From Lepidodermella squamata (taxonomy: Eukaryota > Animalia > Gastrotricha): 64,000 nucleotides of DNA. A program made the position numbers and the translations under genes. The stretch covers positions 496,001 to 560,000 of the forward strand of contig JBLDXI010000012.1 in NCBI GenBank assembly GCA_047495785.1, in the 5' to 3' direction. The stretch's first letter is position 1. Each line of letters opens with the position of its first letter. The notes below the pieces were generated by a model. That model made no database searches. It worked only from the letters and a program-made list of their open reading frames with translations, and was not told the origin of the DNA. Of the stretch, positions 1-64,000 are shown one piece after another.

Positions 1-1299
1 CAGTCTCGCATGAATCCACCAAGTTGCAACGAAGCGTAGCCTACAATGTTAGGCAACGAAATTAAGCCAATAGCTGGGCCAACCAGGTCAATGCCTACAA
101 CTAGCCGAATCCCGGGGAACAAACTGACAATAATAGCCGACCAAAGAAACCCTACAATCGCGCTAGTGGCTACCATGGATGAATAGTCGGTGAAAAGAGG
201 ATAGACTGCGAATAAAATCGCGAGAAGAGCTAACGCTAATTGGTTCATGTGGTGAGGATTCATGATTTTGAAGTGTAAAACAACGCCAAGAAGAACGCGA
301 CTGATAATTTCCCCAACCCCAGAGACCGTCGTTAAAATAGCCTGGTCAAAGCGGTCTACAATGCCCCGGTCTTGGACATGGGCCTGTTGGTACATGATCC
401 AATTAATGAGAGAGGAAATTGCGGCGAAATACGCAAAGTAGAAGACAATGAGGCGCTTCGTGTTTAGGCAAGCTTTATAGCGCAGTAAAACTTGTTTGCA
501 GCAATAACAAGACTCGGCATTTGACGTAGAATCGCTGTCTTCTTGCTCTACTGTAATCACCTGCTTTTCGCTGTCAGTTTCACTTGGCGGCTCGACTCTG
601 AAATTGACGGAATAAAGAGATAAGATTATTTTACCATAGGGTTATACGGGGCTTACTGGGGCGTAACTTTATCAGGGTTGCGAAACAACGTTCCGGATAT
701 GAATAAATGAAGGTAGAAGCACGCGAGGATTAACAGCGAGCCAGATAGGCCGTAATTAGAGATAGCCAATTGCATGATAGGCGGCATAATTAGCGGGCCG
801 AACGACGCGCCGGTGAGGCCGAGCGCTGACGCGATGGCGATTTTCTTGTCGAAATACCGCGGAATCATTTGCGAACTTGGATTCAGTGTCATAGCCGAGC
901 CGAGACCGACGAGCAACCCGTACGTGCCCGTCAGATCGCCGATTGATTTGGCGAAAACCGATGAAACAGCCCCGGCGACCATGACAAACGCGCCGACGAG
1001 TACAACTGGACGCGAGCCGTATCTCTCCGCCAAAAACGAAAATATTAAGGCTGAAAAAAAAAGAAATTTTTTTAAACTTGTCTAACAATGCGTGATAAGT
1101 GCTTACAGGTAGCTGTTTCGGCGGTTCGCTGAGTAAAACTGACAATGGAAGTCATAGAATTGGTCGCATTGTACTGTTCGCGAAGGTAGACAAAGAAAAC
1201 ACCGTTTTGTTTACTAGTTCCAAAAACGCATGTTGACGTGATGAAAAGACCGAAAACGATCGCCCAACCGTAGCCGCCGTCGGGGCGAGCCGTGGTCAT
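1..1299 (-). CDS. SLC16/monocarboxylate transporter (MFS) paralog C; spliced, 3' end runs off the window
   Basis: N-terminal MCT signature PDGGYGWAIVFG. Later exons encode ERYGSRPVV and PRYFDKKIAIASALGLTG. Hydrophobic TM segments continue to base 1. Confidence 0.9.
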
Positions 1300-1493
1300 A
1301 TCAACTCAACGATAAATACCTAAATAATAACACAAAATATCAACCAATTTCCAGCAACCGAAAAACAATTTTTAGTACCACTCCAATAAATTTTTGTTTT
1401 AAAAATAAACGATAAAAATTATTTCGGTTTCAAAGTCGGTAGGAAAGAGGGTATTGGCATTGATTGCGCAAAGAAAGAAAAACAGAAAAAAAA

Positions 1494-4400
1494 CTATGGA
1501 TCACGTTTCACAACAGGATCAGATCTGTCATTGATATGAGCAGCAGTTTTCTTATTATGATTGGAACACTTCGAGAATTTGTGAAAAATAGAATCTTCTC
1601 GTATCCATGCAATTAATTCAATGGCGGTAATGCCGAGGACCAGCATACCTGCGCATGCATAGTAAACAAAAACGAAAGAACCGGTTCGGTCACGGATGTA
1701 ACCGCTCAGTTGAACGGAGGCGTAGGCTAGGAAAACAGGTAGACATAACAGGCCGAAAGCTGGACTCGTAAGTTCAATGCCGACGACCATTCGCAGCATT
1801 GGCACGATACAGACTACAATCGACGACCAAATAGCAGCCGCGAAACCGCAGCAAATCGCAATTACCCAATAATTTCCAACGAAAGGATATAGACTTAGTA
1901 GGATTAGGAAACAAATTGAAGCAATTTGGTGCACGCGGTGAGGTGATATTATGCCAGACTGGAGAAGCATACCTGATAAAGAAATTGTTTAAGGTAGATT
2001 AAAACAGACAATTTGTACTCATTACCAAAACTCGCTCTTGAAATGAGTTCGCAAACGCCCCAGATAGCCGTGAGGGAAGCTAACTGCGTCGGATCTAGTA
2101 CGCCGCGATCTCTCGCGTAGGATTGTTGATAAGCGATAAAATTTGTCGACGCCATTGTCGCGGTCATGTACGCAAAGAAGTAAATGAAGAGGCACTTGTG
2201 CGAAAAACACTTCTTATAAATAGCTAGCATTTGACCCAGCGAGATAGGCGAAGTCTCGTTTTTGACCGGTTTACCGGTTTCAGGTTCACTGTTATCAGCG
2301 GCGTTATCGCTATTACCAGGTTTAATTTGCTGGACTTCTTTATCATTCGTGACTAAAAGTGGCTCATCGTATTGCGCCATTTTACCGCGCCTGCAAAACA
2401 AACCAGGAAAAAAATTGTCTAGGCCACACCTTTCGACCGACCATAGACTAATAATAGGAGACTGGACACTCTTGACATTGCAATAGGGCGCGCCAGCTGC
2501 ACCTACTAAAATAAAGACTGCAGCACTAAATTTAGAGCTCCAGCACTAAATATGACGTTCTTACTAATCCCATTTAACAATAAAAATGCAACTCTAACAC
2601 TAAATATACAAAGCCACCACCTAATTCAAGGAATGTCATCTTGCCTCTCTAGCGAGGCTTAACCCTTTCACGGCGGGAAGAACGATTTCGGAAGTTCGGC
2701 TTTGCTAATTCACAGTTCCATCAAACTGACGAATTCTTCCATCATATTTTAACATTTCAAACTGATGCACGTTTTTCTTACGTTTTTTCATCTAAATAAG
2801 TTTTGATATCTTTATCCATCTTTTTTCATCTAACCAGACTGGAAAACGCAGTACGGGTCTAAATTAACCCTTCATACAATCAGGATCGGGGCTAAACTTG
2901 TTTTTTTTATTTTAGTAGCTAGGTCTAATGAGTTTTATCCCATTTTACGCATCCCAGCCGCCGGGTAGACTTTATAGTTGATTTTTTCGCTCTGGTCCCG
3001 GATCAAGCCATTTTAGCAGTGATTGAGCGGCTCTCATCGAATCTCTCTCGGCAAAGCATTTAAATTGGCAAAATTAGGGGTGGAACTTGACAGGAACATC
3101 CCAGGACATTGGGACAATACTTAGGAGGAATAATTCCAACTTTAAAGCGAAAAAAAATGATTTTACCTGAGTTATTGAAGGGTCGAATCCCTGGTTAGAT
3201 GCAAAAGATATTTTCCGAATTACACGAAAATTTCCAAAATTATCAATTTTCAGGACAAAATTCTGGTTAGATGAAAAAGACACAGCCCTGATTCCTTCCT
3301 TAATTTGCTGGAAAATTAAAAAATTCGATTTTTTTGCTTGGCTGAAAAAAATTCCGCCGTGAAAGGCTTAACTGTTAAGCCTTTCACAGCAGGAATAGGC
3401 CGTGAATGCTGATATTTAGTGCTGGAACTAAGATATAGGTGCCGAAATGATTTAGTGAGAGCGGTTTGCAAATTAGGTAGCGCACCCTCAAATTTAGTGC
3501 TGGAACATCATTTTAGGTGGTGCACTTATTTATACCCATTGCGCAATACTGCCGAAATTATTCAAATTTTCAAATCAAAATTCCTCCTTGAGCACATTTT
3601 CAAGGAAATTTACGAATTTTAATATCCAGGCGTAGCAACGACAATTTTCATCGGCTGTAGAGGAGCCGTGGTCATAAAGGGCAGTAGCTCATGCTCTATT
3701 CAACCATATAAATTTTAAAGCTGTATCGTGATATTTCACCAAAATTCACCGCTTTAAAAACTTTGAGAGCCTGCATCGCAATTTGCCCTACCTCAGATTC
3801 CAGAATGGTACTAATGATGATTTCGGCAGTATTAATTATGCGTGAGAGTCCAGACTATTATTATTTGTCTATGCGACCAATAAAAACTCACCGATGAAAA
3901 AACGAAGGAGGTCGCATGAGAACCGCTGCGATGAAGACGTGCATGTAAGCTGCGGCCAGCACGATAAAAGACCCTCTTAGACCGTATTCTAAAACTGCGA
4001 ATTCAATCATGAACGGGAAAAGCAACGGGCCGACTGAACCGCCGCAAAACGCAAAAGCCGATGCCATCGCCAATTTTTTGTCGAAATACTTCGGAAGCAT
4101 TTGGGCACCCGGGTATGCTGTCATCGAGGACCCAAGGCCGACCAATACGCCAAATGTTAAAGTGAGTTCAAATATCGAAGTAGCAAAGGCCGACGCTAGA
4201 GCTCCGGCGACAAAGACAACGCCACCCATCAACATAATAGGCCTACTTCCATACCGCTCAGCCAGAAATGAGAAAATCAGTGCTGAAAAAAATCAAATTT
4301 TACGTTATTCAAGATGCATCAATCCTGCATACCTGTGGCTGTTTCTGTCAGCCGCTGAGAAAGTGATATCGTTGCAGTTTCAGCATAAGTTGCGTTGAAT

Positions 4401-4576
4401 GCGTCTTTAAAGTAAACAAATAACACGCCGCTTGTCTTTGATGTGCCGAAAACACAGATGCCGATAAGAAATTGAGCTGGAAAACACGATCATTATGTGA
4501 GGTTGAATTCTAACAGAATTTAGTATATACCAGCGACAATAGCCCAACCGTATCCGCCGTCTAGCCGCTCATGCAT
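1494..4576 (-). CDS. SLC16/monocarboxylate transporter paralog B; spliced, with a 1.5 kb intron at 2391-3891
   Basis: ATG at 4576 gives MHERLDGGYGWAIVA. ORF 3888-4235 contains PKYFDKKLAMASAFAFCGGSVG. The phase-2 donor at 3891 joins the acceptor at 2391 in frame (HRRGKMAQY). The last exon contains GYIRDRTGSF; stop at 1494. Confidence 0.88.
2481..3541. mobile_element. Degenerate non-autonomous DNA transposon with inverted subterminal repeats, inside the SLC16-B intron
   Basis: CAGCACTAAAT at 2521 and 2541 is mirrored by ATTTAGTGCTGG at 3414 and 3492. The ends are imperfectly inverted (caat...tgcacc..ctaaaat / attttaggtggtgca...attg). Confidence 0.55.
2663..3367. mobile_element. piggyBac-like non-autonomous element (TTAA target duplication) nested in the element above
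   Basis: TTAA at 2659-2662 is followed by CCCTTTCACGGCGGGAA. The right end TTCCGCCGTGAAAGGC is followed by TTAA at 3368-3371. A further partial end (TTAA-GCCTTTCACAGCAGGAA) starts near 3375. Confidence 0.7.
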
Positions 4577-4920
4577 TTAGGCCTGGTTATATTTTAACCG
4601 ATCTAGCGATTACAAAAACAAACAGTTTCTCAAGGGTTTTATTTGAACGCTCACTCCAAGTGTTTTTATAAAACTCTGTTTGAAGCGAAATAAGCATTTT
4701 ACAACTCTGAAAGCAAGAATCTCGACCAATGAAGGCAATGAATTTGAGAGATGATCGCGAGATAGGCCTCTCTTATTCAATAAAATTTCGTATAAATGTA
4801 AGAAAAAACAATTCTGTTAAAGCTTGAGATGTTTAATGATAAAATCATCTTTGAGCAAGAATTATAAGCAATTAGAATTGAGACAGGAAATCACAAATTT
4901 GAGCAATGTCACAATTAAAT

Positions 4921-7542
4921 TTAGATGTGGTCACTGTCGAAGCTGGACGGGGCAGACTGCTCGGATTGGCCTCTTTGCAACATTTCAATTACTTCGTCGG
5001 TAAATGATTTCGGATTTTTCTTTTGCAGGCCGGGAACTTGAAGCAAATTTTTGTCGGCATTTGAAGGTTCAGCTTTAGAAAAGGACTCCGATGTTACATG
5101 GCTACCATTGTGGTTGCTGAGCAAAGTCTCGGTGACAATTGCACCTTCGTGTTCCACGTCAGGCACGTCTTTTTCCGAACAGAAGAAGCACGCCCAAAAA
5201 GGCAAGTGCTGGTGATGGGATAAAAAGCCGATGAACTGGAAATTGATCGTGGAGATCAACAGAGCGATTGCAGCCATGTAAAACGCGGGTACAAAACTTC
5301 CGGTGTAATCGCGAATCGCACCGCCAATTTGAACTGAAACGATGCCAAGTCCTACCGGGATGACCATTAGGCCTTGGCCTAGAGCAGCCATGTCAATGCC
5401 CAAAAATTCCTTCAAATTCGGCATCGAGGTTACGACGTTGATTGAAAACACTGATGCAACAAAACAGTTGTACAAGACAAGAACCGGAAATGAGGTCATG
5501 AATGGGTAGGTGAAAATCGCTAGAGCCATTAACGTGCAGGCAATTTGGTTCCAACGGTAGACTTCCATCCAATTTCGTCCGATAATAAAACCAAGTGAAA
5601 GACGACTAGCCAATTCAGCAAAGCTGCTGGCTACAATCAAGAGGATCTGTCTGAAGCTGTCATTATAGCCGACGTCGTGAATATAAGCTTGTTGAAAAAT
5701 GACCCAGAGAGACATGCCGAACGAATGCAGAAAATTTGAGAACGCCAGCATCAAGAAAAGTCTATCGCGCACAATCGTTCGGTATTTCTCGATGAGAGCT
5801 CGAAATATGCTCGGGCTTTCATATTTCGTCACATCGTCGTCCTCAATCTGATGATCAGACGATTCAGAGTTATCAATCGTAGAAGGCGGCGTAGGTTGAG
5901 CAAACGCGGGAGGAATGCCAACAACTGAAGTAGCTCTGGAATCCATTAATCGGGAGGTTCTTCTCAATGCGGATTTTGAGCCCAATTGAGAGTGCATGTG
6001 ATTGAACGGAACGATGCTTAGCTGCCGGTTAATCGCTGCTACGTGTTTTGAACCAGCCATGGACATGTTGTCCATGATGGCAAAACTAACAGCCAAGTTC
6101 TCAACCGCAGCGACACTAGTAACCGATCCTACAGAAAGTTGACTTTTCAAACGGCGCATACGCAGGTTCTCAGTAGTAGTAGAAATGTGACGATGCGGTT
6201 TGTCGTAATTTGTCACTTCTTGGCCCTAAAACACATGCAACAATAAATAAGGAATGGGAAATATTGAAATACCAACCTCGTGAACAATTTCCGACGACGT
6301 GGATTGTAGTTTCACCGTTTTACGGCGTTTCCCAACGCTAGTTGGCGAGGCCATCGCGGAAGCTGAGGTTGCTAGCGCTGGTCGAGGATATGTTTGGAAA
6401 CCAGTAAGAGTTGCATCGTCGATAGATTCGTTCCTCCTGATTGATTCATTTTCGCCTGTAGGTTCCGAACTATTAGTATGTTCATTGCCCATACAACTGC
6501 ATGATGACGTTTTGTGAAAACACTGACTAACACTTCGACAAGGGCTGGTTTACGGAAGAGAAATGAAAGTTGGTCATATTTCGAAGCGGCAAAACAATTC
6601 TTACCATTGATGATCAGCATTTTGCAAGTCTTGCTCGTCCTCTTCAAGAATAACATTGGGATCAGCCAATGCTTCGATGTCATCTTCAGGTATTTCTACG
6701 GGCAGGTAGAGCGGACGCAAAAGGGCAGCGGCGATAAAGACGTGCAATAAAACAGCAGCAACAATGAAAAAAGCGCCACTGAGACCATACCACTCGACGG
6801 CCACAGACAAAATATAAGGAACAGTTAAAGATCCCACTGGAGTGCCACAGTAAATGAGGGCAGTGGCAATTACTAAGCGTTTTTCGAAGTAACGCGGAAG
6901 CATTTGAACAGCAGGATAATTGATCATTGAAAATGCCATGCCACATATAACGCCATAAGTTAGCGTGATAACGAAAATATTAGGGGCAAATGCAGACAGC
7001 ACCGCGCCAATAGTCACTGTGATGGCGCCACAAAAGACAATAATTCTCGACCCGTACCTTTCAGCCAGAATGCTCCAGATTAACGCTGTATTAATGAGGC
7101 ATGAGGCACGAGTTAAGATTTTTCTATCTGCTAATCTTACCAGTGATTGTTTCCGATATTTTTTGAACGAAGGTGATAGATGAAGTAGCCGAATTGGAAG
7201 CCCCGAACTTCTCCAAGAAGTAAACAAAAAACAATCCATTAGCTTTTGTTGTTCCAGCAACGCAGACATAACACAGAAACGTTGCTGAAAACAGAAAATT
7301 CATTACGTAACTAGTTATGATATTGCGGCTTTAAAAATAAGATTTCTCATAGATCCCAAAAACTTGAAGAAGAAACTTCAGGATATGAAAGATTTGAAAC
7401 GAATTTGCATACAAAATGTCCCAAAATCTTGCCTAATTTATAGAAGACCGCGATAAAACCTACCGAATACGATTGCCCATCCATAGCCACCATCCGGCCG
7501 CACATAAGAGCGCGGCGCTATCGCGCAAGGATTAGATTTCAT
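4921..7542 (-). CDS. SLC16/monocarboxylate transporter paralog A with a long cytoplasmic loop; spliced
   Basis: ATG at 7542 gives MKSNPCAIAPRSYVRPDGGYGWAIVF. Later exons encode AERYGSRIIV and PRYFEKRLVIATAL; the last exon contains GGAIRDYTGSF. Confidence 0.9.
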
Positions 7543-8126
7543 GTTAAATCACGTCCTATCTGATGTGCAATTGATTAATACTAGCAATAAAACCCGCATT
7601 TAGGTCATGAAGAACATAAGAAAGCTGACAGATAACTATTCATCAATTCACCAAGCCACATATACAACGACAGCAGACGTACAGCATACCGATATTAGGT
7701 TTAGGCGATCGGTCTTGCGGTCAAAGGGCGAAGTAGCGGAACCGCATCAACCGTAGACTGAACACCCGTTGCCACCCAAGCACACTTTTGTGAAAAAGAT
7801 ATATTTATTCAAACAAATCATAGCATGTTAAAATTAAAAGTCTAACGCGCTTTTCATAAAAATTACCATGTTTGCAAAATAATACTTGCGAAGAATTAAT
7901 GGAATTGCGCGCGAAAATAAACCACGATCGTCGTGGATGATGAAACCTGGACGAAAAGGTCGGCTCTATCTTCCTGTTAAACGTCGAAGGTGTGTTTTGA
8001 CGGTGCATTTGTTTGCCACCTAAAATCCTCCCTGAATCATCTCGAACGATTTTAATCCGATCTTTAGGTGGAACCGATTGACCGACTGATTTATTAAGTA
8101 TATATTGCTCGTCTGAATCCGTATTC

Positions 8127-10107
8127 ATGAGTACGCAGCAGTCGAATGAGAAAGATTTCCTGAATCAACGTGCTCGACTTGACGGCGGTTATGGTTGGTG
8201 CGTCGTGTTTGGTGAGTTGTTACTTACCGTCTTCAGCTGTGGAGATTCTGTTTCTTTAGCAATTTTCACATGTCTGGTGTGCGTTAATGGCTTGCAGAAA
8301 GCGAATGGACTCTACTTTATCTTCTTTATGGATCGGTTCGATGCATCTGCATCCTGTGTCTCGGCAGTTCTACTTGCTCAAAAATTGGCGGAGCTGGCCA
8401 CAGGTACTTCTTTTTACTCATGTTCCCTGCAGTTAAGTCGATTTGCATTCAGCTCTTCTGTGGAGCATACTAGCCGAGAGATACGGGTCTCGTTTGATCG
8501 TGTCATGTGGTGGAGCTCTCGCTACTGTTGGCTTGGTATCTACTGCCTATGTTGATTCAATATTAGCGCTAACAATAACATACGGCTTATTATGCGGTTT
8601 GTTCTTACTTGCTGCCGTTTTCTATCACACATGGCTGCATTTGAATTATCAGGAATGGCATTTCCCATGATCGTTTTTCCAGCATTACAAGTTCTTCCTC
8701 GCTATTTCGATAAGCGCCTTGTGATGGCTTCAGCAATTATTTTCTGCGGACAGTCTCTCGGTTCCATCGCTGTTCCTGCTTTAGTGAGCATAGCTGTTCC
8801 TTTTTACGGATTGAATGAATCCTTCATCATTATTGCTGCGCTATTCATGCACGTCTTTGTTGCTGCTGCATTGCTGCGACCTATTGGTCTGAACCGGCAA
8901 GAAATGATATCTACTTCCGAACGAGTGCTACCAAAAGTTATTTCTGTGAACAAAGATGCCTTTCCCGAAAAGCAAGATACTAACCAGAAGAGGTTTTACT
9001 CGCGGTGAAGTGCCTTCTCGCATGATTCTTTGTTATTTAATTTTCAGTTATTTTCGGAATTTGAGTATTCATGATCAAACTTCTTCGCCCGCTCGCAGAT
9101 CTGCCACAAATGAACTTCAACTTACCCCTCATAGCATGCATAAGACCTTGGGACTTCGTTCAATTTCCAGAATTCTATCTGAAGTGAGAATTCAACTGTG
9201 TTATCATTAAATCTGATACAATTATCTGTAGATCGCAGTCGAATTAACCACTGATCGTGACTTGAGTAATTTATCGGTCGCATGCTTGTCAACTGGAATA
9301 CCTGCCCCCGCTCCTCCCATAGCTCCGTCAGTACCAGAATTGCTTGAAGCCGAAATTTCCATTGTGCGCCAACGCAACGATCTGAACGCGTTTCAAATTG
9401 TCATAGGGAAGTATCGAGATGTCGTTTGTGACAAAATGTTCCTGTTATTATCGCTATCAACTTTCATTCACTCTTTCACCATGTCTCTATGGGGCACCTT
9501 TCAGCAGGCATACGCCAAAGATGTCGGTTTCGGTGCCGATAATCTCCAACTGTTTCTAATCGTCATCAGCAGTTGCGCGGAACTTGCCAGCAGGCTCGTA
9601 TTCGGTGTCATTATAAGCCGAAACTGGCTTCAATCATACCAATGGAATCAGCTGACTTGCGTGTTCACCGGGATACTTATATTCACCTACCCGTTTGTGT
9701 CGTCTTTCACAGCCTTGGTGGCTATTAACTGCCTGGTGGCTGCCATATTTTCGATTGCCGTTGTCACAACGATGCAGAACTTTTCAGTATTTTTAGGCCT
9801 TGAAAAGGCGCCTATTGGCCTAGGGTTGATGGTTGTGCCCAATGGTCTGGGAATGATGTCAGTTCAGATCGGCAGTGCTTTGCGCGATGCTACTGGAAGC
9901 TATCATGGGGCCTTTTACATGGCTGCATCTGTATTGCTGTTAAGCGCAGTCAATTTCCAAGTGCTACATCTCTGTCACTCGAAACGAAATTCGAAAGCGG
10001 CTAAACCGCCGGAAGCCGGCGTGACTACGAACGAAAACGTTCGCTTTACTGATAAAATAATTGCAACTCTTCGTGAGTCACAGAATGAATCTGCCGGCGA
10101 AATTTAG
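8127..10107 (+). CDS. SLC16/monocarboxylate transporter paralog D; spliced, divergently oriented from A
   Basis: LDGGYGWCVVFG, AERYGSRLIV, PRYFDKRLVMASAII, GSALRDATGSY. Most similar to paralog A (shared ELASRL and [FW]xIFQQAY-like segments). Confidence 0.9.
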
Positions 10108-10315
10108 CTTGCCACGATGCTGTAGAGGCAAGTTTCCGGAGGTATTCTGATTTGAGGTTTTAAACTTTGCTCTTTTTTGTAAATCTGCAATTGTGATATT
10201 TCAGGCTCTAGATCTTTCGGCTATCTATTTATTTGTTGATGTTCTAGCTTTACATTTGTAATATTTATGTGTAATATTTTTAAATTTTGCTCATGATCAA
10301 TAGACATTTAAAAAG

Positions 10316-10905
10316 ATGGCTGAAATTGGAGATAAGCCGAACCCTAACAATCCAATTGTTTTCTTTGATGTGGCTATTGGCGGCTCTGATGTCGGTCGCA
10401 TAAAAATGGAGCTTTTTGCCAATGTTGTTCCAAAAACAGCTGAAAATTTCCGCCAATTTTGCACCGGTGAATATCGAAAGGATGGCGTACCTCAGGGCTA
10501 CAAAGGCGTTACGTTTCATCGTATCATCAAGGTATTTGAAAAAAACATTCAAGTAAAATATTTTAAGCTCGAATTTCGTAGGATTTCATGATTCAAGGCG
10601 GGGACTTCATTCATCATGATGGAACTGGTGTATCTAGCATTTACGGCGGTCCGTTTTACGATGAAAATTTTACGCTGAAACACACTGGCCCTGGAATTTT
10701 ATCGATGGCCAACAGCGGCAAAAACACTAATGGTTGCCAGTTTTTCATTACCTGCACCAAGTGCGAATTTTTAGATGCAAAGCACGTCGTATTCGGCCGT
10801 GTCATCGAAGGTCTAATAGTCGTGAGAAAAATCGAGAATGTTCCCACCGGTCCAAACAATCGGCCTAAACTCCCTGTCATAATAAGTCAATGTGGTGAAC
10901 TGTGA
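10316..10905 (+). CDS. PPIH: Peptidyl-prolyl isomerase H (U4/U6 snRNP cyclophilin); intron 10532-10581
   Basis: NPIVFFDV...[32 protein letters not shown]|[41 protein letters not shown]. Confidence 0.95.
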
Positions 10906-10995
10906 TTTCATTCCGTTTTCTGCTTCAATTTTTAAATAGTTTCCGTTGAAATTTTTTGTATTTTTCGTATTTAGATTTCTTATTACTTGAATATT

Positions 10996-12235
10996 ATGGC
11001 GTCTCAAACGATCGCCCCCTTAATATGCGGCATTCAGAATTACGCATGGGGTAAAAATGGGAATGACGGCGAGGTTGCTCAACTCGGCGTTGCTGGTGGC
11101 CATTTGAAGGAAACATCTGATAGCAAGCCGTACGCTGAATTGTGGATGGGCTCGCATCCGAGCTGCCCATCTAAATTCACCGATGGAAAATTATTAGAAT
11201 CTTGGCTTAAAGAAAACGGTTCGTCGAACGGCCAGTTGACCTATTTATTCAAAGTTCTGTCCGTTCGCACTGCTCTATCTGTGCAAGTTCATCCAAATAA
11301 GGAGGAAGCAGTGAAATTGCACGCGGCCAGGCCGGATTTGTACCCTGATCCGAACCATAAGCCTGAAATGGCTATTGCGCTCACACCGTTTGAAATGATG
11401 GCATTTTTCCGCCCAGCGAAGCGAGTCGCGGAATTCTGCCGTAAATACAGGCCGTTGGCTGGCCTTTTGGGCGCAGAGGCGGTTGCTGGTCTGGAAACAT
11501 CAAGCGATGCCAGCGCGGCTCTTAAAACTGCCTATTCCACTCTCTTCAAGGCTACGGACGATGCGGTGAAATCGGCCTTGAAAGAGCTGATTGCGAATAT
11601 CAGCGTCGCTGGTCGCAGTCTTAGTAAGTTTTTCATTAAGCTGCATTTTCTTAAACTTCGAATTTGTTATCTCAGCTCCTGAGGAGGATCTATTTTTGCG
11701 CTTGAATCAACAATATCCCGGCGATGTTGGATGTTTCAGTCCGTTTTTCCTGAATTACATTACCCTTAAGCCCGGCGAAGCGATTTTCTTGGAGGCCAAC
11801 ATGCCACACGCTTACATTTTCGGTGATTGTATGGAGTGCATGGCGTGCAGTGACAACGTCATCCGTGCAGGGTTGACCCCGAAGTACAAGGACATTGAAG
11901 CGCTGTTGACGCATGTCAACTACAGCCTGCAGGTCGATGGACCTGGTAAACTGTGCCAACCAAGCCCTGTCAAACCGGGTGATGAATCTGTCGTTGAATT
12001 TGTTCCGCCTGTTTCCGATTTCAAAATTGTCCGTTTCGAAGCAAAAGCTAATGGCAAAGTTACGATTGGCCCGTTCAAGTCTCATGCCATTTTCGTCGTT
12101 ATTAACGGCGCGGCTAATATTGCGGGACACGGCTCAGTCAAGCGCGGGTCGGTTTATTTTGTATCTGCTGGAAGCGAGGTTGCTTTTGAAGCAACGGAAG
12201 ATTTCGCTGGATTCGCCGCTCTCAGCAATGATTAA
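10996..12235 (+). CDS. MPI: Mannose-6-phosphate isomerase, type I; one short intron ending at 11675
   Basis: QNYAWGK, PYAELWMGSHP, LFKVLSVRTALSVQVHP, YPDPNHKPEMAIALT, PHAYIFGDCMECMACSDNVIRAGLTPK. Confidence 0.96.
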
Positions 12236-12448
12236 GCTGAGAATAAAAATTGCGAACTCAATATAATGAACTACATGTACTAACTTATGAATTAAACAGT
12301 GTGAATTTTCCGGTTACCGGTCACAAATATTTACCTGATATTTTTTCGAAAATTTAATTGTTATGAGGTATATAACCATCCCGTTCTTCCACTGAATGAA
12401 AGTGCTAAAATGATGTTTTTATTTTCTACTAGATTATTTTTATCTATA

Positions 12449-13146
12449 ATGGTAAATATTGAGCTGGAACAAGTGCCTTGTCCATCAGAGGACAATGTAA
12501 TCCTAAAGTGCCCAGGTACGAGAGCTTTCGTTGGGCAGCAAGAAATCGGAAATGGTCAAGGAGGTGATTTGTTTGTCGCGAACGAGTAAGATTTCGCAAT
12601 TTTTAATTAAATTTTTAATATTTATTTACAAAACAGCTGTGTATCTTGGATTGATTCTGCTGGAAATGGGTTCGCTCTCGTTTATCCCACAATAGCGTTG
12701 CACGGAACCTGCCGTGATTTAACAGCTTTCCCACATCCTTGCATCTATCTCATGATTGACGGTAAATTACCAGGCCTTGTTCCGAATAACCAAGTTCGCG
12801 AAGCTGCCGACAGCGAGGATGGCGATGATGACGAAGAAAGCGAGGTTGATTTCACCGAGGTTCGATTCGTTCCATCTGTCGAACTTGGACCTACTCGTAA
12901 TTAACTTTATTTTCAAACTTATAAATAGTTAATTTTTTTTAAATTTCAGTGGAAGATTTGTATGGCGCCTTGTCGCGTGGCCAATCTTTGAATCCGGACC
13001 CCAACGACGATAATTCGGACGATTCCGAAGAAGGCGCAGAGTACGACTGCGAAGAGGGAGACTGCGAGGATGAAAATGGAAATGGCCACCAATTCGACGA
13101 CCACGACGAGGACGAAGGCACAAATGGCCATCATATGGACCAATAA
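12449..13146 (+). CDS. CLNS1A: Methylosome subunit pICln; three exons
   Basis: GFALVYPTIALHG..RD..FPHPCIYLMID, an acidic tract, EVRFVP, then LYGALSRGQSLNPDP followed by a second acidic tract. Confidence 0.88.
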
Positions 13147-13321
13147 AAATCTATGCTCAACTTTGTTTTTTTTGAGAATTTTTCTCTCTGGTCAACGAGT
13201 CACACATTATTCCGGTCTGTCAAGAGATTGACGCTCTTTATTTGCCACAACAATACAATTTAATCGGTCAAAATAAAATTTAATAGCGAATTTTGATATA
13301 AAAAGGCACTCGCGAGTTTTT

Positions 13322-16283
13322 TTATAAACGAAATAAAGTAGCTGCAATGCCAACGAAATGTATCAGTTGAGATGGCGTGAAACTGTTGTTGCCTATTGCA
13401 CAAACGTCGTTGCTTTCATTTTTGTCTTTCGTCGCAGGGTTTGGCACGATCGCGGCACCACCGCCGTTGAATAGGAAGTAGGCCGCTTTTCGTTCTATCA
13501 GCTCGAATTCTTTTCTCCGATCGGAGAATTGATGCCGTAAGATGGCTATCGCAAGAGCTGTTGCCAAAAAGTCGTCCGTCGGCTGAAAGTTTACGGGGGG
13601 TTTGACTTTTGTGATTATGTCTAAGCAATATCGCCGCAATTCATTAACACCGAGATGACCGCTATTCGCCCCGAAAAATAGCCCGAATTTAGGAGACAAT
13701 TTCCACGACCCTGTCAGCCTCTGCATTGCAGCTAAACTTTCCATAGAACCTTTATGGCTGCCAGAAATCTATACGTAGAACAACAGTGCAAATTGATTGC
13801 ATTGAAGCGTTTCCCCCAACTTACGATCAAGTCATCCTCAGCTAAATTTGCAGTGCATTTGCAAGCTAAAACAGCCTGGGTTATCGCCCGCTTCATTCGG
13901 TCTGCTGGGTTGGTTCCGGTCGTAGTAGATCGCTCTCGCCCGAAATGATAGGCCACGCCGTCATCATCGACGTAATAACTAACCTAAATTGTACCGACAT
14001 TGAAACAAAAATGGATTCAAATTGAAAAACACCAACCTTCGATTCTGGAATTGCGAAAATTGCGGTGTGGTGCTTAATTGGATGGCCAGATTCAGCGTCA
14101 ACTGCAATGAAAGCCGTGAAATCACAAACGATGCCGGTCGAGGTCGAAATCGCCATCGCCTCCTTACGAAGCGTTTCTATTAACAATCCCGAACACATCG
14201 CTTCATTGCTTAGCTCATTAAGCCTCGCCTTAGCCGCAAGCCGGTGAACAGGCATGGCATCATCTGAAGTCGAAAGAGCAGTTGGTGGGCATACGAAGTT
14301 AGTTTGAAACGTAAACGGCTCTCCGGTGATATCGGCTTTTACATTGGAGCAACCATCGACCGTTGAACCGCTTTGATTTTCTATCAAAACGTATTGAATA
14401 ATCGGATAGCCTTGGAAAGCCCGCTTTGATAAACTGTTCGGCATCAGCCTCGCAACCCGATGACTTTTGAACGTCCAATCAAACTCAATGCTGTCAGCAA
14501 CCGGCGTCAGAGCAGTTTTGAGCAGCATGACCACACGTTCAGCAACTTTAGCCCCGGTGATTGCCGGGTGATTGGCCGGGTGATTTGTCGAGATGCCACC
14601 ACACCTAGCCAGGCCGTCGATTAACGTCGGGCTGACAGCGTCGCCCACACCAATGGTGAAAATTCGAGAGGAACTAGCATTTTTTGCTGCTAATGCTAGA
14701 ATTTCACTCGCATTCCCGACATCGCCGTTGAGAAGAAGAAAAATTTGATGATGGGACGAGCTTACAGGGCCAGCTGTTGTAGTTGTTGAGGTTGATTTGT
14801 TATTTTTTGCTGCCGGCGGCGTTTTACACTGCGAATAGATGTATTTAAGAGCTGGCAATAACTCAGCTCCAGAGCCTAAATCGGCCTTCAATTGAGACGC
14901 ATACTTCAATGCAGCAGATATGTTGCGTTCAGTATACCGAACCGGTCTGAAAAAGATCAATTCCATAAGTAAAACAGCTCAAATTAAAATGTGTTACTTG
15001 TTAGGGAAAAGCGTTGAAAACGTTGAGCCAAATCCAACTAAATTGAATTTGCACCCGAGCGGAAGACTTTTGACAAACAAAACCATCGCTGATTTTATCT
15101 GTTCCAACTTGGCGCTATCGATGGCCTCTGATTGCTCGAAAACGAACCAGAATTTATCATGATTAGGCTTGCCGATGAAGCTATTATTGCTGGCTATAGC
15201 TGCCTCGTCTAACAGAAATTTACCGGTTGATTGCGTCGCGTGCAATTTATTTTTGAAATTATCGCCACCTTCGCTGCTTTTGCGTCCGTTCAAATTGCTA
15301 ATAACTTCCGGCGCTTGCCGCTGCGGCTCGAACCAAGCGCCAGCTGCGTGAAATGACAACCATTTCGAGCAACCGGCAGATTTCGGCGGGATTCCCGGTT
15401 CAAAGAATATCATCGGTTTCCGAGTTTCAGCAGGTGTTATCAATAGTTCCAAATCGTGATCAGCCGCGTATGGCCCAGCCAAGGTGACTACGGCGATTTT
15501 GTTGCTTTCCGTGAATTGAACGCTTAGCTCATCGGTTGAATTCGCGGCAGCAATGCTAGCGATGCGGCTAGCGATTCCTAGACTGATTTTGGCTTCGAAA
15601 CCAATCGAGTAAGCCGAACCGGTCACGGAAATGTACGGGCAGTGGGGCGAATAGTTGAGGCGCTCTCGCAAGTCACCCTTTGCGTTAGGATCCTCGCCAC
15701 GGAATAGACTGACTTCAAAGTTTGGCACGTAGCGTGGATTGAAAACAGGAGGGATGATGAGCGAGAATACGCCGCTATCGAGATCACGTCCGATCGGTTG
15801 GACTATCCCAACTGTGATGATAGCTGATGCTTTTGGTTTGAGGTAGCCGAGCCATAACCGAACGGCTTCGGATGGCGGGTTGTTTTGATTTTCTAGCAGC
15901 ACCCCGTTGTAGCTCTGGTCGAAAGCATGTGAGTAAACCTCGATCGCTGTTTCACGGGACCGGCATTCGCCACGAATTTTCCGGCCATTCATCTCAGCCT
16001 CGAGCCGATAGACAGCAGCTATGCCCTTGGCCTCATCAATCGGAACAACAAATTGGCACTCAACAGCATCGGCCAGGTTATTTTCGTAGGTCAGGCACGC
16101 GATAATTGCGATTGCACTGCCCCGAACCTCGGCGAAAACCGCGACGTCCTTTAATGGAACGGGGAAAATCACACGATCAGGTTCAACGGAGCCGTTTTCA
16201 CTCTTGTTGCCGGTCGTCGGTTTAGTGTCTTTTGCTGCCGAAGAGCGCACCAAGCAGCCGACCAAGCCACAGTAGCTTGCCAT
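13322..16283 (-). CDS. VWA5A-like protein (VIT + vWA domains); spliced
   Basis: VIT segments (VPLKDVAV, YENN..AVECQFVVP, AVYRLEAEMNGRKIRG). vWA segments (FVKSLPLGCKFNLVGFGS, RIFTIGVGDAVSPTLIDGLAR). VHRLAAKARL, and C-terminal LATALAIA..EFELIERKA. Confidence 0.85.
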
Positions 16284-18915
16284 GAAAATTTCCTTTATAG
16301 TGGTAAAATTATTAAAAATAAATTCTGCTTATTAGAAAAAATGATTTAGGTCAACCTCTTTAATCCACGGCTTGTTTTTTTCTAATTACGATTGAAGGTA
16401 TCAAAGAATTAGCGATCAGAATGACTCGAGGGCACTCTACTTCTCTACTCGCCCGAGGCCAAGAAGCTTTTCTATTCACTAGCTAGTCAGACATCAACAT
16501 AGACTAATTGAAAGGCATTTAAAACGTGCTCTCCGTTTTTTTGGCACTAAAATTGGGCTGAGTTAACATAATAATACGTGAATAGAATAGCTTTTTTCAA
16601 GACGTTTGCTCGGGATTTCCGAGGTGGTGACGCGGAGCTTTGTTTTCCTAACCTTACGATATTCGCGGCGCATTAGCCTAATTTTTTAAAACCCAGACAC
16701 CTGTAAGAAAGTAAACTTCAGATTACACATGTTGTATAATTTTTCCAAGCTATTTCAAGAAATTTATGAAATTTAAGAGAGCGTTTTTTAAACAGGGCAT
16801 TAGCCCACAATCGATAGTAAAAAATGCATAATAGTCTAAATTTTAATATCTAAACGGGCTGCGCATCTGCACGAGACAAGATCGGGTCGCGCTTTAATTA
16901 TATCCAAGTTAAAAAATGGCCACATCCGGCGCTTAGATTCTTTCATTATCAGCTACCCTAGATTTTCCAAACAGGTTCGAAAAGATCACCGTACAGGCGA
17001 GCTTGTGATGAAAATAATTTCGTGCTATATATAGCGCGTATATACGCTTCGCGCCGAAATACCTGGGGGTTTTAGGTTTTTCAGATCGGAATCTTGGCTG
17101 CGTGTGTAGATGGGATCTCTGATAGTCGGTCTGGTTTTCTACAGCATTGGCAAGTTCATAACGCGCCGAGCGCTGCTAATGTTTTCCTAGCTTTAAGCTT
17201 TAATACCAATATTGATCACAAGATTGCGAAAATCGAATTTTACACAGTAATAAATGAAATTATATGCACCATGAAGTTCCGCGCTGAAAATACGAGAACT
17301 ACTGGCGGAGGAGAGACGCGCTCGAGTTGGCAAAAAGCCGTGCGCACCATTACCCACATTTTCCGTTTATTTTCCGCTAAAAAAACGCATAAATATTATA
17401 TTAACCCGCACACTTCGATATAATACATTTTATCAGAAACTTCCGCGAAAATATCCGACTCCTATTTACGCATCACCAGCTCCCGATTTTGGCGCCACGG
17501 TCAAATAGGCTTGAATAATAACATATAATAAGGCAAAGATGTCAAATGAATGGTAAAATTATTCGCATGTTACATCCAAGGTAATTTATGTATTCGTGCC
17601 AAAATAAACAAATGAATAAGTATTATTCTAGTTTCGGCTGTCGACGCGGGACTTTCTACCAAATAAGCGCCACTTTGACAATCCGCCAATTTCATTACTC
17701 AACATTTTTTCATCATTTTTTACAGCTGATATTGCTGTTATTACTATCATTATTATTATGGCCATTATTACAGCAGTTTGGAAGTAATAATATGATAATA
17801 CCTAGTTTTTTGTGTTCAGTTTATATTCACATTGAAACGAGCAGACGAGGCAAGCACTTTGTAGCTCGATCTTCCCCTGTGTCTGCGCCGCCGGGAGCTT
17901 GATCAAACAGGCTAATATAATGAAAAGCCTATATTGTGCTTTTCCGCCTATCAACATCGGACGCAGGATGTGTGTTCATTAAAGCGATTTTGATAAAAGT
18001 ATACATAGGTAATAGGTAACTATGTGAAGTTAAGAGAATGATCTTTTAATCTGCTCGGCGATTGGAATTAATTGGCGATTCGGATTTTTGATGATCTCAC
18101 CTGCGGTTGCTAAAAAAGTTGACAAAGGATGAGAGAATAGTCTTCGGAAAAATCTGTAGAATAATCCTGTTTAGCATGGAACCTGAGAGAATCTTTAGGC
18201 TGGGCTGCATGAATTGTCTTTTTGAATTGCAAGCGGCACGTTGCTTGACTGAAATAAACGCAAAATTTTCCCATTTTATCATTTTTTGTGGCGAAGAAAC
18301 TATCATCTGATGTGTGGGAGCGCCACACCAGACGTTGGCTTGTAGCCATGAAAAAAATAGGCCTATAAAAAGATCCTCTGAAGCCGCTATAGGTGATCAT
18401 GGCTCTTCTATAATAAATGCTTGAATTTTGTTTTAACGAAGGCGTAACGGAACTTATCAGCTTTCTCCTTCGCTCCGATTCGGCCATCTCTCGTAGACCC
18501 ACCGCACGATTTATCTGTGATTATATTTTGTAGACTCGTTATATTCCGAGAGCGAAGACCCCGTGAGTGGCGGAGAGCGAGATGGAAATGAAAAAGGTGA
18601 GCACTCAGGGGAGATTGACTCGCCTGTTCTCATCATCGATGAATTAAATTCTAATTTGTACATGTCGCCTATGTGTATGTGTTGACGATAAGCACTAACT
18701 GATCCCTCGGATAAAAAGTAGAAGAATCAGCCCGCGCACCGAAATTCGCTCGAAGGCGTGCAGCGCTGCAGCTAATCTTGCCAAATGTTTAAATTGATTC
18801 GAGCTAATCTATCACTAAAAATATCAAGTCTCGCTGAAGTACTATAGTATAGTCCTTATAGAAGCGAAAAACCCGCGTCAATATTTTAACTTCGACCATG
18901 ATTTCGATGTGAGCG

Positions 18916-19975
18916 ATGCTTTTCCGTCGAGTGAGCGACGCGTCGCTTTCCCTTCTCGTAGTTAGCCACTACTACATTGTATCATTCTTACCATCCTTAG
19001 CTGGCTCAGCCAGCCTTCATATCGGCAACAGCAATCGCAACAGGCAACAGCGCCAACGACAAAATCAACCTGCCAATAACCGTAGAAACCCTGTCACTCA
19101 TTTTCCTCAGTTTTGGATGCCATCTACTACTGTTACTACTCAAGCTACAACCACAATTACACCATCAATTATAACTGTCACTCGGGCTTCAACGTCATTC
19201 CCAGTCAACGCCATGTTGGTGGCGGCTGTCAGAAAGTTAGGAATGACGCCAGATCAATTGAATGACAAAACAGCTGAGAAACTGCTGCTTCGTGTGATCA
19301 CAAATCAGGTGATAGAAAGCGTCCACAGCCGAGGTGGTTGCCCAGATACTTGGGAAAAGTCTATGTGTGACAATCAGCCTTCAACTTTTTACCTATGGCT
19401 CCGAGAGCTGCGCGAACAAGAAGTTCGCAATCAGGTAGCGAAAGGTAAGTACTCGTAAAAAGTTACTCAAATTTCACGGGTCAATTTCTTTTGTTTAATT
19501 AGCTGCTAAAGATTTATTCGAATCAATAATGCAAGAACGAGAAAAGCAAAGCGAAGGATCTATGACTAAGACTTTGGTTGAGATGATAAAAAGCCGGCAA
19601 AATGTCAGAATTCCTCAAATACCCCGCCCCAATATCACTGCAGTCCTAGTCGATCAACAGTCTACTTCAACTTCAACTCAGCAACCATCTATCAGCCATG
19701 CAGTGAAGCTGAAAAGCTCGAAAAATATGCAGGATCCGTCTGTTGCCTTCAGCAGCAAAACAGTCATTCCTCTCGCGAGTGATGCACCGTCACTGTCCGT
19801 GGCTTCATCGGCGTCGAATTCACCCAGGCATAGCGGGGCGGAGACGGTGGCAAAGGCGCTGAAAACGGGAATTTCACTGGTCTCGACATCTTCGCATCAA
19901 CACTTTCACTCTGATTGGGCTTTGACGTTAGCCTCCGGGCTCTTAACTATTTTTCTACCGCTTTTCTGTTTATGA
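18916..19975 (+). CDS. Secreted CX8C-helix family member 1 (333 aa; exons 18916-19444, 19503-19975), with Ser/Thr-rich regions and a hydrophobic, GPI-signal-like C-terminus
   Basis: Hydrophobic N-terminus; core CPDTWEKSMCDNQPSTFYLWLRELREQE; phase-1 gtaagt...ttag intron keeps frame; ends WALTLASGLLTIFLPLFCL*. Confidence 0.8.
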
Positions 19976-22399
19976 TAATGAATAAGGGAGTTTGAGACTA
20001 GGCAGAGTTTTTGCAGATTTTATGACAACGGAAGTAAACAAAGTTACACTTATAGTCTATCGACAGTTTTTGATTTTTTTTTAAGGGGACAGAGGGTCCT
20101 ATTTGCAAACACGCTAACGGAAATCGGGCGGAGATTCAGGGACAAATTAATAACTTTTATTGCGTGCATATATTGACCGATAAATGTCGAAGGTGATTAT
20201 TCAGGCGTGACATAATGGTTGACCTTTAACAATTGAAATTTAAGTGAAGACTACAACATGGATAAGAACCCATTCATCCCAACATCCTTGCGACGAGGCG
20301 TCTGTAAAAGTTTCCTTTTTTGAGTGGGCATTATATTGGCTGAATAAAGTATAACACGGGCGTCCACTGATTCACTCGCATACACTTGCACAAATGTCTG
20401 GTTCCCCGGAAGCTGGGGCGAATCGCCAAAACGACCATGGCGCTACACTTTTTCGTTGCTCCGCTCGCACGCAGAACAACACAAAGCAGGATTCGACCAC
20501 GCGATCCCCTGTGCTAAACTGTCCCCAGACTAGTTTCACTTTTAAATGAACATTCTTTTCATAGAAGCATATCCACGAGTTACTGCCTTGAATTGATCGA
20601 GCCGAATACTACCCTAAACCCTAATTATATAAATAGCATTCCCCGAAAATCTCCCGACTCATTTAAAACTCATTTAACCTCATTTAAAATAGCTTCTAGT
20701 GCTAGCCTATGGCAATAAAATAGGATGGAATAATTGATTCGCCACCAAAATGATTGCTAGCTTAGCTATGGATGCGCATCCCATTATCAAGAACGAGGCT
20801 GGCCGAAATTTGCCCCAGTTTGGAAACAGGAACGCGTTGGTTTGACCGTAGCTTTAGGGCAACTTGAAGGATTGAACTTGAATAATAAGAATCGGCGTAC
20901 GGCTGCTTGCTCTATATATAGTCAACCACTTTTATTGCACTCATCAAATAAAAGCCTTATTGAAAAACGCAAATTCCTTTGGAACATAGCTTTTATTGGA
21001 CACGGGGCCTCTCCTTGGTACACGCTCTTGGGTTGCGCGACGTAATCTTTATTCATCCTTTCTTTGCGTTAATTGCACCATAGCATCTGGAAACGTGTAA
21101 TTTCTTTCTCGGTTGCATATAGTAGGTAGAAGTCACTGGTGTCACCTCTTAGCCCAAGACTGTGATGAGATCAATGACCTATATTCTCATTAGCTCGAGA
21201 TAAGAGTTATATAAATCATTGGCCAAATCTCAAAATTTGTTGACATTTTTGATTGATCAAAATTATACCATTCCTCGATCTCCCAAGAGCCTAAACATTT
21301 CTCCATTCAATCTCTGTGTATATTATTTTCGAGAGTTACGGTATTATACTTTTTGAATGGCAATAATTTCGATTGCGATTGCGTGGTAAGAGACAGTGCG
21401 TAGGATTCAGATAGTCAAACCGGGCCGGAAGTTCGCATAAGAAAAGCTGCAGTAAAATGTTATGACATTAATCGTTTACTACCACTACAAAACTACTATA
21501 TTACATACGTTGAATAAAGCTAAATTTAATATTCCGTGGGGAGATGCAGGAAGCTTTTAGCGGGGTCGACATAACGATGCACGACATTTCCGCGAAATTT
21601 GAACAATTGAACCGCTTTCGATCACTCCAAGTTGAAAGCAAGGATCTTCTGCGAAGAGTTGTTACGCATGGTCAACCAGCCTGTCACATGAGGGTGTGAC
21701 ATTAAATGAGTCTAGCAGCCTCTAATTGCGGTATTATCCTTCAGACCTGAGTTTTTTTCCAGGGTTAACATGACGCAAAACTGCCGCCCGTTAAACCGTT
21801 AATTATTACAATGAAAATTGATCGACGGCTTATATGACAAGATAACCGAAGTCAAGGCTAAATTTAGGTTAGTTGCCGGGTAGCTCTTCTCTCGTTGTGA
21901 TTTCTTTTTTCAATCTCAGCTTTCTTATCCTGATTTCACAGCCTCACATTTTTAATTTTAGATCATAGCCCTTTTTCGAAATCACTGATCTTTGTTTATT
22001 TTTCGGCCAGGACCTCTGATGAATCAGGCGTCCATAGTTTCACTATTTTTCGCAGGCCCTTAGAGCTTAGAGCTATCCTTATGATTCCTCCGCCCCTTTC
22101 TTCTAAAATTAGTTTAACAAAATTTACGCACGTCCTACTTTTTCCTCTATGGAAATGCCTTGGAAAAGGTGGGGAAACTCGCTCCAAATAAAATTATAAA
22201 CAAAATTACCAGCGTAGTCCAGACGCCAGAAATCACGTATGCGTGAGCGATTCTGCTAGATATGTACCATATACGTTTCAAAAATCCTATTTAAGTGCGC
22301 ATACCGGATGCCATATCGGAAATTGTGTAAAAATTTCCACTTCTTCACTCCCAATACATATTTTGAATTTTTACGTATAGTCAATTTTATTCGGCTAAA

Positions 22400-23154
22400 A
22401 TGCAGCATGTGGAACCTTTAATTCTGTTGTCGGCGTTTCTGATGGTCGAAGGGCATAACAAACACACCAATGTCAGGGCTAGGAAAGCGCCATCCCTGTC
22501 GACTACGACCATGGAAATGACTAAGCTCGCGGCGGAATCCGAGTCAGTTAATGGGGATAAAATCGACAACGACTCGATCATAATTTTACCTGGTCAACCA
22601 CCTGTTAACAACAAATCGGCTAAAAACAATAAGCAGGTCAATATGAGCAAGGAAGATCGGAATGCCCTACTTCTATTAGATAAAGCGGCCTTGGGGAAAT
22701 TGTCCCTGAGCGGAGACAAACTGCGGCAAATTCTCGAAGGTGAGCAGTGGATAAATTTCTCGCGTAGTATTATAATCATTTCGTTATTATTACAGCTACA
22801 GATGAGTCGTTCGATCGAAAGCAATTTATTCAAAAAGTCGCGAGTTTTATCCGCGAGCATCTCGCCCACAGTAAATGTCCCAAGTCTGTGCCGTTGGATT
22901 TCTGCATCCGGGAGCCAACGGTGTTCTTTCTCGGACTGAAGCAAATAAAGGCTAATCAACAATCGGTTGAACTTCACGATCAAATTTACACTCTGCTGAA
23001 AGCAATTTTATCCGAAAAGAACAAGCGACCTCCTTCAAGTCAGGCCAATAGGGACAGGAAATCATCCCATAGAAGGGCTCGTAGAACGACATCCATACCG
23101 GTAATATCAAGCACGCCATCAACCATTAGTAATAATAAATCCGATCATCCGTGA
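22400..23154 (+). CDS. Secreted CX8C-helix family member 2 (232 aa; exons 22400-22739, 22796-23154), divergent, with a basic tail
   Basis: Signal-like MQHVEPLILLSAFLMVEG. Splicing gtgagc...tacag yields SKCPKSVPLDFCIREPTVFFLGLKQIK. Tail RKSSHRRARR. Confidence 0.75.
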
Positions 23155-25378
23155 ACAGATGAAAAAAAATTGTGTCACTAAGTTTATACGTGTTGTCGAT
23201 ATTAAAAGAAATGGATATCGTTCGCATTTTACATGATATTGTTTTAGCGGAAATGATCATTAAAAAAAGCTTTTTATCCCAGATGATTTCCTTTTAGCCG
23301 GAAGTACAGAGCTATTCTAAAAGCGATGGACTCTATCTATACACGCCCATTCAGAAACAGGGAATTTTGCTTTCATGCAGCGGAAGAATAATCATTTCTG
23401 GTAATTTTGTAAATTTTGCTCAACATCCAAATGTATGTAGAGCAAAAAGACGCCTGAATGCTGATTGTATTACGAACTTCTGAAGCTAATCAGGCATGAA
23501 GCTGAAGGCAATTAAACAGTTTTTTTTAGACTGGGAGACTTCCCTTCGTTTTCACCCAGGGCATATAGCAGGGACGAAATAGGCATAAAAGTACTGCCCA
23601 AATGACGCCATATCCTGTCTAAGAATGAAGAAGAATCTGCTAGTGTGGAAATGACTGTTATTGCCGCAGTCGCAAATCAGGCTCTGGCAAAAAATTTATT
23701 AGTTAATTACGGCGGGAATTCGAGTTACGACACTATGCGCTCCCATGGGTTCGGCAATCATCACACGTCGACAAAATAATTTATTAATTGCATCCTCGCG
23801 TGAAACCTGTTTACCCCGTTTCAAGTTCCGACACTTTTAGGGGTAATTTTCGCGCCCAAGTATCGATTAGGTTCGTGTTCTACGCATTTTTAATCCATCC
23901 GATCACTTGTGAAAAGGTCCATTCATATTAACCACGCTTTTATTAATCTCATTTGACTCGATTCCTTGTCATTATGTCCTAATAATTCGCATGACCTTTT
24001 TCAAATGTTATTCGGTCCCAATTTGAGACCGTCTGCAAAAAAGCGATAAAATGTTATTTAGGATTTGTCTTCTGTAGATTAGGAAGTATAATGTTTGGGT
24101 AAATTTTGAGCCCGGATTAGGCTGTAGCTTCGAATTGGAGTCGATTAGCATACTTTCTAGGTTAAGGTTAGGGTTAGGTTTAGGTGTGGGCCGCCAGGAA
24201 ATGGACTGCCAACTTCCAATAGCTTAAGGAGGCTGCACACAAAGGTTTTTTGATTGTGAATCACTGCCCTATTGTTCGAGTTTTTATTGCTTTTCTAGCG
24301 GACGGTCTCAATTACTTTGAAGTACAGCTAGAATTTTCATTAAATTTTAAATGTCCCAGGGCTATTGGTCAATTTTTGAAACTGCCAACTATACTTTGGA
24401 CCAACTTGGGGGCCATGATTCGTATACAATTCAAAGTGCGCAGCAATAGTCATCAAGTGTCCTTCACTCTTCACGCTTTCATTGATGAATAACATCGCGA
24501 AACATTAGCTCTTTATCGCCTACGTCATATTCTCGCATATAAGAAAAACATCGATTCGATTGCGTTGAGAGAGAGCGCGAAATGCCTATGGTGCGCACTG
24601 ATTCGGGTTTTTAACCTTTATACGACTCGTCCCTTGGCGTAGAAGCACAGGCCTCTTGAGGCGTGCCGTATAGCTGAGGCTGATTTGGAAACTCAATGAC
24701 CAACATTTTTATGTTACAGCCAATTTCCGCCAATAGCTGTTGTTAGTCTCCAACTTTTGGTTCAGAACGCGCTGATTTATTTTAGAATCAATTTACGTTC
24801 GCCTCGCACCTCGTGGATCGGAACAGTGCCGTAGGTATCGCTCGAATTAGAGGTCTCGGTCCGCATTAGGCATCTTAGACCACCTACTCAAAACTTGTAC
24901 CCGAAATGCTATAAAACAATAATTTACCTATAGCGTCAGCCCTTTGTCGCGTCCGATCCAGAATTTCTCTTTTGTAAGGCGCAGGACAATTATAGTTTTG
25001 AACTAAGTCTTGTAAACCAAGAAGTATATAGAGACAAGATCAAGAATGTCTCACGTAGGAAAGGCGCGAGCTAATTACGGGAGAGCATCTAAATTTTTTC
25101 TTAACGAGACGCGCATGATACCGCAGTACGTGTCACCCTGGGGAAGATGTACATAGTCAGGGGTCTATCAGCCCTCATGTGACCGAGGAATGTAGTGTTT
25201 TTCAGTGTTTTTCTAATTTAAATATTATCTACCCGCCTCGCAAGTGTCTATAATTTCAAAATGTCGGCTTATATTTCGAATTCCATCAATTTAATTTCAC
25301 TTAAAGTTACCTACTCGCTTTTCTGTGAAGCTCAGAGCCAAAAATTATAAGAATTTGTTTCATATGATTTTCTTAGAT

Positions 25379-25986
25379 ATGCTACCGGATAATTTGACAA
25401 TTTTAGCTGCGGCTTTCCTTCTAGCTGCCGTTGACTACCAATGTATTGCAGCTGAGGAAATTTCCGCGGATGAAATAGCCGACAGCAAGGCCTTTGCGAA
25501 GCAGTTACTCCTGGCTCGACCATCAGCAGCACCGCCGGCTTCCATCAACTCTCAAGCGCTAACTCAGCTGATGACTGCACTTGCAAATAGGCTGATTGCT
25601 GAGCAAACGGCCGCGGCTAAAAATTCCGACTACTGCCCGGAGACATTCACGCCGCAAATGTGTAGCCAACTACGGCAGAAGGGTTCATTTTACATCTGGC
25701 TGCATCAGCTTCGAGATCAGACCATTCGACAAGAAGGTAAAATTTCGGCTTTAATTATTGCGCTAATTTGAAGTGAAAATTCCATTATTTTCTAGCCTCC
25801 GAGAGTGCGAAGAAAATCATAGTCCAATTGATAAAAATGAACAATGCGACGCGGAACGTACCAACTGCATCGGCAACGAAGCCACCAGTCAGCCTTAATT
25901 CGTCGAATCTGGCCGCGTTTCTTAAAGCACCGCCTACTAAGGAGAAAAAACAACAACAGCGTTCACGTCGGCGTCTTAACAAGTAG
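25379..25986 (+). CDS. Secreted CX8C-helix family member 3 (182 aa; exons 25379-25736, 25796-25986), with a basic tail
   Basis: Signal-like MLPDNLTILAAAFLLAAVDYQCIA; core CPETFTPQMCSQLRQKGSFYIWLHQLRDQ; ends QRSRRRLNK*. Confidence 0.8.
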
Positions 25987-26456
25987 CGATATATCTATTG
26001 AGTGAATAGTTTGGATTGTCATCGTTGAAATTAGAATACCTACTTGGAGTTGTTCTGAAAGATAGAGGGGCGGGTTTTATATCGAGGCAAGCCTTGTTTG
26101 TAATGATTTTATATCGTTTTTTGCGCTTCATATGACCAGTAAAATTTTCACGTGCGCTTTATATTCTTCTCTGTGAAAATTGAAATCAATAATTTATAAG
26201 GAACATTCTAGAAGTTTATGCCCATGGGCGTTAATATTCGCTTTCAAGATGGCAAAAGGTCGGTGCTGGAAATTCCCAAAATTAGTTTTTTAATTGAAGA
26301 ATTGCTAATCCATTTTTTACGGTGGATTTTTTATTTTTGAGTTTTGAGTTTTGTTATAAGTCGGATTTATTTTCAACAATTTTTTATCCACGTATTTTTG
26401 TAATTTTTTTGTACAATAAAGATCGAAATATAAGTAGGGTAAACCCCCCATTTTAC

Positions 26457-27782
26457 TCAGATCAAGGAAGCAAGTCGTGTATAGTTCCAAGCATGAGGAC
26501 ATAGATCAATTCGTTTCAGCCGAGCCAAATGTGATTCGAACGCGCCTCGTTTTGATGAGTAATTTTCCGACTCGAAGGAGAATTCCAGCTGATTCACGTT
26601 CGCAGTTCTGTTGCCGAAATCACCACAGTATTTCGGCCGAAGATCTTCATTATCAGACGTGCTGTAGCAGACACCTTTCCTCAGAACATCCCGCAATGGG
26701 TTGCCATTTTTCTGATAAGTGTAATGAATTGCCACGTGGGGCCGCGTGTTGTTGAACGCTCGCCCATCCTTCAGCCCATCGACCTCATGCCAATCGCCTA
26801 TCTGACCTGCGGCGTTATTCGGGGCGCCGTTGTTTTCGATGACCCAAAAATAATCGTCGCGAAATTTATGCCACAGAATCGTGCACATGACGCTGAACTC
26901 GGAGAATGCGGACTTTTTTACAGATTCTGCGAATGCCTGGTCGAAATTCGACTGATTCATATGAGCCGTTATAATCTGACGCATAGCTTTCAGATGCTCC
27001 ATCTTCACGATAACAGGGAAATAGGTCATGCAATATCCAATCTCTAAAATACCGTAAATACCCCATGGAATTCAGTTATATTAACAATTAATACCTTTCA
27101 TTCCGGTAATTTCGAAAGTTCTAGTCGGAACCTCGTACCAATATCCACCTGACTCTTTCGCTCGGCCGTAAACTGGCCGAACTATTGGTTTGCCCTCAAG
27201 AAACAAGTCCCCAGGCGTGACTCGAGTTATGAAAAGCGTGTCAGTGTCGACGAATCCTACGAATTCTGCCGTTGTGAAATTATCAGACCAGAATTTCAGC
27301 CACTGAGCTTTGTACCAGCCAGCATTTCCGCTGATTTCGAACGGCTGTACAGGGATGGATCTTATCTCCGGAGTTATTCCAGCTATGTTGTATGCAAAGT
27401 TTGCGATCTTTGCGACGAAGTCCAGGTGCCCGCCTGATGCCATCTCGTCGGTTATCATTATCAAATCGACAGTATCTTGAGGCCAAAATAGCGCGAAAGA
27501 TGGGAGGAACCAATTTTGCAATTCATCAACGCTATTGTTTGAAGGACTAACTGGCATGAGCAATACAAGTGAAGGCCATGGCTGACTGCATCTATCAGTA
27601 GAGGTACTCAAAGTAAAGTTACGAAGTCTTCGACCAAGATTTCTCAGAAAGCCGTCAACTTGTTTGAAGTCGGCAATCGTTCCTGGTAAGAAGTACTCCA
27701 CTTGGGTTACGTTGAATATTAAAAAACAAATGAGCATTATTAGAGCCAAGCATTTCGTGGTCCAGCCGAAGTTTGGTGCCAT
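26457..27782 (-). CDS. Type II membrane glycosyltransferase-like protein (DxD), paralog 1 (424 aa; intron 27044-27094)
   Basis: N-terminal TM anchor; WFLPSFALFWP, GWYKAQWLKFWSDNFT, FVGFVDTDTLF, CMTYFPVIVK, INQLEF-like C-terminal block. Confidence 0.75.
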
Positions 27783-28220
27783 GTCGTCTGATTTTTCGAG
27801 TTATATATAAATCTAGCCCTGATGCATAGCTCGACGTCAGCTTGACAATAGGATCTTTCTCATGCCTATGACTTGAGCCATACGCACCGATAAAAACTGG
27901 TGTAAAGTCATCAGTTTTCAGGAAAAATATTGATCGCTCGAAACGTGTCGCTAATATAGCTGAGTGCTGAATTACAAATGAGCAAAAATTTCGATTTTCG
28001 GGCCCGCGCGAGTTTAGAATTGGTGTCAATTTGCAATTTGCACCTATCTCAATTTGGAATTTCATCGATTTCAAAATGTTGTTGTGAAATTTGAGATTAT
28101 GGCGTAAACTATTACGTTAGTAACGCAGATCCTGCTGAAAAAGTATTAAATCCACTTTACCATCATTAATGGTTATTATTATAGTCTTTATTAACGTTTC
28201 TAAGCCAAACACGATGCAAT

Positions 28221-29620
28221 TTAGGTTGGTAGAGGATCTGAAATACTTTTGAGTAAGTCTGTGTTCCAACTGTGAGGACAAAGATCCAACCTCGCCAGCC
28301 GCTTCAAATGGGAATCTTGAGCTCTTGCATCATCCGAAAAATCGTCTCTCTCAAATGCGAATTCGAGCTGATTAATTTGGTCGCGTCGAAAATTCTGGCA
28401 GTATAGTGGTAATGGATCATCAACGCCTGGGATCATGCCGTAGCAAATCCCCTTCCGAAAGACATCTTGTATTGCATTGCCCCGCTTTTGATATGAATAG
28501 TGCATTGCTATTCGAGGCTGGGTTCGATTGAAAATTTCCCCGTCAGCCATTCCATCAATTTGCCGCCAATCGCTAACTTGCCCCATAGAATTGGGTGGCT
28601 CTTTGTTGTTTTCAACGATCCAGTAATATTCATCGCGGAAAAGGTTCCACATCAAAGTGCAAAACACGCTGTATTCCGACAATCGATCAGCCCAAATAAT
28701 CGAGGCGATCGACTGGTCGAAAGTAAGGCCGGTCCTGTTTGTGATCCACTCGCGCATTATCGGGAAATGAGCTCTTTTTATCACGACTGGAAAGTATGAC
28801 ATGCAATAAAATGGCTCTAAAAACGAAAAATCTGTCATTAAAATCTGAAAATATTCGACAGCCAACCTTCGAAACCCGTCAGCTTGAAAGTGAATTGAGG
28901 AACATCGTGCCAGTATCCTATTGCCTCTTTAGCTTGCCCATATACAGGTCTAACTATGGGTTTATCGCCGAAGAAAATGTCTTGCAAAGTTATCCGCGAT
29001 ATAAAAACGGTGTCAGTGTCAACAAATCCAACGTAATCCGAGTTAGTAAAATTTTCCGCCCAAAATTTCAACCACTGAGCCTTGTACCAGCCAGGTTTCT
29101 TGCGGACGTCTAACCGCATGTTCGGAATCAACCTCACGCTAGTCCTTTCCCGGATTGAAGATGACAAATTGAATGTTGATTCAAGATCGTCAAGGTCGAA
29201 TGCGTAATCAAACGTTGGGTGACGCAGTTCGGGGTCCCTTTCGTCGGTTAAAATCAGGAGATTGGGTCGGTGAACATCCGGCCAAAATAGCGCGTAAGAT
29301 GGCAAAAACCAGTCTTTGAACTCGAAAAAGCTTTCATTTTGCCAGCTCATCGGCAATAGTAGTGACAACTCGGGCCAACGCTCGTTGCATTTTGCTCTGT
29401 TTATTAGTTTTGAAGGGGGATATGGAAATCTGATTCGAATGTAAGCCAGAACGAGGGAAAAGGAGAGTATTAAGGCTAAAATTGCCAGGAGGCTTTTGCG
29501 AGTGCAGCTCGACTGATCTTCAAGATTTTTCCGCCACCGTTTAGAGTCGAAAAATCCGTGAACAATATGCAAGGCCGGTAAGACGTAATCTCCAGATTCC
29601 GATGGTTGATCGGGATGCAT
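28221..29620 (-). CDS. Type II membrane glycosyltransferase-like protein (DxD), paralog 2 (449 aa; intron 28817-28866)
   Basis: TM anchor; WFLPSYALFWP, GWYKAQWLKFWAENFT, YVGFVDTDTVF, CMSYFPVVIK. The intron is at the equivalent position and phase to paralog 1. Confidence 0.75.
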
Positions 29621-31529
29621 ATGGCCCAGTGGTCAAAGATCATCAGCCACAAACTCTCACGCTATGTATCCATGAAATAAATTCCATGTATCTTTCCTAT
29701 TTGGTATCCATTCATCGCCTTTAATTCAGCTTTTAATTCAGATTTGTAAACAACAAACAACGTTTTCTTTCAATACTTTTCCTCATGTATATTCATAATT
29801 TTCGCAAATTTGAATAATGATACATGTGAGTCGGCGGTTTTTGGCACCGTGCCGTTATGAATGGCAAATAAATGAATGATTGTGGCTTGTGGGCGTTCAT
29901 CTCAAATATTATGTAAAACCAGAACTCGCCGATAAAAAAAGCTATTAGCGAAATAACTTTTATTAGAATTGTTTATCTTTCGGTACCCACGCCTCTATTA
30001 AACTTGTCACAAATTGGAAACACAAGAAACATGAGCCACTTGCAAGCTATGTAATCCAATTACTATAATATCGTCGATTTTTTTCAGCCCACATTCTCAA
30101 GGGCGAGAGTTTAAGTGCCCGTCATCTCGAAGGCATGGAAACCTGAAAATTGATTAAACTGATTAAATAATAAATTGGCAGTTGTTCATAATCGATTACG
30201 GTCACTATGGCTCGCTCGGCGGCAACAACCCGAGTGGCTAAAATATTGGCATTAATTGAATACGTGGGCAAATTGTCGTAAAAAGTGATTCACCTAATTT
30301 ATTTCAATATCAATTCCCCTGATAAAAGTCTAAATTTAGGAGGATAAAATTTTTTAGTTTCTCACTTATGCGCTCTCGTCCAACTCTCTGTTGTAAAATC
30401 GTGGGCGCAGATTTTCAAAAAAACAACGCGGGTTGAGAGATGATTGAACAATAATATATCGCGAATTTGCGAAATGACAGCTGATTGCGCCGGTGGTATA
30501 TACTAAATGTTTCATCAATAGTGGGTGGCTATAGGAATAGCCGGTGCGTATTTGATATTTATCAAAAAGGACAATGCCTACCATTCGCGCCGAATAACAG
30601 TAGCTTTTAAGTCAATTTATATCGCACATCAAAAAATTGCGTCCAAGCCATTTCACCGCAGGGCAAAAGGGATTATTCGTTTTGCTGACCAGCTAATCTA
30701 TTAGATTACAAGTTCAAGTTTCATCCAATACGCTAAATGCTAAATCAATCGCTACCCAATTTAGAATCGGCTGATTTCAGCCATTTTTTCTTGTGGGGGT
30801 AATCAGAGATAATAAATTGCGATTTTATGATTTCAGGCATGATGCCAACTTGCTAAAATGTAATGTTTGATATGTTAATCAGTGCGCTTTTTAGTTTTGA
30901 TTCACCCTGTAGTGGGTGGGAGTTTCGCTATGACCTTCTATCCAGAATTTAACTCTCTTAATTAACAATTGTTTGCGATCCGTTGGCGCAATTCCCACTG
31001 CCTCGCTTTCCGGCTTGGCCGAAGAGTAAGCCGCAATCGGCTATCGCCTGCAAAACCTATCACCGCGCCGAGTCAATATTTGCCAATTGCGAAGCGCGAT
31101 TTTTATTACATTATGACATGATAAAAGAACAAAATAAACAAAAACCCACGTAAGCATCAAGAGTGCTATAAAGCGCACTAAAGTTTCAGCTCTACGCATC
31201 AGCCCAATTCCTGTTCACCTTCAGATTTTTGGCCCAAAGATCGGTCAGTTACTTGCGAAAATTGCAATCGTCCCTATGACAATCACGCGCTCATCTCAAT
31301 CGCATTTGCCCGTCAATATCGCGATTTTGCTTTATGAAACTATAAACATTTAAATGCTCCTGAATTATGCATCACCCCTTGATTTCCCAATAGAGATGCG
31401 CGACTCATCCATGCTATCGATTCGACCAGCCAAATAATATTATAATTCATTTAATTCAAAGCGACCTGTTTATAATTTTGTTATCAGTTTTTTTCGTGAT
31501 AGTTCTCTATTGATTAACTAAGCAAAATT

Positions 31530-32051
31530 ATGATGCAGCAAGATTCTTTCATTTTCCACCTTGCCGTTTTCGGAGCACTAGCCTTTGTCTGCGTTTCTGG
31601 AGCTCGAACAGTTCTGCCTGATAACGCAGCTTACGAAGACGAGGACTATTTGGACGTTCTAGTTCCCGAGGAAGATGACCCGCGACTTTCGAATTTGATC
31701 ATAGCCAAGCGATCGGGACAGCAGCCTCAGCAAGCTCAAGTGTTGGAGGAGTCGATGAATATCCTGCGCAACATGCCGCCGAATGTTCTTGAGGCCGTGC
31801 TGCAGGCGGCGATGAAGAACAACGCAGAAAGTACCGGAGATGATGGTTGCCCGAAGTCGTGGCCGCGATCTCTCTGCAAACAGCCGAGCAGCTTCTACGT
31901 CTGGCTGCAGGAGCTGAGACGTAAAGAAAAGGAACGCGAAGTGGCGCAAGATGTCAAGAAAGTTCTGGCGCAAATCGTCATGCGATCGGCTCTCCTCAAG
32001 CAACAGCAAAAGCAGGCAGCGGCTGCGGCGGCGGCGGCGGCGCGTCTGTAA
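31530..32051 (+). CDS. Secreted CX8C-helix family member 4 (173 aa, intronless CDS), prepropeptide-like
   Basis: Signal peptide, acidic pro-region, KR site, core CPKSWPRSLCKQPSSFYVWLQELRRKEKERE, Gln/Ala-rich tail. Confidence 0.85.
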   Translation: MMQQDSFIFHLAVFGALAFVCVSGARTVLPDNAAYEDEDYLDVLVPEEDDPRLSNLIIAKRSGQQPQQAQVLEESMNILRNMPPNVLEAVLQAAMKNNAESTGDDGCPKSWPRSLCKQPSSFYVWLQELRRKEKEREVAQDVKKVLAQIVMRSALLKQQQKQAAAAAAAAARL

Positions 32052-33458
32052 AAGTCGTTGATAGTTCTCCCTTTATATTGAGCTGATTTAAAGTTATGTT
32101 CGCATACAAATATTTTCTCATCTCTAGTCAATATTTCACCTTTTACACAGTCAGCTAGAATCCTGTTTTCTAAAGAAACTTGGAGCTGAATCTTTTGCAA
32201 TTCTTAACTTATTTTTCTTATCGAAAGTTCGAAATCCTCAAATAATGTTCACTACGTACCTAATTCTTGAGCTCTATAGCAAATATTTCGCTGTGAAATA
32301 AAACGATCATTTTTAACCAATAAATGTTGTTTATACGACGGGTCGATTGGTTACAATTCAGGGGCGTAACCAGGAAAAGTTGTTGGTTGTTGTTATATTA
32401 GATCTAAGAGTGAAATTTTCATTTTCCCCAGGAGAATCCAAGATCGACGATTGCCGATTTTCAATAAGAAATATCGACGATATTGGGATTTCGAGATCGG
32501 CGAGAAAATTTTCGGACATTTTGCAAACATTTCCTCCACGTTATTAGCAATATGAGCCATTTTCTTAAGAAAAAAGGCCGGCTATTTCGAGCTTTCATTG
32601 TTGTTTGAACAACCAACACAGCCAGCCGACTGCTCCAAGTTGCAAGAGTAATTTTTACTTGAAAACACTGAAATTAGGAACTCAGGAGTTCTTCTCGGCT
32701 CCAGCAACCTCATCAGCGGAGAATATTGATATGCTACAAGCTACCTATTCATAAGCTTGGAGAATGTTGAAAGAGGATACCTGATGATATAAGGTGCCTG
32801 GCGAAGGAATTTTTGGCAAACATGTTAAATGGGACTTAAATGGGCAAATATACAGTTGCACTGGAAGTAGGGCGTGGTTCGATTTCTGCGATTCACTCAT
32901 TATCATTGATGGCATCCGGGATGTCCGGTATTGTCCGGAAGAAATAAGGTGAATGTGATGGAAGCATGGAATTTATGCATGTGGTTACAATCAAGTCATT
33001 ATGGTGACGGAAGTCCTACTCTTTCCGCTAAATCATGCCAATATAAAGTTTGACTTCAGTTGTGAAATACATACATAAAATTCGATGGGTCAAAAAAAAT
33101 GAACCCACTTGAAATTATTTCTTCTTCTTGTCCCCTGACAATCCTCCTAGATTAAGTGTTTTCTAGTTTAAGCGCGTGCAATACTAGAGCATCGCTGCGT
33201 CTGGCGGGTGTAAATTAATTTCACACGATTGCGCCAGCTCATCGGACAACGTCTCGCAACCCCCTCCCTCTTAAAACTCTATCCATTTTTGAGACTTTTT
33301 GATCCAATTTATGCGATATTATGTTTGGATTTTCTATGATTGGGATACAAGATAAAACCTGGATTAGATATGTCTGAGCCCTTCATCTATCAGCCTTCAG
33401 CTAAAAATAATCTTCATTTTATTAGAGCTACATTTACTAACTCATAAGTGATCTCAGC

Positions 33459-33841
33459 ATGGCGGTTAAGCTATGGATTTTCGCCTGCTTATTCGCCGTT
33501 GCTACGCTCTTTGCCCATGTGGCTGTCGCTGATAGCTCATCCGATGAAGCTTTGAATTCGCTCGACTCCACGGAAGTCATGAAAAGAAGCGAAAATAAAG
33601 ACTGCCCCAAGTCATGGTAAAAACATCAGCCTTTCCAGGCCTTTAATTATCTATTATTTTTCGCATTTTTAGGCCCAAATCTCTCTGCAACCAGCCAAGC
33701 AGTTTCTACCTCTGGCTTTCCGACTTCAGACGAAAGGAGAAGGAAAAGGAACGGACTGAGGACTTGAAACAAATGTTGGCACGAGCTATCATCAGCACTG
33801 CCTTGATGAAGCAACAAGCTTTAAAACAACAGCAAGATTAA
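33459..33841 (+). CDS. Secreted CX8C-helix family member 5 (108 aa; exons 33459-33616, 33673-33841); absent from the ORF track
   Basis: Spliced translation: MAVKLWIFACLFAVATLFAHVAVA-DSSSDEALNSLDSTEVM-KR-SENKDCPKSWPKSLCNQPSSFYLWLSDFRRKEKEKERTEDLKQMLARAIISTALMKQQALKQQQD*. Confidence 0.88.
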
Positions 33842-33962
33842 TCCAGTTCGGTTCCCGGCGGGTTCTGTTATACTTATATAGGTCAAACGCTTTTACAAAT
33901 AAATTAGCGAATATTTCGTGTCAATTTCACGGAGTGCATAATTTACAATTCAAAGCCAATTC

Positions 33963-34214
33963 GATAAGATAGCGAAACTGACGCGGCAATAGCGACTATA
34001 TTGCGTCATGTGTTCCAGGGTGAAGATAAAAAGATTCGTATGTTTACATTGCGCCGGGCGATAAAGTATATGCACTTCGCTATTGCTGTTTATGTGATAA
34101 ATTTCGGCGTGGTAGGTACTGCTTCAATGATAAAACGGTGTAGAGAAAAAAACCAACCTACACTTTTATGATTAGTTTCAGCATCGAGTGATTCACAGAT
34201 CGCTCTGTATAAAA
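33963..34214 (+). promoter_or_regulatory. Candidate promoter of the His-rich gene H1: GATA and forkhead site cluster plus TATA box
   Basis: Same-orientation GATAA at 33963, 34025, 34060, 34096 and 34129; TGTTTAC at 34041; TGTTTAT at 34087; TATAAAA at 34208-34214. Confidence 0.5.
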
Positions 34215-34519
34215 GCCAGCTGCGTGTAGTACATTTTTTGGCTCGGCGAATTAGCCTTTATTATAATACAGAGGAAAAAATCTCTTATGTCGGGCATAGC
34301 AAAAGGTGGCGCTTTTATTATCAGGGTAATATTTTCTTATCGAGCCAGTCTTGTTTTTTTTCTTTTTTGTATTACTTTCACACAGATTGCCCCGTTGTAT
34401 TCCTCTCATTGCTTAAGGCGTTCTTGCAAAATATCTCAACTTTCGCATCAATCCCTTCTTACAATTATTATTATAGGAAACCAATTAATTAATTGTTTCT
34501 TGATTTTAACCAGTCAGCA

Positions 34520-35101
34520 ATGTGTAAGCCTTGATTATTTTTAATTGAATTTCACCCAATTTTTTCTATCATTTTTAGCTCACCATCATCATCACCACGA
34601 TTCCCACCATCATCACCACTAGTAATTCTCATCCAAATTATTTAATAATTTATATAATCCAACTATTTTACAGCGTTTCCCCAGTTGTTGTGAGTCAACT
34701 CATATGAGTAAAGGCAGTACGATTTTTAATTTTTTTTTCTAAAAAGGATCACTGCCACACTACTCCCGCAGTTGGTAAGCTTCGGTTTCACTGTGCGATT
34801 TCTTGCTAAATTGAGAATTTTTTTCATAGTTTACCCAGCACATGGCTACGTTGCCCCGGCAGTTCACCACCAACCAGCTTATGTTCAAGTACGCATTGCA
34901 GATTCCTATTATAGTTCTTTTTAGCTTTACTCGCGATATTTCCTTGTACAGCCAGCTGTTGTAGTCCAGCCGCCTGTTGTTCACCACGTCGACACTCATC
35001 ACCACCACGGTGTTGGACATGCTGTTGGCCATGCGATTAGCGATGCCCTTTTCGGCCATCACCACCACAACTCTCATCATCACCATCACGGCCACCATTA
35101 A
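34520..35101 (+). CDS. His-rich small protein H1 (99 aa, 35 His; six coding exons of 4, 43, 16, 28, 59 and 150 nt)
   Basis: Exons 34520-34523, 34579-34621, 34674-34689, 34747-34774, 34830-34888 and 34952-35101 join in frame through five GT-AG introns: MSHHHHHHDSHHHHHYVSPVVDHCHTTPAVVYPAHG...HHHHGVGHAVGHAISDALFGHHHHNSHHHHHGHH*. Confidence 0.82.
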
Positions 35102-35459
35102 GCTGGGCATTGATGCGCGACAATGTGGTGCTGAATTTACACGCGAAATTTCCAGGATGAATCATGACTACTATATAATAGCCTAAATTTGCCTTTGTAC
35201 CGTCTGGACACGTGTTGGGTGTTGGAATTTATTCACACGTAGTCTGCTATACGAATATTATATACTCCAAGCTTCTTGCTCGGTGAATCATTGCAAGGTT
35301 GTGCGTATGTTAATTTCTTGATTGCTTCCAGATTCTATTCCTGACTTCCAACGCTAATTCCTTTTTTCGAAACAATATTTTGCTTTGAGAATAATCACAA
35401 ATTTATTTATTTAGGGTTTTATTTTATTGCTAAAGCGCTAACTACTTCTTTGAAAGACA

Positions 35460-35881
35460 ATGTGTAAGTTATTGCAGTAATTTTTTGTGACGGAATTGTA
35501 ATGGAGATATCATTTTTCAGCTCATCATCATCATTGCCACGACAACTATTAGTAAGTTTGAGAATTTCCTGAAACTCGCAGTTTTAATCAGCCAATTTTT
35601 ATTTTAACAGCGTGCCACCTTGCATTACTCCAGCTGTCACCCCTGCGGTAGTCTATCCGGCTCCAATTGGTTATCCTCAGCCTCAGGCGTACTACCCAGG
35701 TCAACCGGCCTATAACCCGTACCAGCCGGCATACAACCCAGGTTACCCGATGGCCCAAGCTCCGGTTATCGTTCCGCAACCTACCACTGTCATCTATGAT
35801 TCGCATCATCACCACGGCCACGGAATCGGTCACGCCATCAGCGATGCTCTGTTTGGCCATCACCACCACGGTCATTGCTGA
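35460..35881 (+). CDS. His/Pro/Tyr-rich small protein H2 (101 aa; exons 35460-35463, 35521-35551, 35611-35881), paralog of H1
   Basis: MSHHHHCHDNYYVPPCITPAVTPAVVYPA...HHHHGHGIGHAISDALFGHHHHGHC*. The first two introns match H1 in position and phase. Confidence 0.82.
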
Positions 35882-36791
35882 AACTGAGCTTCCGAAGAGC
35901 GAGAACTAAACATTTTGCATTTTATTTAGCGCCTATGCGCCGAATTTAGTTTTTGCTTTTTATTTTCTGCTAAATAACTCGATTAATATAAGGATTGCTT
36001 CAATGTGAAAATGTAAACTTTAAAACCGGTGCTGTTTTAGTTATTTGTCATCATGGTTCGGCTGAAAGCACGACAAAAAAAATAAAAATTATAATCCAAT
36101 ATGAGAGTTCTTGCTAGAAGTAAAGCGGAGAAACGCCGAGAAATCACTGATGAGCATTGATGCGGTAAAATCAATTTCTGTAATCGTCGCCGAGACAAAT
36201 TAAGGAACTTACTAAGGTCATCTCAATCCAAGATCCGAGATCCAAGGCACCTGGAACAGGATGAGATTGGATTCTCGAAATCAAGATTTGCAATTTCAAA
36301 TACCGATTCATTTTGAAGGGTTGGCTTTCCTTCTACCAACAGCGAAAATATGAGGCGAAAAACGGGGTTGATCATATTATTTCCAGTTCACATCCGTCGC
36401 TAGCTGAACATTTTTGTTCCGCAGGTGCGTAAAATGGGAGACGTGACTTCAGTTTAGTTGTCTTAACGCCTTGGATGCCCAATGAAAGATCCGAGATTCG
36501 AGTTTAGATCTTGTTTCTTATTGTTTCTTTATTATTATTTCTCAACTTCCCTATTACATTCTCAACTTCCCATTTAAGTGTAAATGTCGGAATTTGACTA
36601 TTAAAAAAATTGGCACTTCGAGTGATCAGTGAATTATCAATCTGTTGCGTAACCAGTTTGTGTTACATCAATTTATGAGTTTCATTGCGTAACACAAAGC
36701 GATTTTATTTCATAGGAATAAAACATTATGTTTAGATTCGCTCGATAAGATCATTCAATTTCGACGATCAGAAGAAACTTTTATAATCGAG

Positions 36792-37215
36792 ATGTATCAT
36801 CCACACCATCCTCAATGGCAGCCGCCACCGGGTATGTATCCAATGCCGCCGCCACAACCATTCCATATCCACCACGATCAGCATGAACACCATGGTCATC
36901 ACGATCACCACGATCACCATGGGCCCGGTTTTGGTCCCTATGGACCTGGTTTTGGACCTAGCGGACCCGGTTTTGGACCTAGTGGACCCGGTTTTGGACC
37001 TAATGGACCCGGCTTTCCGCCTCCTCCACCTTTTGGGATGCCGCCTCCTGGTCAAACTGTCGTAGTACCGCCACCTGTGTTCGTCCAGGAGCATCATCAC
37101 CATGGTAACTAATTATGATTATTTTGTTCAAAAAATCATCAGACATTTCACTTGTCATTCAGGCTTGTTCGGTGGAGCTTTACATGATTTCATTCATGGT
37201 CACCATCCGCATTGA
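36792..37215 (+). CDS. His/Pro/Gly-rich small protein H3 (exons 36792-37104, 37163-37215), divergent relative of H1/H2
   Basis: His tract and GPGFGP[YSN] repeats. The spliced C-terminus HHHHGLFGGALHDFIHGHHPH* aligns with the H1/H2 motif. Confidence 0.72.
36921..37017 (+). repeat. Coding 21-bp tandem repeat (about 4.5 copies) encoding GPGFGP[Y/S/S/N]
   Basis: Units of the ggaccyggttttggwccy-nnn type are directly visible. Confidence 0.85.
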
Positions 37216-37406
37216 AACTGCCCGACTAAACCGAATTTCTGACTTATTCCAGAGTACTTTTCATCTTTTTGTCATAAATTGTAACTCGACATGGCTTGCT
37301 TGGAAATAATTCAAATAAAAAAGTGCACGTAATTCGTGATTTATTAATTGAAAAAAGCCGATTAAAATGCGAATCGACAATAGCAATAGGAATGTTTGTA
37401 GAAGTT

Positions 37407-37989
37407 CTACAGGTAATAGGGCGGTTTGTTGACTTTGACGCCCCGTTCGGAGAGCGCTGCTTCGAGATGCTCCATAGTCAGCGTCAGCTTGTTTGCCTGG
37501 GCTGCAGCACCAGCCTTCGCCGCACCGGCCCCAGTCGCTCCACCGGGAGCTTTCGCCGCCTGAGAAACACGGCAATGAGCAAGAGCGTCGTTCGCAATAT
37601 CAGCAACAAATTTTTGAGCGGCCAAAGAAACCAGGCGAGTTCTGCAAAATCAGAAAAATTAGACAAATTCTACCTTAAGAACATTTAATTTCACATTTTG
37701 GGATCGTTGCACTCGAATCCAGCTTGTTGCAAATAGAAATTTGAAACAGAATCGGGAATCTAAAATAATATAATCTTAAGATAAAAAATGAGGCATCTCA
37801 AGTATATCTTACAGTGGACTTGTAATCTTCGACTCGAGCGACAAATTCGCTCATAGACGTTGTTTGAGGTGGCTGCTGAAATCTGGCCTGCATCCCAGGC
37901 TGAGGCGTGCCCGTTGAAGACGAATCCATCATTTCACCTGGGTGGCCCATTGAAGGACTAGGGTGGGCAATAGAGCGCGGTTCGGCCAT
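37407..37989 (-). CDS. TAF10: TFIID subunit 10; three exons
   Basis: EDYKST|IPDSVSNFYLQQAGFECNDP, RLVSLAAQKFVADIANDAL, LTLTMEHL..AL.E.GV.V.KPPYY. Confidence 0.95.
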
Positions 37990-40090
37990 TTCAAATGAAT
38001 ACTCAACTTAAACACCTACTTTAGACATAAAAACCACTTTTTTCAACTCCGCGAATGAAGTCAAGAACGCGCTATTGTTCCACGGTTGAATGAAGTGAAC
38101 ATGCACCCGATATTCTTTAGTATTTTTTAATCACATCGAGAATTTTGAATCATTGTTGGTTTGTTATTTCGAGCTTTCTTGTTAGCTTTCTTTCTCAAGT
38201 TCAAGTGGCTAAGTACACAAGTTTTTCTCGATTTTAAACCACTTCAGACTAGAATTATACGTGTTGTCATAAAAGTTATTAAGTAAGATGGCATATTTAT
38301 TTTTTGGTAAGATATTTAGCGCGTGACAATTGCATCTTTTTCCGCGATATTTTTTCGCACCAAACACGGCTGCTAACCACAGCGAGCGATGGCGCACTTA
38401 CGCTACTCAACACGGGTGCATTTTCAAAGCGGAACCGGTAAAAAGCGGCCATCAGGTGTTTTGAACTGAAATATATAGTGCCTCGGCCGGAATCGCAGGT
38501 ACACGCCGAAGACATAAACCTATGTATATACCACACTGGTACCGGCCTTAATTTCACGTCGGTATTATTTCAACTTTGCACACACACTTTTTGTCGTCAC
38601 GCTAAAAATAAATATTCAAGCGGCGCGCGCTATTCGCCACCTACAGCCAAAATAATGCGGTAATAGTCGCAAAACGGGCTGCAGCTCAACAGATTCAGAG
38701 AGAGAGAGGCAGTAAAATGAGATACGAAATATCGCATTGCATAAAAAGCTTGTTGGCCGGCGTAAATTTTTACCAGGCGGCAACGGCGGCGGCGATATAC
38801 ACAAGCGAGCGCGAAAAAGAAACCATAGGTGTGTACATAATATTATTATGAGTAAAAACACAACATAACACAAAACCGCGCCGTCAACAACAAACATTCA
38901 AAAACCGTAATACTATCAGCAATACCTGTGGTACCACTTTGTGCCTTTTTACTATTACTAACACCATCATCATCATCATCAAAAAAGTCTGCGACTTTTC
39001 GTGGCGCCAAAATTTATATACGGCTTTTTGACTACTTATACACAGCCGCTCTATTTAGTTATAAATAATATCATCAGCTCTTGAAATAAATGCTTCATTC
39101 AAGGCATATCAATAATATGCGAATCTCAAACTAAGCGTAACGGACAATTCACCGCCGCCGTATCGTCAGATCCAGCAGCCGATTACTAAACACGATCGAG
39201 TACCACGCATGAGCAGAATTTAACGACTTTTTTGCGGCAAAAATTCGCAGGTAAATAGCGCCGTTCATTTTACATTGCAATTTCGGTATAATTACTAACA
39301 AGCAAGGCACGAATTTCATAAAGCCTGCGGACACGCCTATAGTAATATTTTTGGAATATTACCATTGAATTTACTATATTATTTTAAATACCCAAGTTTT
39401 GTGGATAATGATGACTTTTCTGCACGCGATTTCGTTCTAAAGAAGAAACCCAATATTTTCAAACAACGCAGCACGACTCAGGACGAGCAGGAAAATGAGC
39501 AGCAAGTAATACACTTAGCTACATCCCCAGCTTAGTAATCATCCATTTTATCCATCTCACTCAGCTTTAATATACTAAATTAAAACTAAACTAACACATG
39601 TCTTAGCGTAGACGTGAGTGCAATTTTTTACTAAAAATCATCAGCCAATATCCGTGTTTTATTTAAAGTTAATAGTGAGGATCTGGCTTAATTAAACAGT
39701 AGCCAATTTCGTTAGTTATTCCGATGAAATCCCATAGAATTCAATATCAACCACGCTTTTTCATCATATTTCGCTATGATTTATTTTTTAATGAACTGCC
39801 GAATATTATTTAGTAAAAAAAAACACGAAAATCGCGATTGGTTTTTTTACCCCAAGAGATTATGATTTTTCACAGCTGAATAGTAAAACTTTGCATTGGT
39901 GCACTGATAGTTTAAATGAAATCCCGATCAAATAGAATAGAACCTTTCTATTACCCGACTAACTTCAATTTACACATAGAATTAGCATTATTCGGGTTCT
40001 GGTCAATTGTTGTTACATTTTTCTTTTTCGCTATATACAAGCATCTATTGGCGAAGTGTTATTAAAATCCGACAACCAGCTCGGCGAAAA

Positions 40091-42376
40091 ATGATCGCGA
40101 CCCCGGCCGCCACGTCGCCGCCGCCGCCTGTCAACCTTGAACACGTCACGCTCAAGAAGTAAGCTTCACTTTTGTAAAAATCTATTAAGGCGGATCTATT
40201 CACGACAATGCACGACTGACCAGTAATTTAGCGAGTCAGCGCGAATTCTACCAAAATCTCGAGATTTGACCGCGAGTGATGCGCCGTAAATCTTGACACT
40301 TTCAAGCCGCGCAACGTGTCCTCGCTATTAGAACCGCGAAAGCGCGCGATGAGGAGGTGCGAAGTAATGCATACACATGTTGATGTGTTCTAATTCTCGA
40401 CGTCGATGATGATAAAGCGCTCTCGGGACAAACAGCGCTCTAGATTTAACTACGCCGAGACTGCAAGTGTTGTTTGGCGCAAACATTTAAACTAGCACGC
40501 AGCTTGTCCAGCAATTACCGACGCTTTCAGATGGTGGTGGCGCGCCGACTTTTACTGCCTAGTGACCTTTCAAAATAAACAGCTCACTTTAATTTTCACA
40601 CATTTTAATGCACCTCTCCTCTTCCCTGCCTGAACGCGCCAAAGTATCTGCTGATAAAAACAGATTTTAGCCCGCTTTTCGTCACTTAGTCAAGATAAAA
40701 ACTGCTGCTTATCTATTGTTACCACCGGCTCTAAAAATGTCGCTGTCGCCGTCGCCTGACCAGCTGTGCAGCAATTACCACAGCATTCGTGGGATATTTC
40801 TCGGCCTCAACGGCAGCAAAAACGTAGGGGCGGAGTGGCTTTATCGCGATAATACCGTCCATTTCGCATCAAACCGGCTCAAAAAAGATTACATCAACAT
40901 TTGCGAGTATGCATTACTTCTATACGAGTATAAGTATACCTACTCAATAAAACCCCAAGTGCTATTATTTTTCAAATCCTAGTGCTGATTACAAATTCCA
41001 ATTACCTTACTATATCATAGAGAAAATTCTTTGTTTTTTCTTTATCGCTTGATTTTTCTATCCGTTATTTTAACTGGTTTTTTTTCCTGAAATCAGAGTT
41101 CCGCTATTAACAGCTGAAACTTCGATTGACGATCCAAACGACTCAATCCGCACGAGGCTATCTTGCGAACCTGCTGAACAGCAATTTGCCGCTTACGACA
41201 TGTCCGCAGACACTACTTCCCTGCCGAAGGTTCACCTTTACATCAAAGGCAGCCATAATTTGAGATCAGTCGATGGCTCCCTCTTCTGCCACGTCATCCA
41301 CCTCTACCTGCGAGCGAAAAAGACCGGTAAATGCCTTTCAGGTGGTCAATTCATAATTTACGAGTTTTTTTACGATTTCAAGACAGTAACTTCGACCTCG
41401 ACATATGCCTGGTAAACACTAATAAAATTCCCGACGAAATTAAGAAGGACTACACCGGTCGCCTGCCCGCCATCCGGCTGTGTGATAACACGTGGGTGGA
41501 TGATGTCGACGAGATTACCAAGGTCATCGAAGATCGGTACCCCGAGCCACCTATGGTTACGGATCGCACGGATGATTTGATCGAGGTAGATATCAATTCA
41601 ATCGAATTTTTCGGGTTTTTTAGATAAATTTTTTCAGATGTCGTCTGATGTTATGAGGAAATTCGTTCATTTTCTTCAATTCGACGATCGCACTCATTTA
41701 GTTGAGGAGCTGCGGAAACTCGAGCAATTCCTAGGTGCTAGAAGCGTTAGTTTACATCAAACAAAAGACTTTTGAGTTACCTATCATTTTTTTCAAGAAT
41801 CGGACACGATTCCTCAGTCACGATCGAGTGATGGTCGAGGTAACTTACTTTTTTACTTTGAAAACTGAGACTTACCTGGGAAATCTGCTAGGATTGTTTT
41901 ATGCTACCCAAATTGCTTCAAGTGATGATTGCTGGCAAGGTCTTGAAGAACTTCGAACTGCCAGAAGATTTTGTTCAGTTGAAGCAGTACCTAACAAACG
42001 CTATTGACGCCGCCCAGTTCGTCGCAACTCGTCCTTCGCAAGCAGTGAGTGCTCGAAAAATATTTATCATTAACAGCGAATCTAATGTATTAACTGAAAA
42101 AATTAGGAAATTGTCTTGCGCTGGTGTACAAAAACGAAGTCGGACGTGAATACGCTGATGAAAGAGAACGAGTCATTCCGATCACTGGCGAAGACTGTTA
42201 CAATGATCGGAACTCTCGCGCTCCGGCAAAAGAAACACAGACCCGGCATCAATGCCGAGGACACGGCCCCTGCCCGCGAAGTGCACACATTTTCAGGCGC
42301 TAACATGCACACCACAATATCGTACAGCTTCACAGACTATGGCGGCCGGGTCAGAACGCGGAATGCTAACCAATAA
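40091..42376 (+). CDS. Divergent chloride intracellular channel (CLIC/GST-fold)-like protein; multi-exon, first exon uncertain (common exon starts at 41097)
   Basis: VHLYIKG...DGSLFCHVIHLYL, LPAI, IEDRYPEPP, TRFLSHDRV..DCFMLPKLLQVMIAGK..KNFELPEDF..L.QYL.NA....F..TRP...EI. Confidence 0.7.
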
Positions 42377-43002
42377 ACTGAAAGTCCTTAATTATTACTG
42401 AATGATGTTATTCTTCGGATAAAGTCAGCCGGTATAATATTTCAGCTTGAATTTTTTAAACATTATACCTGCATTATTGCTTCGAAGTGATTCGCATTAC
42501 GCCCTAGTTTGATCTTTGATCTTTTATTCGATTTTTTTCCGAAACACGCTTACTACACAGAGCACTTATTATAGCAAAACATGCCACTAAAAATCAGATA
42601 ATTATTTTGTTGATGTGTTTTTGGCGAAAATTTGATCTCTCGTGCGCTGATGAGGATCGCTTGGTGAAAATAGAGATAGTTTATTTGGAAAAATTTAATC
42701 ACGCCTTACATCATTATACTTACTACTACCTATATAAACGCATCCTTGTAAAATATGCAAAGCCGCCATTAAACGATGAGGTATCGACAATAAAACTGCA
42801 AAGTCTCTTCGAAAAAGTGTCACAGACGATTCGTTTATTTGCAAGAAAAGAAGTCCCTCGCATTCGGCTGTACATGAGAGAAATACGCTCCGCAGATAGA
42901 AGAACATTATTGGTATTAATAAAAAGAACTCAACAATTATAATACAGTGACTTATAGACATGAGTGAGCGTAGTTACTTATAATGGCGGCATATTCGAAG
43001 GA

Positions 43003-44957
43003 CTATAACACTTTACGGCCTTCGATGGAGAATTGGACGAAAGACGGAGCCGCGTGGCGTTTTCTAGCACCGGCTGATTTCTCCTTCAGATTTCGCGCGT
43101 GCTTTTCATAACGGGATATTTCCGGTTTTCGTGAAACTTTTGGAGCCTCGGTCACATTCCATTCCGGTTTCACGACGTAATCCTTCCGAGATAATTGCGG
43201 CACTCTCGCGCGATAAATCCATCCAGGATCACCAGGACGCTTTGCTACTGGTTGTTGAGGCTCTTGGGAGGTAGACGCAACTGGCCTGAAAAATAATAGC
43301 GTTAAAAGGGAAAGGAATAGTCTTAAGAGCCGCTTGCCCCATGCGTCGCTTTTTCTCCTCCAGTTTCTCCATCTCTATCTGTTCTCGCTCATCTCGACCG
43401 GCGTTCGAGTTGAGATTGAAAATTCCACGCGCCCATTCATCTAAATAAACGGTTAAACAATGAGGAAACATGACTTAGCAGTCTCATCTTACTGATCATT
43501 TTGCGAGCTACAGTTTTGTTCGCCCGAATTTCCTTCGGGTGTTTGCATAGAATCATGATGGCCTTTCCCAGGCCACTATCTTTCAGTTGGTCGTTGTTGA
43601 GCGCTGGAAATTGCTGAATGGCTCTCAGTAATTCCGAGCGTATTTTAATATTCGGAAGAGAGCCATCGGGGAGAGGAAGCAACCAGTCAGTGATAGCACC
43701 GAGAATGCCATTGTCAAACATAGATGGTTGAAAATCAACGCTATTGAAATGAGAATAAATGAAAATTAGATAGTTCAAATCGTTTATACAATGACTTACT
43801 TTGAAATAAGATCGACAGCTTCTTGGAGGAGTAGCAGCTTCTTGCAAGCCAAATCACCCCTTTGAGCAAGTTCGCGATCTTCCTGTAAAGATTTGATTTG
43901 AATGATGGAAGTAATAAAGACCTTTATAGCGTTACCTCCGCAGCCTTGGCCATTTTAGCAACAAGCTGCACGGCAATTTCATCGGCGTCATGCACAATAT
44001 CATCAACCCCGGCATCCATGGCTTCCCGCTCTTCCGCATCCAAGTTGCCAACGCTAACAACTTTATAACCACTTCGCATTCCCCTCGAACGCTTTCGACG
44101 GCGGCGTTGCTCTTCTCGTCGCTTATTCATAAGTTTGTCAAAATCAGATTCGCCCGGCCCACCAAGCCCAAGTGAAGGGCCGGCCTCGTCACTGGTTTTC
44201 GAAGTCTCATCGTGGATTTCTCGTCGCTTTTCAGCGAATTTAACTTTGACCCTGTGTCGAGGAGCCTCGTCGTCGCCAGAATCATCCGAGTCTCTATTCT
44301 CTGCCTCCTTGAATCCCTCGAATTCTTCGGCTTCTTCATCCTCACCAAAAATATCAGCAATGATATCTTCAACGTCATGTCTACGAAACTCGCGTTAATA
44401 TATCAACACGCCAAGAATAATTACTTACTCTCCCTTTTCCGGCCCGTCAGTCACAACTTCCTCGGTTTGAGCTTCAACTTCATCGTCTTCCACGTTGGCT
44501 GATCACAGGGAAAAGACAAAGAAATTACATTAACTGTGATGCCCAATGGCGAATCTTGTACCATCAGACGCAGCGTCCTGGTCAGGGGAGGCAGGAGCAT
44601 CAGGAGACTGCGGCCCATCTTCTTCGTCAGATTCTTCATCTGAATCTACAACACGACGTTTTCTATAAAATTCAATAATGCCTTATGTGCTTTAAAAGGC
44701 GACGTAAAATACTTTGAAGGAACGGCCTTATCCCGACTATTCCCTTCGGACGGCGAAGCTGGAGGCTCGTAGTTGGGTGAATGGGGCTCGTAAACATCCT
44801 GCTCGTTTTCACCAGAGCCAGAGCCAGATGGCTGTGCAGAGTCTTCGTTGCTATAAGCCGGACCAGGATTGTAATCGGCGTCATCTTCATCTGTAAGCGG
44901 ATTTCATGTACTAGATCAATCCATCAAAAGATCAATCAAACCTGACGAATGGCTCAT
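43003..44957 (-). CDS. IWS1: IWS1/Spn1 transcription elongation factor; spliced
   Basis: Acidic N-terminus; ITDWLLPLPDGSLPNIKIRSELL, LKDSGLGKAIMILCKHPKE, EWARGIF, RARVPQLSRKDYVVKPEW, SIEGRK. Confidence 0.92.
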
Positions 44958-45875
44958 TTCAAAGGAAGCAGCTGAAGCTGAAGTATTTGAGTTCTAATCA
45001 GTCTATTATCAAGGCACAAATATTTGTATCATCAACATCATCAGGAAAAATGTGTATCACGGGTATCGAAAGTGCGATTGATAAGAACGGTTGCGCACTA
45101 AGAAGATACGGCGCCACAGAGAAAAAATCAGATAAGTATCGTCGCAATACCTATCCCATGTAGTAGCAAATTGACATGCAATATTTAAGATTGAATATTG
45201 AATGGAATTTAGCGTTCAATCCATCTTCCTAGGTTCATCAGCGAATTGAGTTTACCTACAAATCTCGCATGAGGGTGCTAATGGGGACTGATGAAGAACG
45301 AAATACACTCCGAAAGTTCTCCGCCGCCTTTTTCTATGTGAGGAAAGGAGGATAACCTCAGACGTTCCGATGGCTATGGTAGACCACGTCAGCACGAGTA
45401 TATAGTATATATGCGCCGATGGCTCTCCGTTCACGCCTCTGTATCCCACTTCGTTCTGCTTTGAAGTTAAGATTTGCGCCATTTTGAGCACTTTACCCGC
45501 TGCTTAGAAGGATGAAGGATTTCAAGTATTTTCCTCTGCGAGTTCAGTGGTTGAATAGTGAGTGCAACGAGTGTGGCCGGCAATATCCTCCGGAAGAACA
45601 ACGAAACGACGTCAGGTGGTAACCAGTAACCAGTATGGCGAGTACCGGCGAATATGTAATTCAGGGAGGCGAAGGAGAGTAATTAATAATAAAATCTCAA
45701 GAAGAGCGTTAACTTTTCTTCAATGTTGTTAAGCGCTAAAAAGGAGGACTTTTGCATTATCAAAAAGATTACGATGAACCCTGAGTTATCCGTCTGTGGG
45801 GGTTAAACCATGACGACGGGGAAACCATCAGCTTCGCTGCAACACAACAACTCAGCTCGTCAAAAACCGAGAAAT

Positions 45876-46297
45876 TTTTTCTGCCTAAAATTAGGCAGAA
45901 TTTTCCGCTATAGCTTTTTCTGCCTAAAATTTCGCTATGTAGCGGAAGGCCCCAGAAACGATGCCAATGATCATTTTAATTGTATTGATCCATTTATTTG
46001 TCAAAAAACGTATTATAATCAAAAATAAATAAAATATAGAAAGATAATGACTAAAGATGCTGCGCTAAGACAGGCTAAGTACTACGCTTTACGTGTGACG
46101 TGTAACCGCCTTATTATGGGCGCCAATGATGAATTATTCACGGATTTAGCCATTTAGGTTAGTTATTATTGCAAGATAGACAAGAAAATTCAATTTTGAA
46201 GGCATTTTGTGGGGTTTTACGCGATTCAAGCGCCTACTTACCATTTTAGGCAGAAAAAGCTATAGCGGAAAATTCTGCCTAATTTTAGGCAGAAAAA
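45876..46297. mobile_element. MITE-like element with 55-bp perfect inverted repeats
   Basis: 45876-45930 (tttttctgcctaaaattaggcagaattttccgctatagctttttctgcctaaaat) is the reverse complement of 46243-46297. The interior is AT-rich and apparently non-coding. Confidence 0.75.
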
Positions 46298-47313
46298 GGC
46301 TAACCGTCAAAAACTGGTCACCAAAATATTTCGAGATGATGACTTCCCGCGTAAACCCATATGTACATGATATTTTATTTTAGATGCGTGTTAATTACAT
46401 TTGATATATAAATTTATTTTTAACATCAATATTAGCAAAAGTATGTTGCTGATGGCAACGGTTTAATGTTAGAAAGCGCGGGCTCTCGCTGATGTGGAAG
46501 ATCTCTCTTATAGTAAGTGGCAAATCGGGCGCGTGACACCATCGTAGCCATCATCATCGTGAAGCCAAACCGCGTCAGCCTAACGTTATCGTCAATAATT
46601 ACCTTAACTCAAACAAGTTTTCTTTTTTTGGAGTTGTAAAGTCCGAAACTGAGCTTTTAGACGGGCTATTAGTTTTTAACTGCTATTTTTTAGTAGCAGA
46701 ACTCAGATGTGTGCCCGTTTTTTCACACAATGAAACAATAAATTTGTAAAAAATTTCCTTTGAACAGTTAAATGTACCTTAGTTTCTCTTAAACAGTTGG
46801 CTATGTTGTTTCTTGTTTCACGAAGCCTGTCAAACTACTTTTTGTCTAATGATTGAGAAATTAAAATGACTTTTATAATCTTTCCTCTGCCTAATAGTTT
46901 TATTTGCTTACCGTATTTGTTCCAATAGTAGTCCATTCACTAATAATCGCCCATCGCTAATTGTAGACCAGGGTTGAGGGGTCAAGTCGGTTCGGAAACT
47001 TAGAAAATGAACGATTCACCAAAAATTATTTTAAAAATTTTCAAAATTTAGAGGTTGACACTTTGGTAGCCCGGGCTGCTATAGGAACAAATACGGTATA
47101 TACTAAGAACGGCGCATAGGCTTGAAAACTTTATGCTGAACCGCCGTGCTTGTCCTATCCATCTTATTGATTGTTGTCTCTTATTCGTGAATGATGAATG
47201 ATACCGCCGACAATGTTATGTGCGTGAGTATCAATTAACAGCTTCCATAAGCGACTATTCTCACTGGCTAGGTGGTTTATCATCCTGTATTTCGTATTTC
47301 GCTGTGATTACAA

Positions 47314-49920
47314 ATGGCTCTTCAAAATTCCGATTACGATGGAACCGCTTTGAAAAGGTTGGTTGAAGAGAAAGAGAAAGAGTGGCGACAACTAGCGGAA
47401 CTACGCGCCGAGCGGGCCGAGATGGAGCTGGAAAGAGTACGTACCGAGCTTCAAGCAGAGAGAGAAAAACTCGACAAAGTTAAGGCTGATTTTTCTTATA
47501 ACTTGCGACTGCTTGCCGATCGGGATTCCGATCTTGATTCGGCTGAAAAAAGCTTGGAAGCCTTGCAATCAACGCTTATCGAAAAAGAAAGAGAGCTCAG
47601 CGAGATTCGAGCAAAGTTCGACGCATATCTTACCGAGAGGGAGAAAGATCGCAAAATTCACGCGGAGCAATTGGAACACTTACGGCAAGAGTATGAGAAG
47701 CAAGCGAAAAAGCAATACGCTGATCTCACCGCTCAGCAGTCCGCGTTGAAAGTTGCGAAAGAACATTTAGAAACACGCCTCCAAGAGGTTGAATCAAACT
47801 ATTTGTTCACGCGTCGTCAGCTTGAAGATGGTTTCCAGCAGGAGCTTGAGCGGAATCGCAAGCAGTGTGATTCTCAGATAGACGAAATACGAGCAGAACT
47901 GGCCGCTGCTACTACCGAGAGCCGACTACTCGCACGTGAACTAGAAATGTCACGAGACGCTGAGCGTAAGAAACGGGCAGAACTTGCTGCTGCCGAGAAA
48001 TCTCTGGAAGATGCATCGCGTCATATAAAGCAGCTAGAATGGAGCTTGGCCGACAAATCAGCGCTGACACAGGTTGATATGAAAGAATTACAGCAGAGGT
48101 TTGAAAGCATTCAAAATGAAAGAGAAGCCGAAAGAGTTCAATTCGAAAACCGCCTAGCTCAGCTGAACCGGGATCTCGCTGAAAAAGTAATGCTCTTAGA
48201 AAGAATGCAACGATCACGTTATGAGGATGCTGGTGAGGCTGGTAAGCGGATTGGCGAATTGCAGGGCGAAGTTGCTCGCCTGCGCGCGAGTGCTGAGAAA
48301 CAAATGACACTGGAGGACGAGTTGCGCGCCGAGCGCGAAAGCGCTAGTAGTTGTCGCCTCCAACTGCAGCAATGCGAAACGCAAATAATGTCGCTAAGCG
48401 AAGCTAATGCTAAACTAGAGGCCTCCATTCAGCAGGTTAAAACTGGACAAAATGACGAGGGTTATAAAAGAGAAATCGCCGCTGCCAGAGATAGAGCATC
48501 TCGAGCTGAAGAGCAATGTCGGAGGTAAGTAATTCGAGCTAGCTCGTATGATGGTTGCAATGTTCAATTTTTCAGATTAGAGCAACAGAACGGAGTTTTA
48601 AAGGAAGCCGTTCGGCAAATGAAGTCAGAAGTGGAAATGATTTTGCAATCTGGAAAGCCGGTCAATCAGCCGGCGCCTGATACCAAATCAGTACCAACAG
48701 CTTCGAAGCAATCGCAAACAGAAGCTCATCATAATAACTTGTTTGACGACTCACTCATGGAAGAAAATGCGCCGCAAGATGTTGAATTACCCCGAGATCC
48801 AAGGGTGAAACAATACGTAGACTCTTTGGTTCGCAGAACCTCGTCTCTTCAGCACCGCTGTTCCGAGTTAGTGGCCGAAGGTCGCCGACAGCAGATCAAA
48901 GCTGAATCAGCCGCTGCCCAGCTCGAATCAGCCGAAAGCGACTGCCAAAGGCTGCGATCTGCGTTGGAACATGCCCGCTACGAGCTGTCAGCTGAGCGTT
49001 CTCGGTTCGAAGGCGATAAATTGGCATCGAAAAAGCAAATCGCTGATCTTGAAGAACGCCTAGCGGAAGCTAGAGCTGTTGCTGATGAATTCCACGCAGA
49101 AGCAAATAATGCTAACTCGGAATTGGGCGATCTTAGGAGGCGACTGGCTAGCAAAGAACTCGCTCAAAAATCTAGCTCTTCCGGAGTTGGTTTCGGTGGC
49201 CAGGTTTTTCCCTAAAATCAGCTTTAATTCCAGAGCTTCAAATTCTGTTTTTAGGAGCTTTACATCCAGCAACTAGAAGACCAACTGAAAGAATTTGCTA
49301 CAAGAGCAAAACCTCAGGATTCTGTTGAAGCAACGGCTCGATTAAAACGTGCCATAGCAATCATTGTTCAACTGCAAAAAGACAAAATGCGGCTGTTAGA
49401 TTTGGCTGCCAGATTGCGTGCCACGGCTGAGGATTATCGCATTCAATTGGATTCCTTTGAAGCGAATTCGAAGAAAATACCCTCCAACAGCTCAGCCGAT
49501 AACGGACCACCGTTATCGACTCGGTCGAATCTGAGGCCGCAGAATCAGTTGGATAAGATCGAGACAATGGCTTACGAACAAATGCGTGAAAAGCTTGCAA
49601 ACCAAATGGCTGGTCGACAAACCAGCGATTATGATCAAGAATTGGCCGATTTGTCGACTTCGTTTCCGAATAGCGAAGCTATTCATGAATTGTTACAGCA
49701 GATTGATAACGCCGCTCCAGAAGCACAGATTCCTTCAGCAAGATCTCAATCTAGCCGATCACCATCTCGCACTCGAGTAGTTAATTCTTACTCGGCTAAA
49801 AGCCCAAAGCCTGTTGCTAAAACCAATGTGCGCCCCGTTTCGGCGCGTGTTTGGTTACACGAGGCTTCCCCATCGAAAATAAGCTCAAACCGAACCTCAG
49901 TTCGAGCCAAGCCCAAGTAA
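47314..49920 (+). CDS. CCDC57: Coiled-coil centrosomal protein CCDC57-like; three exons
   Basis: KEKEWRQL and DFSYNLRLLADRDSDL N-terminal signatures, LEQQNGVLKEAVRQMKSEVE, and a long coiled coil. Confidence 0.8.
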
Positions 49921-50042
49921 CATGAAATCTCTGTTTATATTGAAATTGTTGCCGATGCTCAACCAACCCACCATGATTTTTATATTATTGCTCAAATAAT
50001 TTTGACATTCGCACTTTTTATCAATAAATTTATGAATTTCGA

Positions 50043-51347
50043 ATGTTCGTAGGCGTTAAATTATTTAGAATAATGCCTCCTAATCACATGTCAACATCGG
50101 TGGCTATTGCTATCATTGAAGCCACATGGATCAGATACCGGGATAGACAGCTATTTCAAATTCTCAAGGTCGCTGTTCGAACTCTGGAAACTTTCATGGG
50201 AGCTGATATTTTACGCCGCACTTCTCCGCAAGATTACGAAATACTCCGTGATTCGTGCGTGCCTTTCACTCTGCGATTTCGATTCTCGGGTGCCGAGTTT
50301 CCTCCTGTTATTTGTTTCAAAATATTTACCGATGGCACGGCCTTTCCAGCTCAATATGTGTCTCCGGCTCTCATGAACGGCCGGCAGCAAGTTGTTGATA
50401 GTTCGAAGGTTTATTTATAATTATTCTGATTGCAATTTTACGCCTTGAATTTTCTTAGTTCTATGCCGATCTCGTGAAAGTTCGAGGACCTCATAGCGTA
50501 ACTGCTCAATTGCTGAAAGATGAAGTAATGCATAATCAATTTGGAATCATCTCGCCGGACGAATGTGTCACAACAAAAGATTGTTTAAAGGTAAATAATT
50601 AAAATGAGGAGATGATTCAACTAATTTCAACCGGACCTTTCTAAGCTTAAATCGATTCGAGACGAGCTGCCGGCTTATATGGGTGGCAAGAATAATAAGT
50701 GGCGGAAATTGACGTTAGCAGATGTGCCTCGCATGACTATTCTCCACGATGTGTTGGGTTTTGCATTGGGTCCGAAAATTGCGTCTAGGATAAACCGAAT
50801 GAATGCGAAAGAACGGCGAATTGCCATCCCCGATAGCCGAAGAGTTCGCGCAATTTTACCTCACCTGGTTGCTAATAATGACCTGCATATGCACTTTCGA
50901 ATATTGACTACAATATGGTAAGGGATTAATTCATATTTTCTCAAATGCTATTAATCTTTGTTTAGTCGAGAAACTAACATTTCGCCAACCCCGACACATA
51001 TGACCATTGCAAAAACTATGGCGCCCTTAGGTGCTGATTCTGCTGAAAGAAGGCGAGCTGCGAAGGCACGAGCTAAAAAACTCCTTAAGCTTTACGTAAG
51101 TCTCTCAAATTTCCTCGAATTTCTATTTTTAAGAATTCCATATCGCTAGTCTCCTCAATCTCCCGGTACAAGCAGAAAAGCTATCGGTCAAACCATAACG
51201 ATACCGCCTATTCCGAACGGTGAGCCGACAAGTTTGACGTTGGTGGAACGCGAAATTACGAATGTGACTCTCAATTTCTTTGACGAAGAGGCAGATCAAT
51301 TGTTCGAATGGTCGAAAAATTTGCCATCAACTCTGGACGAATTCTAA
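50043..51347 (+). CDS. CXorf58-like conserved protein; spliced, start codon uncertain
   Basis: W..YRDRQLFQILK, LRFRFSGAEFPPVICFKIF, DELPAYMGGKNNKWRKLTL, C-terminal EEADQLFEWSKNL. Confidence 0.75.
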
Positions 51348-51631
51348 ATTGAATGATCTCACTATTATTTTCACAACGATTTATGATGCTTTACGCTTTC
51401 CATGACTTGACAAATAAACTATTTTCTTTCGTCACAATAATTTTATTTGAATGTTATTATGAATAATGCACGAGACGATTCAAGATTTTAAATTATTAAA
51501 ATCGCTAGCTCGTAGCGATTGGCGAGCAACCAACAGACGGTGAACAACCATTTCAGCATTGCATTAACAAAGCTTTTTTAGTGTTTTTAGTAAAACGAAA
51601 ACAGATAAGAAAGCAGCTGTCATCACCATAC

Positions 51632-52267
51632 TTAGCCAAGGCCATAATCGTCAAAAAGACCCTGAGGTGTTTCCTCCTGAAATTTAATTTGATTATTGAA
51701 GGTACATGAAGAAATAAAAAGCGCACCTCTTGCATCATGTCTTGCGATGCGACTGCTTTCAGAATGTTCTTTTTCGATGTTTCTTGAATTTCACCGCCTA
51801 TCATGAATTCGTCGAGGATGAAATAGGCCTTCTCGAAATTGAAAATGATGTCTAGCTCGCAAACTGAGCCGAAATATTTGTCGAGAATTTCGACATAGCG
51901 ATGGATAAATTCCAAAGTGAGCAATTCGTTATCATCAGGTTCGATGGCACAACAGAAATACAAGCTGGCGTAACTGAAATGATACGAAAGTAAGAGTAAC
52001 TCCAGTATTTGATTAAATGTTCAGCTATTACCGTTTGTAAACAATTTTCAAATCTTTCCATTCCAGAAACGAGCACATTTTAGGCTTCCTGGCAAGAACT
52101 AAAGCGGTCACATCGCGGCATATTTTCTTCTTGGCTTTGTCCGTATATGTGAAGTACCACTTTTGAAGTCGTAGCTTGCCTTGGCGGCTGAAGAGCAGTA
52201 AGAAATGAAGCTAGGAAAAATGAGTAATTAGTGCAATATTCAAAATTAGAATGTTTTCGCTTACCAT
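51632..52267 (-). CDS. AP1S: AP-1 adaptor complex sigma subunit; four exons
   Basis: [67 protein letters not shown]; ends FDDYGLG*. Confidence 0.96.
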
Positions 52268-52440
52268 ATCCTGTTTTCAGGCCCGCACTGTTACCAGATA
52301 ATTAAAAGCCCTAACAGAAAAGAAAACGAAATATGTTTCAAATCAACTAATAAATTAAAAATAATCTCATTCGAAAAGCGTGATCCTATTCCCAAACCCA
52401 GCAAGCGGTGAAAGCATGAATGGTGCATGAATGACAGCAG

Positions 52441-52824
52441 TTAATCGCGATGTCCAGCTCGATCATCATCGGCAAGTTCGGCGTTAAGAGATCCCCATGA
52501 AGTGAATCCACAAACGAAGGTTCGCATGAAGTAGTACCATTTTTTTGATCGTGCTTTGCGAGATACAATGATAGCTTCTACAACGTGAACCAACAAGGCG
52601 GGAATCAATATCGTTTTCAGGAGTATATTCTGCTGAAAGGCAGCTAGAGTCATTTTACTGAATTCGAAGCTATTTCCCGTTATCGTGTCTAACAGGCTGC
52701 GCGCTTGATTCATGTGATACATGCCAGTTTGAGTCTTTAAGTCGGTAACACAAGCCAGGTGAAACAGCACTATGATCATGCCTCCGGTAGCCAACATGCC
52801 AAATTGCCACAGCGCTTTTTCCAT
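52441..52824 (-). CDS. TMEM254-like small membrane protein
   Basis: 127 aa with hydrophobic segments. LVHVVEA and RTFVCGFTS resemble the TMEM254 H..E and QTF..G..S motifs. Confidence 0.6.
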   Translation of the reverse strand: MEKALWQFGMLATGGMIIVLFHLACVTDLKTQTGMYHMNQARSLLDTITGNSFEFSKMTLAAFQQNILLKTILIPALLVHVVEAIIVSRKARSKKWYYFMRTFVCGFTSWGSLNAELADDDRAGHRD

Positions 52825-54268
52825 TTGAAGGGCTTCAAGTTAAAATTTACTATAAGTCAAGTTAAGTTAAGTTTATATAAGTTAAGTATAAGTACATTGA
52901 AAGATGATCTACACATCAGTAATTACGAAATTCTCCCTATGAATTAGTCTAAAGAGCGCAGAATGCAGAATTCAAAAAATGACCATGCAAAAGCAGGACA
53001 TATGACGAATTACATTTTACATTAAGCTTGGCCTCTTGGTCTCTTGGTTCTGCTTTTCTTAGGACTCCCGAACACGGTTTGTAGTAATAAGACTCCATTT
53101 GGATTGAACGCGTTCGTTAACCCCACCTGGATGAGTAATCAATCTACTCGGCCTCCGGCGCGTTGAAGTCGATGGATGAAATATACAAAATTACATGTGA
53201 AATAGGGAAATTAGCGAATTATTACATAAAAAAGAACAAATATCCACCCATACACAGTATCTCACACAGTATCCTACACAAATCACAAGGCTGACAAGCC
53301 GGGGATACCGCCCAGCACCCTTAAGTGCTTTCTGCGTGTCTCGCTCTTGTATATCGCTTCTCGCTTCTCCGACAATTGTCGTTTAGCGTTTGAAGCGTGG
53401 AAAATGCAATACAAGAAATAATGAAAAAACCCTCTTCATTTGTCCCTTTTCCTTTTCTTACATAGCGCTCAACTCCTCTTACTCAACAATTAAAACGCTG
53501 ACAACAACTTTTCCGTGAGAGGAAAATATAATCTCGCGCAGCTTTTTCGTTTGGCCCTTTTCCACAGTTTTTTGTTTTTCATTTGTCTTTTTATATAAAT
53601 GCTGCGAGTCCCAACATTTTTCCCATTAACTTTTAATTTTATCAAATGACAAATTATTTTGAAAAATGGATTTTTAGAGCTTTTTTGAAATGTTTTGGCG
53701 GGCCGTCTTTGATGTTGTTAACGCTATGCGGACCGTTCTCCGCTGTTGCTGTCCCTGTGGTCTGTGGTCTTGTGTCTTCTTACATCAATTTCGTGGACGC
53801 GCAACCCAAAAAAGTGTCTCTCGTTTGTCTCTAGCTAAAAGGGCGCGGATAATTGGTGGCTTTTGACTTTTAGCGGCAAAATAATCCTGAAACATTCATA
53901 GAAGAATGATATCGCATCCCGCGTTATATAATCAGGTTGTGAAGGCGACTTCTATTATTCTTAATAAGAATTCCTTCATTGCAAAGTAAAAAGTCAAAGG
54001 AGGATATTTAGTACATAACATCCATAATGCGAAGGAACGACACACGACCAACGCCGCGGAAAACTATTCTCTCCTCGCTTTCGAAGGTTTCTTGTAATTT
54101 AGAATAATTCGAATATATTTGCGCAATAAATTTCGCGCCGATTCCGGCAAATCCTGTTTCCTAATGAACAGAGTTCTGTAATCTGTATTACTTCAATGAT
54201 TTTATTGAGAATATGACTGATCCGTAATTTTTATTAATGTATTTATGTTTAGGCCTTCTCGATATTAG

Positions 54269-55880
54269 ATGGATTACAATAGAAGTGCCGAGGATGGCCC
54301 TAGTCTTCAGGAATTCCTGGAAAAAGTGAGGAATATTTCATTCACTGGTGAGATATTGAAATGTTAACAATTGCCACATAACATTTCCTTGGTTTTAGAA
54401 AGCGCCGAACCAGCAAATTTTTCGGTGTTTTCATCTGCTATATTTTACGTTCTTATCGCTGGAGTTAGTGGGTTCTTGATTTTGTCGGCCACGATTCTTT
54501 GCTTTACTTACTGGTTTTATGTGAAGCGGAAGACTTCGCCAGTTTTGTAAGCTTTGATAAGGCGGAACCTGTTGCTTCTAACATTTTCGCATTTTTAGGG
54601 AGGGCTCCCTCTCTGATCTCTCTTTTCATGTTCAAGCTAACGGAGATGCATTTGCCGATGAAGAGAAGGACATGGGCGACTCTGCGAAGCAAATTTGCCG
54701 AGGTGAGCTTTGAATTAAATTGCTGCCTCTATAACCACGTTTTCATCTTTTGTTTTAGCTGAGGAAACCTCATTAATCGAGCCACCGTCTTGGTCGGTCA
54801 TGGATGTCAATAAGCTGAAGTCATATTTTGCAGATATTACAGTTTCCGATCAAAGTGTAGAAAAATGCAAGGCACTACAAGAAGGTAACGATTGATTATT
54901 GAATTCTAATAATATGTTTACGGTTTAACCTTAGGAACTTTTGGCGCGATATATCTTGGGCTGTTTCATAAGCCTACAAATTACGGTGCCGCTAACGGAA
55001 AGCCGGCGAACGGAAATATAGGTGGAAATGGCCCTCCGCGGAAGGCGTTCATCAAATCAGTCATTCGCCAAGCCACCCCGGTTCAAGTGGCTACTATGTT
55101 ACACGACGCATTGTTGCTGAAAGGAGTCGTTCACAAGCATTTGATGTCGCCTGTAGCGGTCGCTTTTTCTCTGCCCGGCTGCTATCCTCAGTTTGTTTAT
55201 GCAAGCGCTTCCTATGGGAATTTGAAGAAGGTTCTAACCGTTGCGAGATGGCCTAGTAATGTCGGCCGCACCAATTCATCTGATTCGAACCAGAGTGTTG
55301 TTTTTTCGATCCGAAACCTCATTGAAATAGCCACTCAGGTGCTGAAAGCCGTTCGTCATTTACATCGCGTTGCAATCGTTCACAAAGATATAGCTGCTCG
55401 TAATTGCTTCCTCACCAGTGGAACAGACGGCATGCGTGTTCGCCTATGCGACCCGTGCTTGTCGCGCGATTTATTTCCCGATGAATATCACTGCTTGTTG
55501 GACAACGAAAACCGACCTGTTCGCTGGCTTGCGTTAGAAGCGTTGGAGGAAAAGCTGTATTCACGGTCAAGTGACGTTTGGGCATTTGCTGTTTTCCTTT
55601 GGGAGCTTTTTACCCTGGGCCAGATGCCGTACGTCGATGTTGACCCAATGGAAATGGCGACTGTTCTCGCTGATGGCCTTCGCGTTCAAAAGCCACCTAA
55701 TTGCCCTGATCACATGTAAGTATCTCCGAATATTTGTGTTTCATTTTGATGACATATCGTTGATTTTCTATTAGATACAGCTTGATGGTTTGTTGCTGGA
55801 TGCTGCAACCGGAGCAGCGACCCACGATTGACAAAATCAACGAGTTTTTACAAGCGTATATTGCTCAATCGCCGTTGTAG
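54269..55880 (+). CDS. RYK: RYK/Derailed-family receptor tyrosine pseudokinase with a very short ectodomain; spliced
   Basis: QEGTFGAIY, AFIKSV, YGNLK, VHKDIAARNC, DPCLSRDLFPDEYHCLLDNENRPVRWL, SDVWAF, PPNCPD; TM segment IFYVLIAGVSGFLILSATILCFTYWFYV. Confidence 0.88.
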
Positions 55881-57230
55881 GCGTATCAATAATTATGCGT
55901 CTCAATAACTGCCGCCTAGTCTTCCTTAATCAGAAAGATTGCTCTATACGTACTTTTGTTTGCGTTTGCATAATCCAGTATGCATCGGACATGACTGCTT
56001 CTCGTCGTTTTTATTGCGCCTGCTCAAGTAATTGTTGCTGTTTTGACGACGCCCTGTATTGTTGACAAAGTTATATTCGAAGATAGCTGATTTAATTATG
56101 TGCTCACTGCGAGACGGTTGGCGTCGCTTATCGTTTGTAGATTTAGCATTTTGTTGCAATGGTATCGGTGTTACATTTATATATTGCTGCATTTGTCTTG
56201 CCCAGTCAATAACTAGTTGTTTATATATGTAAATGTTCATACAGCGAAAGATCAAAGATGCATTGCACGTTTCTCAGGTTTTTCGGTTGCTTTTTATATT
56301 CTATTTACATCATTTAATAATTAGTCATTTTTGTGACTCGAAAATGTACGGATGATATTGATTGCTCTTGTTAAAGCTGATGATTCTCTTATAATTTTCG
56401 TCAACGATGAAATCGCTGCCTACTTTCTGGTTTTATTCAGAAATGCTTTCGGTAAAGCTCAGAAATAAAGAAGATGATTTTTAGCGGGCAGGCTCAGCTG
56501 GCGTACTCTTTTATTTGAGACCGAATAATTGCTTTCGACGGGTTCACGTATAAGAGCTATTAAGAATGCAGGTACGACCTCTAACATTGGATATTGTGTA
56601 TAAGCAAGTTACGCAACCACAGATGTGCGCATTTTGTATCAATTTGGCCCGGCGTGGTGCACTTGGCTAACAGTTCAATCTAATTATTAGCGGCAATAAA
56701 CCGCTAACGTCCTGCTGAGCTAATGGTAGCCTCTGATACCATACATTGTTTGGCTGATCCGGTTCCGAGACCATGCTCATTTCAGTGAAGTGGTTCCTAG
56801 TATACCACGACTTCAACAACTCGGTGAATGCCCTATATTTTGACGATAACACAAGATTTGAACATTATCTCACGGTTCCGGCGCGGTGAAATCAAAGTGG
56901 GAGAGGAACCACTACAGTTGGTAATCAAGAATGTAGGAGCGCATAATGATTAACAAACGCCTACCGCATTGAGAAAACCTCCGATAAGACAAGAGCACTG
57001 AGCGAGAATACTCAGCAGCTACACGAGCGACAACAGAATCTCGCCCATAACTTCACGTGGCTTTGCATTTTATTTGTTCTCTTTATGACAGTGGCACGAA
57101 ATTTTCCCATACCTATCCCAAAGCTACCGAATTTTTATTGCAGGTTTATTGCTAGTAAAATTGAGTTACGTTAGAACGAGAAAATTCCGCAGCGTGTATG
57201 TCAATGACAGCCTAATTTCTGCCGCGCAAG

Positions 57231-58838
57231 ATGCCATCGGAATCGGAAGACGAAAAAGATTGGGAGGAAGATATTGGGGTGAAGCAAGAGCAGAGGTTGC
57301 TCAGCGGCCCATCTCAATCAACTTGGGAAAATGGTGGCCGACGTAGGAGTTCCATGGCAAGCAGCGAACAGCGTTTTCAATACGCGAAATCTTATTTCGA
57401 AGCAAGTATCGAGCCCGACCGACCACGTCTAGTGAATGCATGGTACGAAAGCCAACGCCCGAACAGATCCAGAGCAATTGGTGCGAGAAAGCAAATTTTT
57501 TATAACGAGAAGAAGGAGCAAAAGGGTGAAATTCTGTTCGGGCGAACCGCGAAACAATTAGGTTTGTCGATTAAGTACCTACTTCTTACAATCAAGCTCG
57601 ATATTTTTATGATGAAAGCTGAAGTTATAGCTAAGTCTTTGATCTTTGACAGCTGCCTGTATTGGATTTTATTTCATATTATGGAGCTTTTTAATCGGTG
57701 TCGCGGCTGGTTTGATCGCCCTCCAACTCCACAGTGGCTGGATAAGTATCGACTACCCCAGGTTTACAACGAAAGACAGTCCTATTGGACAAATAGGATC
57801 AAGACACTACAGTCATCGCCATTATTATGGTAACCCTGGATTAGCATTTCGGCCGTTAAATTACGATGACTCAAATTTGATCTGGTTTATACCTGGTTCC
57901 AAACATCCTGAAACTTGGATGCCTCTAGTTGGAAGCCTAGATGCCTACTTGGAAGGTGCGCTCATTGTCAGTCATTTGAAAGTTTCCGATTTTGTCTTTT
58001 TCAGCTTACACGGAGAAAAGGATGTATGGGTGCTACGACTGCAGTAAGCGACCTTTTCCTCCGCCGCCAATTGAGGAAGATCCTTATGTAAACGAGGACG
58101 GAAATTACGCGAAGTGGTATTGCTGTTTTTATATCAAAGATCTCGGTCGAGAATGCACGAAACAGAGAGCTTACGGTTACGTTGAAGGGAAACCATGCAT
58201 TTTGCTGAAGCTCAATAGAGTAACACCGGATAGGAAGTTGTAGTCTTGGAAATAATTATTGTTTTGCGACAGATAATCAACTGGATGCCGATGCTTTACA
58301 AAAACATATCAGAAGCTCCGGCGGAGATCCACGACAGATTCAGCGAAAGGCATATTGGGGTTAAATGCTTCGGTGTTGTAAGTATATTTTGAAATTGGCG
58401 ACTTTTTGGTTTCATCCCCGCATTTAATTTTAGTATCCGTCAGATAAAGAACATATCGGTGAATTGGCCTATTATCCTCCTGAAGGCTTTCCTTACTACT
58501 ATTTCCCGTACCGAAATCAAAAGCGTTTCCGTTCTCCACTGGTCTTCATGCAATTTCTCAACGCGACCCCTGGAGTTTTGATAATGGTTGAATGCCACGC
58601 ATATGCAAAAAACATCGAGATTGACACATCGATATTTCACATGATGGGCTCAGTTCGGTTCGAAATCATGATCGACGTTAGTCGGGGCGCGCCGTCATCG
58701 TCGGCATCTTCGACGCATCATCAGCATCGAAAGTCGTCTGCTTTCGTTTTAGCTCAAATATTTTTGCTGATGGATCAAACAATTTTGTGTTTCCTTTGCA
58801 TTTTTTCGGTAGCGATTACTCGTAGTCTTTCTTCATAG
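57231..58838 (+). CDS. Na+/K+-ATPase beta subunit (nervana-like); spliced
   Basis: FYNEK....LFGRTAK, a TM segment, NPGLAFRP, YGYVEGKPCILLKLNR|IINWMP, YYPPEGFPYYYFPY, SPLVFMQF, VECHAYAKNI, GSVRFEIMID. Confidence 0.9.
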
Positions 58839-59245
58839 AGTATCAAGTTTTGCACGAACAGAGAGAAAGAAGACTTTATCGGAATTATTTACAGTTATAT
58901 AACTTGGACGCTCAGCGTATAAGCAACTGGTTTAAAGTTTGAAGGCTATTTAGGTACACAGCTTTGGATTTTTGCCAATAATTTAAATAAAGCTAAATAT
59001 TTATATCGTGAACAATTTAGAGTAGCGAGAAATTTTCATTTTCTAAACTACGCAAGGTATTCAGGGTCAAACATCATTGCGGCAGCGTAGGAGGAGATCA
59101 GCGAGATAAGCAGCTACCTTTTATAAAATCGGCAGCCTTCCAATAAAATTCCAGTCGTCATGAACGATAGCGATATGGCGCACTGATTAAAAACTCAGTT
59201 GTACAAGCCAAAATTTCACCGGAAAATCGGGTGTTTTAATCACAC

Positions 59246-60285
59246 ATGTGCCATCTGAATGACTCCATGCGGGAGCAATACGTTGCTAACCGAAGGGAGC
59301 ACATCCTATACTTCGCCGTATTTCCCGCTTTTTGCACGACTGGTGTTATTTTCAACGTCGCTTTTTTGATTGGCTTGTGGTCAACGCGCTTCAGAGGGCC
59401 CATGTACACCTTCCTAAAGGCTATGGCAATGTGTGACCTATTCTATTTCCTTTCGTTCTTCGTTGTTATGATCGAGCGATGTACTTATGATTTTTGCTTC
59501 CTGATAAACTCTACCGGCTATGCTCGACTTATCCTTCAAGTCCTCATTTATCAGGTCGCAAAGGAAGCCACTTTCTGGATCAGCTATTGCATCAGCTTGC
59601 TGTTTTTTATTCAACGGATGATATCTCTGGTTTCCCCTCTCGAAGTGAAGCAGTACTTCAACGTAGCAAGATCTCGATACATAATTATTTCCTCGGTTTT
59701 CGTAAGTTATATCGCGGTGATTAATAGAAAAGATGTATTCATGTTGGAATTTCCGAAAATTAGATAAATTACTCTGTTAGTACCTGGGCAGCTGAGTATG
59801 GAAGGGTCCAGAAGACGTCGCTTTCTACACGATGCACGCTCTATATAGGATTTTTCTCAGTAAATTCGCACAGCCGGGGCATGCTTCACATCGCCATGCT
59901 GACCTTTATTTACTTCGTTCCAGCTATCACTTTCATCGTGTTCTGGGCAACTTATAGACGCGAACTAACTCGGCAATCAAACAGCAGCTCTAAACTTGCG
60001 ACTCGCATAGGTCTGGCGGTGATATCTGGAAAAATACTGTTCTCGCTCGCCAATTATGTGGAATGGTTTGCTGGCTACAACGTTTCCGGGAATTTAAGCG
60101 ATCAAACCCAAGCGTTGGTTCGCGACATTTGCAACTCTTGCGCTATACTTGCGCAACTGTTTTCAATCCTATTGCAGCTCGTTTTTAACCGCGCATTTCA
60201 ACGGAAGTTTTTTGGGCGACAGTTTACGGCCAGCAGCTCGCTACATCATTGTACATCCGCTTCCAGTAACATAACTTCAGAATAA
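59246..60285 (+). CDS. Divergent class A (rhodopsin-like) GPCR, probably from an invertebrate peptide-receptor-like or chemoreceptor lineage
   Basis: TM1 GVIFN, TM2 YTFLKAMAMCDL, TM3 end IQRMISLVSPL, TM5 IYFVP, TM7 followed by FNRAFQRKF. One predicted short intron with uncertain boundaries. Confidence 0.75.
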
Positions 60286-60550
60286 AACCATGTTTCGTGA
60301 GTTGTGAAAGCCTGACCATTAGTGATTAGGCACGCTCTCGAGGAAAATCGCCAATAAACAACGCCATTAAAAGTTAAGCCTCTGTTTTGCAAAAACTTAA
60401 TCTCATCGCAAAATGCAGGACTTCAATGAAAATATAAAGAGGTTAATGCCCTATTTTGACATTATTTTAGCGGTTTATTCAACGACAGTATGTATCTGGA
60501 GAATCAAGAGACAGTATGCAAAAAGGTAATACCTATTTATAGTTGCAATT

Positions 60551-60921
60551 TTGCGAAAATTTCCGCCAACATTATTATTTGAAAAACAATGGTCATTCTC
60601 AATGGTCATTCTCAGCATCATTGATATGGGTCTGGATAACGCGGACCGGTGTGATACTGCCTCCTCAACTGTTTTCGGCCAGAATGAATCTGCTTTCAAA
60701 GATCGACGACCGTCACTTCAGTTCAAGCTAATTATTCAGCAATGCAATTCGCCGGTCACAGGTGAGAAATAAGAATTTTGAGCCTGATTTTACACATTAT
60801 TTTCAGATTTTCTCGTTGGACCCGGTTATTTCCGATGGATAAATCGTCATCAAGCACAGCTGATCCAGGCACCTACACGTTCATTAGTCGAAAATCTCAA
60901 GATACCAGAGGAAGCTCATTA
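60551..60921 (+). CDS. Possible small spliced gene of unknown function
   Basis: Donor ACAG|gtgaga near 60762 and acceptor ttttcag near 60806 join in frame (..CNSPVT|DFLVGPGYFRW..EEAH*), with AATAAA at 60964. Start is unclear and I see no homology. Confidence 0.3.
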
Positions 60922-61020
60922 AAATTAAACCGGTTCTTAGGGATCAACAGAAAAAATTAAAGCAATAAAAACATTTTTATTATTTTGAAAGCTTCAACCA
61001 GTAAAACATCAACAATGTTA

Positions 61021-62836
61021 TCATTCTTTCGGTTTCTCAGCTTCGTTTAAAGGTTCCATTGAGCAAGGTAATAGGTCGCCAGATTTGCAATACGACGAAC
61101 ACTTGTACAAATGCCTGTATTAAAAAAATACGGTTAATCGCAATAACTGCAGCCTTCACTGTCAACTTACTGGCCACTTTTGTTTTTTGTTACAACGCTC
61201 TGCCGAATCAAACCATCAGGGCAGCAGAGATGAAGATGAACATGTCTAGCCCTCGGAGCTGAAAGGAGAACTCTTGGCCAGGCAGGGCTGTCAATTGTTG
61301 GGTTTTCATTCGTCTCACTCGATTTCTTTTCAATTATTAGATACGAGTAGCTTTCGGACGCAATTTGCTCTTTTTGCTGTAAATATTTCGATAGGAAATT
61401 TGAGCCTCAACTTGAAAATCACAAACCGTCACTAATCGAAGCTTAGTGTATTTTGTACTGAACGAACAAATCGGGCTCAATTCTTGAGAAGTTAACCTCG
61501 GACAAGCATGAGCATGTGGGCACTTGAATTAAAAAAAAATGCATCTTTAAAATTTGATTTAAAATTTCAAACTCACAGGTGCCAAAATTCTAACGCCAGG
61601 CTATCGATAAAAAAATCCAATTAACAAATCAATAAAGGAAACTTTATTTTACCTGTTCCGTGAAGAAATTTCGAGCCTCTGTTATTAGCTTGAACCCACC
61701 AGTTGTTGCATGTTCAACAATGACGATGTATTTCCTTGATTTACTCAACATCGAAGTGTAGAGCTTGAGACGTTCATCTTGGCTAGCCATTTCCATCAGG
61801 GTGTAACTGCAAGTGACCAAATCGTACTTGTTCTCATCTCCATGAGGTATGACAGCTTTGTAGAACAGGCCAGAAAAAGCAGGTTTTCCAGCAGCTTTCC
61901 CTCCCTTTAACATTGAGACATGAATAGTTGGGTTATTTTGGCGAGGAGAATTACCTGAATAATCAATTTAGACAACTTCGACATTTCCTGGGATGTATCG
62001 ACACACAAGGCTACCCTAACACCATCTTCCCATACAGGTTTAGTGGCCCATAAAACCGAACCGAGCCCTGATCCGATGTCAAGCAAGTACTCTGGTTTGA
62101 AACTTTGGTCCACCGCTCGAATTTCTTCGAATATTTTGACCAAAACCGCATATTCAGCTGGCAATCTCTCAAACATATACAAATAGCAATTGTAAGCGTC
62201 GAATTCCATAGGCTTCCAATGATAGACAGTTTTTCTCAGCTTCGAATAAAGTCTGTTTTTGATATTTTCCTCGTAGATTTCTTCCTCTTCAGGTGTCGGG
62301 TTTTGGCTACCAATATCAATCTTTGAGCGCAGTTTTTCTTCGATTTTCATTGCTCTCTCCCGTAATTCAGTGTTGTCAGTGGGGGGCAGTCGAGATTTTA
62401 GATTATGAACAAACTCCGCACTAGCGCGCTTTATATCTTCCAACTTGTATTCTAAATGACAGGCTATAGTTTTGTTGCTATGGTTGCGCGAACTTACTCC
62501 CTATTAGCGAAAACACAGCCGTTTGAACAGTTTCGGGAACGTTTACGACTTTGTGATTCCTCAGACCAGGGTGACGCTTGGCTTTCAGTTCCGCGGCAGC
62601 CAGGCGAGATTCCAAAGCAGCATCCAGCTTCAAAGTAACATCTCTTTCTTGCGGTTGAGGAACGTGTACTTCTTGCTGTTATTTACAAATCAACTCGAAA
62701 TTTCACAATTCCAAGTGCTAACTAAACTCACTGGAATTTCTTCCTCCTCTGGAGCAACGCTTTCAGGGTTAACCCTCCTTGCATTTGGCGCGCCCCTCAA
62801 GGAACGGCTGAAAAACGCAACCAATTTCCGCGACAT
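61021..62836 (-). CDS. METTL17: METTL17/Rsm22 mitoribosomal small-subunit assembly factor; multi-exon
   Basis: Presequence-like N-terminus, KRHPG, VYHWKP, LLDIGSGLGSVLWA, YDLVTCSYTLME, VEHATTGGF, APCPHAHACP, WPR, GDLLP. Confidence 0.92.
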
Positions 62837-62978
62837 TTTTAATAATAATCTTTAATAATCAGTGGTTTCTACACATAACATAGAGTGTACATGCAAATTA
62901 TCACATTCGGGTAAATCACGCAGTGACTTTCAAAGCATTTGCATATTTATTCGCGAGAAATGTTGAGCAAGTTTTTGA

Positions 62979-63374
62979 CTAGTCGTCCGCATCTTCCTCC
63001 AAGTTGATTTTCGAACCAAACTTAGCATAGAGACGAGCCTTAAGCTCAGTTAGCGACGCCGTGTAATCTTTCAGCGTTAGTTCCAATTCAGCAATTCGTT
63101 TATTCGTGACAGCTTTGTCAACTTCAAGGCGCTTTTGTACTTGCACAGGTGATAATTCGAAGAAAACTTCCCCGAGTTGATATGGAACCTTGCTATCCTC
63201 ATCAAGCAGTGCGATTTCATCGACAGATTCGTAAGCATCCTCCAAAGCTTTCAAGTAGGACTTCTTAGCATCGAGTTCACCCTTTGCCTCCTTGAAATTT
63301 GCATTTGTTGTGGCAAATTTATTGATACACTGCTGATCTTCGAAGGTGACTGCAGCATCGCCTGTTTGAGCCAT
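62979..63374 (-). CDS. PFDN4: Prefoldin subunit 4
   Basis: VTFEDQQCINKFA, VPYQLGEVF, LKARLYAKFGSKINLE. Confidence 0.96.
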   Translation of the reverse strand: MAQTGDAAVTFEDQQCINKFATTNANFKEAKGELDAKKSYLKALEDAYESVDEIALLDEDSKVPYQLGEVFFELSPVQVQKRLEVDKAVTNKRIAELELTLKDYTASLTELKARLYAKFGSKINLEEDADD

Positions 63375-64000
63375 AGTCGGTATAATTTAACGAAAATCTA
63401 AAAATCATAGGCAGAACTAATCAGAAAACGCACGATAATCGTGTCAAATCCTACGAGTCGTACACAATAGCTTCCAGAAATGGCACAGGTAAACTCAAAT
63501 ATAACACGAAGCATTTCGAGCACTGTCGATCGTCGCGTGTCACTTCGATAATAGTTAAGCGGTAGAGCAAATTGAATTATGCGAATAGAATTTATCCTTT
63601 CGCTTGACACACAGCTGAATTCTACCAGCATGCTCTAGAGCAAGGATTAAATAATTGGGAAGCAATAGATAGAACGATAGCGTCAAAATAATGCAGGTTT
63701 AAGGTTTCCCAAAATCCTTATATCAATTATAAAAGTAAGAAATTAACGACGACCACATAATGGAGTGTGGATAAACGAATACATCTGGCCTCCGGGTATT
63801 ATTCTTCTCTTTCTTGATCATTATTTTTACCTTCACGCTTGCACATTCATCACTGACAAACAAGCTAAAATAAAGTGCTCATGCTGAGGCGTCCGAGATT
63901 AAAGGGTTTATTTCTGTTCTGGGATTGAATTCTGCAGAAGATAGTGAAAGAAAAAATTGAAGAAAATGCTAAAAATGCAGAAACTCTTTATGAAGTCGAG

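Follow-up and report, generated by a model that had tools for sequence, protein, structure and literature searches.

Five-gene cluster in the window

In the window, a 64,000-nucleotide stretch of a Lepidodermella squamata contig (JBLDXI010000012.1), five plus-strand genes were found between 18916 and 33841 and named g1-g5 (Table 1). The earlier note had described five such genes, each with a signal-peptide-like start and one shared block, and this description was confirmed. It had also claimed that the two cysteines of the block are always separated by eight residues, with proline first (C-P-x7-C). This spacing was exact in 5/5 genes, and all five core strings were present. The module shared by the cluster consisted of the loop followed by a helix that started with FY(I/L/V)W. 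g2 was the most divergent of the five, with FFLG in place of FYxW. The first loop cysteine of g1 was codon 142, and the intron of g5 interrupted the loop. Judging from its sequence, the hydrophobic C-terminus of g1 was GPI-signal-like.

Table 1. Exons of g1-g5 with the segments they are predicted to encode and the supporting evidence
Feature	Position	Strand	Encoded segments	Evidence
g1 exon 1	18916..19444	+	Weak signal-peptide-like start, Q/N/T-rich stretch, upstream helices, Cys loop, first part of helix	ORF and translation; GT donor at 19445; profile match
g1 exon 2	19503..19975	+	Remaining helix, S/T-rich tail, hydrophobic C-terminus	Phase-1 splice restores the core string of the earlier note
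g2 exon 1	22400..22739	+	Signal-peptide-like start, spacer	GTGAGC donor at 22740
g2 exon 2	22796..23154	+	Upstream helix, Cys loop, helix, basic S/T-rich tail	Profile match, E 6e-17
g3 exon 1	25364 (or 25379)..25735	+	Signal peptide, spacer, helices, Cys loop, first part of helix	Orthologue-like P0005, P0006, P0009 in metagenomes
g3 exon 2	25795..25986	+	Rest of helix, basic tail	
g4 single exon, 173 aa	31530..32051	+	Signal peptide, acidic propiece ending in KR (codons 60-61), 112-aa domain with terminal poly-Ala run	RNA contig 31614-32277; AlphaFold2 with alignment; propiece and KR shared with P0004, P0024, P0007
g5 exon 1	33459..33616	+	Signal peptide, short acidic propiece, KR, first half of Cys loop	RNA contigs and 33616/33673 joint
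g5 exon 2	33673..33841	+	Second half of Cys loop, long helix	GT..AG joint in 2 RNA contigs

Signal peptides were judged by hydrophobicity. The N-termini of g3, g4 and g5 looked strongly signal-peptide-like, that of g2 was acceptable and that of g1 was the weakest. A hydrophobic N-terminal segment was located in the same exon for most of the paralogs that were read, and it was also carried by the metagenomic homologues.

A secreted-protein superfamily with a predicted helical fold

The 121-Mb genome was searched in six frames with g4 alone. It recovered g5 (E 6e-13) and g1 (E 4e-7), and it also picked up loci on other contigs (E 6e-9 to 1e-5); similarity of this order is far beyond chance. With profile A1, 25 matches had E below 1e-5, and the number rose to 92 when values up to 1 were allowed. 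Some 25 of these can be taken as clear paralogs and as many as 92 as candidates. They form tandem arrays, spread over ten or more contigs, in which recent duplicates were 79-85% identical. A sister subfamily lacking the proline (subfamily 2) showed the same layout in K- and R-rich proteins and was joined to the C-P-x7-C family by hhalign (95%, E 2.9e-8). What had been described as a family of five was thus, by the profile searches and hhalign, a superfamily with some 25 to 90 genes. g1-g5 are real genes of this large, lineage-restricted superfamily of small secreted proteins.

When 1.84 billion representative proteins were searched, the sole relatives were 20 small proteins, and the nine that were checked all sat on metagenome contigs. 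Two of the 22 representative matches, the leucine-rich-repeat-like P0003 and P0010 with its internal repeat, were dropped as spurious partial matches. A word-indexed protein search with profiles A2 and A3 returned only metagenomic proteins that were already known, or one new protein, and the same search with g4 gave no match. A scan of JGI metagenomes with profile A4 found no relative.

The fold was predicted with AlphaFold2. The single g4 sequence gave a pLDDT of 47, which was too poor for use. With a 30-row alignment, g4 was modelled at pLDDT 86.4 and pTM 0.63, with helices at 5-19, 23-40 and 63-110 and the Cys loop at 46-55. The invariant alignment columns were C, P, C and F, and W was nearly invariant. 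Across the family, the ring held 8-9 residues between the cysteines. About 30 residues upstream of the loop, predicted as one or two helices, lay within the conserved profile, although the flanks had been called largely unalignable. The model with alignment confidently predicted that the conserved unit folds as a helical domain, about 70-110 residues long, instead of being a short disulfide-loop peptide. A homodimer prediction with two copies scored 0.00, and no verdict was returned.

The earlier note could not assign the genes to a known family, and our searches of Pfam, PDB sequences, literature and folds agreed with this. In a Pfam-A scan of 30 members, none reached the gathering score and no Pfam family was common to more than 1/30. 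The best match, Gam, scored 18-19 bits where 25 were required, and it was confined to the charged helix. The best E in the PDB profile search was 0.1, and Foldseek gave no match at E 0.001 or better. ESM Atlas gave a structure match of TM 0.60 to a bacterial cluster. A literature search for the motif strings of the family found no paper containing them. The feature-based ESM Atlas search was also run on a neighbouring ORF, which gave generic coiled-coil matches only. Searches bearing on the animal's group found neither a nematode cuticle-collagen N domain nor an arthropod R&R chitin-binding domain, which is weak evidence since the controls were silent as well. A bdelloid spliced-leader string was likewise without a match, an unreliable result that carries no weight.

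With VIA-align wide, Z was at most 5.5, and the matches covered the single long helix only. These single coiled-coil helices (Z about 5.5) were the sole structural matches, and they favour a structural role, in which the proteins would be parts of a secreted material (for example mucus, an adhesive, a cuticle-like layer or the coat of an egg) and the long helix would form coiled coils. The mucin-like tail of g1 and the many family copies are consistent with such matrix proteins. However, a highly charged stretch broke the heptad pattern of the long helix. The proteins were also very small and lacked repeats and cross-linking motifs, and their only two cysteines were positioned for pairing within the chain. 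A matrix role was therefore judged highly improbable.

Transcription, selection and conservation of the cluster

Transcript support was limited to g4 and g5 and came from contigs of one run. We took this run to be RNA because it showed exon-only coverage, a splice joint and a poly(A) end. g4 was covered by an RNA contig, whereas the intergenic stretch 29160-31559 had zero depth in the RNA contigs. The intron predicted in g5 was borne out, since two RNA contigs skipped 56 nt at the GT..AG site and joined 33616 to 33673. The 3' UTR of g5 extended to a poly(A) site at 33924, behind which the RNA contigs ended in a loose run of A.

Family members were under purifying selection. The g5 haplotypes differed by five synonymous and two non-synonymous changes, and both of the latter were in the propiece. 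The dN/dS among tandem paralogs was 0.27-0.38, and it was 0.17 against one metagenomic orthologue; between g4 and its orthologue, synonymous sites were saturated, as identity was about 37%.

Five subclades held both own-genome and metagenomic members. In addition, the metagenome contig of a relative kept Med26, TAF10, g4/g5-like and g3-like genes together, as in the window. The family is old because its subclades are shared with a related species and the gene order of the cluster is conserved there. The earlier view of an old, diversified family was well founded in this respect.

These data bear on whether the open reading frames might be chance ORFs, pseudogenes or a repeat element. Nothing was found in favour of such an origin, although direct RNA support covered g4 and g5 only. 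Most copies had open frames with signal peptides, and both the purifying selection and the orthologues in conserved gene order spoke against it. For g4 and g5, this origin was refuted by the RNA, which was spliced and polyadenylated in the case of g5. The chance that there is no real gene family was considered close to negligible.

Proposed function and comparison with known systems

On balance, we lean towards the reading that the cluster is an old, diversified part of a secreted superfamily whose helical domain acts as an extracellular binding or effector module. The N-terminal signal peptide would lead the products into the secretory pathway. The domain would begin with one or two short helices, continue with a loop of ten residues that a putative disulfide closes between the two invariant cysteines, and then reach an F-Y-x-W aromatic patch. 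This patch would start an amphipathic helix of about 45 residues, usually cationic. In the g4/g5 clade, the acidic propiece is probably cut off at the conserved KR, and the folded product would then be 64-112 residues long. The domain would have its core in the invariant residues, and its choice of target would depend on the variable surfaces. As for the long helix, a coiled coil or a membrane-active helix would be equally plausible. The tails may decide the site of action. g4 and g5, with no tail or a short one, would be diffusible, g2 and g3 would carry basic tails, and the mucin-like stalk of g1 with its GPI-type end would make it a tethered form.

The processing features also suit precursors resembling those of protein hormones or neuropeptides, in which products of the g4/g5 type would be cut at KR and act on a receptor as hormones of 60-110 residues. 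As in calcitonin-type ligands of class B receptors, receptor activation would depend on the ring together with the beginning of the helix, and docking on the rest of it. In g4, g5, P0004 and P0007, a signal peptide is followed by an acidic propiece and a conserved KR, and the propiece motif (acidic run, DPRLS, hydrophobic run, KR) was common to g4 and P0004/P0024. That relatives correspond one to one and keep the gene order suggests that each gene has a stable role of its own. The language-model neighbours of g4 in ESM Atlas, searched by features, were mostly small secreted proteins and neuropeptide precursors, with weak scores of 0.76-0.82. The stated depth of the RNA contig over g4 was high, though depth is a poor measure by the tool's own warning. 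However, sequence inspection showed that g1-g3 and most paralogs have neither the propiece nor the KR site, so that the prohormone-like layout of acidic spacer and KR described earlier held for g4, g5 and their metagenomic orthologues and failed for g1-g3. No Gly-basic amidation signal (G-K/R) followed the helix in g1-g5, and the conserved unit took in about 30 residues upstream of the ring. Ring size and consensus matched no known peptide family. It would also be unusual for a hormone family to run to dozens of paralogs in near-identical tandem arrays and to include a member that is mucin-like and GPI-like. We regard a hormone role as quite unlikely.

A further reading is that of host-defence or other membrane-active effectors, in which cationic amphipathic helical proteins would act against microbial membranes or prey. 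The anionic propiece would keep the product inactive until cleavage at KR, and the FYxW patch would lie at the membrane interface. The core net charge was +3 to +8, except for g1 at -2, and the pI was 9.1-10.1 in 8/9 cores. The K/R-rich proteins of subfamily 2 and the similarity of the g4/g5 layout to amphibian-type antimicrobial precursors point in the same direction. Large tandem arrays, recent duplicates and narrow lineage restriction are typical of immune effector families. In contrast, the dN/dS values (0.17-0.38) gave no sign of an arms race, and both subclades and gene order were conserved between species. The helices carried many acidic as well as basic residues, g1 was net acidic, and helical antimicrobial peptides are typically shorter than these products. 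The presence of a mucin-like, tethered member was also a poor fit. Membrane-active effectors were considered an unlikely explanation.

It is conceivable, though doubtful, that the domain represents a new class of protein ligands, which may be hormones, cytokine-like factors or pheromones (waterborne or contact), and that this class diversified into dozens of paralogs within a poorly studied invertebrate lineage. If this were true, a matching and equally new receptor family would be expected. The tethered g1 would be the juxtacrine version and the free g4 and g5 the diffusible version of one signal. The domain itself is new: apart from a few metagenome contigs, no relative could be detected in Pfam, the PDB, the 1.84 billion representatives or the papers searched. 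Dozens of expressed or conserved secreted-protein genes of one small animal are built on it. Expanded secreted families usually mark lineage-specific biology, namely signalling, mating, defence or secreted materials. The products are short, easily synthesised candidates for bench testing, above all the 64-residue product predicted for g5 after KR, and the family profile can annotate otherwise anonymous eukaryotic metagenome contigs. Under-sampled phyla often contain orphan secreted families, and with a function that is only proposed here, the family is a well-defined lead rather than a discovery.

Compared with known systems, the precursors resemble the calcitonin/CGRP/amylin/DH31 type in having a predicted disulfide-closed ring directly before an amphipathic helix. 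The earlier exclusion of calcitonin, CRF/DH44 and MCH/elevenin still stands. Calcitonin/DH31-type peptides have an N-terminal C-x4-5-C ring right after the processing site, with 4-5 residues between the cysteines in the calcitonin/CGRP/amylin/DH31 type, whereas the ring was C-P-x7-C in 5/5 genes here. Calcitonin/DH31 and CRF/DH44 peptides have Gly-basic amidation and mature lengths of about 30-45 residues (about 30-50 in the calcitonin type as a whole). The products here lacked the amidation signal and had predicted lengths of at least 64 (64-112) residues. Conserved helices upstream of the ring, unlike in calcitonin-type peptides, and the absence of a Pfam match are further differences. MCH and elevenin are likewise secreted precursors, some with C-x8-C spacing, and this spacing alone agreed. 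Their ring consensus is different, and their short peptide lies at the C-terminus of the precursor without the 45-residue helix that follows here. Pfam and representative-protein searches gave no sequence match to MCH/elevenin.

The amphibian-type antimicrobial precursors (dermaseptin, brevinin) are similar to g4, g5, P0004 and P0007, and not to g1-g3, in their succession of signal peptide, acidic propiece, KR and cationic helix. This is a likeness of architecture, not homology. The small ring lies before the helix here and at the end in the 'Rana box' peptides, and the products here would be 3-5 times longer, with many acidic residues. Finally, Ly6/uPAR proteins are beta-rich with 4-5 disulfides, in contrast to the all-helical prediction with one predicted disulfide here, and no homology is implied. 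The analogy is one of family behaviour only, since both are small, disulfide-stabilised extracellular modules in tandem arrays with apparently tethered and free members.

Gene models, transcription and selection

The five genes sharing the C-P-x7-C and helix module (g1 to g5) were found on the plus strand with the core strings named in the earlier note, and their translations matched after intron removal. The assembly is eukaryotic with a size of 121 Mb, and its introns were short (about 56 nt, GT..AG). C-P-x7-C was present in all five translations, followed by F-Y-(I/L/V)-W-L in four and by F-F-L-G-L in the divergent g2. Each gene started with Met and then a hydrophobic stretch, in agreement with the proposed signal-peptide-like starts. 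The stretch was pronounced in g3, g4 and g5; that of g2 was adequate, and g1 had the weakest. The phase-1 introns of g1 and g3 coincided in position, and many paralogs of the Pro-containing subfamily 1 apparently had one there too. The site fell about 17 residues beyond the FYxW motif, within the charged part of the long helix. The g2 intron was upstream of the domain, the g5 intron was inside the Cys loop, and g4 had none. Since the positions differ, gene structure was reshuffled within the cluster.

Coordinates of the genes, arrays and neighbors
Feature	Location	Strand	Description
g1	18916-19444 + 19503-19975	+	333 aa
g2	22400-22739 + 22796-23154	+	232 aa
g3	25364 (or Met at 25379)-25735 + 25795-25986	+	187 aa
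g4	31530-32051	+	173 aa, single exon
g5	33459-33616 + 33673-33841	+	108 aa
Gene between g3 and g4	26457-27782	-	two exons
Gene between g3 and g4	28221-29620	-	two exons, tandem paralog of the preceding gene
TAF10	~37413-37920	-	
Med26	~42979-43742	-	one gene between TAF10 and Med26
Neighbor	4921-7269	-	ordinary
Neighbor	9262-10107	+	ordinary
Neighbor	13893-16283	-	ordinary
Neighbor	55087-55719	+	ordinary
Clear matches, contig C17	984-996 kb		tandem array, about nine
Clear matches, contig C19			three or four
Clear matches, contig C42			about eight
Clear matches, contigs C13 and C2			single genes
Pro-less arrays (L045-L048)	C3:913-951 kb, C33:720-805 kb, C25:2.22-2.23 Mb, C15:447-467 kb		

One public run matched the stretch in exon-like parts alone (0.21 of words), and its contigs were aligned to 27960-33959, spanning g4 and g5. 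They covered 31614-32277 over g4 and 33438-33924 over g5, with zero depth in the intergenic 29160-31559. At g5, two contigs showed a joint that skipped 56 nt with GT..AG ends. After a one-base shift, it coincided exactly with the intron predicted within the Cys loop (33617-33672). An A-run behind 33924 ended one contig. These results meant that g4 was transcribed and that g5 was transcribed, spliced and polyadenylated. Low-depth RNA contigs also touched 28473-28566 and about 29040. One contig of a DNA run left g4 at 31900 and continued with a different coding-like sequence, which must be a paralog or else a divergent allele. The poly-Ala codon run at the g4 end (32011-32049) was treated as a repeat, and reads seemed to be cut there.

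The public run with exon-like coverage was labelled as another organism or strain (95-99% identity), and therefore also gave a little comparative information. Five of seven coding differences in g5 were synonymous, and the two replacements were both in the propiece before KR. The single difference in g4 was synonymous. dN/dS was 0.27-0.38 among tandem paralogs of the Pro-less subfamily 2 and 0.17 between a C17 member and its metagenomic orthologue. These tandem paralogs and this pair were under purifying selection, somewhat relaxed, and positive selection was not apparent overall.

Size, relatives and age of the family

When g4 alone was searched against the six-frame genome, it matched g5 (E 6e-13), g1 (4e-7) and loci on C19 and C42 (E 6e-9 to 5e-4). 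The similarity among the five genes is more than chance, and an artefact is hardly credible as an explanation. A profile of ten cores (A1) gave 25 clear matches in the genome at E < 1e-5, five of them the window genes; when E values up to 1 were admitted, there were 92. The earlier count of five genes was accordingly too small. The weaker matches formed further tandem arrays on C3, C33, C25, C15, C26, C7 and C24, whose products, about 100-230 aa long, had this layout too but lacked the Pro behind the first Cys. In these products the core was C-x8-9-C, then S-F-Y-I-W-A. In a profile-profile comparison, the Pro-less and Pro-containing subfamilies were linked across the loop and helix start (probability 95%, E 2.9e-8). 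Most members had 8 residues between the loop cysteines, and a few had 9. In most copies read, Met and a hydrophobic signal-like segment lay 65-140 residues upstream in the loop-bearing exon. The products of arrays L045-L048 were highly basic, secreted and about 100 aa, and some neighbors there were 79-85% identical with a dN/dS of about 0.3.

When 1.84 billion representative proteins were searched exhaustively with HMMER, 22 matches were obtained. Two were spurious and were dropped. The other 20, all small at 83-197 aa, carried this domain along with a signal peptide, and all nine relatives looked up came from ENA metagenome assemblies. Word-indexed protein searches and a JGI metagenome scan added nothing, and the motif strings were not found in the literature searched. 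The metagenomic contigs had a lower G+C (35-40%) and are animal, because TEAD/YBD, formin, TAF10 and Med26 genes lie on them. One of them (L040/L041) had local gene order in common with the window, its Med26 and TAF10 corresponding to 37.4-44.4 kb, followed by two g4/g5-like and two g3-like genes. The TAF10-Med26 order was kept at L040:500-5800 in this related animal.

In a core tree with few columns and many open forks, own and metagenomic members came together in five subclades: g4 with P0004 and P0007; g2 with P0015; g3 with P0005, P0006 and P0009; the C17 array with P0012, P0020, P0021 and P0022; and a C42 group with P0008. The subfamilies are therefore older than the species split, and local duplications came later. 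The window genes were spread over different subclades, which agreed with the earlier proposal that the cluster is old.

The window also contained other genes. The products of the two paralogs between g3 and g4 are type II membrane-anchored proteins, about 420-470 aa long, whose match to DUF6492 was weak and sub-threshold (E 0.02-0.03). The ordinary neighbors comprise a gene for a VIT + VWA protein, exons of the MFS transporter type and an exon for a tyrosine-kinase domain. Neither the N domain of nematode cuticle collagen nor the arthropod R&R chitin-binding domain turned up, which is weak evidence because the controls of that search went unmatched too.

Predicted fold, charge and processing

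The part of g4 after the KR site (112 aa) was modelled by AlphaFold2 with a 30-row alignment (A2), giving a mean pLDDT of 86.4 and a pTM of 0.63. Folding without an alignment gave a pLDDT of 47. The model had helices at 5-19 and 23-40, the Cys loop at 46-55 and one long helix at 63-110. Two Cys, Pro and Phe were invariant in A2, and Trp nearly so. Such residues would fit a structural core, not a receptor-activating peptide. The cysteines presumably pair in a disulfide, and the helices would pack together. No member scanned matched Pfam at or near thresholds, and the best E of a profile search of all PDB sequences was 0.1. Foldseek against PDB gave nothing at E 0.001 or better. A wide VIA-align search reached a Z of 5.5 only for the single long helix against coiled coils, and ESM Atlas gave a TM of 0.60 to an unnamed bacterial cluster, nothing specific. 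The helical domain was confidently predicted and matched no known family, so the statement that the core could not be assigned to a characterized family stood.

The core was cationic in eight of nine full-length members computed (+3 to +8, pI 9.1-10.1), with g1 as the exception (-2). The g4/g5 clade had an acidic propiece. This charge, the propiece and the tandem arrays would suit cationic host-defence or membrane-active effectors. Against such effectors stand the low dN/dS, the conserved orthology and the acidic residues that the helix contains, and we considered this reading unlikely. Secreted structural material was very improbable.

An acidic run, D-P-R-L-S, a hydrophobic run and K-R were common to g4 and P0004, and KR was also present in P0007 and g5. 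Cleavage at this KR, which is presumably cut, would leave 112 residues in g4, 64 in g5 and about 74-99 in the orthologues. In other members, the signal peptide led into helices without a dibasic site. No Gly-basic amidation signal was found in any member. Protein hormones would suit g4 and g5, but the family is large, most members lack processing sites and the upstream helices are folded, all of which speaks against hormones; we ranked this unlikely reading slightly below host defence. The tails also varied. A long S/T-rich stretch in g1 was followed by a hydrophobic C-terminus reading like a GPI signal, and g1 may be GPI-anchored. The tails of g2 and g3 were basic, g4 ended in poly-Ala and g5 was almost tailless.

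Proposed role and known systems

The results showed a real superfamily of small secretory-pathway proteins, partly expressed and selectively constrained. We lean towards a real new secreted family that acts as an extracellular binding or effector module. The conserved residues would build the fold, the variable surface would choose the partner, and the tail would decide between a tethered and a free form. The protein family and domain are undescribed in everything searched. The general kind is familiar, namely small secreted disulfide-stabilized proteins made as pre(pro)proteins, and orphan secreted families are common in under-sampled animals.

Calcitonin-type peptides are alike in the ring-then-helix order and MCH in the ring spacing. 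Both comparisons break down, however, on ring size or consensus, on length, on amidation and on sequence. Amphibian antimicrobial precursors have the same layout as g4 and g5, which is a likeness of architecture, not homology. Although their fold is unrelated, Ly6/uPAR-type modules are alike in their tandem arrays and in having tethered and free forms.
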